From: Candidatus Woesearchaeota archaeon
Lineage (GTDB): Archaea > Nanobdellota > Nanobdellia > Woesearchaeales > GW2011-AR4
DNA length: 52,937 nucleotides
NCBI GenBank assembly: GCA_016181305.1
Contig: JACOZN010000013.1
Coordinates: 79,691-132,627 of the forward strand
Direction of reading: 5' to 3'
The translations under genes were made by a program, and so were the position numbers. The notes under the pieces are model-generated. The model made no database searches and had not been told where the DNA came from. It was given only the letters and a program-made list of their open reading frames with translations. Shown here piece by piece: positions 1 to 52,937 of the stretch (its first letter is position 1; the number at the start of each line of letters is the position of its first letter).

Positions 1-1
1 C

Positions 2-409
2 TTTGAGCTAAAGGAAGAAGTAAAGAAAAACCTGCTTAAATCAGGCTTTCATGTCGAAGACTGCGGGGCTTATTCCTATGACAAAAATGACGACTATCCA
101 GATTTCATTGTTCCGGTAGCAAAAAAGGTTGCAAAAAATAAAAATTCCAGTGGGGTAATATTTGGCGCATCAGGGCAGGGGGAGGCAATAGCGGCAAACA
201 GGGTAAAAGGCATAAGGGCTGCGCTCTATTACGGGGGCAGCATGGAGATTGTAGAATTATCACGCACGCACAACAATGCAAACATCCTCTCGCTTGGAGC
301 AAGATTTCTGACAAAAAAAGAGGCTATGGAAGCTGTAAATATGTGGCTGAAAACAGGTTTCAGCGGCGAGGAAAGGCACGCAAGGAGAATAAAGAAGATT
401 GACCATTAA
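2..409 (+). CDS. rpiB: Ribose-5-phosphate isomerase B (5'-partial, missed by ORF track)
   Basis: Hand translation of frame 2: ...DDYPDF...GASGQGEAIAANRVKGIRAA...SRTHNNANILSLGARF...RHARRI; stop TAA at 407-409. Confidence 0.93.
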   Translation, partial: FELKEEVKKNLLKSGFHVEDCGAYSYDKNDDYPDFIVPVAKKVAKNKNSSGVIFGASGQGEAIAANRVKGIRAALYYGGSMEIVELSRTHNNANILSLGARFLTKKEAMEAVNMWLKTGFSGEERHARRIKKIDH

Positions 410-410
410 A

Positions 411-878
411 ATGCAGTTCGCAAATTATTTTTCTGCTTCCATAATATCGTTTTCAGGCCTGCTAATCGGAATAATGCTTGCAAGAATAGCTCCCGAAGAG
501 CAGAAGCCGCTGGAAAAATACTTCTTGCAGGGAAGAAAGGCTTTGCTGCTGGCTATTTTCGCCTTTTTGGCGTTTTATTACTTTAACAATTATTTCAACC
601 TTCTTGTGCTGCTGGCTTACCTCCTATTTTTATTGCTTATAGAATATAAATTGAGGGACGCGCTCAAAAAAAACATTGTTGTTTATGCGCTTCTTGGAGT
701 CCTGTTCTACCTGAGCTCAAAAAACACAAACCTTTTTGCCATTGAATCAAGCCTTATGCTGCTTTACGGCATGCCGGCAGCCTCGCTTATGTACAGCAGA
801 AAGGAAAAGAACGAGTACAGGATTGTCTTTTACAATATAGGTTTTGTTATTATGGCAAATTTATTGTATTTTATCTAG
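411..878 (+). CDS. Hypothetical multi-pass membrane protein
   Basis: Hydrophobic ORF; ATG at 411 directly follows the rpiB stop. Confidence 0.7.
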   Translation: MQFANYFSASIISFSGLLIGIMLARIAPEEQKPLEKYFLQGRKALLLAIFAFLAFYYFNNYFNLLVLLAYLLFLLLIEYKLRDALKKNIVVYALLGVLFYLSSKNTNLFAIESSLMLLYGMPAASLMYSRKEKNEYRIVFYNIGFVIMANLLYFI

Positions 879-1424
879 CTACCACTTCTCATTCCTTATT
901 TTCAGGTAAAAAGCCGTGTGATTCACTATAATGTGAAGCACAAAGCTTAAGATTACTGACACAAAAAATATTTTTAGCGTCAAGCCAAAAATAGGCATGA
1001 TAAAAATCAAAGCCCCAACCACAAAGTCAGCCTGGTCGAATGGAATGAATTTCCCGCCTGGCTTTATGCCCAGCCTTCTCTTGAAGAAGCTTTTGGCCGC
1101 ATCGCCTGTTAATGCCCCAAGCCCCATCAAAAATCCCAATAAAAGCCAGCTATTATAGTCGATAAACGAGATATTTCTGAAGAATTCATTGCTGTAAAGA
1201 AAAAACTGGATGTATGCGATGAAAACGGCAAAAATCACGCCAAAAATCAAGCCCCTGAAGGTCTTGTGGCTGCCAAGAACCGGCTCATTGCCTATTTTTT
1301 TGCCGAAATCTATCGGCGCAACAAATAAATTGATTTTTTTGACTATAACGGGAGCCATGTTTGCAAAGTATGCAGGCAGCATCAGGTAGAAGCATTTCAG
1401 CATGAAAAATATGGATTCTTGCAT
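879..1424 (-). CDS. carS: CDP-archaeol synthase (DUF46)
   Basis: AYFANMAPV, PIDFG, GSHKTFRG, GDAAKSFFKRRLG and DQADF motifs; membrane protein. Confidence 0.9.
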   Translation of the reverse strand: MQESIFFMLKCFYLMLPAYFANMAPVIVKKINLFVAPIDFGKKIGNEPVLGSHKTFRGLIFGVIFAVFIAYIQFFLYSNEFFRNISFIDYNSWLLLGFLMGLGALTGDAAKSFFKRRLGIKPGGKFIPFDQADFVVGALIFIMPIFGLTLKIFFVSVILSFVLHIIVNHTAFYLKIRNEKW

Positions 1425-1478
1425 TTGGGTGGCTTTTGTATCTGGATTTAAATAGTTTTTTATGAGTAATTATCAAAC

Positions 1479-1985
1479 TTATTTTTTCCTTGGCCACGGA
1501 AACGGCTCTTCACCTTCTTCAAGCGCAAGCGTACCATTGGATTGCATCCTGCTTACCCTTCCGTCAAGGTACTCTTTCCAGACTATGATTTTTCCATCCT
1601 TTACCTTGCCTATGATTGCATCGCTTACAGCAGTCCTGTTGCCTGTTTTTGTGCTGGTGGAAGCAAACTGCCATTCCACGGCCAAATCTTCGCCGTCAAC
1701 AATTATTTTGCTGATGTAGATTTTAGTGTCCTTGAATGTTTTGTTGTATTCAGCCAAATCCTTAAGAGTTTCCTGCTTGTTAAGCCTTCTCCCCGGATAG
1801 GCGAAAATGGCATCTTTATGCAGAACGTCATCAAGAAGCTCTAAATTGCCGGTTTCCCATGCCTTGGCATGCTTATGGACAAGCTCTTTTGCCATTAATT
1901 CATTTTTTGTGTCTATGTCCCCGCCGAATTCAATAATAAAAATAACCAATACAATTACCAAAAAAATTTTAAATAACATTCCCAT
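1479..1985 (-). CDS. NTF2/SnoaL-like domain protein with N-terminal membrane anchor
   Basis: AKAWETGNLELLDDVLHKDA...VDGEDLAVEW...DGKIIVWKEYLD pattern. Confidence 0.75.
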   Translation of the reverse strand: MGMLFKIFLVIVLVIFIIEFGGDIDTKNELMAKELVHKHAKAWETGNLELLDDVLHKDAIFAYPGRRLNKQETLKDLAEYNKTFKDTKIYISKIIVDGEDLAVEWQFASTSTKTGNRTAVSDAIIGKVKDGKIIVWKEYLDGRVSRMQSNGTLALEEGEEPFPWPRKK

Positions 1986-2029
1986 ATTTTTCAGAAAACT
2001 ATTTAAGCAATTATAAATCTTACGGCTTT

Positions 2030-3088
2030 ATGAAGTTTAAATTCAACATCCCCAACAAAATAACCATAATAAGGGTCAGCCTGATACCGTTATTTGCAAT
2101 CATACTTTTGGTGAAAATTCCGCACAAGAATATTCTTGCAGCCTTCATCTTCGGCATGCTTTCAGTCTCTGATTTTCTCGACGGCTATTTCGCAAGGAAA
2201 AAGAGGCAGGTTACAGAGTTCGGCAAGCTTATCGACCCGATTGCCGATAAATTGCTGATTTCAACAGCATTGGTTTTTCTGGTTGCGCAGGGCTATGAAG
2301 GCATTGAACTGTGGATGGCTGCTGCAATAATCGCAAGGGAGGCTATACTGACAGGCATAAGGTTTTACCTGCTTCCAAGCAAAATTGTAGTGCCTGCAAG
2401 CAATTTCGGCAAGGCAAAGACCGTGGTGCAGAGCATTGCGATTGTTTTTGTGCTGCTGGAGATTCCTTTTGCATGGTGGGCGATGCTGCTGGCGGTGCTC
2501 CTGACGCTTGTTTCAGGCTTTGAATACCTTTTCAGGATAAGGAGGATGACGGGCAACAGTATAGTAAACCTCCCAAACCTGATAACAATGGCAAGGTTTC
2601 TGCTGATTATGCCGTTCGTTTATTATTTCCTGAAGGCGGAGCTGCAGATATCACTTCTTATCTTCGGTGTGATAGCCCTGAGCGACAAGCTTGACGGCAT
2701 TTCGGCAAGGCTGATGAACCAGAAGACAGAGCTCGGGAGTGTTTTGGACTCTTTTACCGACTGGACTCTGATAATAACCACATTTGTTCTTTTGGTTATG
2801 AAAAATTATGTTGATGTTTTGTGGGTTGCTGCGCTTGTCGCTCCTTCGCTTATAAGCGGCATATTGAAGATGATCTATGCAAAAAAACTCAGGGTGGTGC
2901 CTGTAACCTTCATAGCAAGGCTGAGTGTAGGCCTGACTTATGTGGCAATAATAGCTATATGGATTGATTTCAAGTATAAATCTTATCTGATGGCTGCAAC
3001 TTTAGTTTTTGTGTATATAACGATGACGGGATATGCTGTGAAAGCTCTGGAAATTCCTAAAACTGCAAAAAAGAAGCCAGCCAACTAA
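2030..3088 (+). CDS. pgsA: Tandem double-domain CDP-alcohol phosphatidyltransferase (PgsA-like x2)
   Basis: Two intact signatures, DFLDGYFARKKRQVTEFGKLIDPIAD and DKLDGISARLMNQKTELGSVLDSFTD, each preceded by an N(I/L)PN helix. Confidence 0.88.
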   Translation: MKFKFNIPNKITIIRVSLIPLFAIILLVKIPHKNILAAFIFGMLSVSDFLDGYFARKKRQVTEFGKLIDPIADKLLISTALVFLVAQGYEGIELWMAAAIIAREAILTGIRFYLLPSKIVVPASNFGKAKTVVQSIAIVFVLLEIPFAWWAMLLAVLLTLVSGFEYLFRIRRMTGNSIVNLPNLITMARFLLIMPFVYYFLKAELQISLLIFGVIALSDKLDGISARLMNQKTELGSVLDSFTDWTLIITTFVLLVMKNYVDVLWVAALVAPSLISGILKMIYAKKLRVVPVTFIARLSVGLTYVAIIAIWIDFKYKSYLMAATLVFVYITMTGYAVKALEIPKTAKKKPAN

Positions 3089-4176
3089 GGCAATTTTTTT
3101 ATTCTTAATGAAGAAACCATTAAGATCCCCAGCACAAGGTATACATAGGGATAGAATTTTATCGGCGTGCCGAGGAAATAAGCCAATGGTATTATAATGC
3201 CGTTCAATGTTATCGGCATGCCCTGAAAAGCCCCCCTGAAGTCCATTATGTTGTATCTTGCAAGCCTCAGAATGCCGCAGAATATGAATATTGTGAACGC
3301 TATCACCCCAAACGTGACCTGCGGCTGGCTTATTTTTGAGGAAAACTGCATCAGGCTGAAGCCGAATATTGCAGGAGCAACGCCAAAAGAAACCGTGTCA
3401 GCAAGGCTGTCCAGCTCTTTGCCGAATACGCTCTGCTGCTGCATTGTCTTTGCAATTTTTCCGTCAAGATAGTCAAATGCCACAGCTATGACGAGGGTGT
3501 AGGCGGCATAATCAAAATTATTGTTGATAGAGAACACTATGCTTACAATCCCAAGCGCGGCATTCAGCAGCGTAAAGAGGTCTGCGAACTTCAAAAGCTT
3601 TGAAATCCTGAACTCATCAAGCTCTGTTTTTCTCCTTGCAAGCCTGAACTCCGACTTTACAAGGGCGTAAATGCCTGATGCAATTGTAAGCGCCAGCGCG
3701 GCAGACATCAAATACCAGTCTATCTGGGATGTAATCATCGTATAGAGCAGCGCCATCAGCTGGAAGAAGTAGCTTATCTTGCCGAGCACTGTCGGCTTGA
3801 ACTCCTTCCTTAAGCCCCTGTAAAGGAGTACGATGCCGCCGATTATTGTCAGCATGTCCCTTCCAAGTATCACAAGAGCAGCCCAAAAAGGGATGATTCC
3901 CTTGAAAGCCAATGCCATGGCTGTCAGGTTTACAAGAATCTTGTCGGCAAAAACGTCAATTATGGAGCGCATCTGCGACGGGTACCTTCTCGCCGTGAAA
4001 GTTTCAAAGAACCCAACCAGTGCAGTCAGTATGAAGATGAACAGGGCTATGTTCCTCCTGTCAGAGGCAAGAGACACTGCTACAATAAAAGCAAGCACCC
4101 ACCTGAGCCATGTAAATGCAAAGAAAATCCTTTCTTTCCTTATTCTTAATCTCATTTGCCGCTGTAACCCATACAT
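3085..4176 (-). CDS. pssA: Fusion of a degenerate PgsA-like domain and a phosphatidylserine (archaetidylserine) synthase domain
   Basis: C-terminal ADLFTLLN...DYLDGKIAK...GKELDSLADTVSFGVAPA...LRLARYN...FQGMP; N-terminal domain lacks DxxDG. Confidence 0.85.
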   Translation of the reverse strand: MYGLQRQMRLRIRKERIFFAFTWLRWVLAFIVAVSLASDRRNIALFIFILTALVGFFETFTARRYPSQMRSIIDVFADKILVNLTAMALAFKGIIPFWAALVILGRDMLTIIGGIVLLYRGLRKEFKPTVLGKISYFFQLMALLYTMITSQIDWYLMSAALALTIASGIYALVKSEFRLARRKTELDEFRISKLLKFADLFTLLNAALGIVSIVFSINNNFDYAAYTLVIAVAFDYLDGKIAKTMQQQSVFGKELDSLADTVSFGVAPAIFGFSLMQFSSKISQPQVTFGVIAFTIFIFCGILRLARYNIMDFRGAFQGMPITLNGIIIPLAYFLGTPIKFYPYVYLVLGILMVSSLRIKKLP

Positions 4177-4179
4177 TTC

Positions 4180-4800
4180 TTAATTTTTTATACCAGCAAT
4201 TATAGTTGAGCCTGCTTTCATATGCTGGCCTGTTTTGGCTTTCAAGCCAACCCATTTCGGAATAACAATTGTCGTCTGGCTTGATAACGCTATCATTCCT
4301 ATTTTACTTCCTTTATTAACTTTTTGATTGGGCTTTACATAGCATTTTATCCTTCTTGCAAGAAACCCCGCAATCTGGATGACTTTTATCCTGAGATTCC
4401 CGTTTTGGATTATGATCTCATTTTTCTCGTTCTGCAGGCTTTTTTCCAGGTCATAAGCCTTAAAGAAGCTGCCTTTTGTGTGTTTGACTGATCTTATAAC
4501 GCCTTCAATCGGAGCCCTGTTTATGTGGACATCAAAAGGCGACATGAAGATTGAGACGACATAGCATTCCTTTGCAATGTCTTTTGTCAATGTTTTTATT
4601 TTTCCAAGCAAGCCTTTTTTTACCTCTATGCTGTTTTTTGAGGTGTCTATAATGCTTATTACCCTCCCGTCTGAAGGCGCTACAATATTATAGCCTTTTG
4701 GTACGGCTCTTTTTGGGTCCCTGTAGAAGTTTAAAAGAAATAATATTAACAGCAAAGCCAGCACAATTATTGCCTTTAATATCCACCCCATAAAAATCAC
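4180..4800 (-). CDS. psd: Phosphatidylserine/archaetidylserine decarboxylase proenzyme
   Basis: FYRDPKR, APSDGRV, SIFMSPFDVHINRAP, NEKN and QIAGFLARRI motifs; adjacent to pssA. Confidence 0.9.
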   Translation of the reverse strand: MIFMGWILKAIIVLALLLILFLLNFYRDPKRAVPKGYNIVAPSDGRVISIIDTSKNSIEVKKGLLGKIKTLTKDIAKECYVVSIFMSPFDVHINRAPIEGVIRSVKHTKGSFFKAYDLEKSLQNEKNEIIIQNGNLRIKVIQIAGFLARRIKCYVKPNQKVNKGSKIGMIALSSQTTIVIPKWVGLKAKTGQHMKAGSTIIAGIKN

Positions 4801-4812
4801 AATCTAAGTTGA

Positions 4813-5019
4813 TTATTTAAATGTTTTCAAAGCTTTGTTGTTGTAAATAAGAACGGCTAATGCCGTAACAACAAGAATCATGCCTGTTATGGCATGCTTC
4901 AAATGGGCTTGCCCGCTTAAGCCTATTCTTGCGTGAAATACATGCGGCTAAAAAGCAAGAAAAAACCCGATAAAAAGCAATATAGTGCCTGAAACATCAA
5001 GAAATTCTTTAGCTTTCAT
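4813..5019 (-). pseudogene. Small two-TM membrane protein gene interrupted by an in-frame TAG (4948-4950)
   Basis: MKAKEFLDVSGTILLFIGFFLAF*PHVFHARIGLSGQAHLKHAITGMILVVTALAVLIYNNKALKTFK*; frame stays open for 44 codons after the TAG. Confidence 0.6.
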
Positions 5020-5039
5020 AAAAAAAAATAAAAAGAGCC

Positions 5040-5420
5040 TTATGCAGACTCTTTTATTCCGTAATGCACGCCAAGAGAAACTGCGCCTATTGCTATGTGC
5101 AGCCCGGATATTGCCGTGTTTATGGCAAAAAGGCTTGCCAACAAGCTGTTTGCACCCGGCACAAAGCCAAGAATGCCCACAACGCCGGAAACATAGCCAA
5201 GCCACATATTTGTCGGCTTGCCGCTTCCCTTATATGCAAACCAGACTATAGCTGCCCCTCCAACAAGGTGCAGAATGTTCTGTGCAGTGTTGACTCCGAA
5301 CAGCGCTGAGTCGGGGCTGCCAACCAGCGGATTCGGGACAAATCCCAAAATCCCAACAAGCACCAAGACTGCCCCTATAACCATCGCATAGGTTTTTTGC
5401 ACGTCTGCTATGTTAACCAC
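5040..5420 (-). CDS. DUF4383-like membrane protein
   Basis: GILGFVP...LFGVN...NILHL pattern, GTG start, four hydrophobic segments. Confidence 0.7.
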   Translation of the reverse strand: MVNIADVQKTYAMVIGAVLVLVGILGFVPNPLVGSPDSALFGVNTAQNILHLVGGAAIVWFAYKGSGKPTNMWLGYVSGVVGILGFVPGANSLLASLFAINTAISGLHIAIGAVSLGVHYGIKESA

Positions 5421-5529
5421 CTCCTTATGGTTTTCACATTCTTTAATTGGCGTGTATTTAAGCTTTTCGCCGAATTGTATGGTGCAAAATATATATCCAA
5501 AACATTTTTAAGAGTATAAAAATTCCGTA

Positions 5530-7017
5530 ATGGCTATGAAATACGCTATTTTGGACTGCTACACAGACGAGCCTGCCGGATTGGGAGTTCCCCCTTATCT
5601 TGGCACTTATCCAAGGTACATAGCAGGCTACTTGAATGAAGATGTTTATTATTTGACTATTGATGATTTAAGATTGTGGAAAAAACATAATGGGATTATT
5701 AGAGAAACTAAAACATCTCAAAAGACAGACATTACAACTTACAATCTGACAATAAATTACAAAAATATCCGTAGAATACTGGAAGAAACTGATACGCTTA
5801 TTGTCGTGCTTGGAGTTCATGTGCCAGGGAAATACCTTTCTGCTGTGCCAGGCACTTTGCATGAGATAATCCCGATGATTCAGGATTTGAAATGCAGGAA
5901 AATATTGACGGGGCCTGCTGTTTTCGGCACTCAATTGTTTGGAGGAAAATTCTTTGAGAAGGCTGATTTATCGGTTTTTGATAAAGTAAGCTACGAAATG
6001 TTTAATTTTAAGTATTCTGATGTTAAAGATTATTCAATCAAAGGAGCGCAAATAATCAGGCAAATTCCTGACATCAGGATGATAGAAATAGAGACAGGGC
6101 ACGGCTGCGACATCGGAAAATGCTCATTCTGCACAGAGCCCCTGAAAAACAAAGTTGAGTTCAGGGAGAAGGAAGATGTCTTGAATGAGATTGTCGAATT
6201 TTACAGGCTTGGCGCAAGGTATTTCAGGCTGGGGAAACAGACTTGCTTCTATACATTGCCTTATGCTGCTGAATTATTGAAAGAGGTTAACTCCAATTGC
6301 CCTGACATAAAGGTTTTGCACATTGACAATGTAAATCCTGTGAAAGTTGTTCTTGATAAGAAAAATGATTTTGCAATTACAAAGGCAATTGTGAAATACT
6401 GCACTTCTGGCAATATTGCTGCTTTTGGAGTTGAGAGCTTTGATTTGGAGGTTGTGAAGGCAAACACGCTTAATACTCCCCCTTCCATTGCTTATGAAGC
6501 GGTAAAGATATTGAACAAATACGGCGCTGAAAGAGGCTCTGACGGAATGCCGAAGTTTTTGCCTGGCGTGAATATAATTTTTGGCTTGAGAAATGAAAGC
6601 AAGAAAACACATTCGGAAAACATGAAATGGCTTTCAAGGATTTATGAGGAAGGATTGATGCTTCGCAGGATTAACATAAGGCAGGTTGCAATCTTTGAAG
6701 GCACTTCTCTCTTTAATGAAGGCAGGGACAAATTTCTTCGAAAGAACAAGAAAATGTACTGGAAATGGCGCAATGACATAAGGCAGAAGATAGACTGGCC
6801 AATGCTAGTTATTCCAAACGGAACAATCTTGACAAACTGCTATGCAGAGATTTATGACGGCAAAACCACATTCTGCAGGCAGTTTGGTACTTACCCGATA
6901 ATTGTTGGGGTGAAAGGAAGGATTCCATTAAAACAATTTTATGATTTAGAAGTTACAGGGCAGATGCTGAGGAGTGTGACGGGGAAAGTTGTGGTGGAGA
7001 GGGAAGTGGTGGTTTAG
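5530..7017 (+). CDS. Radical SAM protein (COG1031-like, C-terminal TRAM-like region)
   Basis: DCYTDEPAGLGVPPY N-terminus, ETGHGCDIGKCSFC cluster motif, RRINIRQV, RQFGTYPI. Confidence 0.85.
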   Translation: MAMKYAILDCYTDEPAGLGVPPYLGTYPRYIAGYLNEDVYYLTIDDLRLWKKHNGIIRETKTSQKTDITTYNLTINYKNIRRILEETDTLIVVLGVHVPGKYLSAVPGTLHEIIPMIQDLKCRKILTGPAVFGTQLFGGKFFEKADLSVFDKVSYEMFNFKYSDVKDYSIKGAQIIRQIPDIRMIEIETGHGCDIGKCSFCTEPLKNKVEFREKEDVLNEIVEFYRLGARYFRLGKQTCFYTLPYAAELLKEVNSNCPDIKVLHIDNVNPVKVVLDKKNDFAITKAIVKYCTSGNIAAFGVESFDLEVVKANTLNTPPSIAYEAVKILNKYGAERGSDGMPKFLPGVNIIFGLRNESKKTHSENMKWLSRIYEEGLMLRRINIRQVAIFEGTSLFNEGRDKFLRKNKKMYWKWRNDIRQKIDWPMLVIPNGTILTNCYAEIYDGKTTFCRQFGTYPIIVGVKGRIPLKQFYDLEVTGQMLRSVTGKVVVEREVVV

Positions 7018-7769
7018 TTATTTTTAATCAAAATTTTACTTATTTCTTCTTTAACTTCAGGATTTATGTTAGGTACAACACCCTTAAGAACCCTATAAGC
7101 TTGAATAGTATTAGAAAGAGCATCATTCATCTGTGTAAAACTTGGGTTAAAAGCTTCATGTTTGGTCCAATTGTCTATTAAACAAACATTTTTATCCAAT
7201 TGCTGAAGAATATTACTATTGCCTTTAAAAACGTCATGTCTAATACAGATTCCAAGAATCTTTCCAAGTCTAGCACCATCCATGTCTAATGCTATCCCCA
7301 ATTTATCTTTTAATAACAATTCAACTACAGTGTGACAACTACTAAACAAACCTTCTGCATTTCCGTCACGTGCTGATTTATTAGCTCTCTCTAGTTTTTC
7401 TTCAATTCCAAGAAAAATGTTGCCTTCCTGTATTTGCTCATCACCAGTTAAATCTATCTCTAATAAATCTAAGATATGTTCGAAAAGTTGATCAATCTTT
7501 AAAATATAAAAATCTGGGTTTATTTCTTGGTATTCAGATGTGATAGTATTATGATAATTTTTGAGAAGGTTATGCAACAAGTTAAATATAATCTCAAATT
7601 CGGAAAAAGCTCTTGTATTCCCTGTAATATTATAATACTTATTGGTTATACCTTCACCAAGATATTTATAATACAGCTTTACATGTTTTATAATCAATTC
7701 TATCTTTTTCTTTTGTTCAAAATTTTGAACGTTTCTGGAAATATTTTCTAATCTATCTAAAAATGACAT
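7014..7769 (-). CDS. AT-rich hypothetical protein with C-terminal HEPN/DUF4145/Abi-like domain
   Basis: C-terminal helical pattern SSCHTVVELLLK...LIDNWTKHE; recognised by eye only. Confidence 0.45.
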   Translation of the reverse strand: MSFLDRLENISRNVQNFEQKKKIELIIKHVKLYYKYLGEGITNKYYNITGNTRAFSEFEIIFNLLHNLLKNYHNTITSEYQEINPDFYILKIDQLFEHILDLLEIDLTGDEQIQEGNIFLGIEEKLERANKSARDGNAEGLFSSCHTVVELLLKDKLGIALDMDGARLGKILGICIRHDVFKGNSNILQQLDKNVCLIDNWTKHEAFNPSFTQMNDALSNTIQAYRVLKGVVPNINPEVKEEISKILIKNN

Positions 7770-7861
7770 ATGTGAATAGAATACCCATCCTATTTAAAAT
7801 TATTTTCCTTTTATTAAACAAAATATCTTTTAAAAAAAACTCCAAAACCTTTAAATACTCC

Positions 7862-7883
7862 TGTATTACATATGTATTACATA
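7862..7883 (+). promoter_or_regulatory. Tandem quasi-palindromic operator (TGTATTACATA x2) downstream of the TATA box of vapBC
   Basis: TGTATTACA at 7862-7870 and 7873-7881, between TTTAAATA (7850-7857) and ATG 7894. Confidence 0.65.
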
Positions 7884-7893
7884 GGTGATTGAT

Positions 7894-8157
7894 ATGCCAA
7901 CTACGAGAGTCAGGAAGTCTGGAAACAGCATTGTTTTGACCATTCCGCCGCATTATGTAAAGGAAAGAAATATAAAAGTAGGCCAGGAAGTCACTTTTGA
8001 GATTATCCCGAAAGTTGACTTGAGCAAACTTTGGGGCGCAGGCAAGCATCTAAAAATTGATGCACAAAAAGCAAAAGACGAACTTAGGAAGGAATGGGCA
8101 ATATCAGACTCAAAACTTTCCAGGCACTTTGCAAATGAAAGGAGAAATCCTAAATGA
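7894..8157 (+). CDS. vapB: AbrB/MazE-type antitoxin (VapB)
   Basis: RVRKSGNSIVLTIP...NIKVGQEV AbrB pattern; ATGA overlap with the PIN gene. Confidence 0.85.
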   Translation: MPTTRVRKSGNSIVLTIPPHYVKERNIKVGQEVTFEIIPKVDLSKLWGAGKHLKIDAQKAKDELRKEWAISDSKLSRHFANERRNPK

Positions 8158-8522
8158 AATATTTTTTCGATACTTATGCCCTAATAGAAATATTCCTGCA
8201 AAACCCTAAATATGAGAATTATACTATGAATCCGATAGAAGCCGGCACAACAGTCTTTAACATTATGGAACTTCATTTTTACTGCCTAAAGAATTTTGGA
8301 GATGAGGAAGCAGAAAAAATTTACAATCTAGTAAGTTCTTTAATAATCAGCACAGATGATGATATAATAAAAGACGCGAATAAATTCAAGCTTGCAAATA
8401 TCAAAAAAAGACTTAGTTTTACTGATTGCATAGGCTATATATCCTCAATTAAGCTAAATTTAAAATTTGTTACAGGAGATTACGCATTCAAAGGAATGGA
8501 AAATGTTGAGTTTGTAAGATAA
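8154..8522 (+). CDS. vapC: PIN-domain toxin VapC
   Basis: YFFDTYALIE, E, SFTD and VTGD acidic PIN residues. Confidence 0.9.
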   Translation: MKYFFDTYALIEIFLQNPKYENYTMNPIEAGTTVFNIMELHFYCLKNFGDEEAEKIYNLVSSLIISTDDDIIKDANKFKLANIKKRLSFTDCIGYISSIKLNLKFVTGDYAFKGMENVEFVR

Positions 8523-8625
8523 TTTCCCATCCCTAAAAAATAATTATAGTGCAATATACCTATTGGAAAAGCACTGGACATATGCGGGCAAACTATTTAA
8601 ACAAGACATTCTTCCTCTTTCTAAA

Positions 8626-9008
8626 ATGACAGAGCATGAAAAAGAATTAGCAGTATTCATGGAATAATGATGAATGGCATTTTTCTGTTATAGACATAGT
8701 TTCAGCCTTGACAGACAGCGTTGATGCAAAGGATTATTGGTACAGGCTAAAGCAAAGGGAGAAAGAGTCCTCGGGAGTTGAGTTATCGACATTTTGTCGA
8801 CAACTGAAATTAGCCTCAGCAGACGGCAAATATTATGAAACTGACTGCTGAAGGCTTTGGACAAAATAAAGCAGCTGCAAAAGAAGGCGGAGAAGTTGCA
8901 GGAAATGCCAGAAAAGACGCTGAGAAAAGGATTGGGAAATCAATAATCTCTGATGAAAACTATTTAACAGAAACGGAAAATAAGAAAAAAAGAATATCAA
9001 ACCATTAA
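8626..9008 (+). pseudogene. Bro-N (phage antirepressor-like) gene remnant with two frameshifting internal deletions
   Basis: Three frames: MTEHEKELAVF / WNNDEWHFSVIDIVSALTDS...LSTFCRQLKL...DGKYYETDC* / EGFGQNKAAAKEGGEVAGNARKDAEKRIGKSIIS...*. Confidence 0.8.
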
Positions 9009-9082
9009 GGTTATCAATAAGACATTTTTAGATTTATTAAGCCCAAAACCATTATATACTATTTATTATTCTCATCCAAAAA

Positions 9083-9496
9083 ATGAACCAAGGAGCCAAG
9101 GTAAAAGTCCATTACACAGGCACTCTGAATGACGGAAAGATATTTGACTCTTCAGAAGGAAAAGAGCCTCTGGAATTTACTATAGGCAACAACCAGGTCA
9201 TAAAAGGCTTTGAAGATGGAATAAAAGGCATGAAAGTAAACGAGGAAAAAACCATAAAAATCAAGGCAAATGAAGCATATGGCGAAAGAGACGAGAGAAT
9301 GGTTGTTTCTGTGCCGAGGGACAAGTTCCCTCCTGAAGCGCAGGCTGGCGGAATGCTTATCCTGAAGGGGCCAAACGGCGAAAAGCTGCCTGCAGTCATA
9401 AAGGAAGTAAAAGGTGATGCTGTAATCATAGACATGAACCACCCGTTGGCGGGAAAGGAATTGAATTTTAAAGTGAAGGTTATTGGAATTAGTTAG
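9083..9496 (+). CDS. slyD: FKBP-type peptidyl-prolyl isomerase (SlyD-like, no His-rich tail)
   Basis: VKVHYTGTL, FDSS, VIKGFE, AYGERD, IDMNHPLAGKEL. Confidence 0.93.
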   Translation: MNQGAKVKVHYTGTLNDGKIFDSSEGKEPLEFTIGNNQVIKGFEDGIKGMKVNEEKTIKIKANEAYGERDERMVVSVPRDKFPPEAQAGGMLILKGPNGEKLPAVIKEVKGDAVIIDMNHPLAGKELNFKVKVIGIS

Positions 9497-9537
9497 TTCT
9501 CAAAAGGTTTATAAATTGATTATCACTCCCAAGTAAT

Positions 9538-10947
9538 ATGTCAAGTGACACGCTGTACGAAAAAGTATTTGGTAGGCATGTTGTTGACGTACTGCCTACG
9601 GGACAATACCAGATTTTTATTGGATTTCAACCTCTACATGACGTAACTACTTCTCCTGCATTTGAGATGGTGAAAGAAGCAAACGGAAAAGTTGCTTATC
9701 CTCAACTGAATATTGCTACTGCAGACCATATGGTTCCAACAACAAGCATGGCAAGGCCTTTTAGCGACCCAAAAGCAGAAGCTTTGATGGATGCATTGGA
9801 GAGAAATGCTAGGCAATATGGCATTGAATTCTTAGGTCCTGAGTCAGGAAAGCAAGGCATAGTTCATATTATAGGTCCTGAACGTGGATTAACTCAGCCT
9901 GGCATTACTATTGCATGCGGCGACAGCCATACAAGCACGCACGGAGCATTTGGAGCACTGGCATTTGGCATCGGAACAACGCAAGTGCGCTATGTGCTTG
10001 AAACCCAGACTCTTGCTGTTGACAGGCTTAAAGTAAGACAAATACATTTTAAAGGAGAGTTATCAAAAGGTGTTTACGCAAAAGACGTTATATTGTATAC
10101 AATCAGCCAATTAGGAGTTGGCGGGGGCAAAGGTTTTGCATACGAATACGGCGGCAGTATAGTTGATAAAATGACAATGGAAGAGCGAATGACAATATGC
10201 AATATGAGCATAGAAGGGGGAGCATTGGTTGGATATGTGAATCCTGACAATACAACTTTTGATTATTTAAGAGGACGGGAACGTGCTCCTAGGGGAGAGG
10301 CGTTTGAGCGAGCAGTTAAATACTGGAAATCCATTGCATCAGAGCCAAATGCACAATATGACGACACAGTTGTGTTTCAAGGAAAAGAGATTGAGCCAAC
10401 TGTTACATGGGGAATCAACCCAGGACATGCAATCGGCATTTCACAGCGCATGCCTGAATTGTCAAAAATTTTAGATGAAAGTGAAAGAAAAAGTGCGGAA
10501 AAGGCATATGCACATATGAAATTGACGCAAGGAGAGCTAATTTGCGGCACTCCAATAGATGTTGCTTTTATCGGCTCATGCACAAACGGCAGGCTCTCTG
10601 ATTTGGAAGCGGCATCACAAGTCCTTAAAGGAAGAAAGGTTGCAGATAGTGTGGTACTGCTAGTAGTTCCTGGTTCTTATGAAGTGAAACGCCAGGCAGA
10701 GGAGCTGGGGCTTGACAGAATCTTTACAGAGGCAGGTGCGCAATGGAGAGGTGCAGGATGCTCCATGTGTCTGGGAATGAACCCTGACAAATTAACTGGA
10801 TATCAGATGTCCGCTTCCTCTTCAAACAGAAACTTTATTGGCAGACAGGGAAGCCCAAATGGGCGCACTCTGCTTATGAGCCCTGCGATGGTTGCAGCTG
10901 CTGCTGTTGAAGGAAGAGTAACTGATGTTAGGCAGTATTTGAGGTAA
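9538..10947 (+). CDS. leuC: 3-isopropylmalate dehydratase large subunit (bacterial type)
   Basis: [48 protein letters not shown]. Confidence 0.95.
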
Positions 10948-10952
10948 TAACT

Positions 10953-11558
10953 ATGGCTATTGATGATTTGGATGTATTAAAAATTTCAGGAACAGCAATA
11001 CCTATACCAGGCAGTGATATGGATACAGACCAGATTGCACCAGCGGATTCGATGACAGAACTGGCTTATAGTAAAGCTAGTATGTTACCATATCTTTTTC
11101 GTGATGCAAGAAAAAAAGACCCAAATCACCCACTTAACAATCCTAACTATGAAGGTGCTTCTATCATGGTAGTTGGCAGAAACTTTGGTGCTGGCTCATC
11201 AAGGGAAACTGCTCCGCAGGCAATTATGAGTTATGGCATCAGTGCTTTAGTTGGCGAGTCCTTTGCCACAATATTTGAGGGAAACTGCAGGGAAATCGGA
11301 ATGCCTGCAGTGACTGCGTCACATGACATCATTGAAGAATTGATGGAATTGACTGTGCGAGAGCCAAAAACAATATACACTTTAGACATATTATCAAAGA
11401 CATTAAGCTGGAGCGAGGGCACTTACAGACCAATAGAATTACCCGAGTCAACAAAAATTACGCTGATGCACGGCAATGTTTTGCAGATGCTTAAGAACAA
11501 TCATCCTAAAATAGCGCCAGTCGCCAATTCATTGCCTTATATTAATGGTTTTGAATAA
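10953..11558 (+). CDS. leuD: 3-isopropylmalate dehydratase small subunit
   Basis: DTDQIAP, GRNFGAGSSRETAP, ESFATIF; follows leuC. Confidence 0.92.
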   Translation: MAIDDLDVLKISGTAIPIPGSDMDTDQIAPADSMTELAYSKASMLPYLFRDARKKDPNHPLNNPNYEGASIMVVGRNFGAGSSRETAPQAIMSYGISALVGESFATIFEGNCREIGMPAVTASHDIIEELMELTVREPKTIYTLDILSKTLSWSEGTYRPIELPESTKITLMHGNVLQMLKNNHPKIAPVANSLPYINGFE

Positions 11559-11583
11559 CAATTGATTTTTGGGGTTATTTCAA

Positions 11584-12684
11584 ATGAAAAAAAATATAGC
11601 AGTTCTTGAAGGAGACGGCATAGGTCCAGAAATAATGAGGGAAGGGTTAAAGGTTCTTGATGCTATTGCCAGAAAACATGGACATTCTTTTACATACATC
11701 CCTGCCCCTTTTGGCGCAAAAGCTTATTTTGATTATGGACATCCTTTTCCAGAACAAACTAAAGGAATTTGTGACGGAGCCGATGCTGTAATGAAAGGTC
11801 CTGTTGGCTTGGCTTTGAGTGAAATGAATAGAATTCCAACTGAGATGAGTCCAGAACCGGCTGCTCTGCTTCCTTTAAGAAAAAGATATGAAACGTATGC
11901 TAATTACAGGCCCGTTTTCTTGCCAAAATCCTGCGCGGATTTTTCCCCACTTAAACCTGATAGGATAGGGGAAGGCTTAGATATACTTATGATGAGGGAA
12001 TTAGTGGGCGGGATATACTTTGGAGAAAAAATTGAGGGTAAAGAAACAAAGATGCAATATGCTCGAGATGTTTCAGACTATACAGCAGAACAAATCGAAA
12101 GGTTTGCCCATGTTTGCTTTAATGAAGCTAGACAACGAAATGGCCAGCTTACTAGTGTTCATAAAGCCAATGTTTTGGCAACTTCAAGATTTTGGAATCA
12201 ACTATTTGAAAGTATATCAGTGAAGTACCCAGATGTAAATTTAAAATCAATGTTAGTTGATAATGTAGCATATCAATTGAGCGTTAACCCTACGCAATTC
12301 AATGGTGTTATGGCGCTAGATAACATGCAAGGAGATATTTTGACGGACCAAGCTGGCGGTATTTTAGGCTCATTGGGATTAATGCCGTCTGCATGCCTGA
12401 ACTTGCAAACCGGAAAAGGATACTACGAACCTGCACATGGCTCGGCTCCGGATATTGCAGGGCAGAATATCGCAAACCCTTATTCTATGATAGGCAGTGT
12501 TGCATTAATGCTGGAAAAAAGCTTCGGGCTTGGACAAGAGTCAAGGGATGTTTGGGCGGCATTAACCAATGTTTTTGCAGAAGGTTATAGGACAAAAGAG
12601 TTGTCCCGAAATACTCCTTTGGAAAAAGTATTGTCAACATCCCAATTCGGAGACAAGGTTGCAGAAAAAATAATGGCTAGTTAA
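11584..12684 (+). CDS. leuB: 3-isopropylmalate dehydrogenase
   Basis: GDGIGPE, RELVGGIYFG, HKANVL, EPAHGSAPDIAG. Confidence 0.93.
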   Translation: MKKNIAVLEGDGIGPEIMREGLKVLDAIARKHGHSFTYIPAPFGAKAYFDYGHPFPEQTKGICDGADAVMKGPVGLALSEMNRIPTEMSPEPAALLPLRKRYETYANYRPVFLPKSCADFSPLKPDRIGEGLDILMMRELVGGIYFGEKIEGKETKMQYARDVSDYTAEQIERFAHVCFNEARQRNGQLTSVHKANVLATSRFWNQLFESISVKYPDVNLKSMLVDNVAYQLSVNPTQFNGVMALDNMQGDILTDQAGGILGSLGLMPSACLNLQTGKGYYEPAHGSAPDIAGQNIANPYSMIGSVALMLEKSFGLGQESRDVWAALTNVFAEGYRTKELSRNTPLEKVLSTSQFGDKVAEKIMAS

Positions 12685-12742
12685 AATATCAAAGACATTA
12701 ACCTAAAGCTTTTTAAATAAACTTTTCTATCCTTTTCTTTAT

Positions 12743-12859
12743 GCCTCCGTAGCTCAGCAGGTAGAGCGTGTGACTGTTATCCTCACTATTGTTCGGGACT
12801 TCCCAAACAAAGTTTGGTAAGTAATCACAAGGTCACCAGTTCGAGTCTGGTCGGGGGCG
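12743..12859 (+). tRNA. tRNA-Asn(GTT) with a 44-nt intron at 37/38 (12780-12823)
   Basis: Acceptor GCCTCCG/CGGGGGC, D arm GCTC/GAGC, anticodon stem TGTGA/TCACA with GTT at 12776-12778, T arm ACCAG-TTCGAGT-CTGGT. Confidence 0.92.
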
Positions 12860-12868
12860 TTTTTTAAA

Positions 12869-13165
12869 ATGCAACAAATTCCATATAAGCCATTAAAGCA
12901 CATTCTTGTATGCACAAATGAAAGGGAGCAGGGTAAGGACTGCTGCTCGCACACAGGCAGCTACGAGATTTTCAGGGAATTGAAAGACTGGACAAAGGCA
13001 AATGGACTAAATTCAAAAGTCTGGGTTACAAGGACAGGCTGTTTGGGATTCTGCAACAATGTGGGCGCAACTGTAGTCATTTACCCTGATGAGCTATGGT
13101 TCAAGCAGGTGAAAAAGGAAGAAGTGCAGAAGATAAAGGACTTTATCTTGGATTCCCTGAAATAA
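12869..13165 (+). CDS. Thioredoxin-like [2Fe-2S] ferredoxin
   Basis: HILVCTN...DCC...RTGCLGFC...VVIYPD. Confidence 0.88.
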   Translation: MQQIPYKPLKHILVCTNEREQGKDCCSHTGSYEIFRELKDWTKANGLNSKVWVTRTGCLGFCNNVGATVVIYPDELWFKQVKKEEVQKIKDFILDSLK

Positions 13166-13166
13166 T

Positions 13167-13180
13167 AAAACTTTATAAAC
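13167..13180 (+). promoter_or_regulatory. BRE/TATA promoter of tRNA-Ile
   Basis: AAAACTTTATAAAC ending 24 nt upstream of the tRNA; identical 14-mer precedes tRNA-Arg. Confidence 0.7.
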
Positions 13181-13203
13181 CAACTTAATTTTCAAACCTT
13201 AAT

Positions 13204-13278
13204 GGGCTCGTAGCTCAGTCTGGTTAGAGCGCTGCTCTGATAAGGCAGAGGTCGTGTGTTCAAATCACATCGAGCCCA
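13204..13278 (+). tRNA. tRNA-Ile(GAT), intronless
   Basis: GGGCTCG/CGAGCCC acceptor; CTGCT-CTGATAA-GGCAG anticodon arm; TTCAAAT T loop. Confidence 0.95.
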
Positions 13279-13437
13279 TTCCACTCTTTTTTTGTCAATA
13301 CTAATTATTATATTAAATAAACTTGCCGGTTATTATTCTGACATTGCTTAAAAATCTTTTAACTACCACAAAGTTTAAATATAAGTTATTATTTTAAAAT
13401 AGCAACACTTTTGTTTTACTAAAAAATAGGAGGGTGT

Positions 13438-15126
13438 ATGATGAATTTTAAAACTAGGCTTTTGGCTTTGATGGTTGTTTCTGTTTTCTTGCTGAGCGGT
13501 TGCGAAGTGTACCAGACGCTTTACGGGAGCGCGCCGCAGGAAGTTTCTGAAGCTGCTCCGGGAAAGGTTGTGAGAATTGAGGGCTCGCTGGCAAAAGAAG
13601 CAGCCCTTTCCAAACAGGCTTATGCTGCTGCATCCGCAACACAGCACGACCCGTTCAAGACCGGAGACAATCCGCTCGGGCCGTTTGACAGGGGAAATTC
13701 TTTAGGGTTTACAATGCAGCAATGGCTGGCTGCAAGCGGCATAGGGATTTACAGCATTGACGGCGAAAATGCAGAAGCAGAGTTCTCATTCAAGAATCTT
13801 GTGCCTGGCGGAGTTTACACAGTATGGTGCTCAAGAATTTCACTGCCTCCTAATTTCAGCGTTGTTGACAAGCCGTGCGGCGCAGAGGACGGCTCTCAAA
13901 ACTCATTCACCGCAGACGAGAAGGGCAATGGCGAATTCTCATTGAAATTTAGCGCGCTCGAGCCAAGCACAAAAGACGCTGCATCTCTTATGGCAGTCGC
14001 TTACCACAGCGACGGCAAGACATACGGCGCAAGCCCCGGCGATTTCGGGCTGAACAGCCACGTGCAGATTTTCTACATGCTTCCAGAGATGGAGGGGGAA
14101 AAGGCAAAGTACCAAGTGCCTGTGAAGTTCGTGAATCATATTGATGCAGGCTTTCCCGAGCAGGATGTATTCATAGAGCTGGAAGAGAAGAAGGAAGAGG
14201 CTATGCCCGAGGTAAAAGAAGAACAGCCTGCCACAGGAGAGGCTGTTGAAGAGGTAAAAGAAGAACAGCCTAAAGAAGAGGCAGCGCCTGAAAAGCCGGT
14301 CGAAGTGGTTGAAATGCCGCAGGAAAAGCCGATTGTTGTGGTAGTGCAGGAAACGGATTTGGTGAGCCTGCAGCCAGAAGCAGAGGATCCTGACAAGGCA
14401 GCAAATCTTGTGTTTACTTACACGTCGCCTCTGGACGAGAAGGGGGAATGGCAGACAACTTATGGGGATGCTGGCGAATACACAATCACTGTAACGGTAT
14501 CAGACGGCGAGTCAGCAACAGCAAGGGAAGTTCTTGTAATTGTAAACAAGAAAGAGGAAGCGCCGGTAATCGACAGATCAAAACCCATTGAAAGCGGCTT
14601 GGCTATAGACGAAACGCAGTCTATCGATTTTAGCGTTGCCGCAAGCGACTTGAACAAGGACATGCTGTCATATGCCTGGAAGTTTGACGGCGCTGATGTT
14701 GGAAATGAAGACCAATATGCCTACCAGTCGACTTATGATGATGCGGGCACGCACACAGTCAAGGTTGAAGTCTCAGACGGGTTGTCAAGCGCAAGCAAGA
14801 TATGGTCCATAGAAGTGGAAAACGTAAACAGGAAGCCGGTTTTGGAAGAGGTAGGGGGCATATCCGTCAAAGAGACGGACAGGATTGTCATAACTGCGCT
14901 CGCAACTGACGACGACAATGATGCCATAGCCTACGCAATAAGCGACAGCAGGTTTGCCCAGGAAGACAATGTTTTCACGTGGCAGACTGATTATGACAGC
15001 GCAGGAACATATGAGGTTACTGCAAGCGCAAGCGACGGCCAGGACACAACTGAGCAGGCATTCACAGTAACGGTTGAGAACGTAAACAGGCCGCCTGTAA
15101 TAACTGACATTGTGCAGAAAGGATAA
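13438..15126 (+). CDS. Surface lipoprotein with acidic linker and Ig-like (PKD/cadherin-like) repeats
   Basis: LLSGC lipobox; repeated WQTxY(G/D)xAGxY(T/E)(I/V)TVxxSDG and NVNRxP motifs. Confidence 0.8.
   Translation: MMNFKTRLLALMVVSVFLLSGCEVYQTLYGSAPQEVSEAAPGKVVRIEGSLAKEAALSKQAYAAASATQHDPFKTGDNPLGPFDRGNSLGFTMQQWLAASGIGIYSIDGENAEAEFSFKNLVPGGVYTVWCSRISLPPNFSVVDKPCGAEDGSQNSFTADEKGNGEFSLKFSALEPSTKDAASLMAVAYHSDGKTYGASPGDFGLNSHVQIFYMLPEMEGEKAKYQVPVKFVNHIDAGFPEQDVFIELEEKKEEAMPEVKEEQPATGEAVEEVKEEQPKEEAAPEKPVEVVEMPQEKPIVVVVQETDLVSLQPEAEDPDKAANLVFTYTSPLDEKGEWQTTYGDAGEYTITVTVSDGESATAREVLVIVNKKEEAPVIDRSKPIESGLAIDETQSIDFSVAASDLNKDMLSYAWKFDGADVGNEDQYAYQSTYDDAGTHTVKVEVSDGLSSASKIWSIEVENVNRKPVLEEVGGISVKETDRIVITALATDDDNDAIAYAISDSRFAQEDNVFTWQTDYDSAGTYEVTASASDGQDTTEQAFTVTVENVNRPPVITDIVQKG
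14432..14482 (+). repeat. 51-bp exact repeat, copy 1 (copy 2 at 15317-15367)
   Basis: TGGACGAGAAGGGGGAATGGCAGACAACTTATGGGGATGCTGGCGAATACA is present in both adjacent surface genes. Confidence 0.9.
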
Positions 15127-15153
15127 TTTTTATTCTTTTTTGAGGGGGAATAA

Positions 15154-17046
15154 ATGAATAAAAGGGCTGCATTATTGCTAATTATATTTTTATTGTTCCC
15201 TTCTATTGCCCATTCCACCACAACATTCACTATACGGGAAACAGAGAAAATAAGCCTGCAGCCTAATGCAACAGACCCTGATGCGGACAAGCTTGCCTTT
15301 GCATACACGCAGCCATTGGACGAGAAGGGGGAATGGCAGACAACTTATGGGGATGCTGGCGAATACAAATCAGCCATTGCAGTTTCTGACGGGGTAAACA
15401 CTGTGTCAGAGGACATACTGATTATTGTCAGGAAAAAGGAAGAAAGCCCTGTGATAGAGTCCTTTATACCAAAAGAGGGCGATTTAAGCATTGATGAGGC
15501 AGAGTCAATAGACTTCAGGGTTTTGGCAACTGACTTGAACAGGGATGAGCTTGCCTACAAATGGCAGCTGGACGGAAAAGAGGCAAAAGAAGGGCAGGAA
15601 TTCTCTTACCAGACAACTTACAAAGATGCCGGCAGCCATAATGTCAAGGTTTCTGTATCAGACGGAACAACAAGCGCCAGCAAAGAGTGGAATGTTGATG
15701 TTAAAAACGTGGATGTTGAAAGCATCATGGACCCGATACAAGACGTTGTTGCCGATGAAAATGACATCATAAGCCTGGAACTGCCTGACTTCGAGAAATA
15801 TGGCCTGACGTATTCAATTTCCGAGCCTCTTGGCAACAAAAACAAATGGGAAACAGGCTATAAGGATGCAGGCTCTTATGAAGTTGAAGTCCATGCAGAG
15901 GGTAAGGGATTTAGCGGCGATAAGAATGTTAAAGTTGCTGTAAACGATGTTGATAGAGCGCCTGTTTTTGACAGGATAGGCAACAAAGTTGCAAATGAAA
16001 ATGAGGAGGTGACAATAAGCCTTAACGCCAAAGACCCTGACGAAGACGAAATAGCCTACTCCGCAGGCAACCTGCCCGAAGGCGCCTCTTTTGAGGGAAA
16101 TATATTTGCATGGACGCCGAGCTACGACACTGTCAAAAAAGAGGGGCTTGTAGACTGGGTAATGGACAAGTTCAGGGTTCTGAGCAAGAGCTTTTATGTG
16201 CAATTTACTGCTTCTTCAAAAGACAAGAAAATAGTCCAGAACGTTATCATAACTGTCAAAGATGCCAATAGGGCGCCTGTAATTGAGGATATTGAGCCGA
16301 TAACTGCAAATGAAGGCGAAACAGTAAAGATTTCCCCAAAAGCATATGATTTGGACGGCAACAAGGTAAAGCTGAAATATTCGGGATTTATGGATTCTGA
16401 CTCGTACAAATCCAATTTTGGCGATGCAGGCACGTACTATGTCAAGGTTGCTGCAAGCGACGGCTTGCTTGAAAGCTCAAAGTTTGCTAATGTAACAATA
16501 AGCCATGTGAACAGGGCGCCGGTTTTTGAAAAAATCAGCGATGCAAGGGCAACGGAGACGGACAACATAGCGATTTTGCTGGACGCCAAAGACCCTGACG
16601 GGGACGAGATAACTTACTCAATTGACAACCCTCCGGCAGGCTCCTCATTGAAAGGAAACGTGTTTTTATGGACGCCAGGCTACGATACTGCGGGCAAGAA
16701 AGAGACAAAGAAATTTGACTTGGTGTTTGTTGCTTCTGACGGCAAGGCAGAAACAAGGCAGATTTTAAAGGCTGAAGTAGCCGATAAGAACAGGGCGCCA
16801 AGGATAGTCGATGCGACAAGGAGCGTAAATGCAAAAGCCAGCAGGCCGGTGCTCATGTCAGTCAAGGCAGTTGACGACGACGGAGATGAATTGACATACA
16901 CTTGGGATTTTGGAATATTCCAGAAGTACAAGGCAACTGCAATACACCAGAGGGTATTCGCCAGCAAAGGGGCTAAATCAGTTAAAGTGGTCGTGAGCGA
17001 CGGCACTGATGAAGCAGAGCAAGCGATAAATGTGAATGTAAGTTAA
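15154..17046 (+). CDS. Secreted Ig-like (PKD/cadherin-like) repeat protein
   Basis: Signal peptide; repeated DPDxD, DAGxY, SDG and NRAP motifs; C-terminal PKD-like TWDFG. Confidence 0.8.
   Translation: MNKRAALLLIIFLLFPSIAHSTTTFTIRETEKISLQPNATDPDADKLAFAYTQPLDEKGEWQTTYGDAGEYKSAIAVSDGVNTVSEDILIIVRKKEESPVIESFIPKEGDLSIDEAESIDFRVLATDLNRDELAYKWQLDGKEAKEGQEFSYQTTYKDAGSHNVKVSVSDGTTSASKEWNVDVKNVDVESIMDPIQDVVADENDIISLELPDFEKYGLTYSISEPLGNKNKWETGYKDAGSYEVEVHAEGKGFSGDKNVKVAVNDVDRAPVFDRIGNKVANENEEVTISLNAKDPDEDEIAYSAGNLPEGASFEGNIFAWTPSYDTVKKEGLVDWVMDKFRVLSKSFYVQFTASSKDKKIVQNVIITVKDANRAPVIEDIEPITANEGETVKISPKAYDLDGNKVKLKYSGFMDSDSYKSNFGDAGTYYVKVAASDGLLESSKFANVTISHVNRAPVFEKISDARATETDNIAILLDAKDPDGDEITYSIDNPPAGSSLKGNVFLWTPGYDTAGKKETKKFDLVFVASDGKAETRQILKAEVADKNRAPRIVDATRSVNAKASRPVLMSVKAVDDDGDELTYTWDFGIFQKYKATAIHQRVFASKGAKSVKVVVSDGTDEAEQAINVNVS
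15317..15367 (+). repeat. 51-bp exact repeat, copy 2
   Basis: Identical to 14432-14482. Confidence 0.9.
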
Positions 17047-17081
17047 CAATCTTTATAAACCACCTTTTCTTTTTCTTGCTT

Positions 17082-18638
17082 ATGAAGAAGGTTAAAATCG
17101 ATGAGAAGACCGATAACGCTGTTCTTGACATCGCTTTAGACACATTGAAGATTGGGAAACAGGCGCTTGTTTTTGCCAGTACAAAGAAATCTGCGGAGAA
17201 GACAGCGGAGGAAATATCAAAAAAGATTAAGGATGAGAATGAAACATTGAAAGAGCTGGCTAACGATGCTTTAAGCGCGCTTTCAAGGCCTACAAAGCAA
17301 TGCGAGAGGCTTGCTTTATGCATGAAAAAAGGCATTGCATTCCATCATGCCGGACTGGTGGAAAAGCAAAGAAGCCTGATTGAGGATAATTTCAGGAAAG
17401 GCGCAATAAAAATAATATGCTGCACGCCAACTCTTGCCTATGGAGTGGACCTGCCCGCCTACAGGTCGATAATAAAGGACCTGAAGAGGTACACATTGCA
17501 TGGGCTGGCATGGATCCCTGTTCTGGATTACATGCAGATGTCAGGTAGGGCAGGAAGGCCAAACTACGACAGCGATGGGCAGTCAATCACTATTGCAATG
17601 ACAAGCAATGACAAGGAAAAAATAGGGGAAAGGTATGTTAATGGCGCTCCGGAAGACATCTATTCAAAGCTTGCAGTCGAGCCTGTCCTAAGGACTTATG
17701 TCCTGTCGCTGATAGCGGCGAACTTTACATCGACAAAAAAGCAGCTTTTTGACTTCTTTGACAGGACATTTTATGCATACCAGTTCAAGGACCTGAGAAG
17801 GCTGCACGCAACGATAAACAAGGTCATTGACTTGCTTGAGGAGTGGGAGTTTATAATGGGCTCTCGGGATGATTTTTCAGATGCAAGCGAGCTTAAAGAC
17901 GAAAAGCTCAAGCCGACACTGATCGGAAAGAGGGTGGCTGAGCTTTATATAGACCCTTTGACTGCGAATTTTATAATAGCATGCATGAGAAATGCCTCTG
18001 ACAAAAGGCTTGACGCCTTCTCATTCCTGCAGATGATATCCCATACCCTGGAGATAAGGCCATTGCTTAAGGTTGGCATAAGGGAATATGACAAAGTGCA
18101 GGAGTCACTGCTGGAGTTCAGCGACTTTTTACTTGAGAATGAACCTTCAATGTACGAGCCTGAATACGAGGATTTTCTGAACTCTGTAAAGACATCACTT
18201 ATGTTCAACAAGTGGATAAGCGAGCAGGACGAGGAATTTCTGCTTGAAGAGTACAATATAAGGCCGGGGGAATTAAGGGCAAAGCTCGACATTGCCGACT
18301 GGCTGCTTTATGCGGCAGAGGAGATAAGCAAGCTTTTGCATTACCAGTCTTTAATCAAAGAAATTGTTAAATTAAGGCTCAGGCTGAAGTACGGCGTCAA
18401 GGAAGAATTATTGCCTTTGATAAGACTGGAGAATATAGGAAGAGTAAGGGCAAGGATACTGTTTAGGAACAGGATAAGGGACTTGAAGGACGCTAAAAAT
18501 GCCGATTTGTACACTTTAACACAGCTTCTTGGAGAGAAAGTTGCATTGAGCGTGAAGAAGCAGCTTGGGCAGGAGAAGCTTGAAGTTCCTGAAAACAAGA
18601 GGAAAGGGCAGATATCTTTAAGGGACTGGGGAGAATAA
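17082..18638 (+). CDS. hel308: Hel308/Ski2-like helicase lacking the N-terminal RecA1 (Walker A/DExH) domain
   Basis: ALVF, AFHHAGL, TPTLAYGVDLPA, QMSGRAGRP, winged helix, ratchet and HhH (IGRVRAR) present; no GxGKT or DExH; TATA box at 17052-17059. Confidence 0.85.
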   Translation: MKKVKIDEKTDNAVLDIALDTLKIGKQALVFASTKKSAEKTAEEISKKIKDENETLKELANDALSALSRPTKQCERLALCMKKGIAFHHAGLVEKQRSLIEDNFRKGAIKIICCTPTLAYGVDLPAYRSIIKDLKRYTLHGLAWIPVLDYMQMSGRAGRPNYDSDGQSITIAMTSNDKEKIGERYVNGAPEDIYSKLAVEPVLRTYVLSLIAANFTSTKKQLFDFFDRTFYAYQFKDLRRLHATINKVIDLLEEWEFIMGSRDDFSDASELKDEKLKPTLIGKRVAELYIDPLTANFIIACMRNASDKRLDAFSFLQMISHTLEIRPLLKVGIREYDKVQESLLEFSDFLLENEPSMYEPEYEDFLNSVKTSLMFNKWISEQDEEFLLEEYNIRPGELRAKLDIADWLLYAAEEISKLLHYQSLIKEIVKLRLRLKYGVKEELLPLIRLENIGRVRARILFRNRIRDLKDAKNADLYTLTQLLGEKVALSVKKQLGQEKLEVPENKRKGQISLRDWGE

Positions 18639-18663
18639 AAGCAATTAGATTAATCCTTTTAAC

Positions 18664-18677
18664 AAAACTTTATAAAC
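18664..18677 (+). promoter_or_regulatory. BRE/TATA promoter of tRNA-Arg
   Basis: AAAACTTTATAAAC, same sequence and spacing as the tRNA-Ile promoter. Confidence 0.7.
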
Positions 18678-18701
18678 CATTTTCTTTATCTTTAATTTAT
18701 T

Positions 18702-18795
18702 GCCCCTGTAGTATAACGGACCAGAACGTGAGGTTGCGGACCTTAAGGTCGGGGTTCAATATGGAGAATGTTCCATGAAATTCCCCGCAGGGGCA
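18702..18795 (+). tRNA. tRNA-Arg(GCG) with a 21-nt non-canonical intron at 59/60 in the TPsiC loop (18761-18781)
   Basis: GCCCCTG/CAGGGGC acceptor; TGAGG-TTGCGGA-CCTTA; CGGGG/CCCCG T stem; perfect BHB (TTCA/TGAA helix, 3-nt bulges ATA and ATT, TGGA/TCCA outer helix). Confidence 0.9.
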
Positions 18796-18798
18796 TTT
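18783..18798 (+). repeat. attL, 16-bp direct repeat CCCCGCAGGGGCATTT
   Basis: Identical to 33836-33851; equals the tRNA 3' end. Confidence 0.92.
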
Positions 18799-18852
18799 GT
18801 TTTTCGGTTAAATGCCGAAACGGGTTTTGGATATTGGTTTTTAGTTGTTGGT

Positions 18853-19944
18853 ATGCAAGAATCTGTTATTGATATCCAAAACTGGAAAGGGAAATACGAA
18901 AGCGAATTAAGGAAAATAGAAGCGTCAGGCATAAGCCAACGAAACAAGGAGCTTATACTTGATTTCAACAGATACTATGTTCTTGAGGGAATCAGCTATT
19001 CCAGAAGAATAAGGGTTATGACTATACTTTGCTCGGTTGCAAGAAAGATTGACAAGGATTTTGACAAAGCAACCAAAGAAGATATAATGAAGTTTGTGGA
19101 ATATCTGGAAACTTCGCAGTATAAGGACTGGACAAAGCATACCTACAAGCAGATTCTAAAAAGGTTCTATAAATGGCTTAAAGGAAATAATACAGAGCAC
19201 CCTCCCGAAATCAAATGGCTAAAAGCTTCAAAAGCAAAGATGGAACATAAAATTCCAGAAGAGCTTATAACAAAGGAAGACGTTGTTATGCTTATACAGA
19301 AAGCCGAAACAATAAGGGACAAGGCATTGATAAGCAGTTTGTTTGAAAGCGGGTGCAGGATTTCTGAATTGGGAAATTTAAGAATAAAGAACGTTGTTTT
19401 TGATCAATACGGAACGGTTATCGTAGTTAGTGGAAAGACTGGAATGCGTAGGGTAAGGTTGATAGATTCAACGCCTTATTTAGCTAACTGGATAGAAAAT
19501 CATCCTTTTAGGGATGAACCCGACAAACCATTATGGGTAAGCACAACCCGAAAAAGAAGCAGTATATGCTATGGCACTATAAGGAAGATGCTTAATGAAA
19601 TCGCACAAAGAGCTGGAATAAAGAAAAGGGTAAATCCCCATATATTCCGCCACAGCAGAAGCACAATAAATGCCAACTTCCTGACCGAAGCACAAATGAA
19701 CAATTACTTTGGATGGGTTCAGGGAAGCAGAATGCCATCTGTTTATGTTCATTTGTCTGGAAGGGATGTTGATGCTACTATAATTAATATGCACAGCCCT
19801 AATCAGAAAGTTGTTATCAACAAAGCATCAGAAAACAATTTTGAGCCAAAGTGCTGTCCAAGATGCAGAAATTCCAATCCAGCAACGAGCAAGTTTTGCA
19901 ATAGGTGTGGGGCTGTTTTGGATTTAAGCAATTTTTCTAATTAA
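18853..19944 (+). CDS. int: Tyrosine recombinase/integrase with C-terminal zinc ribbon
   Basis: SGCRISE (R), SGKTG (K), HIFRH, FGW, SVYVH (Y); CPRC..CNRC. The ORF-track start 18775 lies inside the tRNA, so ATG 18853 is preferred. Confidence 0.93.
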   Translation: MQESVIDIQNWKGKYESELRKIEASGISQRNKELILDFNRYYVLEGISYSRRIRVMTILCSVARKIDKDFDKATKEDIMKFVEYLETSQYKDWTKHTYKQILKRFYKWLKGNNTEHPPEIKWLKASKAKMEHKIPEELITKEDVVMLIQKAETIRDKALISSLFESGCRISELGNLRIKNVVFDQYGTVIVVSGKTGMRRVRLIDSTPYLANWIENHPFRDEPDKPLWVSTTRKRSSICYGTIRKMLNEIAQRAGIKKRVNPHIFRHSRSTINANFLTEAQMNNYFGWVQGSRMPSVYVHLSGRDVDATIINMHSPNQKVVINKASENNFEPKCCPRCRNSNPATSKFCNRCGAVLDLSNFSN

Positions 19945-20007
19945 GTGTGTTTTCAGCCACAAAGCTTTTATAATTATTAACTATATTTTTTAATCTGGTG
20001 ATTTATT

Positions 20008-20547
20008 GTGGTCAAAAAAATAATGATTAGTAGAAAAGGCATTAACATAGGAAATAAAAAAATTGGACATGTTGTTGGACATTTTAATCATATAGAGGGA
20101 TTATTGAAACATTTGCTAACATTTTACATCGAACCTTCTGAAAGAAAAAAGGAATTTGTTGAAGAAATCCTATTGAATAACTCAATACTAAATTTTTCCT
20201 CAAAACTTAAATTATTCTTAAATATTAACCAAGAAGAGAAGTGGTTAAATGGGAGAGAATTAGACGATTTCAAAAAAAATATTTATTTTTTAAGTAATGT
20301 TAGAAATTCTTTTGCCCATGCCGAAACTAGAATTCATATTTATACCGAGCATAGAAAAAATAGAAAACCAAAAATTTACTATGTTGTAGAAAAATTTGAA
20401 AATGACGGCACTTGTGCATGGTATAGTGCTGATGAACTTCTCAAGGAGTTTAACAAGAAGTATATTCCAGTCGAAAATACATTGATTAGAATATTGCATC
20501 AACTTGATAAAAAATTTGGGAATATTATCGAAAGTGCAAGTATTTAG
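20008..20547 (+). CDS. Putative HEPN-domain protein
   Basis: Helical protein with RNSFAH (Rx4H) motif. Confidence 0.6.
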   Translation: MVKKIMISRKGINIGNKKIGHVVGHFNHIEGLLKHLLTFYIEPSERKKEFVEEILLNNSILNFSSKLKLFLNINQEEKWLNGRELDDFKKNIYFLSNVRNSFAHAETRIHIYTEHRKNRKPKIYYVVEKFENDGTCAWYSADELLKEFNKKYIPVENTLIRILHQLDKKFGNIIESASI

Positions 20548-20661
20548 AAGAAGTTCTTTCTTTTTCCTTTTCAAATTTCATTTCAGAAATAGAAACCTTA
20601 TACCAATTTCTTCAATACCTTTAAATACTAGTTTTGTAAGAATAATACATTGGTGGGTGGT

Positions 20662-21033
20662 ATGTCAGATAACAAAGAAATCCATGAATTTGTTAATGGT
20701 GCTTTAAAGCAAATTAAAGATGCTATTCCAGAAGGTTACAAGCTAAACAATCAAATCAACTTTGATATTTCTGTAACCACTTTAACTAGGGCAGATGGTA
20801 AATTTGATATAAAATTAGCTGGATTTGGTATGACTTCAAATAAACAGCAAGTGCATAGAATCAATTTTTCTGTAATAGATGAAAAATCACAAAAGGAGTC
20901 TATTCAAGAAGGAATTAACGCATTTGAACTTTTCATTAAGCAAATAGCTACGGTAGACGCTCAAATGAAAGCACAAAAAGCTAAATCTGCTAAAAAAATA
21001 GCTGTAAAGACAAATGGCAAAAAAGGAAATTAA
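20662..21033 (+). CDS. Hypothetical protein, possibly Trypco2-like
   Basis: EFVNGALKQI...INFDISVT...KLAGFG...VHRINFSV resembles the Trypco2 pattern (by eye). Confidence 0.45.
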   Translation: MSDNKEIHEFVNGALKQIKDAIPEGYKLNNQINFDISVTTLTRADGKFDIKLAGFGMTSNKQQVHRINFSVIDEKSQKESIQEGINAFELFIKQIATVDAQMKAQKAKSAKKIAVKTNGKKGN

Positions 21034-21256
21034 AGTATTTTCGTATGAGCAAGTGTATAAAGAATACTATGTCAGTTTTATAGCGGGTCTTATTGGAGGA
21101 TTATCAGCATTGACATTTAGCTATGTTATTCCATTAGCAATTAAGGGTGATTGGAAAGGGACATTTATAGGTTTTTTAGTATATGTTATAGGTGCTTTAC
21201 TTACTTTTATTGTCGGATTTTCTGTAATAAAGAAAGTTTTTGTTAAAGATGAGTGA
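21014..21256 (+). CDS. Small two-TM membrane protein
   Basis: Two hydrophobic helices; overlaps both neighbours. Confidence 0.6.
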   Translation: MAKKEIKVFSYEQVYKEYYVSFIAGLIGGLSALTFSYVIPLAIKGDWKGTFIGFLVYVIGALLTFIVGFSVIKKVFVKDE

Positions 21257-21527
21257 TGGAGATAAAAGAATAAAAACTGCATTACAAATTTTCATAGCTG
21301 GTGCAGTTATACTTGCATTACTTGGTGCAGGAACAAAGATAATGAATTTTTATACAGAATTTGGGACATCAATACTAATAAGCATAATCTTAACAATCAT
21401 TGCAGAACTTATTGTCATTAGATTTGGTGGAGAATTTCTTAAACAACATCATATTACAATTTGGGGATTTAGAGTTTCAGTATTCTTTATATTGGTGATA
21501 TTAGTTAAATACTTGGTATTAAGTTAA
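21249..21527 (+). CDS. Small three-TM membrane protein
   Basis: Hydrophobic ORF overlapping the upstream gene. Confidence 0.6.
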   Translation: MSDGDKRIKTALQIFIAGAVILALLGAGTKIMNFYTEFGTSILISIILTIIAELIVIRFGGEFLKQHHITIWGFRVSVFFILVILVKYLVLS

Positions 21528-22399
21528 ATTTTATTTTTATTGTCCAGCCATTTCATAAATAATTCTATTATGATGGCATCATAAACCGCTACAGCAGAAA
21601 TTGCCAAAATAAAAATATCCAAAATTTTTAACCAAAACAACCACCAGTTACTTTGCGGACTAAATCTGATAAAAACTTTCGGACTATTAAATTCCCAACT
21701 TTTACTAAATCCTTTAAATATTTGAAAATCTTTTTTGATATCCCCATCAATAATAGTAAAGCAATTTTCATCGCATGTATAGCCATTCAAAAAATCTGAA
21801 TTATAATTAAAATTAAGTTTGTCTAATTTACTTGCACCTTCAATATTTAGCATGTAATAGGAATAGAATGTAGATTTAATATCTGCAATTATCCCAAAAC
21901 TGTAAGGATCGTTGTCTATCATTTTGCTTAAATTTATTGTTAAATATACCATTCCTTCAGATAAATTTACCACATAAGTGTAGTTTAATTTTTCTGGATT
22001 GTAAACACTCCACCTCTTTAATTCAGATATTTTAAAAACAGGGTATCCATAGCTGGCAAGCTCTTTTTCGTTACAATACTCTTTACGTTTTTGGAAAAAA
22101 GTATATATTGATGCAGTGTTGGTTTTATAATCAATACTAACAGATGGTTCACCTATATAAAAACAACTGCTTTTAACGTTAGCTTGATAGGTTGATATTA
22201 AAAACCAATCATAATTCGTGGGATACAGTTTTTCATTATAAATCCAATTTGATGTTATAATATACAGAATAAAAAAACCAAACGCTATACCAAGTAAAAA
22301 TGATATTTTAACCCAATTTATGTCATAATTAGGTTTTTGATTATCTTGGTTCTTCTTGTTAACTTTCTTAATCTGTTTTGTTCTCTTATTAGAAGCCAT
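21524..22399 (-). CDS. Membrane protein with extracytoplasmic domain (N- and C-terminal TM)
   Basis: 291-aa ORF, TM near residues 30-50 and at the C-terminus. Confidence 0.65.
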   Translation of the reverse strand: MASNKRTKQIKKVNKKNQDNQKPNYDINWVKISFLLGIAFGFFILYIITSNWIYNEKLYPTNYDWFLISTYQANVKSSCFYIGEPSVSIDYKTNTASIYTFFQKRKEYCNEKELASYGYPVFKISELKRWSVYNPEKLNYTYVVNLSEGMVYLTINLSKMIDNDPYSFGIIADIKSTFYSYYMLNIEGASKLDKLNFNYNSDFLNGYTCDENCFTIIDGDIKKDFQIFKGFSKSWEFNSPKVFIRFSPQSNWWLFWLKILDIFILAISAVAVYDAIIIELFMKWLDNKNKI

Positions 22400-22558
22400 A
22401 ATGTAGGAAATTGTGGATAAGTTTAAATTACTTATTCTTTTATTTTCGTCCTTCCCATAAGCTGATAATCAAATCTTTTCCAGCAATTCCTTCTTTTTTT
22501 CAAATTTTAGAAGAAACTTTAATAAACTAACTATATACTAAATAGACTGGTGTAAACT

Positions 22559-23476
22559 ATGTATTATAGATTATTGATATTTTTAACAAATGCTGGAGAG
22601 AACGTAGATAAAATTAAACTCAAATTTGGGTTAAAAATAAAAGAAGTTTCAGAAGAGGAAGCAACAGACCTCTACGCCACTTTAGAAAAAACAGATTTGT
22701 ATAGGGCTGGAAAAGAATTATTTATGGATTATCATATAATTAATAGTAAACACAAAGCTTATTACATTACTAAAAGGATTAAAATTTCTGATGAAATTAG
22801 AGACGAAATGTCAAAATTTAATGAATTTGGCAAAATACAAAGACAACTGATAATGGGTTATTTAGATCCATTGATTATTAAATTAAGATTATTTAAAGAA
22901 GGTTATATTGGTTATCATAAATACTATTTTTTTGGAGAAAAAACTAAAAGTTCATTTACAGGGATGACTTCCCCTAATCATATAACAAGAGGCAGTAAAA
23001 TTTATGAATTAAATGATTTGAATGAAATTAAAAGACTTAATAAATTTATTAAAAAAGTTAAGGATTTGCCAAAAGATGGTCAGCTTAAAATAGCTTTAGA
23101 TAATTTTCAACAATCTTATGATTCAGTCAGTATAGAATCTGCATTCTTGAATCTAATGATTGGAATAGAATCATTATTCTCTAAAAGCACCATAGAATTA
23201 TCTTTTAGATTAAAGAGAAATTGTGCAATTTTTTTGGGTAGAACCAAAACAGAATGTTTGGAAATTTACAATAAAATGAAGGAATTATATGATATAAGAA
23301 GTGTTTTAATTCATGGTAAAAAATTTAAGTTAGAGCCAGAACAAGTTTTTATATTAAGAAACTATGTAAGAAAGTCTATATTAGGGTTTATAGAGATTGA
23401 TAGGAATCATGACCAAGTTCTTGATGAACTGGATAAATTAGGATTTGGGGATTATACAAAAATAACAGATAATTAA
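22559..23476 (+). CDS. ApeA-like HEPN domain protein
   Basis: FLNLMIGIESLF...LSFRLKRNCAIFLG...LYDIRSVLIHG (RSx3HG). Confidence 0.8.
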   Translation: MYYRLLIFLTNAGENVDKIKLKFGLKIKEVSEEEATDLYATLEKTDLYRAGKELFMDYHIINSKHKAYYITKRIKISDEIRDEMSKFNEFGKIQRQLIMGYLDPLIIKLRLFKEGYIGYHKYYFFGEKTKSSFTGMTSPNHITRGSKIYELNDLNEIKRLNKFIKKVKDLPKDGQLKIALDNFQQSYDSVSIESAFLNLMIGIESLFSKSTIELSFRLKRNCAIFLGRTKTECLEIYNKMKELYDIRSVLIHGKKFKLEPEQVFILRNYVRKSILGFIEIDRNHDQVLDELDKLGFGDYTKITDN

Positions 23477-23853
23477 ATACTTTTAAGTAATTCCTTCTTT
23501 TTCTTTTCAAACTCTGCTTTAGAAATAGCTCCTTTGTCCTTTAATTCTTTCAATTTTGCTATTTTGGAAGTAGCATCTTCTTGTGGCTTAACTCCATGCT
23601 TATGGGTATCATAAAACATTGCTTTATTGTATGCTTGATACATAGTTCCCCAACCCACAATAAATACAAATACAGCAATGCCAATCCTCCATCCAGTGCC
23701 TAAATTTACTCCAAAAATTCTGGCAAGTGGTCTAAGTAAATCAACCACAAGCCATTTATCAAAAAAGTAAGTTACAACTGCTGAAACTACTAAGAAAATA
23801 CCCACCATCATAGTTTCTTTTTTCTCTTCTGGTGTTGATTCTTTGGTTTTCAT
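23473..23853 (-). CDS. Membrane protein with C-terminal SHOCT domain
   Basis: Two TM plus IAKLKELKDKGAISKAEFEKKKKELL; TGATG coupling at 23851-23855. Confidence 0.8.
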   Translation of the reverse strand: MKTKESTPEEKKETMMVGIFLVVSAVVTYFFDKWLVVDLLRPLARIFGVNLGTGWRIGIAVFVFIVGWGTMYQAYNKAMFYDTHKHGVKPQEDATSKIAKLKELKDKGAISKAEFEKKKKELLKSI

Positions 23854-24482
23854 CAAATCTCCCCTCTTGCTTGCATATCTGCATAATCTGGAAATGCACT
23901 GTAACAATAATATCTGAATGTGCTATCTTCTTTTACATACTCTTCAGGAATATTTTTGCAGACTGTTTTATCATTAGTTTTTTGTGCAAAATTATAATAA
24001 CACTCTTTACGGATATATTTGTTATTACCATATTTAGTTTGACATATTGAAGAAACTGAAGAATCTTTTTTTACTACTGAATATTCTATGTAACATTTTA
24101 TCACATAATCTAAAATAGCAAAATTAACCCATTCATCTCTAATTTTGTAAGTAGTAATGAAAGCGGGGTCATTACTGCTTGTCATTTGATACGACTTTGT
24201 CATTGCATCACAAAACTCTGGATTATTATATTTAATTGCTAAATCAGAATAACAAGCAACAAGTTGATTAGTTTCTGAGTCATAGCAGTCTTCCGCAATA
24301 TCTATTATTTTTTCTTCGCTTAAAGTTTTAGTTTGTTGTTGGATAGAAGTAGAAGCTGTTTTTGTTGATGTAGCTACTTCACTTTTTGATTTTGGCGTAG
24401 TTGTAGTTTTCTCTATTGTTTGTGTTTGAGCACAGCTACTAATCAAAAATAGTGCCAATACAATAAAAATGGTAAGTTTCAT
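23853..24482 (-). CDS. Lipoprotein with Cys-rich helical repeats
   Basis: LISSC lipobox, Thr/Ser linker, repeated CYxxxAxxxNxxxxC units. Confidence 0.7.
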   Translation of the reverse strand: MKLTIFIVLALFLISSCAQTQTIEKTTTTPKSKSEVATSTKTASTSIQQQTKTLSEEKIIDIAEDCYDSETNQLVACYSDLAIKYNNPEFCDAMTKSYQMTSSNDPAFITTYKIRDEWVNFAILDYVIKCYIEYSVVKKDSSVSSICQTKYGNNKYIRKECYYNFAQKTNDKTVCKNIPEEYVKEDSTFRYYCYSAFPDYADMQARGEI

Positions 24483-24568
24483 TGTTGATATGCCCTTATT
24501 AAATTTAATAGTTAACCGATAGGTAATGGATAGGTTTCTATATAAAAAGTTTACTATGAACAGAAGTT

Positions 24569-24829
24569 ATGAGTTGGGAGAAGTATAGTTTTGTGAAATA
24601 TGCACCATTACGCTCTGAAGTTCTAAAAATATTGGATACAGAGAAAACACCAAAAGAGATTAAGGATGAGTTACATAAATCCGATTCCAATGTAGCAAGG
24701 GCATTAAGGGAATTAACTAAAAAAGGGCTTGTCAAGTGTTTAACACCAAAAAGCAAGAAAGGTAAGATTTATGTTTTGACTAAAGAAGGTAGAGAAATAA
24801 GAACTAAACTATTGAAACAAAGTTTATAA
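24569..24829 (+). CDS. Winged-helix (ArsR/MarR-like) transcriptional regulator
   Basis: KTPKEIKDEL...SNVARALRELTKKGLV...KIYVLTKEG. Confidence 0.85.
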   Translation: MSWEKYSFVKYAPLRSEVLKILDTEKTPKEIKDELHKSDSNVARALRELTKKGLVKCLTPKSKKGKIYVLTKEGREIRTKLLKQSL

Positions 24830-24853
24830 ACTTCATAATTTATTCTGTAAAAT

Positions 24854-25030
24854 ATGGACACTCGATTACTTAAAATTCTGGAAGAAGAAACAGCTAAAGA
24901 GAAAGCCAAGAAGAAAAAGAAACCTATATTTGAAGTCAGAAAGGAAAAAAGACTGAATTATTATTTTGGATGGCATAAAGGAAAACCGCTAGAAGAAGGA
25001 AAGACGGAAAAACAAACAAAGCTTGATTAA
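24854..25030 (+). CDS. Small Lys/Glu-rich protein (58 aa, below ORF cutoff)
   Basis: MDTRLLKILEEETAKEKAKKKKKPIFEVRKEKRLNYYFGWHKGKPLEEGKTEKQTKLD*. Confidence 0.45.
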   Translation: MDTRLLKILEEETAKEKAKKKKKPIFEVRKEKRLNYYFGWHKGKPLEEGKTEKQTKLD

Positions 25031-25094
25031 TTTTTTCTAGATTACTTTTTCTCGTTAAATTTATATAAGCGAGCATTAACTAGGTATTGGTAAA

Positions 25095-27224
25095 ATGGTT
25101 GACGAAGAAAGTGGCACAATTCTTAATAAACTAGGAATATTGCCAAAATATGAACTAGTCCACCTAGTTAAAAAAATATACAAAAATGACAAGCAAGGTC
25201 TAATAAATATCATTTATTTAGTAACTTCAAAGAAGATAAGAGAGCCTTTTAATAAAATAAATAATTTTAATGCAGAAACTTTACTAGGACTTCTATCAGA
25301 AACTAAGGATTTGCCTATTGATTTGATTGATGAACTATATTATGAATATAACCAAACAAAGAACCCTTCACTATACTTCTTTGAAATTCTTGATTTTAAA
25401 GAATCTAATTTTTTAAAGTCAGGAGACAAAGATAAAGAAAAGTATTTTATTGACAAAATTAATTACATTAATCCAACTTTGGTTCTTAAAAGCAGACCTC
25501 AATTTAAAAATTTTAGCTTAGGAAGCATACATACAAAATCTAACATTATAGAAATAGAGTTGGATTTTCAGAGTAGAATTGATTATGTTGACCCTAAAAC
25601 TAAATTACCTAAACATATTTACTCTCTACATGAAGGGATAATATGGATTTCCAAAGACCATAAATCAATAGTAATAAAGGTTGATTCTTCGGATGTTAAT
25701 AAGATTTTAGTTAAGATTCTACAAAACTTATTAGAAAGTAAAGTTGTTAAGTTTAATTTAACAAAGGAAATAGTTAATGAAATTTTTCCTTTTGAAACAC
25801 TAAGAAGAGCAGGTTACATTGAGCCAGAATTAGGTGGTAAAAAATTTACTGAAAGAAAAACATTAGCAGATAGGCATTATTCAGACAAAGATGAAAGCAA
25901 AGAAACAGACGAAAGATGTGATAGACTTTATTCGTATCATAAAATTTCTTTAAATGAATTAGAAGTGGGAACAGCTGTAAGTGAAAAAGGAAAAATAACA
26001 CTCAATAGGCACATAAAGAGATCTGAGCTCAAATTATGGTCTCTTACCCTAATAAAAGATATTATTAGACATATGAGCCACTTAAAAAAAGAACAAATGT
26101 CTAAGTATCTTAACGGAATAGACAAAGATTCCATAATAGAACTAGATGAATTAACTACAAGCACCGCAAAGGAAAATTTATGTCATATTGCAGTTGCTGT
26201 AAGTAGCTTGAAAGAAAGCAATGAGGCTCAGATACAGACAAATCTTACTAGTCTTGAATTGTTTAATACTTTGAGTGAATATTTAATTCCAATATTTGAA
26301 CCAAGTTGTGTTGATTGTGGTGAGAATAGTTATACCTGCAATAATTGTGGAGAACTTAATTCTGCAGTCATAAGGAAAGGCTCAATAAAAATAAAATGTG
26401 ATGGATGTCAAAAGGAAATAAATAATTTAGCTGAAGATATAAAATGTCCAAATGATTCGAATCATAAAATTGATGGAACTATAGAAGAGAACGTATCTTT
26501 TTTCTCTACGAAAAAACTTTTTGAACTATTAAATAAACTTTCACGAGTATTAGAAATGGGTTTAAATTTGACTGAAATGGAAATTTTAAAAATTAAAAAT
26601 AGGATTATTTATTACAAACTCTCTAACAATAAAACCCTTTATCTAATGGATATGTTACCTTCATTTGCATCAATAACAAAAATAGATAAGATACCAACAA
26701 ACGTATTAACAACCCAGTTAATAAATTTGAAATATGCAAAAGAGAAATGCAACGTATACAGTGATGTAAACTGTCGGGATTGTATTATTTCTCAAAAAGG
26801 ACTTTGTATTCAAAGATTAGTAGGTAGCTTTACAAAAAATACTAGACTACATAGTCATTGTGGAACTGAGTTTGGCGACATATCTTTTGTAGAGAATGTA
26901 GATGGAAATAATATTACATTGGTAGGCTTAGCAAAATCTGACTTAAAAGTCTATGATAAAATGCTTACGCTTCGAAATGGCAAAGGTTCTAATTTATTTG
27001 CTCAAGCTTATGACGCATTGGCAGATAGCAGAATCAATTTTATAGCAATAATTGCAACAGCGATATTGCATGAAAAACTCAGAGAATCCTTAATACAGAT
27101 TACAAAATGGAACAATAAAAGGATTACTTTTATTGAAAAACCTGAATTAGTTAGGATGGTTTATGATTACATAGAAAAAATAAATCAAGGAAACTCAAAT
27201 TATCATTTTTGGGAAATTGTATAA
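25095..27224 (+). CDS. Large hypothetical protein with Zn-finger cluster and C-terminal restriction-endonuclease-like region
   Basis: CVDC, CNNC, CDGC, CPND..H; C-terminal EFGDISF...VGLAK...IAIIAT...ITFIEKPEL. Confidence 0.55.
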   Translation: MVDEESGTILNKLGILPKYELVHLVKKIYKNDKQGLINIIYLVTSKKIREPFNKINNFNAETLLGLLSETKDLPIDLIDELYYEYNQTKNPSLYFFEILDFKESNFLKSGDKDKEKYFIDKINYINPTLVLKSRPQFKNFSLGSIHTKSNIIEIELDFQSRIDYVDPKTKLPKHIYSLHEGIIWISKDHKSIVIKVDSSDVNKILVKILQNLLESKVVKFNLTKEIVNEIFPFETLRRAGYIEPELGGKKFTERKTLADRHYSDKDESKETDERCDRLYSYHKISLNELEVGTAVSEKGKITLNRHIKRSELKLWSLTLIKDIIRHMSHLKKEQMSKYLNGIDKDSIIELDELTTSTAKENLCHIAVAVSSLKESNEAQIQTNLTSLELFNTLSEYLIPIFEPSCVDCGENSYTCNNCGELNSAVIRKGSIKIKCDGCQKEINNLAEDIKCPNDSNHKIDGTIEENVSFFSTKKLFELLNKLSRVLEMGLNLTEMEILKIKNRIIYYKLSNNKTLYLMDMLPSFASITKIDKIPTNVLTTQLINLKYAKEKCNVYSDVNCRDCIISQKGLCIQRLVGSFTKNTRLHSHCGTEFGDISFVENVDGNNITLVGLAKSDLKVYDKMLTLRNGKGSNLFAQAYDALADSRINFIAIIATAILHEKLRESLIQITKWNNKRITFIEKPELVRMVYDYIEKINQGNSNYHFWEIV

Positions 27225-27423
27225 ATATTTTATGGGTTACTTGTTGAAAAAATTTCTATAAAAACATGGTGCACACGTTTGGCAGACATAGGTAGATAAA
27301 AAATACCCCACCCCCATGAGCAAACTTTTCTCATCGATATACTACAATCCATAGATTATAATCCATTTTATCGACTACGAGTGTGTTTATATACTTCAAT
27401 ACCACTGATTTCTTGGGTTAAAA

Positions 27424-27464
27424 AAAGTTGGCAAAAGTTCCGCTAAAGACCAATTGCCAACTTT
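27424..27464. repeat. 11-bp inverted repeat AAAGTTGGCAA / TTGCCAACTTT with 19-nt spacer
   Basis: 27424-27434 and 27454-27464. Confidence 0.8.
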
Positions 27465-27500
27465 ACCCAATAACAACCACGAATGGAGGTATTAGGTAAA

Positions 27501-27884
27501 ATGGGAACAAAGAAACAGAATATAAAAACTTTGGCATCGAAAGATGCTCAACCAGAAAGAGGTGAGATTGAAAACAGAGTCGTTTTTACCCTATATTGTA
27601 AAGACGTTATTGATGGGATCAAGAAACAACTTGCCAAAAAGCCAATGGCAATGAAACAGGCAGTGGTAGTTTCTTTATTGTTGGTAGATGAACCAACCAG
27701 AAAAGAAATTCTTGAATTGGTCCGGGAAAACAAGAAGTTTGATAAAACATTGGAAGGTTTTATCACAACCAATAAGAAGAAGATAATGGATTTCTTCCAG
27801 AACCAAAAGGACAAGACAAGCACAACAGCTGTTCTAAAACAAAGAATAGCCGAACTCGAGGCACAGGTTGGTGATAAAAAATGA
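27501..27884 (+). CDS. Hypothetical protein with C-terminal coiled coil
   Basis: GGAGGT Shine-Dalgarno at 27485-27490 favours ATG 27501. Confidence 0.65.
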   Translation: MGTKKQNIKTLASKDAQPERGEIENRVVFTLYCKDVIDGIKKQLAKKPMAMKQAVVVSLLLVDEPTRKEILELVRENKKFDKTLEGFITTNKKKIMDFFQNQKDKTSTTAVLKQRIAELEAQVGDKK

Positions 27885-28015
27885 AAGAAACCACCAATTA
27901 CCCCAATTCTTTGGAGCAAGTCCAAGAATTGATGAAGCAACACACCAAAGAAGCTTACCTGAAAAGATTAGCCAAAATTGGTGTAATTGTGAGGGATAAA
28001 AATGACAACCGATAA
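27881..28015 (+). CDS. Small hypothetical protein (44 aa, below ORF cutoff)
   Basis: GGTGAT SD; overlaps both neighbours; MKETTNYPNSLEQVQELMKQHTKEAYLKRLAKIGVIVRDKNDNR*. Confidence 0.55.
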   Translation: MKETTNYPNSLEQVQELMKQHTKEAYLKRLAKIGVIVRDKNDNR

Positions 28016-28232
28016 GTGTGCTTGCGGAAACGACAAAGAAGATTGGATGGAAGTCTGTAAGCAATGCTATGCAAAGAATAAAGGCAACAAACCAACATCA
28101 AAGAACAAAGATAAGGAAATAAAAAGACAAGTTTTCTTAAAAATTGCCAGCGAACAACTGAAATCCCAACAACCAAAGGACTTGGTAAGCTATGCACAAA
28201 GCTTGGAAATTGAATTTAACAAATGGGCTTAA
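28002..28232 (+). CDS. Small Zn-binding, virus-like hypothetical protein
   Basis: CACG...CKQC plus IKRQVFLKIA. Confidence 0.6.
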   Translation: MTTDKCACGNDKEDWMEVCKQCYAKNKGNKPTSKNKDKEIKRQVFLKIASEQLKSQQPKDLVSYAQSLEIEFNKWA

Positions 28233-28307
28233 TTGCCCATTGTTTTTTCTTTTTTGATTTTGATAAGAACAAAAACTATTAAATACCTATGATTAACCCC
28301 ATAATTT

Positions 28308-29021
28308 ATGTTAAAGAAAACCCTAACAGCAATTGCAATAGTAGTATCTATAGTCGCATTTATATTTCTGATAGGTTGGGTAATATCAAGTCTAACTGCT
28401 AATGAATATAAAGATAAAGCAAAGTCTTATGATGACTTACAAAATGAACTTACCCTTTGTCATGGAAATTTGACTCAAAAACAATTACAGTATAATAACT
28501 TACAGAAAGTAAAAGACACGGCTATTGATGCCTTGACTAAAGACAAAACCGAACTAAATAACAATTTACAAAATTTAGGTCAGGAACTTGATTCTTGCAA
28601 CAAAACCCAACAAGGGAAAAATCTGGAGATAGGAAACCTAAAAAATAAATTAACTAACTGTACTTCAAATCAGCCAAATGTGTCCAATAATTGCCCAGTA
28701 GCATTAAGCCCTGCTCCAAGTGATAAAACCATGTTTTTTGGTAGCGTCATGGATGTTTCAACTATAAAAATTATTGGTACAATATCAGTCATAACCCTTA
28801 TAACTTTATTAACAATCCCATTTTCACTTGCATTTACTATTAATTTAAAGATAGGTGTAGTAGTGAGTTGGTTTATTGCAAATGCCCTTACTGTTGCTGT
28901 TCAAATTATTTTAGAAGTAATAGAAGCAGATTTGGATTTTAAAATCAGGTCGTTAATCACAGTTGTAGTGTTCACAGTTATCTTTGCTTTATTTGCTTAT
29001 GCAACAAGAGACTGGGATTAA
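28308..29021 (+). CDS. Coiled-coil membrane protein
   Basis: N-terminal TM, heptad region, three C-terminal TM. Confidence 0.7.
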   Translation: MLKKTLTAIAIVVSIVAFIFLIGWVISSLTANEYKDKAKSYDDLQNELTLCHGNLTQKQLQYNNLQKVKDTAIDALTKDKTELNNNLQNLGQELDSCNKTQQGKNLEIGNLKNKLTNCTSNQPNVSNNCPVALSPAPSDKTMFFGSVMDVSTIKIIGTISVITLITLLTIPFSLAFTINLKIGVVVSWFIANALTVAVQIILEVIEADLDFKIRSLITVVVFTVIFALFAYATRDWD

Positions 29022-29786
29022 TTATTGTTTAAGTACTTCTTTTTCGTTTTCTTTATTTTTTTGAGCTTCGTAGTGTTTCATCAAAGCTTTATTCTCATCA
29101 TCAATATCTTTTTTAGTATAAACAATAGCTTTAATTCTATGAATTCCTGAAGTTAGCAAACTAATATCATGCTTTATACTATCAATACCTTTAGCAATAG
29201 TATGTAGAGGTGGATCTCCCAATTGTTGCAACCCAATCAATTCTGAAAAATCAATCGTGAATTTTTCCTTATAATCATTATCATCTTTATCTTTATAATC
29301 AACCTTAATATCAAAGCTAGATTTGAACTTTTCTTGAGGATTTTCAGCAAGACTGGTAAGAAAGAACTGTAGTTTTTGATTGGGTGCTAAATATTTTATT
29401 CCATTTTTAATAAAGTTCTTATCGGATAACAAATGTCCCTTTTTTAATTCCAAATTTTTACTAATTTCAAACTTAATATCATAAGCTGGTCCAGTTCCTA
29501 TATTCCTTATGACCATATCAATAAAATTAATCCATTCTTCTCTTGGTTGAATTATTATCGATATATTAGGCACCCTTTGTGATTCTCTCATCTGTCTTGT
29601 TTCATCGACAAGTCTCCATGTCAGGATGGAATATGTCAAGCTGGACAGTGCCACAACAGATGTAAATATTAACATCAAAGTTCCACTGTTTTTGTTTAGA
29701 AACTCTGAATATTGCCAACTACTTATAATCAGCACAGCTAACAAAAACAGAATAGTTATGAATATTGATTTATCTTTCATATACAA
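29022..29786 (-). CDS. Membrane-anchored hypothetical protein
   Basis: Two N-terminal TM, then TRQMRESQRVP...IRNIGTGPAYD beta-rich domain. Confidence 0.65.
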   Translation of the reverse strand: MYMKDKSIFITILFLLAVLIISSWQYSEFLNKNSGTLMLIFTSVVALSSLTYSILTWRLVDETRQMRESQRVPNISIIIQPREEWINFIDMVIRNIGTGPAYDIKFEISKNLELKKGHLLSDKNFIKNGIKYLAPNQKLQFFLTSLAENPQEKFKSSFDIKVDYKDKDDNDYKEKFTIDFSELIGLQQLGDPPLHTIAKGIDSIKHDISLLTSGIHRIKAIVYTKKDIDDENKALMKHYEAQKNKENEKEVLKQ

Positions 29787-30263
29787 ATATCAATATTTTG
29801 TCCTTTATAAACGTTATTGGAAAATTTAGCCCATTTTTAGCCAGTCACTAACCCTAATGAAAATGCCTAATTTTGTCTCTTTGGTCTTATAACAAACCCA
29901 AAAAATTGTTCTGTTTTGTAGTCGGTAGTGTTTAAGGCATTTGCTAATCTTTTAAGATAGGTATCATGCCTTAATGTTGTAGAAGCACGGATATTAACCA
30001 CTTTTTATTATTTTAAGCTATTTTTGCCCTCTTTTTCGCTAAATGGTTGAATCATACCACCCTATCGGATATCGTTGAAATTTGGGCGAGATGGCTATAT
30101 TTTCATAGGTAAAATTATCGTTAAAATTTAAGATTTTAGGGAAATCAATTCCTTCACAATTTCAATTTTAAGCTTTTTATGGCATTATTGTCCTATACCA
30201 ATTTTTGACATTAAAATAAATCATACAGGCAAGAATGTCCAATGGTTAAATTATATTGGAAGT

Positions 30264-31451
30264 CTAAAGATATTTGCGAGTTAAGGAAACTAAGAATGCA
30301 CTAGACACTATAATTCCTAAAAATCCTTCAAAAACTGATAGTAACTTAGTTATTCCAACTGGGACTATTTCACCATAACCTATAGTTGTGAATGTAGTAC
30401 CTGAAAAATATAGTGAATCCATAACATCCAAGCCATTAACCAACTCTTCATTAATACTGAAATGTGATATTGGCAGTAAATAAATCAAAGTAAACAAAGA
30501 ATATAATATAATCGCCATAAAAAGAATTCTAATTGGTTTAAGTAAAGCACCAGTAATTCGCAAAATATACTTCAAAAATTTTCTTTTATTCGCTAAAATA
30601 GTTTTATAATATTTTAATTTGTTAAAAATATCTTTGTTATCCCTAATTGTTGTGTTTTTCTCAATGAAATTTATTGTATCAAAAATATAAGAATGAGACA
30701 TATTATCAAGATTTTGTTCTAGGTTTGTTGAATCTCTAAACAAGAATAAATTAAAACCATCTCTTAATTTTAGATATTTCTTGTTTCTTTTATAATCATC
30801 TATCGTGTAATACCCTAAATTTTCATAGTTAATTTGGTTATAATCAAAATAAACCTTTTCAGTTTTTAATTTCACAAATTTTACAAATGAGAAATCGTTA
30901 TCATAAGTCATAAATTGTTGAATAATATTTTCTTCTAATTCGAATTTGAATATACGACTACTGTGGATACCCATGCGTAAAATGCTCGATAATCTTATAT
31001 TCACATCGCTTGCATTTAAACTAATTATTGATAAATCATCAGTTTCAACTAAACGGACTATATTTAGCCTACCCTTGATTATACAGTTATCTAGTGTTAC
31101 ATTTTTAAGATTATTTGTTTTATCCCCTATTGTTAAGTTTCCAAGTATAATACAATTTTTAAATTTTATTTGGATTGAATTTTGTAAAGATATACTACAC
31201 ATTATTACTGAATTTTGAATTTCTACAATTGGTTCGTGATATCTATCCTCACCATCCAATCCCAAATCAGATTTATTGAGTGTTTTAAAATCTGGTCTTG
31301 TTTGAAGTAATTTCTTTAATTGTCCATCAAAATTTTTCTCATAGTCAATTCTATGTTCGGATACTATTTTACTAAGGTATATGGGTAGTTCTTCTTCCAT
31401 TAATTTAGGAAGTAAAGGATTCTTTAAAATTATTTCCTTTTTCTCCTTCAT
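30264..31451 (-). CDS. Two-TM potassium-channel domain protein with N-terminal beta-solenoid-like region
   Basis: SLYFSGTTFTTIGYGEIVP filter and pore helix flanked by TMs; repeated NC(I)IxG units at the N-terminus. Confidence 0.85.
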   Translation of the reverse strand: MKEKKEIILKNPLLPKLMEEELPIYLSKIVSEHRIDYEKNFDGQLKKLLQTRPDFKTLNKSDLGLDGEDRYHEPIVEIQNSVIMCSISLQNSIQIKFKNCIILGNLTIGDKTNNLKNVTLDNCIIKGRLNIVRLVETDDLSIISLNASDVNIRLSSILRMGIHSSRIFKFELEENIIQQFMTYDNDFSFVKFVKLKTEKVYFDYNQINYENLGYYTIDDYKRNKKYLKLRDGFNLFLFRDSTNLEQNLDNMSHSYIFDTINFIEKNTTIRDNKDIFNKLKYYKTILANKRKFLKYILRITGALLKPIRILFMAIILYSLFTLIYLLPISHFSINEELVNGLDVMDSLYFSGTTFTTIGYGEIVPVGITKLLSVFEGFLGIIVSSAFLVSLTRKYL

Positions 31452-31819
31452 TTTTTACTTTCATAATCTTATGTTTTACCATCATCGGAAAACAATCCAA
31501 AGTCAAATTATCTATCCCAACATCTTTTAATTCTCCTTAAAGAAATTCATTTATACAAACGAGGCAGAAGATAGCTACTATTTGGTTTCTGAAAAATTTT
31601 CTGTAGATAAAAGATGAACAAGTCCCTTTTTGTGCGTTATGGTACGAAAAGGCAAAATTAAACGTAAATTGGAGGATTGACACCTTTATAGCGACGAATC
31701 AACAATTTAAGCCAAAAAGTATCACTGCGTGTGGTATCTATAAGGTAGGTATTTGTCTAAACATATACACAAAAATCCCCCTAATTTTCAAGATAAAGTA
31801 TTTATATAACCTCAACCAC

Positions 31820-31833
31820 ATATACATGTATAT
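31820..31833. promoter_or_regulatory. 14-bp perfect palindrome ATATACATGTATAT downstream of a TATA-like TTTATATA (31801-31808)
   Basis: Direct reading; lies upstream of the Sm-like/Pol operon. Confidence 0.5.
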
Positions 31834-31895
31834 AAAAAAAGAAGCAAAAACCTCCAGTTTATTGCTGTTGGTTGCTTTCTTTAGGTATACAAAAT

Positions 31896-32117
31896 ATGTT
31901 TGATAAGCTATTAGGAAAGTCAATAAAGTGCGTTTATGTTGATGGAAACCAGCATAAAGCTATTTCTGGATTACTGAAAGACCAAAGCCCTAGTTTTGTA
32001 ACCATTTTTACGAATCAAGGTCAATATTTCTATGTCAAAGTTCAAGCTATAACAAGCTTGTATGAAAAAATAAGTGTGTTTGGAGGAAAACAAAATGGCG
32101 GAGTTATTCGAAAGTAA
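31896..32117 (+). CDS. Small protein, possible Sm/Hfq-like beta fold
   Basis: LLGKSIKCVY..DG...ISGLL.D.S..FVTI...G..FYVK..AITSL. Confidence 0.45.
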   Translation: MFDKLLGKSIKCVYVDGNQHKAISGLLKDQSPSFVTIFTNQGQYFYVKVQAITSLYEKISVFGGKQNGGVIRK

Positions 32118-33417
32118 AGAAGAAAATTATCAACCTTATACCCAAAATTTCTACAATCCTTTCATTTGGACAAAAAACTATTCAAAGGTTAATGGTATAG
32201 TAGAAGTTCTGTTAAAATTGGAGAAAAGCAGGGTAAGGAGAAATGTCTCAATGTACGTGGTTAATCTTATCCTGAACAATGGCAAAGTAGCAGTCTCGAG
32301 AAGTAAAGGATGGTTTAACAATCACCCAAATTCTAGATGGCATACTTACAGAAGTGCAATAAAATCTCAGGATTTATTGCAAGAATTAGGATTTGTAAAG
32401 ATTAGTAGGGGTTATAGAACTGCGGGATTTAGTAAAGGGTTCAGCTCTACCCTTGAAGTGACTGATAAGTTTAAAGTGGTATTCTTAAAGGAAGACATAA
32501 AGAAAGAGATAATTAGTAGTAGATTAGAAGTTGATGTTAGTAACCTATATGACATATTAGTGGATAGTAATGGTTACAAAGGGGTAGGAAGTGATAGGGA
32601 GAAAGCCATATCTATGGATAATATAGGCAAAGAGATTACTACTGCATTACAGTCCCATTTTCTTAAAAAAGGTTTAGAAGACGCTTTAAGGAACATGTCA
32701 AAACTAAATACAGAGCTTTTCAGTAAAATTACGCTTGGTTTTGATGATGGAAGGGTAACCAACACTATTTCTAATGTTTATCTTACAAGGATATTCAAAG
32801 AAGATGGTTGTGGAAGAATTTACCAGCAATACGCTTCAAGCTACCAACAATTACCAAAAGAAGATCGAAAGCACCTAACTATCAATGGTCTAAAAACTGT
32901 TGAAGTTGATTATTCTAACCTTCATATTAATTTGTTATACCACAAAGTAGACAAGGATAATCCAGTTGAGGATTCTTATATGGCTATTGTTAAGGTATTA
33001 TTAGGAAAACCTGACCCAGAAATTAGAGAAATAATAAAATTATACATTATCATTGCAATCAACGCAAAAAATTTTCGTTCTTCTGTTAGTGCCATGAATT
33101 TAAAACATTCCAAAATGGTTAGGAAATTAAAGGAAAAAAACATTAAATTTAAAGATATTATTAATGCATTTGGTAAGGTTCATCCAGACATACAAAAGTT
33201 TCTTAATAGTAATATTAGCTTTGAATTGATGCTAAAAGACAGCACTATTCTTGAAAATGTTTTATTAAGACTCAATAAAGAGGGCATATTGGGACTCCCC
33301 TTGCATGATAGTATTATTTGCCAAAAAGGGTTTGAAAGAAGAGTTAAGGAAATTATGATAGAAGAGTATAAGAACTACACTAGACTCTCTATAACTGTTA
33401 AAATATCAGCAGAATAA
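32095..33417 (+). CDS. Family-A/T7-like polymerase-related protein (TV-Pol-like), no exonuclease domain
   Basis: GRIY...YQQLP; motif A VEVDYSNLH; motif B REIIK (Rx3K); motif C LPLHDS; GGAGG SD before ATG 32095. Confidence 0.72.
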   Translation: MAELFESKEENYQPYTQNFYNPFIWTKNYSKVNGIVEVLLKLEKSRVRRNVSMYVVNLILNNGKVAVSRSKGWFNNHPNSRWHTYRSAIKSQDLLQELGFVKISRGYRTAGFSKGFSSTLEVTDKFKVVFLKEDIKKEIISSRLEVDVSNLYDILVDSNGYKGVGSDREKAISMDNIGKEITTALQSHFLKKGLEDALRNMSKLNTELFSKITLGFDDGRVTNTISNVYLTRIFKEDGCGRIYQQYASSYQQLPKEDRKHLTINGLKTVEVDYSNLHINLLYHKVDKDNPVEDSYMAIVKVLLGKPDPEIREIIKLYIIIAINAKNFRSSVSAMNLKHSKMVRKLKEKNIKFKDIINAFGKVHPDIQKFLNSNISFELMLKDSTILENVLLRLNKEGILGLPLHDSIICQKGFERRVKEIMIEEYKNYTRLSITVKISAE

Positions 33418-33430
33418 AAGGTGATAAAAC

Positions 33431-33784
33431 ATGCAAGACGAACATAAATTAAACATTTACAACGAGGCTTATGCTTTAAGCTTGGATATTTACAGAAAAA
33501 TAAAGTTTCCTGACAAAGAAAAATTTGGAATGGAACAGCAAATAAGAAGGTCTTCTATGTCCGTTTCTTTAAATATTGCAGAAGCGTGTGGCAAAGATTC
33601 TCAAGCTGACTTTAAAAGATGTTTGTATATCTCTATGGGTAGTTTGAAAGAAACAGAAACACTGATAGATTTTGCCAAAGATTTAAGTTACATTTCTTCT
33701 GGACAGCACAAAGAATTTAAAGACAGAATAACTACATTAGGAAAGCAAATAAACAGCTTAATTCAAAAAATAAAGGAGGGCTAA
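33431..33784 (+). CDS. Four-helix-bundle protein (23S rRNA IVP / Avd-like family)
   Basis: FPDKEKFGMEQQIRRSSMSVSLNIAEACG...SLKETET...DLSYI; GGTGAT SD. Confidence 0.9.
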   Translation: MQDEHKLNIYNEAYALSLDIYRKIKFPDKEKFGMEQQIRRSSMSVSLNIAEACGKDSQADFKRCLYISMGSLKETETLIDFAKDLSYISSGQHKEFKDRITTLGKQINSLIQKIKEG

Positions 33785-33808
33785 CAACCAATAGCCACTA
33801 ACCAACAG
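33781..33808 (+). repeat. Degenerate heptamer tandem (CTAACAA CCAATAG CCACTAA CCAACAG)
   Basis: 7-nt periodicity starting at the stop codon of the four-helix-bundle gene. Confidence 0.55.
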
Positions 33809-33809
33809 C

Positions 33810-33835
33810 TTGGGTTGATTACCAATCAAACCCAA
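33810..33835. repeat. Hairpin TTGGGTTGATT-ACC-AATCAAACCCAA abutting attR
   Basis: 11-bp stem with one bulged A; ends at the base before the att core. Confidence 0.75.
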
Positions 33836-33851
33836 CCCCGCAGGGGCATTT
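33836..33851 (+). repeat. attR, 16-bp direct repeat
   Basis: CCCCGCAGGGGCATTT; overlaps the pirin stop codon (33850-33852). Confidence 0.92.
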
Positions 33852-34557
33852 AACTCATCGGTACTTCAATTAGAAGAATTTTTGAGTCTTTTAACGTTTT
33901 TAAATTGATTTTATTTGTGATGATAATCTCAGCAGAATCACCCTTCTGTAGCTGGTATTTATCAATAGTAATCTCTCCATCAATCACAAAAACACAAATA
34001 CCATGCTTTTGGTTATGAATCTTATACACTACTCTTTTATTTTTGTCAAAATTTCCCATTAAAAAATAAGCATCTTGATGAATGTAAATCATGTCATTAT
34101 TCTTTTTTCCTGAAACAACCTCAACAAGTTCATTTTTCTTCAAATCCAGCCTTTTCTGCTCGTAGCTAGGATTTATGTTTCTTTCTTTTGTCAGAATCCA
34201 AATCTGCAGAAAATGCACTCTTTCCTTGGCTGAGTGATTGAACTCGGAATGCCTTACTCCTGTGCCAGCAGACATTCTTTGTATTTCACCAGCTTTTATT
34301 ATGTCATGATTGCCCATGCTATCACGATGCTCCAGACTTCCTTCATGAACTATAGAAACAATCTCCATGTTGTCATGGAAATGCATGCCAAACCCTTTTC
34401 CCGGCTCGACAATGTCGTCGTTAAGAACTTTTAATAAGCCAAATCCAATTCTTTTTGGATTGTAATAATCGCCAAAGCTGAACGAGTGTTTGCTGTGTAG
34501 CCAGCCAAGCTCTGTTGCACCTCTTTCCTCAGCTTTGTGGATAGTTATCCTAATCAT
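33850..34557 (-). CDS. Pirin family protein (YhhW-like)
   Basis: GWLHSKHSFSF, LNDDIV, FGMHFHDNMEI, LEHRDSMG, QRMSAGTGVRHSE, HFLQIW. Confidence 0.93.
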   Translation of the reverse strand: MIRITIHKAEERGATELGWLHSKHSFSFGDYYNPKRIGFGLLKVLNDDIVEPGKGFGMHFHDNMEIVSIVHEGSLEHRDSMGNHDIIKAGEIQRMSAGTGVRHSEFNHSAKERVHFLQIWILTKERNINPSYEQKRLDLKKNELVEVVSGKKNNDMIYIHQDAYFLMGNFDKNKRVVYKIHNQKHGICVFVIDGEITIDKYQLQKGDSAEIIITNKINLKTLKDSKILLIEVPMS

Positions 34558-34561
34558 AGAA

Positions 34562-34810
34562 TTAGACATAAGCTTTGTCAACATAGCACCATTTCCAGTC
34601 CTGCCCGCTGATTGATTTTATTATGGGGTGCTTTGTTTTCTGGAAATGCTTTGTTGCATGCCTGTTTTTTGAGGAATCGCAGCAGCCAACATGCCCGCAT
34701 GACAAGCACAATCTTAACTCCACCCATTTGTCGCCTCTCTTTAAGCACTCTTCGCATCCGCTAGTTTTCGGCTTGACATCTTTTATTTGAGCTAAATGGC
34801 TGCATTCCAT
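34562..34810 (-). CDS. UBP-type zinc finger protein
   Basis: CSH...CEEC...LRLCLSCGHVGCCDSS...HATKH...WKWCY. Confidence 0.9.
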   Translation of the reverse strand: MECSHLAQIKDVKPKTSGCEECLKRGDKWVELRLCLSCGHVGCCDSSKNRHATKHFQKTKHPIIKSISGQDWKWCYVDKAYV

Positions 34811-34816
34811 AAAAAA

Positions 34817-35380
34817 TCACTTTGCATGCTTTTCAATGATTATTTTTATCCTTTCCAATTCTTCCTGCGGTGGCTTTGGTATGTTTTCCCCAATCTTCCA
34901 GTATTTAACTTCGTGGTAAGCAAGCGGCTCTTTGCTTTTGTTTAAAGATGCTTCAATCACTTCTCCGACAAGCATCACATGGTCGCCAAGCTTAATTTCC
35001 TTGAACAACTTACACTCTAAGTTAAGTACAGCGCCTTCAACCATTAGAATATTAATTTTTTTGGCTTTATAAAACTTAAAGCTGAGCTCTTTTAAAGCAC
35101 TAACCTTGTCAACATTCTTTCCAGAACTGCCGCCTGCAACGCTTGCCAAGACATTTTGGTCGGTTGCTGCTATGCTGACTCCAAACTCTTTGGTATTTTT
35201 TATGTTTTCCAGAGTGGCTTTATTGTGGCCTATGCATACAGCCACCAAGCCAGGGCTATAGGAAACATGGTGAGTCCACTCGGCAGACATTATATTGTCG
35301 CCGTAAGGACCATTGCTTGTGACTAACCCAACATTTGTTATAAATTGTACAGTTTTTTCATCTCCCCATGGCAAATCCAT
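34817..35380 (-). CDS. Flavin reductase family protein
   Basis: NIMSAEW, TLENI, LECKL, GDHVMLVGEV. Confidence 0.88.
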   Translation of the reverse strand: MDLPWGDEKTVQFITNVGLVTSNGPYGDNIMSAEWTHHVSYSPGLVAVCIGHNKATLENIKNTKEFGVSIAATDQNVLASVAGGSSGKNVDKVSALKELSFKFYKAKKINILMVEGAVLNLECKLFKEIKLGDHVMLVGEVIEASLNKSKEPLAYHEVKYWKIGENIPKPPQEELERIKIIIEKHAK

Positions 35381-35381
35381 T

Positions 35382-35981
35382 TTATTGCAGTACTTCAAAC
35401 ACGTCTTTATAGTCAAACCTCAGCTTTTGCTTTTGCTTGTCTGCAGCATATCCTATCGGGCACAAGGCTGTCGGGACCAAATTCTTCGGAAGCTTAAGAA
35501 TTCTTGCATATTCTTTTGGATCAAAGCCTTCCATCGGGCACGAGTCAAATCCAAGCGCCTTTGCGCCATTAAGGGCGTTTCCCAAAGCAAGGTAAACCTG
35601 CCTTTGCGCCCATGAAAGCTTTTGCTCTTCACTCAGGCTTTTATCAAAGCCCCGCATAATGTCTATGTATGCAGTGCTTGCTCCAGCTTTATTCATCAGC
35701 TTCTCAAGCTTATCTATATTGCCGGCAATGTCCTTGTTTGCGCAGAAAACCAGCAGATGTGAGCAGGATTCTATCTGCTTTTGATTCATTGACACAGGAG
35801 TCAGTTTTTCTTTAAGCTTCGCATCTGTTATTACTTTTATCGCCCAAGGCTGTATGTTGAAAGAGGAAGGTGAATACCTTATAATCTCCAGCAGCTCATT
35901 GACTTTGGATTCCGGCAGTTTTCTTCCGTCAAACAGCTTTGTTGCGTACCTTTCCATTACTATGTCCATGAAATTCATCAA
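35382..35981 (-). CDS. Nitroreductase (NfsB-like)
   Basis: RYATKLFD, SPSSFNIQPW, GFDSCPMEGFD, IGY. Confidence 0.92.
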   Translation of the reverse strand: MMNFMDIVMERYATKLFDGRKLPESKVNELLEIIRYSPSSFNIQPWAIKVITDAKLKEKLTPVSMNQKQIESCSHLLVFCANKDIAGNIDKLEKLMNKAGASTAYIDIMRGFDKSLSEEQKLSWAQRQVYLALGNALNGAKALGFDSCPMEGFDPKEYARILKLPKNLVPTALCPIGYAADKQKQKLRFDYKDVFEVLQ

Positions 35982-36019
35982 ACCACCTTTTTAATAATAA
36001 AACACAATAAAATAAAAAT

Positions 36020-36157
36020 TTATTCTTTTTGCAGCTCTTTAAGCCTTTCCCCTACGCCTTTTGCCTCTTTTTCAAGGGAGTCCTTGTATTCTTTCAGCAT
36101 CTCTATCTTCTCTTCCCTTGTAAAGAAGCTTCTTGCGCTTCCACATCCGCATTCCAT
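36020..36157 (-). CDS. Small Cys-rich/coiled-coil protein (45 aa, below ORF cutoff)
   Basis: MECGCGSARSFFTREEKIEMLKEYKDSLEKEAKGVGERLKELQKE*; divergent from PadR. Confidence 0.7.
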   Translation of the reverse strand: MECGCGSARSFFTREEKIEMLKEYKDSLEKEAKGVGERLKELQKE

Positions 36158-36271
36158 TTTTTCACCTCAGATATATCGGTTATACGATATGAGAAGCGCA
36201 GCTTGTATTTAAATGTATCGGTTTTGCGATATTTAGAAAAATATAAATACCAGCCAGTTAATCCTTACAAT

Positions 36272-36580
36272 ATGAAGGAATGCTGCGAGATGAAGGGTTT
36301 TCTGAGCTTTATAGTGCTGAAGCTGATAAGCAAAAAGCAAATGTCAGGAGATGATATAAGGAAAGAGCTTGCCAAAAGGAGAGGCTCAAAACCCAGCCCC
36401 GGGACAGTTTACCCCGTTCTCAAGTCACTCAGCAAAAGCGGCTTTATAAAGGAAGTCAAAGACGGCGGAAAAACAAAAATGTACAAGCTCACAAAGAAAG
36501 GCAGGGAAGAAGTGAAACTGGCAACAAGAAAATTTTGCACCATATTTTACGACATGAAAGAGGAATTTAGAAGAAGTTAA
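36272..36580 (+). CDS. PadR family transcriptional regulator
   Basis: SGDDIRKEL...PSPGTVYPVLKSL...KMYKLTKKG; ORF-track start 36029 is an over-extension. Confidence 0.9.
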   Translation: MKECCEMKGFLSFIVLKLISKKQMSGDDIRKELAKRRGSKPSPGTVYPVLKSLSKSGFIKEVKDGGKTKMYKLTKKGREEVKLATRKFCTIFYDMKEEFRRS

Positions 36581-36620
36581 ATAATAACTTTTAAATGGGC
36601 TCTTAACTTTCTTTCTTAAA

Positions 36621-37280
36621 ATGCAAAAATACAGGCTAGTGTGCTTTGACGTTGACGGGACTTTGATAGACAATCTTACATTCTCATGGCAGATTTTCCA
36701 TGACTACTTCCAGACAGACAGGCACAAAAGGGAAGACGCAAAAAAGAAGTTCTTTAACGGGGAAATAACCTATAGGCAGTGGGCGGAGCATGACATCGGG
36801 CTTTGGCGCGAGAGAAACGCAAAAAGAGGGGATTTTTTCAAGGCGATGAGCCACCTGAAGCTCATGGAAGGCGCCATTGAAACGCTAAATGCACTGAAAA
36901 AAAGCAAAATGAAGCTTGCAGTAATTTCGGGCTCATTTAACATCTTGCTGGAAAAATTCATCCCAAACTATGAAGAGATTTTTGACGACGTTTTTTTAAG
37001 CAGGATTTATTTTGATGAGAAAGGCAGTATAAGCAGGGTTGATGCAACGGAATTTGACATGGACGGAAAAGCCATTGCATTAAGAAAAATTGCAGAAAGG
37101 GAGAATATAAGCCTGAAGCAATGCGTTTTTGTGGGAGACTACCTGAATGACCTGAAGATAATGAGAGAGGCAGGGCTGGCAATAGCGTTCAACTGCAATT
37201 ATGACGAAGTCAGGAAAGCCGCTGACGTTGTCATCGGGAAAAAGGACTTGAGGGAGATTTTGAGTCATATTTTTGTTTAA
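36621..37280 (+). CDS. HAD-superfamily phosphoserine phosphatase-like hydrolase
   Basis: FDVDGTL, VISG, K, VGDYLND. Confidence 0.88.
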   Translation: MQKYRLVCFDVDGTLIDNLTFSWQIFHDYFQTDRHKREDAKKKFFNGEITYRQWAEHDIGLWRERNAKRGDFFKAMSHLKLMEGAIETLNALKKSKMKLAVISGSFNILLEKFIPNYEEIFDDVFLSRIYFDEKGSISRVDATEFDMDGKAIALRKIAERENISLKQCVFVGDYLNDLKIMREAGLAIAFNCNYDEVRKAADVVIGKKDLREILSHIFV

Positions 37281-38190
37281 TTCTTTCCCTCAAAGCAGCA
37301 TAAATTATCGGCATTGCAATCGTCGCATCGCAGATTAAGTCAACAAAATTTGCCTTTGGATTCATTTTGCCCCATGAAATGCCTTCCCTTAATTCAGCCC
37401 CTGAAGAGCCGCCGGGCTCGGGCCTGTCCATCGTGACCTGCACGCCGTAAGAAGCTGACTTTGGAGCAAGCTGCATTGCCTGCTGTATGTAGTTTTTAGG
37501 CACACCCCCTCCAAAATAAATCACTCCGCATTTTTTTGCAGTCCATGCAATGTCCATGATTTCCTTCAAGTCTTCAAAAGCCCTCACATCGACATTTTTG
37601 CCTTTTGCAAGCTGCCCCCACATCATCAACCCAATTCCCGAATCAGAAATGGCAGGGCAGAAAATGGGTATTTTGTTTTCATAGCACGCTTTCAGTATGG
37701 ATTTTTTTGGAGTCAATCTGCCAATTTCCCACAAAAAGTCCTTGATTGACTTTTTGCCCTTCAAACTGTCAAAATTATGCGCAATAAAGTCTTCCATGCC
37801 CTCGTAAATCTTGTTTGGCATGTAAGACTCGTAAACCCTGTCAAAGCCTTTTTTGTAAAGCTCTGCATCATCTATATTTGCTGTGCCCTGATAGTGCCTG
37901 TAGCCAAGAGCCTCTCCCAAATCATGTGTCAAAGTAGCGCCTGTTGCCACAACAGCATCAACCCATTTGCTTTCTATCATATCAATAATTATTTCCCTCA
38001 TGCCTCCGGGAACAAGAGGGCCCGCTAATCCAATAAAAACCCTGCAGTACCTGTCCTTAATCATCGCTTCGCAAATTGAAACAGCTTTTCCAAGCCTTCC
38101 TGAGCCTAAAACACCGGCTAAATCCATCTGCCTGACTAGTTCATTCACTCTCATTCCATTTTTTATTTTTATATGGCTGACTGGCTTCAT
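37231..38190 (-). CDS. dys: Deoxyhypusine synthase
   Basis: TGATLTHD, PAISDSG, GGGVPKNY, GGSSGA, EGISWGK (catalytic Lys), DATIA. Confidence 0.93.
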   Translation of the reverse strand: MKPVSHIKIKNGMRVNELVRQMDLAGVLGSGRLGKAVSICEAMIKDRYCRVFIGLAGPLVPGGMREIIIDMIESKWVDAVVATGATLTHDLGEALGYRHYQGTANIDDAELYKKGFDRVYESYMPNKIYEGMEDFIAHNFDSLKGKKSIKDFLWEIGRLTPKKSILKACYENKIPIFCPAISDSGIGLMMWGQLAKGKNVDVRAFEDLKEIMDIAWTAKKCGVIYFGGGVPKNYIQQAMQLAPKSASYGVQVTMDRPEPGGSSGAELREGISWGKMNPKANFVDLICDATIAMPIIYAALRERIKQKYDSKSPSSPFSR

Positions 38191-38329
38191 TTTTATTGGT
38201 TTAGCCCTGGTAAATAAAATAACTTAAATTAAGAATAATCCGGCTTTATACTCCCCTGCCCCTGACAGTATCCATATTGCCCGGTAAACACAATAATTAT
38301 TTAAATCTATTGAAAATTAATTGTTAAAA

Positions 38330-39112
38330 ATGAGCCTGTTAGTTGATGTGCATTCCCATCTGGACCACCCTTTATTAGCCGATAAAATAGACGAAATTAT
38401 TCAAAGAGCAAAAAATGCGGGCTTAAGGCACATAATAACCAATGGCATCAATCCTGAGACGAACAGGAAATGCCTTGAATTGTCAAAAAAATATGAAATT
38501 GTCAAATGCGCAATGGGGCTTTATCCAAGGGACGCCTTGAAGAAAGAGATAGAAAGCGGGGATTACCCATTAAAAAATGCCGATTTTGATGTTGACGAGG
38601 AAATAAGCTTCATAAGAAAAAACAAAAATAATATCATAGCAATAAGCGAGGTTGGCCTGGACTTTGTCAATGGCGAAAGCAAGGGGCAGATTGAGGATTT
38701 CTGGAAGATGGTTAATCTTGCAGAGGAATTAAGAAAGCCGATAGTGGTGCATTCAAGAAATGCAGAGCATAAATGCATAGAAATTCTTGAAAGCTCAAAA
38801 CTGAAAAAAATAGTCATGCACTGCTTTTCCGGCAGAAAATCGCTTGTCAACAGGATAATCGACAACAACTGGGCTTTGACGGTGCCTACAATTGTAGTCA
38901 GAAGCCAGCAGTTCCAGGACATTGCACGAAACGCTCCCATAACCCAGCTTTTTTGCGAGACTGACAGCCCATATTTGGGCCCTTACAAGGGGCAGTGGAA
39001 TGAGCCTGCCTATGTTACCGAGAGCTACAGCAAGATAGCCGGGATAAAGCAGATGGAAATAAATGAAGTCATAAACAGCATTTATATGAACTGGCAGAAT
39101 GTTTTTGAATAA
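38330..39112 (+). CDS. tatD: TatD family deoxyribonuclease
   Basis: DVHSH, SEVGLD, VHSR, MHCFSG, ETDSP. Confidence 0.93.
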   Translation: MSLLVDVHSHLDHPLLADKIDEIIQRAKNAGLRHIITNGINPETNRKCLELSKKYEIVKCAMGLYPRDALKKEIESGDYPLKNADFDVDEEISFIRKNKNNIIAISEVGLDFVNGESKGQIEDFWKMVNLAEELRKPIVVHSRNAEHKCIEILESSKLKKIVMHCFSGRKSLVNRIIDNNWALTVPTIVVRSQQFQDIARNAPITQLFCETDSPYLGPYKGQWNEPAYVTESYSKIAGIKQMEINEVINSIYMNWQNVFE

Positions 39113-39157
39113 GACAAATCGCTATGTTTAAATATTCTTATTAAAACGTTTTAAATC

Positions 39158-40531
39158 ATGAAATTGGCAATATCCTTATCCATTTTAATTCTTTTTTTAC
39201 CTGCTGCTTTGGCAGAAACCGAAATCTTTTCAGGCAAGGTCATAACGAACAGCGACAAATCAATAGACGGAGGAATTTTCAGGTTTCAGTATGATGATGT
39301 AGCCGACAAGGTGTTTGTGCAGACTCCGACGACAAACCTAATTTCTGCGAACGGAGAATGCAAGTCAAACGATGTGTTCAGGGTGTGCATAAACAGCGCC
39401 AATTTCTCGCATAAGAATATCACAACCTATGTGTATTACTACGAGATTGACGCAACCATATACAAGCTTACCGGAAGCCTTTCAGCAAGCAGCAAGGCAA
39501 CCCTGAGCAGCCTGCTGCAGGGCGAACCTACGGATTTGGAAGTGACTGTCACAAACCCGACTGATTTTGAAATAACAGGCATACTCTTCAGCTACGACTT
39601 GGCGCCTTTCTACATACTTGAAGCCAAGGGCTGCGAGCTTAACGGCAAGCGCCTTATTTGGGAAGGCACCCTGAAGCCAAAGTATGACAAGACATGCACT
39701 GCAAAAATCAGTACAGACAAGGAGGGGAAGTACAATCTGGCTGGAAATTTAAGCTATTTCAACGGGTACGATACGGAGAGAATAATGACAAATGCCTCTG
39801 TGGTAACAGTTCTGCCGAAGCAGCTAAAAGTCAGTTATTTCATGGACAAGGATATACTAGTGGGAGAGCCGTTTTATACCAACCTTTCGCTGCAGAACCT
39901 GCATTCAAGCGAGGAGATTAACGCTAAATTTACAATCAAGCTTCCAAGCCATGTTTCTCTCATCAAGGACAAGCCTGCCTTAGAAAAGGACGGAAGAACA
40001 CTAAGGCACAGCAGCCTTCTGCTAAAGCCAGCAGGGTCAATGAACTATTCACTCTATCTGGAAAAGAATTCACAAGGAACAGAGCCGATTAACTATAAGT
40101 TTGAATATGCAATCAAGGGCATAAGCGATGTGATAGAAAACAGCACTTTTGTCGATGAAATAATCACTCAGCAGAAAACCGAGCCAGCCGAGAAAAAGCA
40201 GGAAAAATCAAACGATACAATTGCCTCTGCGGCGCAAGAGCCTGTTCAAAGCCAGCAGATGCCGGATAAAAATGCAACAGCAGATGCAGCAGCTGAAAAT
40301 AAGACTGCAGCAGAGCCTGTTGCCATTGAGGCTAAGCCGAAATCCGATAAAAAAATATTAATCACTGCCTCAGCTTCAACAGCTTTTTTGGTTATTCTCC
40401 TGGTGATCTTCAGGCTCCGGAAGGGAAAAAGGGAAAGCAAAGAGCTGGCTGAAAGAATAAGGCAGAAGCTTGAAACTGACAAAAAGGAAGCCCTGAACGA
40501 GATACAGGAAAAGGTTTTAAAGAAGGAATAA
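39158..40531 (+). CDS. Secreted Ig-like protein with C-terminal membrane anchor
   Basis: Signal peptide, beta-rich body, Ala/Glu linker, TM and basic tail. Confidence 0.7.
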   Translation: MKLAISLSILILFLPAALAETEIFSGKVITNSDKSIDGGIFRFQYDDVADKVFVQTPTTNLISANGECKSNDVFRVCINSANFSHKNITTYVYYYEIDATIYKLTGSLSASSKATLSSLLQGEPTDLEVTVTNPTDFEITGILFSYDLAPFYILEAKGCELNGKRLIWEGTLKPKYDKTCTAKISTDKEGKYNLAGNLSYFNGYDTERIMTNASVVTVLPKQLKVSYFMDKDILVGEPFYTNLSLQNLHSSEEINAKFTIKLPSHVSLIKDKPALEKDGRTLRHSSLLLKPAGSMNYSLYLEKNSQGTEPINYKFEYAIKGISDVIENSTFVDEIITQQKTEPAEKKQEKSNDTIASAAQEPVQSQQMPDKNATADAAAENKTAAEPVAIEAKPKSDKKILITASASTAFLVILLVIFRLRKGKRESKELAERIRQKLETDKKEALNEIQEKVLKKE

Positions 40532-40577
40532 AATAAAAACCAAAAACTTTTTAAGCTTGATAGGGGATGTAACTACT

Positions 40578-40949
40578 ATGAAAATAAGCATTGACACAAA
40601 AGAAGATTCTCACGAGGAGATCAAAAAAGTAATAAAAATGCTTCAGAATCTTGTTGGGGATTCAGGCGAAATTTTCACCAATGAGCCTTCGGAAGCGCAG
40701 GCAAGCCCGATTGCAAATATTTTTGGCGATGCCACTAATTTAACGCAAGAACCTACAACTTCATCAGAAACAATCGAAAATACACAGGCAGAAGCAACAG
40801 AGCCATCAACAGATGACTTATTTGCAGAGCTTTTCAGCGAAGAAGAAATCAAGAAGATGGATGTCAAGAAAGAAAGCGAAGAAGAGGAAGAATCTGAAGA
40901 AGAGGTAAAATCAAAAAAGGATAAGAAGTATGGGATTGAGCTTTATTAA
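40578..40949 (+). CDS. Acidic hypothetical protein
   Basis: MKISIDTKEDSHEEIKKVIKML N-terminus, acidic tail. Confidence 0.7.
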   Translation: MKISIDTKEDSHEEIKKVIKMLQNLVGDSGEIFTNEPSEAQASPIANIFGDATNLTQEPTTSSETIENTQAEATEPSTDDLFAELFSEEEIKKMDVKKESEEEEESEEEVKSKKDKKYGIELY

Positions 40950-41581
40950 ACCTCAATAATTTTCCCTTTCTTTCCGACATTTATGACTTTTGTCCTGCCA
41001 ACCATTTCCTCTATGCCTTCTGCCTCGTGGACATGGCTGCAAATCAGTATGTCCGGCTTGAAAGTTTCGATTGCTTTTCTGACGCCTTCGCTGCCGGGGA
41101 ATATATTTGAGAATTTCTCCATCAATGAGCCAGATGGATGGACATGCGTAACCAAAATCTTTTTCTTCATGCCCTTTATCCTTTCGTATCCCTTTTTTAT
41201 CAATTCAAAAATCTCATCTTCGCCGAGCTGGAACATGCCGATATTTGCCCCGCCGCATCCAAACAATCCCACATCCTTGTATTTTATGGAGTAGCCGTGC
41301 AAATTAGTTGCGCCGTAAAGCTCTGCAAGAAAATCAGCGGTTGCAACAGTCTCGTGGTTGCCCGGAATTAAAATCACCTTTTTGCCTTTCTTCACAAAAG
41401 GGCCTATGATGCCTTCTGTCGATGTTTCTGCATATGTCAAATCACCCGACAAAACCACTAAGTCAATGTTTTCCTTCTCCGCCTGCTCGGCAAGCTTCTT
41501 TGCCTGCGAAGTGTCCCCATGTATGTCGCCGGCTGCAAGGATTTTCAGCTTTTTGTGCTCCTTTTCCATGATATTATACAA
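40946..41581 (-). CDS. Metallophosphoesterase
   Basis: GDIHG, SGDL, PGNHE, THVHP, SHVHE. Confidence 0.92.
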   Translation of the reverse strand: MYNIMEKEHKKLKILAAGDIHGDTSQAKKLAEQAEKENIDLVVLSGDLTYAETSTEGIIGPFVKKGKKVILIPGNHETVATADFLAELYGATNLHGYSIKYKDVGLFGCGGANIGMFQLGEDEIFELIKKGYERIKGMKKKILVTHVHPSGSLMEKFSNIFPGSEGVRKAIETFKPDILICSHVHEAEGIEEMVGRTKVINVGKKGKIIEV

Positions 41582-41601
41582 AACAGAATTCTTTTAAAAA
41601 C

Positions 41602-42168
41602 TTATCTCTCTATAACCTTGACAGCGCCTGTCAAGTCAACAAGCTTGCTTGGCTTGCCTTCTTTTTTGCCCTCGTATATGGCAAAATCCACTCCGCTTTT
41701 TATTGCAGGGTCCAAATCCTCCAGGGAAGTCATATAATCCTCATTGCTCCTGTTTACGGATGTTGTGACTACAGGCACTTCTGCGTCTGCAATAAGCTTC
41801 CTTATCCAGTGGTTAGGAATCCTTATTCCCAACGTCCTTAATCCCGGGTTAACTTCCTTTGCAACGCATTCTTTCTTCAATCTAAGGATCAGGGTGTAAG
41901 GGCCCGGCAGCCTGCTCAGCCACTCTCCAGACTCTTTTGTTATGATGCAATTTTCATTAATCCAGTCGATTGATGGAGCAATTACGGAAAAAGGGCTTGC
42001 AGCCCTTCCCTTAAGCTGCCTTACTTTTTTGACTGCATCTGAATTTTGGGCATTGCATCCAATGCCGTAGATTGTATCAGTCGGGTGTATGAAAACAGAG
42101 CCGTTTATAATGGAGTCAATGATTGACTGCCTTTCGAGATTAGTTTCTTCAAAATTCAGGATTCGCAT
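41602..42168 (-). CDS. tsaC: Threonylcarbamoyl-AMP synthase (short TsaC/YrdC form)
   Basis: PTDTIYGIG, KGR, PGPYTLIL, GIRIP, TTSVN. Confidence 0.92.
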   Translation of the reverse strand: MRILNFEETNLERQSIIDSIINGSVFIHPTDTIYGIGCNAQNSDAVKKVRQLKGRAASPFSVIAPSIDWINENCIITKESGEWLSRLPGPYTLILRLKKECVAKEVNPGLRTLGIRIPNHWIRKLIADAEVPVVTTSVNRSNEDYMTSLEDLDPAIKSGVDFAIYEGKKEGKPSKLVDLTGAVKVIER

Positions 42169-42216
42169 AATGCGGGGAAACAGAAAACACTATAAAAAGG
42201 TTATGCTTAAAAAATT

Positions 42217-42336
42217 TTATCCCAGATATCCAATCATAAATCCTTCTTCCATGCCGTTTATCTCATCATCCTCAATGTATTCTTCCAAGTATTCTGCATT
42301 GTAGAAGTCTTCTTCCGATTCTCCATTTTCTTTCAT
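42217..42336 (-). CDS. Small acidic protein (39 aa)
   Basis: MKENGESEEDFYNAEYLEEYIEDDEINGMEEGFMIGYLG*; GGAGATGA SD. Confidence 0.6.
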   Translation of the reverse strand: MKENGESEEDFYNAEYLEEYIEDDEINGMEEGFMIGYLG

Positions 42337-42341
42337 CTGAA

Positions 42342-42467
42342 TCATCTCCTTGTTCCGCTGAATTGCTCATCAAAGCTTCTCAATTGCCTGTTTGTCTTTG
42401 CTGTCAGCTCCTTGATTTGCTGCAAAAACAAATCTTCAATGAATTCGTTGCTTAAGTTCATTTTCAT
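42342..42467 (-). CDS. Small hypothetical protein (41 aa)
   Basis: MKMNLSNEFIEDLFLQQIKELTAKTNRQLRSFDEQFSGTRR*; GGAGG SD. Confidence 0.5.
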   Translation of the reverse strand: MKMNLSNEFIEDLFLQQIKELTAKTNRQLRSFDEQFSGTRR

Positions 42468-42504
42468 CGCCTCCGTTTTTTTAAATACGCGCCGCGGAAA
42501 GTTT

Positions 42505-42696
42505 TTATATAAGCTGATAATAGTCTTTCTTGAGGTTCTCAGCTCCTGTTCTGCCGTGATTGTGCGGCTTTTTCTTTTTTATTTTATTTCCAGCCATCAA
42601 TTCCCATCTTTTGCATGAAATCCTTAGCAGCAATGGATTCTGGGGCTGTTCCATCAGTTTTTGATACTGGGTTGTAGCATCCATAGCACACTTCAA
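42505..42696 (-). CDS. Small hypothetical protein
   Basis: ORF track; co-oriented with the two small genes downstream. Confidence 0.4.
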   Translation of the reverse strand: MKCAMDATTQYQKLMEQPQNPLLLRISCKRWELMAGNKIKKKKPHNHGRTGAENLKKDYYQLI

Positions 42697-42933
42697 ACCA
42701 TGGCTTTATTGCCGCTCCGCATATCACACATCTTATCATTTTCTCACTTTTGAATTTTAAAAGCAGGAAAAGGGGTGGAATAAAGAGGAATTGAAACCTC
42801 CTTTTTTCCTGCCAGAGTTTTAGTTGTTGTCAGGGTTTAAATATTTCAGCCAAGAATGTCCAGTGTCCAGTGGTTATTTACAATATTGAAAAGAAATGAA
42901 AACATATATAAAACCCAAAAATATCCGTCTTTT

Positions 42934-43203
42934 ATGAAATGCACACATCTCATAGTCTCGGGCAGGGTGCAAGGAGTCTATTTCAGGGCAAATGTGAGGG
43001 ACAAAGCTCTTCAACTCGGCTTGAAAGGCTATGCAAAAAATCTTCCTGACGGAAATGTTGAGGTTGTTGCTGAAGGCAATGGGGAAAAGATAAAAGAATT
43101 AGTTGATTTCATAAAAAAAGGGCCTGGCGTTGCGAGCGTTACTGGAATTCAAATGAAGCACAAAGAGCCAGAAAACTTTAAAAACTTTGAAGTAAGACAC
43201 TAG
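42934..43203 (+). CDS. acyP: Acylphosphatase
   Basis: VSGRVQGVYFR, GYAKNLPDGNVEV. Confidence 0.95.
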   Translation: MKCTHLIVSGRVQGVYFRANVRDKALQLGLKGYAKNLPDGNVEVVAEGNGEKIKELVDFIKKGPGVASVTGIQMKHKEPENFKNFEVRH

Positions 43204-43208
43204 GAAAA

Positions 43209-44018
43209 ATGGGGTGGAAAAATTTAATCTTGGTGACGGCATTGTCGCTTTTAATAGCTGCATGCGCGCAGCAGGCTCAAACAGGGCAGCAGCAGCCAAC
43301 AGAAAAAAATGTTGATGCGCTGAAGAATGGAGACACTTCTGGAATCATAACAGAAGATGTAGCTTATTTTGGAAATTTAAAAGGATTTCTCGCAAAGCCG
43401 AAAAATGAAGGAATTTACCCAGCAGTTGTCATGATACACGAATGGTGGGGCTTGAATGACAACATCAAGGAAATGGCAAGAAGCCTGGCAGCAGAAGGAT
43501 ATGTTGTTCTGGCAGTTGACCTGTACAATGGAAAAGTTGGAAAGAATTCCACAGAAGCTGGGCAGTTGGCTGGCGCAGTCAGGAGCAATCCTGCTGCAGC
43601 AATACAGAACATGAAGGCTGCTGTGCAGTATCTGAAAAATCTGGATAATGTAAATGATGATAAAATTGCTTCAATGGGATGGTGTTTTGGTGGAGCAATG
43701 TCATTGCAGTTGGCTCTGAACGAGAAGCTTGCAGCGACTGTCATTTATTACGGCAATCTGGAGACAAATTCAACAAAGCTTTCTGCCATAAAATGGCCAA
43801 TTCTGGGGATTTTCGGAAGCAAGGACACTTCAATACCTTTTGAGACTGTTAAGAAATTTGAGGCTGCCTTGAACGAAGTCGGCATTGAAAACGAAATCCA
43901 CATTTATGAAGGCGTAGGGCATGCTTTTGCAAACCCTTCAGGAATGAACTATGCTCCTGAGCAGACAAAGGACGCTTGGGAGAAGACTTTGAAGTTTCTT
44001 GATAGTAATTTAAAATAA
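43209..44018 (+). CDS. Dienelactone hydrolase family lipoprotein
   Basis: LIAAC lipobox, HEWWGLN, GWCFGG, GHAFAN. Confidence 0.92.
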   Translation: MGWKNLILVTALSLLIAACAQQAQTGQQQPTEKNVDALKNGDTSGIITEDVAYFGNLKGFLAKPKNEGIYPAVVMIHEWWGLNDNIKEMARSLAAEGYVVLAVDLYNGKVGKNSTEAGQLAGAVRSNPAAAIQNMKAAVQYLKNLDNVNDDKIASMGWCFGGAMSLQLALNEKLAATVIYYGNLETNSTKLSAIKWPILGIFGSKDTSIPFETVKKFEAALNEVGIENEIHIYEGVGHAFANPSGMNYAPEQTKDAWEKTLKFLDSNLK

Positions 44019-44057
44019 TAGCAATATTTAAATAAGACACTTTTATTCTTTTTAATT

Positions 44058-44315
44058 ATGCATGTGAAAGATATAGTAACTGCAGTAAAAGAATATAGAG
44101 AAGGTATCAATATTGCTAAGATTGTAGAGCGTGTGTTAGATTATCGTTATGGATTCTCTACGATAAAACCATCCAAAGATGATGAAATTATTTATTATTC
44201 TAAGCATGAAATTCTAAATACCAAACCTAAAAAAATAGGATATATGGATTATGCTTTGATAAGCCCTGCATTTATCCATGATGGATTAAAAACAATAGAA
44301 GGTTTAGTATCCTAA
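44058..44315 (+). CDS. AT-rich hypothetical protein
   Basis: 85-aa ORF convergent with cdc6. Confidence 0.45.
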   Translation: MHVKDIVTAVKEYREGINIAKIVERVLDYRYGFSTIKPSKDDEIIYYSKHEILNTKPKKIGYMDYALISPAFIHDGLKTIEGLVS

Positions 44316-45358
44316 AACTCCGTCAACTTTCTCTCTGCATTAGCCTTTACAATGGTTGTGTTGCCCTCGCCCCCCCCAGCAGTTTTTTCAACAATAATAA
44401 ACTTATTTTTTTGTAATTTATCAATCTTCCTCTGGAATGACTTGTAAACTAAGTTGCCTCCATTAGCTTGGTACAATTTGAAAAGCTCGCCTATCATTTT
44501 GCCTGAGTTGTTTTTTACCAAGTCCAGGATCATCTGCTCGTCAGACGCCAGCTCTTCTGGGTTTTTAATGCTGAAATCCTTTATCTTTTCCAATGCAAGC
44601 TGCGCATGCTCTAATGTTATTTTTCTTGATGACTTGTCCTCTGCAATCAAGCCCGCCTGCTTCATCAGGTACAAGCCTGTCCTTATGTCCTGCATCTCGG
44701 CTGTTTTTTTGGCTATCAGCTCAAATGCATCGCTATCCCACACATTGTCATGGAAAGCATATTCCATCCTTTGCTTCAGAATGCCTTTTGTTTCATCGTA
44801 GTTGTAAGGCCTGAACTCCAGAATCTCGGGCATCAGCCTTGACTTGATTCTTTCATCAAGCCCTGCAATCCAGTCCTTGTAGTTTGTTATTATGACTATT
44901 GCCTTTCTTGCTATCTCCTCCAGCACCATGTAAAGAAAATCCAGGTCTTCCAGCTTGTCAGCCTCGTCAAATACAAAAACAACGGATTTCTTGTTTAAAT
45001 TCTGCCTTATCCACCTGAAAAGCTCCTCTGTTTTCTTGTTCTGGACAAACTTGAAGTCCATGAGGCTGCATATCTCAAGAATTATCTTGTAGGTAGTGTT
45101 GCTCTTCCAGCAGTTTATGTAGATTGGAACTATCTCATCTGTCTCGTCCTCAATTTCCGCCAAGAGATGCCTGCATGCAATTGTCTTTCCTACTCCAGGC
45201 TGCCCGTGCACAAATATGTGCCTGCCTGTTTTCTCCTGAAACAAAGGCTTTATGCATGCTGCAATCAATCCCTGCTCTTTTTCCCTGTAGCGAATGGGCT
45301 TTGGAATAAAGGAAAAGTCCAGTGGAACATCGCTTTGATTCCTGATGGCGGCAAACAC
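44312..45358 (-). CDS. cdc6: Cdc6/Orc1 family AAA+ ATPase
   Basis: GQPGVGKT, YINCW, VFVFDEAD, FRPYNYDE, GDIR-like QDIRTGL, C-terminal winged helix; GTG start uncertain. Confidence 0.9.
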   Translation of the reverse strand: MFAAIRNQSDVPLDFSFIPKPIRYREKEQGLIAACIKPLFQEKTGRHIFVHGQPGVGKTIACRHLLAEIEDETDEIVPIYINCWKSNTTYKIILEICSLMDFKFVQNKKTEELFRWIRQNLNKKSVVFVFDEADKLEDLDFLYMVLEEIARKAIVIITNYKDWIAGLDERIKSRLMPEILEFRPYNYDETKGILKQRMEYAFHDNVWDSDAFELIAKKTAEMQDIRTGLYLMKQAGLIAEDKSSRKITLEHAQLALEKIKDFSIKNPEELASDEQMILDLVKNNSGKMIGELFKLYQANGGNLVYKSFQRKIDKLQKNKFIIVEKTAGGGEGNTTIVKANAERKLTEF

Positions 45359-45570
45359 GCATTTTCTTGGCGAAAATGCTACTCACAAAGGATTTTTCGG
45401 AACTTCGTAACCGAAAAATCCTCTGCATTCGATTTGCCAGCCATTGTTGTCGGGCGAAAACTGAGTGGAAAGGAAAAATCCGCTACGAAGTTCGGATTTT
45501 TCCTTTCCGAATAGGTTTTCAGTGGAATGGCGAGCGAGTCTTCGCGAAGCCTCGCAAGTCACTGAAAACC
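45359..45570. repeat. Cluster of four hairpins (REP/MITE-like or structured RNA) upstream of cdc6
   Basis: Stems: 45359-45379 (8 bp), 45390-45421 (11 bp), 45467-45508 (16 bp), 45514-45570 (11 bp with nested stems). Confidence 0.8.
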
Positions 45571-45605
45571 GTGTTTGAGCCCTTTAAAATTATCAAAATA
45601 GAAAT

Positions 45606-45917
45606 CTAAACCCTTGCGCCGCATTTCGGGCAGAACTTGTGGTGCAAATCTAATCTTGCCCCACATTGATGGCAGTATTTGATGTTTGATTGCTGATGAT
45701 GCAATGCTTTGTGATGTACATTTTCTTTTTTTGATGTTTTGCCTTTTATGATACTGAATATCAGTTTAAGAATTCCAATAAAAACAAAAACAAATCCAGC
45801 ATAGAAGAAAAAGACCAGTTTTTCATAGTCCAGCTCATAAGAAGCAATTGAAACAAACAATCCGACTATTACATAGACAATCCAGTGTATTTTTGCCATT
45901 TTAGTCTGATTTTCCAA
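45606..45917 (-). CDS. Membrane protein with C-terminal zinc ribbon
   Basis: Two TM plus CHQC...CPKC. Confidence 0.8.
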   Translation of the reverse strand: MENQTKMAKIHWIVYVIVGLFVSIASYELDYEKLVFFFYAGFVFVFIGILKLIFSIIKGKTSKKENVHHKALHHQQSNIKYCHQCGARLDLHHKFCPKCGARV

Positions 45918-47178
45918 TCACTTTCTTCCCCATATACTTCTGCAAAACCTGAGGAATTTTGATTGTGCCGTCTTTCTGCTGGCAGTTCTCAACAATCGCC
46001 CTTATTGCCCTTCCTGTTGCGATGGCTGTGCTGTTTAATGTATGCACAAATTCTTTTTCCTCGCCTTTCCTGTACTTTATATTGAGCCTTGTTGCCTGGT
46101 ATGAAGTGCAGTTTGAGCAGCTTATCACTTCCCTGTACAAATTCTCTCGTGGAAACCATGCCTCTATGTCGTATTTTTTTGCTGCAACTATTCCAATGTC
46201 GCCAGTGCATATGTTTACAACCCGATAAGGAATTTTTAATTGCTGGAACAATTCCTCGCCGTTCTGCAATAATTCCTCATGGAATTTCCATGAATCCTCT
46301 GGCTTGCAGAAGATGAACTGCTCAACCTTGTTGAAGTGATGCACCCTGAACAAGCCTTTTGTGTCAATGCTGTGGCTTCCAAGCTCCTTCCTGAAGCAGG
46401 GGGAATACCCGGCAAATTTAATCGGCAATTTTTTTTCATCAAGAGTTTCATTCATCATCATTGCAGCAATTGGATGCTCTGAAGTTGCAATGAGCAGCAA
46501 ATCCTCGCCATCCACCTTGTACATCATCGTTTCAAAATCCTTCAAGTCTGTAACTCCTTCGTACGGCTTGCGCCTGAGCATCAATGGGGGCTCTACAAGA
46601 GTGTAGCCCTTCTTGGCTAGAGAATCAACGGCAAAATTCACAAGAGCCATTTCAAGCCTTGCAATGTCACCAATAAGATAGTAAAATCCATGCCCTGAAA
46701 CCTCAGCAGCCTTTTCAAAATCAGCCAAGCCAAGCTCCTGCAAAAGCTCGCCATGCGGTTTTAACTCAAAATTAAACTTCGGCTTTTCGCCCCATGCTTT
46801 TACAACAGCATTGTCGTTTGCATCTTTTCCTATAGGCACAGACTCGTGCAGAATGTTTGGAATCCTCATTAAATAGTATTCAATCTTGTTTTTCAATTCT
46901 TCAGTCCTTTCATCGCTTTGCTTTATCTTTTCAGGCAGCTCCTTAGCTTCCTTTATTTTTTCTTTTATATCCTCGCCTTGTTTTTTCAGCTTGTTTATCT
47001 CGTCTGTTATCTCGTTTCTTCTCTGCCTTAATCTTTGGTTTTCCTGCAGCGACTTCCTGTAGCCAACGTCGCATTTCAGCAAGTCACCAAGCCATTCAAG
47101 CTTTTCCTTCTCATTCCTTTTCTGCAAGTCTTTCCTTACAATGTCAGGATGCTCCCTGATGAATTTTATGTCAAGCAT
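45901..47178 (-). CDS. serS: Seryl-tRNA synthetase
   Basis: MLDIKFIRE start, IPNILHESVP, ATSEHP, FRKELG, FRVHHFNKVE, EVISCSNC, HTLNSTA. Confidence 0.96.
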   Translation of the reverse strand: MLDIKFIREHPDIVRKDLQKRNEKEKLEWLGDLLKCDVGYRKSLQENQRLRQRRNEITDEINKLKKQGEDIKEKIKEAKELPEKIKQSDERTEELKNKIEYYLMRIPNILHESVPIGKDANDNAVVKAWGEKPKFNFELKPHGELLQELGLADFEKAAEVSGHGFYYLIGDIARLEMALVNFAVDSLAKKGYTLVEPPLMLRRKPYEGVTDLKDFETMMYKVDGEDLLLIATSEHPIAAMMMNETLDEKKLPIKFAGYSPCFRKELGSHSIDTKGLFRVHHFNKVEQFIFCKPEDSWKFHEELLQNGEELFQQLKIPYRVVNICTGDIGIVAAKKYDIEAWFPRENLYREVISCSNCTSYQATRLNIKYRKGEEKEFVHTLNSTAIATGRAIRAIVENCQQKDGTIKIPQVLQKYMGKKVIGKSD

Positions 47179-47414
47179 AACAAAAGAGTTCGCTGGAATG
47201 TATAAAAAGGTTGCGGAATGGAAAGGTATATATATTAGTATACAGAGATTATAAAGAGGCGATTTAAAGAGGGGCAAGAGTTTGAGAAGAGTAGGTGCGT
47301 CAGTGCAAATTAAGCGGAACGACCATCTAAAAAGAGGAAATTCTGTCGTTTTAAATAAACCAATAAAAATTAGTGATTCTAGGAGCTAAAGGTGAGACTA
47401 GTATTTGAAGCAAA

Positions 47415-48770
47415 ATGGCAGAAGCAAAAATAAAGGTGTTGGAATCTCCTTACACAACAAGGACAGCTATATTGTCACTTAAGCGCGCTCATAGGGGCGG
47501 TCTAGTGGAAGCTATTGACCGTACAATTGAGGAGTCTAGATATTTTGATATTAAACCATATATGTGTGATATTAAAGAATCTATGGTTTTACCTAATGAA
47601 TTTATGGGTTTACCATACGAAGAAAAGCCATGCGTACTAAGACCAGGAAATGAGGCAGCAACAACAAGAGAATTCGCAAGAGTTGATAGCCATGGAAATT
47701 TAATTGTTCACCCCAATTACATATTTCCTGGAGAGAGAGGATGGCTACAGGATCCTTGGGTTATGAGGGTTATCGAGAATAAAAATCCTTTAGTAGACAG
47801 AGAGGACTTCTTCACTGGGGAAATTTATGAAAATCATAGAGAGAGCGGCGTAGTGGACAGAATGGATGCAAAGGGTAAAGACTGGATGATAATACCTAGC
47901 CCATACCATATCGTTCCTGTTTATAAGCTTGACTTCGAGACTTTAACTATAATTGAACAAATCTTTACGGCAAGAGAGCTTAAAGATCCGGACATTATGT
48001 ATGTTGTAGTGGGAAGCAACAATGCTGGACTGCCAAAAAAAGTAATGCCTCCGTTTTTGCTAAGACATAATTATAATAATCTTGCAGACAGAGTAAGGTC
48101 TATGATGAATGGTCATGCAAATGAAGCTGAAAAGGATATAAAAGCTCTTGAGGAATTAAAAATTTATTCGGAAGGGTATTATGAGCCTGCCGGAGATAGG
48201 TCAGGAAATTCTCAAACACATCCTCACGATAGGGTGATTTCACTTCCATTGTTATCAAAGTGGGTTGAAGAAGGCTACAAAAGGACAGAGGAAAAGGCTA
48301 GAAGCAACGGCAGAACATCTTTTTACGATTACCTTAAAAAAGCGAACTTAGTCATAGAAGAGGGCAAGTATTTCGCCTTGGTCGCCGACCCTGTGCCAGA
48401 ATTCAATGGAGGCTTATTGGTAATTTCAAGATATAGGCAAAATATCACTGAGATGGATGAATCAGAATTAAAGGAATTGGGACAATTAAGAAGGTTGGGA
48501 AGGGTAATACTAGAAATATTGTATAATGGTGTAGCCTCCAATGATTATACAATACAAACTTTCAATGACGAACGCATAAAATACAGTAATACTAGGTTTA
48601 GCCTTTCTCTTGTACCGAGGAAAAGTGTTCAGGCAGTTTTAGAGCTAAGCACAAAAATTGTTGGGCTAGATACGGATCCTAAAGAGCTAGCTGGGACCAT
48701 GAAATACTTGAAGGAACGCATAATAAGGCAGCCTCAAATGTATCAAACCCAATTAGCAAATAGATTTTAA
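47415..48770 (+). CDS. Divergent GalT/HIT-superfamily nucleotidyltransferase-like protein with N-terminal extension
   Basis: SGNSQTHPHDR (GxSxxHPH), followed by a GalT-like C-terminal half; AT-richer than its neighbours. Confidence 0.6.
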   Translation: MAEAKIKVLESPYTTRTAILSLKRAHRGGLVEAIDRTIEESRYFDIKPYMCDIKESMVLPNEFMGLPYEEKPCVLRPGNEAATTREFARVDSHGNLIVHPNYIFPGERGWLQDPWVMRVIENKNPLVDREDFFTGEIYENHRESGVVDRMDAKGKDWMIIPSPYHIVPVYKLDFETLTIIEQIFTARELKDPDIMYVVVGSNNAGLPKKVMPPFLLRHNYNNLADRVRSMMNGHANEAEKDIKALEELKIYSEGYYEPAGDRSGNSQTHPHDRVISLPLLSKWVEEGYKRTEEKARSNGRTSFYDYLKKANLVIEEGKYFALVADPVPEFNGGLLVISRYRQNITEMDESELKELGQLRRLGRVILEILYNGVASNDYTIQTFNDERIKYSNTRFSLSLVPRKSVQAVLELSTKIVGLDTDPKELAGTMKYLKERIIRQPQMYQTQLANRF

Positions 48771-50638
48771 ACCACCAGCCTAATCTTCTCCTTCCTGTTT
48801 AAGGCTTCCATCAGCCTTCTGCCGATGCTGTTGTTTTTCTTTATCTTTATTAAGCCGGTTTTGCCAGCCTTTGCGCTGAGAACAAACTCCTCATTTACAT
48901 AAATATCAATATCACGGTTCTGCATGTCAATTCCAAGCTCTATCATCAGATTGTTCTTCTTGTGGCTTATCTCGAAAGGCACTTCCCTGCCTTCTTTTGC
49001 AGCGCCCTTTGCAGCAGAGCCGTATTTTTCGTCTATGCTTTTTATATCGATCCCGATGCCAAGCTTTTTCTCCAGCCCCATTATGTTGGAGCCCTGCTTT
49101 CCTATGATTCTTGCGATATCCGCTTCCGGCACATAGACAATGCACTTGTTGTCGGAAAGCATTTCAACCTCAACATTCCTTGAGTAGTTTTGAAACTCCG
49201 CAAGAATTGTCGTTTCTGCCAGCTTGTGAGCTCCGCTTTTTCTCTCTTTGGTTTCCTGAACAGGTATAACAACTGTCTGCTCGCCGTAGCTGTAGATTTC
49301 ATACTCTAATTTGCCTGTTTCAAAATCATTGACGACAACAACCGGGCGCGCCAAGTCCGCCTCTGTCATCCCGGAAGGGACTTTTACTGTCATCTTTAAA
49401 GCCAAAACCTTGTTGATAAAGCCGTTTTTTATGAAGATAACTGTGTCAATAACCTGCGGAATGACTCCCATTTCAACCCTGCCTATGAATCTCTGGATTG
49501 CATCAACTGGAGAGGTTGCATGCACAACTCCGACCATGCCGACTCCTGCCAATCTTAAGTCTGCAAAAAGCTTGAAGTCATCTGTGTTCCTCATTTCGTC
49601 GAAGATTGTGTAGTCAGGTCTTGAAAGAAGCAAGATGTCATGAATTTCCTGTGCATCCCCATAGCTAATTGCGTATTGGGTTATGCTCTCGGGCAGTATC
49701 AAGTCTCTGGGGGCCTCTACAGTCTTTACAATCTTGTTTTGTGCTGCATAGTACTCTGCCAATGCCTGCGCAAAGGTTGTCTTGCCCATTCCTGGGGCGC
49801 CTGCAACCAAAACACCTTCTGCCTGCTCTGCAACCCTTTTCATCAGCTTTTCGCTTAATTTGTAATCATTCAAGCTTAGTTTTTTTACAGGGCGGACAGC
49901 GGTTATCTCCCATCCGTCTGAAAATGGGGGCCTTGTTATAACAATCCTGAACAAGCCAAGCTGCACAATGGTTGAGCCTGCCCTTTCGATTTCAATAAAG
50001 CCGTCTCTCCTTAATTTTGCATCCTCGATTATTTCCCGAGACATGTCCTGTATTTCTTCCTGCCTCAGCAATGCCTTTCTCAATTCCTTGAACTCCCACT
50101 TTCCGGGCATTCCTTTCTTTGCATAAGGAGGCACATTTTCCCTCAAATGAACACTCATTGTTGTCTCGTCAAAAAATCTCTCAAGCTTTAATTTTCTCAG
50201 CCCTTTTTCAGGGCGCTTGTAGTATATAGCTTTCATGCCCTTTGCCAAAGCAACCTCGCTCTGCACTTTATCTGATGTTATTAAAGTTGCATCCTCATCA
50301 AAAGCCAGCTGCCTGATCAATGAGTCAATTTCCCCCAAAGAAGCATGCCTTATTTCTGCTGCTTTTGGGCGCGAGCCTTTGAACGAAAGCTCAAACTGCT
50401 TTTCTGTCGAAAGCCTCTTTATCCTTTTGATTTCGTCCAAGCCGAGAAATCCAATGGCTTTGCCCATATTGGCCTGATGCTCAAGCTCTGCAATTACTGC
50501 TTCATGGATAATTATTTCGCTTGCCTTGATATGATTCTGCCTTATCCTTTCTGACAGCAATCCTTCAATAATGACAGAAGTGTCTGGCACGATTTTGTCT
50601 ATAATCTGTGTGCTTGTTTGTATATTTGTTTGTTCCAT
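48767..50638 (-). CDS. pina: PINA ATPase (PIN + ATPase + KH)
   Basis: VPDTSVII PIN, GAPGMGKTT, FDEMR, GVVHAT, IIGKQG KH. Confidence 0.92.
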   Translation of the reverse strand: MEQTNIQTSTQIIDKIVPDTSVIIEGLLSERIRQNHIKASEIIIHEAVIAELEHQANMGKAIGFLGLDEIKRIKRLSTEKQFELSFKGSRPKAAEIRHASLGEIDSLIRQLAFDEDATLITSDKVQSEVALAKGMKAIYYKRPEKGLRKLKLERFFDETTMSVHLRENVPPYAKKGMPGKWEFKELRKALLRQEEIQDMSREIIEDAKLRRDGFIEIERAGSTIVQLGLFRIVITRPPFSDGWEITAVRPVKKLSLNDYKLSEKLMKRVAEQAEGVLVAGAPGMGKTTFAQALAEYYAAQNKIVKTVEAPRDLILPESITQYAISYGDAQEIHDILLLSRPDYTIFDEMRNTDDFKLFADLRLAGVGMVGVVHATSPVDAIQRFIGRVEMGVIPQVIDTVIFIKNGFINKVLALKMTVKVPSGMTEADLARPVVVVNDFETGKLEYEIYSYGEQTVVIPVQETKERKSGAHKLAETTILAEFQNYSRNVEVEMLSDNKCIVYVPEADIARIIGKQGSNIMGLEKKLGIGIDIKSIDEKYGSAAKGAAKEGREVPFEISHKKNNLMIELGIDMQNRDIDIYVNEEFVLSAKAGKTGLIKIKKNNSIGRRLMEALNRKEKIRLVV

Positions 50639-50869
50639 AGTCGTTAATCACCTTAAAATTTTAATCAATAGAGAACTTTGAATAACCAACCATTTTGATG
50701 ATTTACATTCAAAGTTCTCTAAGAGAATTTTGACAGTTATATGTATTTTCAAAATTCTCAATAAGAAAGTCAAGTTAACTTTACCTCCTTAATAATGAAA
50801 GAATGGCTATTACTTTATAAAACTTTGGATTTTTATTTAATTACTATATAGAAAGATATTTTTAAATGG

Positions 50870-52893
50870 TTAAGTTTTATTGTTTGCTATATTGAAAATC
50901 AAAATAATTGTTTCAACACTTATACTTTCAAAATTATTAAAAACTAAAAGCAGCCTTTGCAACGGCGTTGCATCTGCCAATTCTATCGAGAATTCCCTGT
51001 TGGCATTGTATTTTTTTCCCAAGCCGTCAGAATAATCAACGTTTATTCTGTAATTATTTTTCCCGAATTTCAATTGCCTGCCCTCAAAAACCACGACAAA
51101 CTTCCTGCCCTCGCTTAATTCCCGCATGCTCCATTTCTTGCTAAGGCCATTTTGGGCAAGGATTACTTCAACATCTTTCGGGTTTGACTGCGATTTTTTT
51201 GTTAGTGCAAAAGAAACGCTGAAATTTTTATTGTAAGAGGCATTTGCCGGGAACTCCAGGTTTTCAATCTCAATGTTTGGAATGTCATTTACCTTAAAAT
51301 TCACGTAATCGGCTTTTGAGACAAGCTCGTTTCTTAATGTGACAGGAACTTCCCTTGAGCCGATTTTTAACTCGTCGATGTCAAATGTGACATTTTTTAA
51401 CTGCGAGATTCCAAGGCTTATTTTTTTGCATTCATCCTCAAAGCAGACATCAGCATCTTCGATAAAGACATTGCCTGTGTTCTTTGCATCGCAAGAAATG
51501 ATTGCATCTTCATACTCGTAAAACTCCTCTTTTGAGGATTTGCACTCCAAAACAACATTTCCGGAGTATTTTTTCTCTTTTTCCTCCTCCAATAACTTTG
51601 CTGCCTGCCCGACTTCCTCAAATGAGGCATAATCTTCCCTTGCGCTTGCTGCAAAGCTTGTTTCTGACGAGATGTTGTTTACAGTCCTTACCACCAGGGG
51701 AAACGTGTAAGAATATTTTTTATCCAAATCACCAAATCACCATCCAGCTTTAATATCCAGAATACCTTCTTTTTTTCATTTGGCAGCAGCAGAATGCTTT
51801 TCAGCTCCATTCCTATAATTTTGACCTCTTTTGGCTTGCTCAACTGAAGCTCGGTTGCATAGTAAAAATCATTGGGGTTTTCTATCGCTGCCTCAACCAG
51901 GTTGTAGGAGCCAAAGCTGATTGCATCTTTGAAAGCGGATGCCTCTAATTTTAACGAAGTCCTGTAGTAGCCTGCCTTTTCAATTGTATCGCCTTTTATG
52001 TCGAGCTTTCCTGTCTTTAAGTCAGCGTTCCTGCCTATCCAATTGTAATAAGTGGACGGCTCGTCAGAATCAACAGATTCCTTAAATTTTATATGGGTTG
52101 GGTCAACCCACCCGAATTCGCCGTAAGTTACGTCAAAAGGCACCCATCCGTAGCCCGGGAAATAAACCTCTGCCCAGCCATGCGAGCCCCAGTTTTCCGG
52201 GAAAAGCTCAGATTCAGTGTAAGAAAGCCCGGAAACAAACCTTGCAGGTATGCCGACTGCCCTTAAGAGTGCTATAAACAGCGAAGTCAGTTCATCGCAT
52301 ACACCCTGCCTGTTTTCCAGGACCCATGACGCTTTCTGGCTTACATCTGCCGTCAATGTGCTCAGGTTGTAGTTTATATTGTTTTTTGTCCAGTCGGCTA
52401 TTTTGAACACTGCTGAATACAAATCGTCTTCGCCCCTGGCAAGCTCGTTGGCAATTGATATTATGCCGTTGTTGCCTGAGTCAATTGTTTCGCTTGGCTT
52501 TGTGTACTGTATTATGTCTTCCGGCAGTTCCCCCACCGGAAACCTTATCTTTTCCCTTATTTCTGCTATTGTGTTCGTTGTTTTTACGTCTGCATCAAGG
52601 CTGAAGCCAATCCTGCCTTCCGGGTTTTTCCATGTGAACTTTAGCGAGTCCCCTGCAAGCTCTGCCTTTGGCTTTGTTTCAAACTTCAGCAATTTCTGGG
52701 CATATGACTGCTTTGGGAAGAATGTCATGTTGACAGCTGCGCTTTCGACGTAGCCGCTTGGCGTTAATGGAACAATTTCGGCATCCCCGTAAATTTTTAT
52801 GTTTGTGACTACGCTCTCGCTGTTATAGAACCAGTCTGCAAGAACAGAAGGGATTAATATGAATAGTGCAGCCAATAACACCAGTTTTTTCAT
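50870..52893 (-). pseudogene. Transglutaminase-domain surface protein split by an 8-bp duplication (ORFs 51688-52893 and 50870-51727)
   Basis: GVCDE / HGWAE / WVPFD triad; removing one AAATCACC copy (51726-51741) fuses both ORFs into 671 aa. Confidence 0.85.
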
Positions 52894-52937
52894 ATTAAAC
52901 AGAGCTAATATCTTGGTTTATAAGTTTTGTTGTTGGA

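Follow-up and report, generated by a model that had tools for sequence, protein, structure and literature searches.

Among the mobile DNA of archaea, integrative cryptic plasmids that encode an SSV-type integrase, such as pXZ1 and pSSVi, are an established kind. Both pipolins and the integrative pRN-type plasmids of Sulfolobales (pXZ1, pSSVi) integrate into tRNA genes, lack capsids and replicate themselves, combining a tyrosine or SSV-type integrase with a primer-independent polymerase or primase. Pipolins replicate with the family-B enzyme piPolB and pRN plasmids with an AEP primase-helicase, whereas the replicase candidate at the locus described here is PolA-like and comes without a helicase. 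In bacteria, helicase-less TV-Pols accompanied by lambda-type integrases, resolvases or transposases were described as novel mobile elements by Iyer, Abhiman and Aravind in 2008, and TV-Pols were predicted to be the primase-polymerases of integrase- or resolvase-bearing elements (PMC2579912). The CcPol-MP enzyme of SCCmec has been shown biochemically to be a PolA-type primase (PMC7581432), and CcPol-MP-Cch2 and PolA-SSB are the only biochemically shown precedent for a primase of this type (PMC7581432, PMC10061031). The divPolA2 proteins of barbaviruses and of Vibrio and Aeromonas phages occupy variable neighbourhoods in phages that already have a replicative PolB (PMC11348598, Virol J 2024), so a member of this family need not be the main replicase.

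We analyzed a window of 52,937 nt (the whole stretch of DNA under study) from a small groundwater archaeon (DPANN-type), in which a 15,053-bp island occupies a tRNA-Arg gene. The initial annotation proposed a candidate new class of element for this island. Its anatomy, a tRNA-integrated element with an integrase and a TV-Pol operon at opposite ends, holds, while the claim of a new class does not, in part because archaeal integrative cryptic plasmids were already known. The claim is too strong also because of the bacterial TV-Pol elements with recombinases (PMC2579912) and the CcPol-MP primase (PMC7581432), and the island is better described as an archaeal version of the element type predicted for bacteria in 2008. 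It shares with the bacterial TV-Pol elements a minimal PolA/T7-RNAP-like core, marked by an Arg on the beta-hairpin, a pair of Asp residues in the palm, and an Asp and an RxxxK motif in the fingers; with a subset of them it also has in common an extra N-terminal domain, the lack of an exonuclease, linkage to a site-specific recombinase, the lack of a helicase and location in a compositionally distinct island (PMC2579912). Unlike those elements it has an archaeal host (PMC2579912 makes no mention of archaea), its recombinase and those of its relatives are XerA-like or archaeal SSV-type, and its N-terminal domain is a winged helix, whereas an all-helical domain was predicted for the bacterial TV-Pols (PMC2579912). 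The likeness to CcPol-MP-Cch2 of SCCmec and to the PolA-SSB primases of Bacillota lies in a family-A-type polymerase on an integrative element with a small beta-rich operon partner (PMC7581432, PMC10061031). CcPol, in contrast, is near housekeeping Pol I, has a downstream OB-fold partner and an always co-operonic helicase, and travels with large serine recombinases where this island has a tyrosine enzyme. Like divPolA2, the polymerase falls in the range of ~400–450 aa and has an N-terminal globular domain in place of the canonical thumb/exo part; divPolA2, however, is found in 80–140-kb tailed phages that also have a regular polymerase, whereas here the protein is the sole polymerase of a 5–15-kb archaeal integrative element.

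The island has the clean att ends that had been claimed for it. The exact 16-nt direct repeat CCCCGCAGGGGCATTT lies at both ends (18783–18798 and 33836–33851) and has only these two exact copies in the whole window; with up to two mismatches, 0.01 chance matches were expected and two copies occurred in 0/100 shuffles. The attL core (18783..18798, plus strand) is made up of the 3′-terminal 13 nt of tRNA-Arg(GCG) and a following TTT, and the attR core (33836..33851, plus strand) is directly preceded by a near-perfect hairpin at 33810–33835. The target tRNA gene (18702..18797, plus strand) is intron-bearing and was overlooked by ARAGORN and Rfam because of a T-loop insert of ~21 nt; ARAGORN called it only once 18–23 nt around 18757–18782 had been deleted. 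In genus relatives, the same tRNA occurs with and without the T-loop insert and with and without the anticodon-loop intron. GC content falls to 0.303 in the island versus 0.416 in the left and 0.409 in the right flank. In the closest relative genome (G015, with a flank protein 95% identical) the same tRNA has no island, and ~60 nt separate it from the nitroreductase gene that the window has at ~35405. The segment absent from this genome extends to ~35400, beyond attR, and therefore also takes in genes for a pirin and a flavin reductase that are host-like and not part of the att-bounded element. A 15.9-kb Logan contig spans attR into the pirin gene.

At the left end, and intact as the initial annotation had it, is a XerA-like tyrosine integrase with a C-terminal zinc ribbon (18853..19944, plus strand), matching Pfam Phage_integrase (PF00589, 3.3e-19), phrog_1 (1.8e-25) and XerA (PDB 4a8e, 7e-20), with all six residues of the catalytic R-K-H-R-[H/W]-Y set (R195, K221, H289, R292, W314 and Y324). 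The frame is open from 18775, and the start is most likely at 18853 (M27) because the first codons of the frame overlap the tRNA. The island is probably a plasmid-like (cryptic) mobile element that integrated site-specifically into the genome of its DPANN-type host, with the right-end operon as its replication module. The integrase would have recombined a 16-bp core that the tRNA-Arg(GCG) 3′ end and the element have in common, rebuilding the tRNA at attL and leaving the displaced copy at attR. After excision, the N-terminal winged helix of the polymerase would bind an element sequence and the TV-Pol-type core would prime and/or copy the circle, much as CcPol-MP for SCCmec, possibly assisted by the Sm-like and Avd-like helical proteins encoded beside it. 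Because the element has no P-loop ATPase, we propose that its DNA would be unwound by host factors or through strand displacement. The initial annotation had suggested coverage ratio and circular attP reads as a check, and neither pointed to a circular form: the Logan contig depth of the element (12.7) is close to that of the flanks (13–14.6), i.e., about one copy per chromosome, and Logan contigs, which drop rare variants, contained no attP or attB joints.

The right-end operon begins with a 73-aa beta-rich (Sm/DUF2642-like) protein (31896..32117, plus strand; PF10842 at 8.5e-4, below the cut-off), whose gene overlaps the start of the polymerase. The polymerase itself (32095..33417, plus strand) joins a winged helix to a minimal family-A-type core (TV-Pol / divPolA2-like) in 440 aa, or 447 aa from a GTG start, and is followed by a 117-aa four-helix-bundle protein of the 23S-rRNA-IVP / Avd-like family (33431..33784, plus strand; PF05635 at 3.8e-32, phrog_3206 "Avd protein of DGR" at 1.8e-13). 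The closest polymerase homologue (L051) has a 64-aa counterpart of the 73-aa protein (29% identity) at the same overlapping position before it. Both the fold and the motifs bear out the earlier description of a TV-Pol-like operon. The protein has the PolA/T7-RNAP superfamily fold at minimal size and without exonuclease domains; the palm aspartates D279 (ExDYSxxH) and D412 (HD) are invariant in alignments of 92 and 21 sequences and sit, in the predicted model, on palm strands E273–280 and E407–417. G247 and R248, also invariant, map to a predicted beta-hairpin (E237–242/E245–251), R318 is invariant in the 21 closest relatives and at least 90% conserved in the 92-row alignment, and D300 and K322 of the fingers, whose helical part is modelled as residues 301–402, are at least 90% conserved. 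The match to phrog_4756 (1.7e-44) aligns protein residues 10–447 with profile positions 23–439/440. Structural matches in BFVD are full-length, including the N-terminal domain (TM 0.5–0.7 over ~440–490 columns), and the best of them are Aeromonas phage proteins and the "DNA polymerase" of Rheinheimera phage Barba31A (E 1e-23 to 4e-18). Vibrio phages are matched by the polymerase in tblastn, and from the phage hosts in common phrog_4756 would correspond to divPolA2. No direct profile link was obtained between the window polymerase and the named TV-Pols (the A1 profile had no match in phage Ma-LMM01), and the replication protein of virophage Zamilon reached only E 3.5e-5 in BFVD, the level of ordinary PolA. 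The element ORFs have no Pfam or PHROGs match to PolB, and the only polymerase has a family-A fold; with no piPolB, the element does not fit the definition of a pipolin. Nor does it fit a diversity-generating retroelement, raised by the Avd-like gene, with no RVT match to a reverse transcriptase in any ORF and no long near-identical repeat pair (TR/VR) in 17500–35500.

Distribution of the polymerase is sporadic: it was not found in the 40 other same-genus genomes searched and was found in 3/400 genomes of the phylum. Its co-occurrence with integrases, which had been set beforehand as the test that could refute the proposal, is recurrent, and the test passes, since five other archaeal loci (L007-9, L010, L044, L058 and L059) have a relative of the polymerase next to an integrase, and three of these loci (L007, L010 and L059) are complete tRNA-bounded elements of 5.0–6.8 kb with SSV-type integrases. 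The first (L007) measures 6,774 bp and carries a 69-bp tRNA-Phe repeat with no mismatch; the reading frame of its integrase becomes whole again when the ends are joined into a circle. The second (L010) has 5,789 bp and a 45-bp repeat, and the third (L059), of ~5.0 kb, has a resolvase besides the integrase. In all three, the TV-Pol is the sole large gene apart from the recombinase(s). At L044, 250 bp separate the TV-Pol from a lambda-type integrase. Only the polymerase, the wHTH regulator (homologues near the TV-Pol in L011 and L044) and the Avd-like gene (1 kb from the TV-Pol in L052) are common to TV-Pol elements, the pattern that would be expected if a replication module were portable and its cargo varied.

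Alternatively, the Sm-like / PolA-like / Avd-like operon might itself be cargo, making nucleic acid for defence or counter-defence in the manner of RT-Avd pairs, on an island that does not replicate. The Avd-like gene is adjacent to the polymerase here and close to it in L052, yet the family occurs in 82/400 phylum genomes (about one per five; the tally takes in the unpublished genomes G404, G293, G440 and G292); the polymerase is paired with DUF5131 in L052 and L011, and with MazE too in L052; and the single-copy depth of the element would fit a non-replicating island. Phage divPolA2 enzymes are, moreover, extra polymerases, sometimes paralogues, in variable neighbourhoods (PMC11348598). However, in the 5–7-kb elements the polymerase is the sole candidate for an autonomous function beyond recombination, the operon has no PADLOC match and the Avd-like gene is missing at most related loci, making an origin as cargo quite unlikely. 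Returning to the replication module, it is possible, and we put it forward tentatively, that the element and its 5–7-kb relatives belong to a hitherto undescribed family of integrative replicons in archaea (DPANN), with a helicase-less winged-helix family-A-type primase-polymerase as sole replicase, perhaps aided by Sm-like and Avd-like subunits. In the literature searched we found no precedent for such an element in an archaeal host, or for a PolA-like replicase on mobile DNA of archaea. If the family is real, the archaeal mobilome would gain its first replicase from the PolA superfamily, and small integrative elements would have three independent ways of replicating without a primer, the other two relying on piPolB and AEP PrimPols.

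Consistent with the earlier statement that no capsid, packaging or conjugation genes are recognizable, Pfam, PHROGs, NCBIfam and PADLOC profile searches returned no helicase, Rep, MCP, terminase or VirB4, and the Walker A motif is absent from every element ORF of at least 40 aa. A search for origin-like iterons found none. CcPol and many TV-Pols are helicase-linked, whereas this element is helicase-less, an observation that counts against reading the operon as a replication module. Possession of an integrase and a polymerase without transfer or packaging genes would also suit a satellite or hitch-hiker that transfers by way of a helper virus, vesicles or DPANN–host cell contact, with the TV-Pol amplifying the element once induced. 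Small Sulfolobus plasmids with SSV integrases (pSSVi, pSSVx) are indeed packaged by helper fuselloviruses. Nevertheless, we identified no helper, cos/pac-like site or capsid-interference gene, the data do not distinguish a satellite from a plain integrative plasmid, and we regard this lifestyle as very improbable.

The ~11 kb between integrase and operon would be the variable cargo of the plasmid-like element: a K+ channel, membrane or secreted proteins, two Rx4H proteins, a wHTH regulator and a 709-aa orphan (Rx4H motifs, hydropathy and TM segments are from a sequence script). Four co-oriented genes (20008..21527, plus strand) encode proteins of 179 aa (Rx4H), 127 aa, 80 aa (2 TM) and 95 aa (3 TM), with no match in Pfam, PHROGs, PADLOC or NCBIfam. 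They are followed by a 291-aa protein with hydrophobic segments at its N and C termini in the hydropathy profile and no family match (21524..22399, minus strand), and by a 305-aa Rx4H protein (22559..23476, plus strand) that matches a family with no assigned function (phrog_28161, 1.1e-09) and nothing in PADLOC. The earlier label of defence-like cargo had the two Rx4H motifs as its only basis, and PADLOC and Pfam gave nothing. Further along are a 144-aa SHOCT-domain membrane protein (PF09851, 1.6e-09) with a 209-aa Cys-rich protein whose sequence features include a lipoprotein-like signal (23473..24482, minus strand), and the 86-aa winged-helix regulator (24569..24829, plus strand; HTH_27 and HTH_34 at 1e-06, phrog_2440 at 5e-10). 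Four small co-oriented genes (27483..29021, plus strand) encode proteins of 133, 44, 76 (Cys pairs) and 237 aa (coiled coil, 4–5 TM), called from ORFs and hydropathy with sub-threshold matches only. A 254-aa protein with two N-terminal TM segments (29022..29786, minus strand) belongs over its full length to a family known in phages (phrog_11802, 7e-20), for which a protein atlas gives hypothetical-protein clusters only, and a 395-aa protein (30264..31451, minus strand) ends in a K+-channel pore (PF07885 Ion_trans_2, 4.6e-15, residues 319–392).

No function is assignable for ~12 of the 20 element ORFs, and virion proteins could therefore hide among them. Structural proteins of archaeal viruses often escape sequence-based detection. 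The island could be a provirus that derives from an archaeal virus not yet known (spindle-shaped, pleomorphic or another membrane-containing type), with the small hydrophobic and orphan proteins forming the virion and the TV-Pol acting as viral replicase. The 80- and 95-aa proteins are similar in size and hydropathy to capsid proteins of the fusellovirus type, the 291-, 237- and 209-aa proteins are further membrane-anchored or secreted candidates, and three ORFs fall in PHROG families (phrog_11802, phrog_28161 and phrog_4756). However, no morphogenesis-like gene is common to any related TV-Pol element, the 5.0–6.8-kb relatives leave little space for a virion module, the element lacks a P-loop ATPase and a scan of IMG/VR by subfamily pattern, a single narrow one, returned no relative, so that a provirus is unlikely. 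The cargo of the plasmid-like element also includes the 709-aa multi-Cys protein (25095..27224, plus strand), which has no family match and an unusable AF2 model (pLDDT 37.5); the one homologue found, P0159, is 38% identical and comes from an unrelated context.

A 15,053-bp element is integrated at the tRNA-Arg(GCG) gene (18702–18797), and both repeat structure and base composition mark its borders. The 52.9-kb window contains two, and only two, exact copies of the 16-mer CCCCGCAGGGGCATTT, namely attL (18783–18798) and attR (33836–33851); allowing up to two mismatches, 0.01 matches are expected, and two copies appeared in 0/100 shuffles. GC content between the repeats is 0.303 against 0.416 and 0.409 in the flanks, and it forms a trough from ~20 kb to 34 kb in the window (0.26–0.34 vs. 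~0.41 on either side). The exact 16-nt repeat and the GC step thus bear out the island with clean att ends described in the initial annotation. The attL copy consists of the final 13 nt of the tRNA plus three bases. ARAGORN and Rfam miss this tRNA because of an insert in its T-loop, and ARAGORN calls it once ~21 nt of the T-loop are taken out. The insert is native to the genus, as seen in the tRNAs of relatives, and the att core lies entirely 3′ of it. Introns of this tRNA are polymorphic within the genus (loci L019, L021, L023, L031, L034, and L035 besides the window): the window has the T-loop insert only, the closest relative genome (G015) an anticodon-loop intron only, and another genome (G014) both, with T-loop inserts of differing sequence in other relatives. 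A second tRNA (12743–12859, 117 nt), evidently intron-bearing, was found by Rfam and went unreported by ARAGORN.

Comparison with G015 (95% identity in the 520-aa protein left of the tRNA) delimits the inserted DNA. There, the tRNA is followed after ~60 nt by a nitroreductase gene that starts near 35405 in the window, so the segment from 18798 to ~35400 is absent from that genome. The att-bounded 15,053 bp make up most of this missing segment, and the other 1.55 kb lies outside the repeat. This remainder (33852–35414) has host-like GC and carries genes for pirin and a flavin reductase as well as an 82-aa ORF; G015 lacks it too. No third att copy that could account for it was present near 35400 at up to four mismatches; we treat the pirin/flavin-reductase segment as a separate, second indel at a variable tRNA hot spot. 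Pirin was found in 1/40 relatives searched. To the left of the tRNA, a 520-aa helicase-like gene is kept in 36/40 genus genomes. This Hel308-like ORF (17076–18638) carries Helicase_C and archaeal helicase domain 4 only, without the RecA1 half. In three relatives (G052, G009, and G041) two parts of the 520-aa query match ~1.5 kb apart within one open frame of 1041–1056 aa, which suggests that some relatives may harbor an intein-like or other in-frame insertion in this gene.

Source metagenomes provide a view of the state of the element. It was recovered at ≥99% identity from one groundwater study (four runs) and from an older one (two runs). A 15.9-kb contig bridges attR into a host gene, contig depth is alike for the element (12.7) and its flanks (13–14.6), and no attP or attB joint was seen in the Logan contigs of four runs, in which rare excised forms are beyond reach. 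Together, these observations indicate that the element is mostly integrated, at about one copy, in these samples. One joint in the Logan contigs that skips 9011 is supported by 22 nt on one side only and was set aside as probably spurious. In run X2, Logan unitigs break with a 30-nt overlap inside or just after the attR core (33844–33873), and the contig of another run is continuous there; the break could reflect a minority variant, either an empty site or another strain.

The gene content of the element is that of an integrase at one end, a polymerase operon at the other, and cargo between them. The left-end ORF encodes a tyrosine recombinase (Pfam PF00589, 3.3e-19; Pyrococcus XerA, 4a8e, 7e-20) in which R195, K221, H289, R292, W314, and Y324 are all present and a zinc ribbon lies at the C-terminal end, in agreement with the intact catalytic integrase proposed initially. 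Translation probably begins at M27 (18853), as the earliest codons of the ORF overlap the tRNA. Three tightly packed genes at the right end encode a 73-aa beta-rich protein (31896–32117), a 440-aa protein (32095–33417, forward strand), and a 117-aa member of the 23S-rRNA-IVP/Avd-like family (33431–33784; PF05635, 3.8e-32); the first of these genes extends over the start of the second, which has GGAGG in front of it. Recognizable cargo comprises a K+-channel pore (PF07885), a SHOCT membrane protein, a wHTH regulator, two proteins with Rx4H motifs, a 254-aa member of phrog_11802, and several membrane or secreted orphans. The description of some of this cargo as defence-like is not supported, as PADLOC, Pfam, and NCBIfam all gave no match. 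The single homologue of a 709-aa protein lies in an unrelated context, and an AlphaFold2 model of the 709-aa protein built with this homologue was unusable (pLDDT 37.5); the protein atlas returned hypothetical clusters only for this and the 254-aa protein. The presence of the Avd-like gene raised the possibility of a DGR, which we rejected because the element has neither an RT nor a TR/VR pair.

Pfam, PHROGs, NCBIfam, and PADLOC recognized no capsid, portal, terminase, helicase, Rep, relaxase, or VirB4 gene in the element, and no ORF of at least 40 aa contains a Walker A motif, consistent with the initial reading, which recognized no packaging, replication-initiator, or conjugation genes. The best-supported reading, which we consider probable, is an integrative cryptic plasmid that uses the polymerase operon as its replication module. 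A provirus whose virion proteins go unrecognized appears unlikely, and a satellite dependent on a helper less likely still. A search for an origin found no iterons or strong tandem repeats.

The 440-aa protein belongs to a large family of divergent PolA-like enzymes. Pfam and NCBIfam place it in no family, the PDB offers no real match by sequence or profile, and Pfam assigned no family to any of 92 members of its alignment. It nevertheless aligns with phrog_4756 from end to end (1.7e-44), and an exhaustive search returned 4,114 representative clusters at E ≤ 1e-3. The family alignments reveal conserved GxGR (R248), ExDYSxxH (D279), DxY (D300), RxxxK (R318, K322), and HD (H411, D412) motifs. 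A confident AlphaFold2 model (pLDDT 88.7, pTM 0.89) yielded 133 Foldseek matches in the PDB at E ≤ 1e-3. Compared with predicted viral structures, the model aligns best over its full length with proteins of ~400–450 aa (E 1e-23 to 4e-18, TM 0.5–0.7) encoded by phages of Aeromonas, Vibrio, and Rheinheimera (barbavirus), which correspond to the “divPolA2” of PMC11348598. The annotated surroundings of the Paracoccus and Vibrio-phage hits were uninformative. All of the structural features by which Iyer et al. (PMC2579912) define TV-Pol are found in the protein, upholding the proposed TV-Pol-like operon opposite the integrase. Because the polymerase profile has no match in phage Ma-LMM01, and hence no direct profile link to a named TV-Pol, we call the enzyme TV-Pol/divPolA2-like. 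The product may be DNA or RNA. The PolA steric-gate Glu appears to be replaced by a conserved His (H284).

Related loci also pair the polymerase with an integrase, the co-occurrence that the initial annotation proposed to check. Close homologues (35–48% identity) occur in archaeal and Nanoarchaeota MAGs and in metagenomes. One complete element, L007, spans 6,774 bp between perfect 69-bp tRNA-Phe repeats (77–145 and 6851–6919). Integration splits its SSV-type integrase gene, which reads as one frame of 381 codons over the circular junction. The same element is found in L008 and L009, both of which begin at the repeat, and three independent assemblies break at the att repeat. SSV-type integrase fragments, Int(N) and Int(C), lie at opposite ends with the polymerase inside in L010 (5,789 bp; 45-bp repeat, 7750/13539) and in L059 (~5.0 kb; 16-bp repeat, 99/5097, beside a tRNA-like gene), the latter with an adjoining serine resolvase. 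L058, a cut contig, also combines an SSV-type integrase with the polymerase, and in L044, near tRNA-Ser and without defined borders, a lambda-type integrase lies 250 bp from it. In five further loci, the sequence is too short or no integrase is seen. We regard a cargo system for nucleic-acid synthesis on a non-replicating island as an unlikely account. Only three genes are common between elements: the polymerase, an 86-aa wHTH gene (L011, L044), and the Avd-like gene (L052). Distribution is sporadic, with the polymerase in 3/400 phylum genomes and not found in the other same-genus genomes searched (40 drawn, 24 covered by the TV-Pol search itself). A pattern search from the 21-row alignment, using one narrow pattern, recovered four genome loci and no IMG/VR locus.

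Integrative plasmids that lack a capsid and encode their own primase-polymerase are well known in archaea. Replication of the known archaeal plasmids and viruses relies on family-B polymerases, AEP primase-polymerases, or Rep or MCM proteins, and the literature searched contained no account of a PolA-like replicase in mobile DNA of archaea. The concept is not new, and the candidate new class of the initial annotation is overstated: a 2008 study had already proposed, as bacterial mobile elements, TV-Pols that lack a helicase and are linked to integrases, resolvases, or transposases (PMC2579912). Neither of two TV-Pol papers, that one included, mentions archaea. The elements are very small (5–15 kb), have clean att sites, and reside in DPANN archaea, a group with poorly known mobile DNA. 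This makes them a compact system in which to ask whether TV-Pol/divPolA2 enzymes truly prime DNA synthesis, in a family of >4,000 sequence clusters with nearly no biochemistry.

In the integrative plasmid that we favor, the polymerase would be active and self-priming, with the Sm-like and Avd-like small proteins as putative accessory subunits, as suggested by conserved motifs, gene order, the recurring Avd-like neighbor, and the precedent of priming by CcPol-MP (PMC7581432, PMC10061031). Complex prediction for the polymerase and its 73-aa neighbor scored 0.00, which weighs neither for nor against binding. Avd-like genes occur in 82/400 phylum genomes, a tally that includes four unpublished genomes (G404, G293, G440, and G292). 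With the family in about one-fifth of genomes, two adjacencies among eleven loci are unlikely by chance, and the recurrence hints that the 23S-rRNA-IVP family may act as a polymerase accessory outside DGRs. In the phylum, these genes are mostly single copy and frequently lie close to the ends of contigs. A DUF5131 (phage Gp37/Gp68-like) gene directly adjoins the polymerase gene at two unrelated loci (L011, 5023–5688; L052, 1587–2303; 36% mutual identity), and its product may be another partner of these polymerases.
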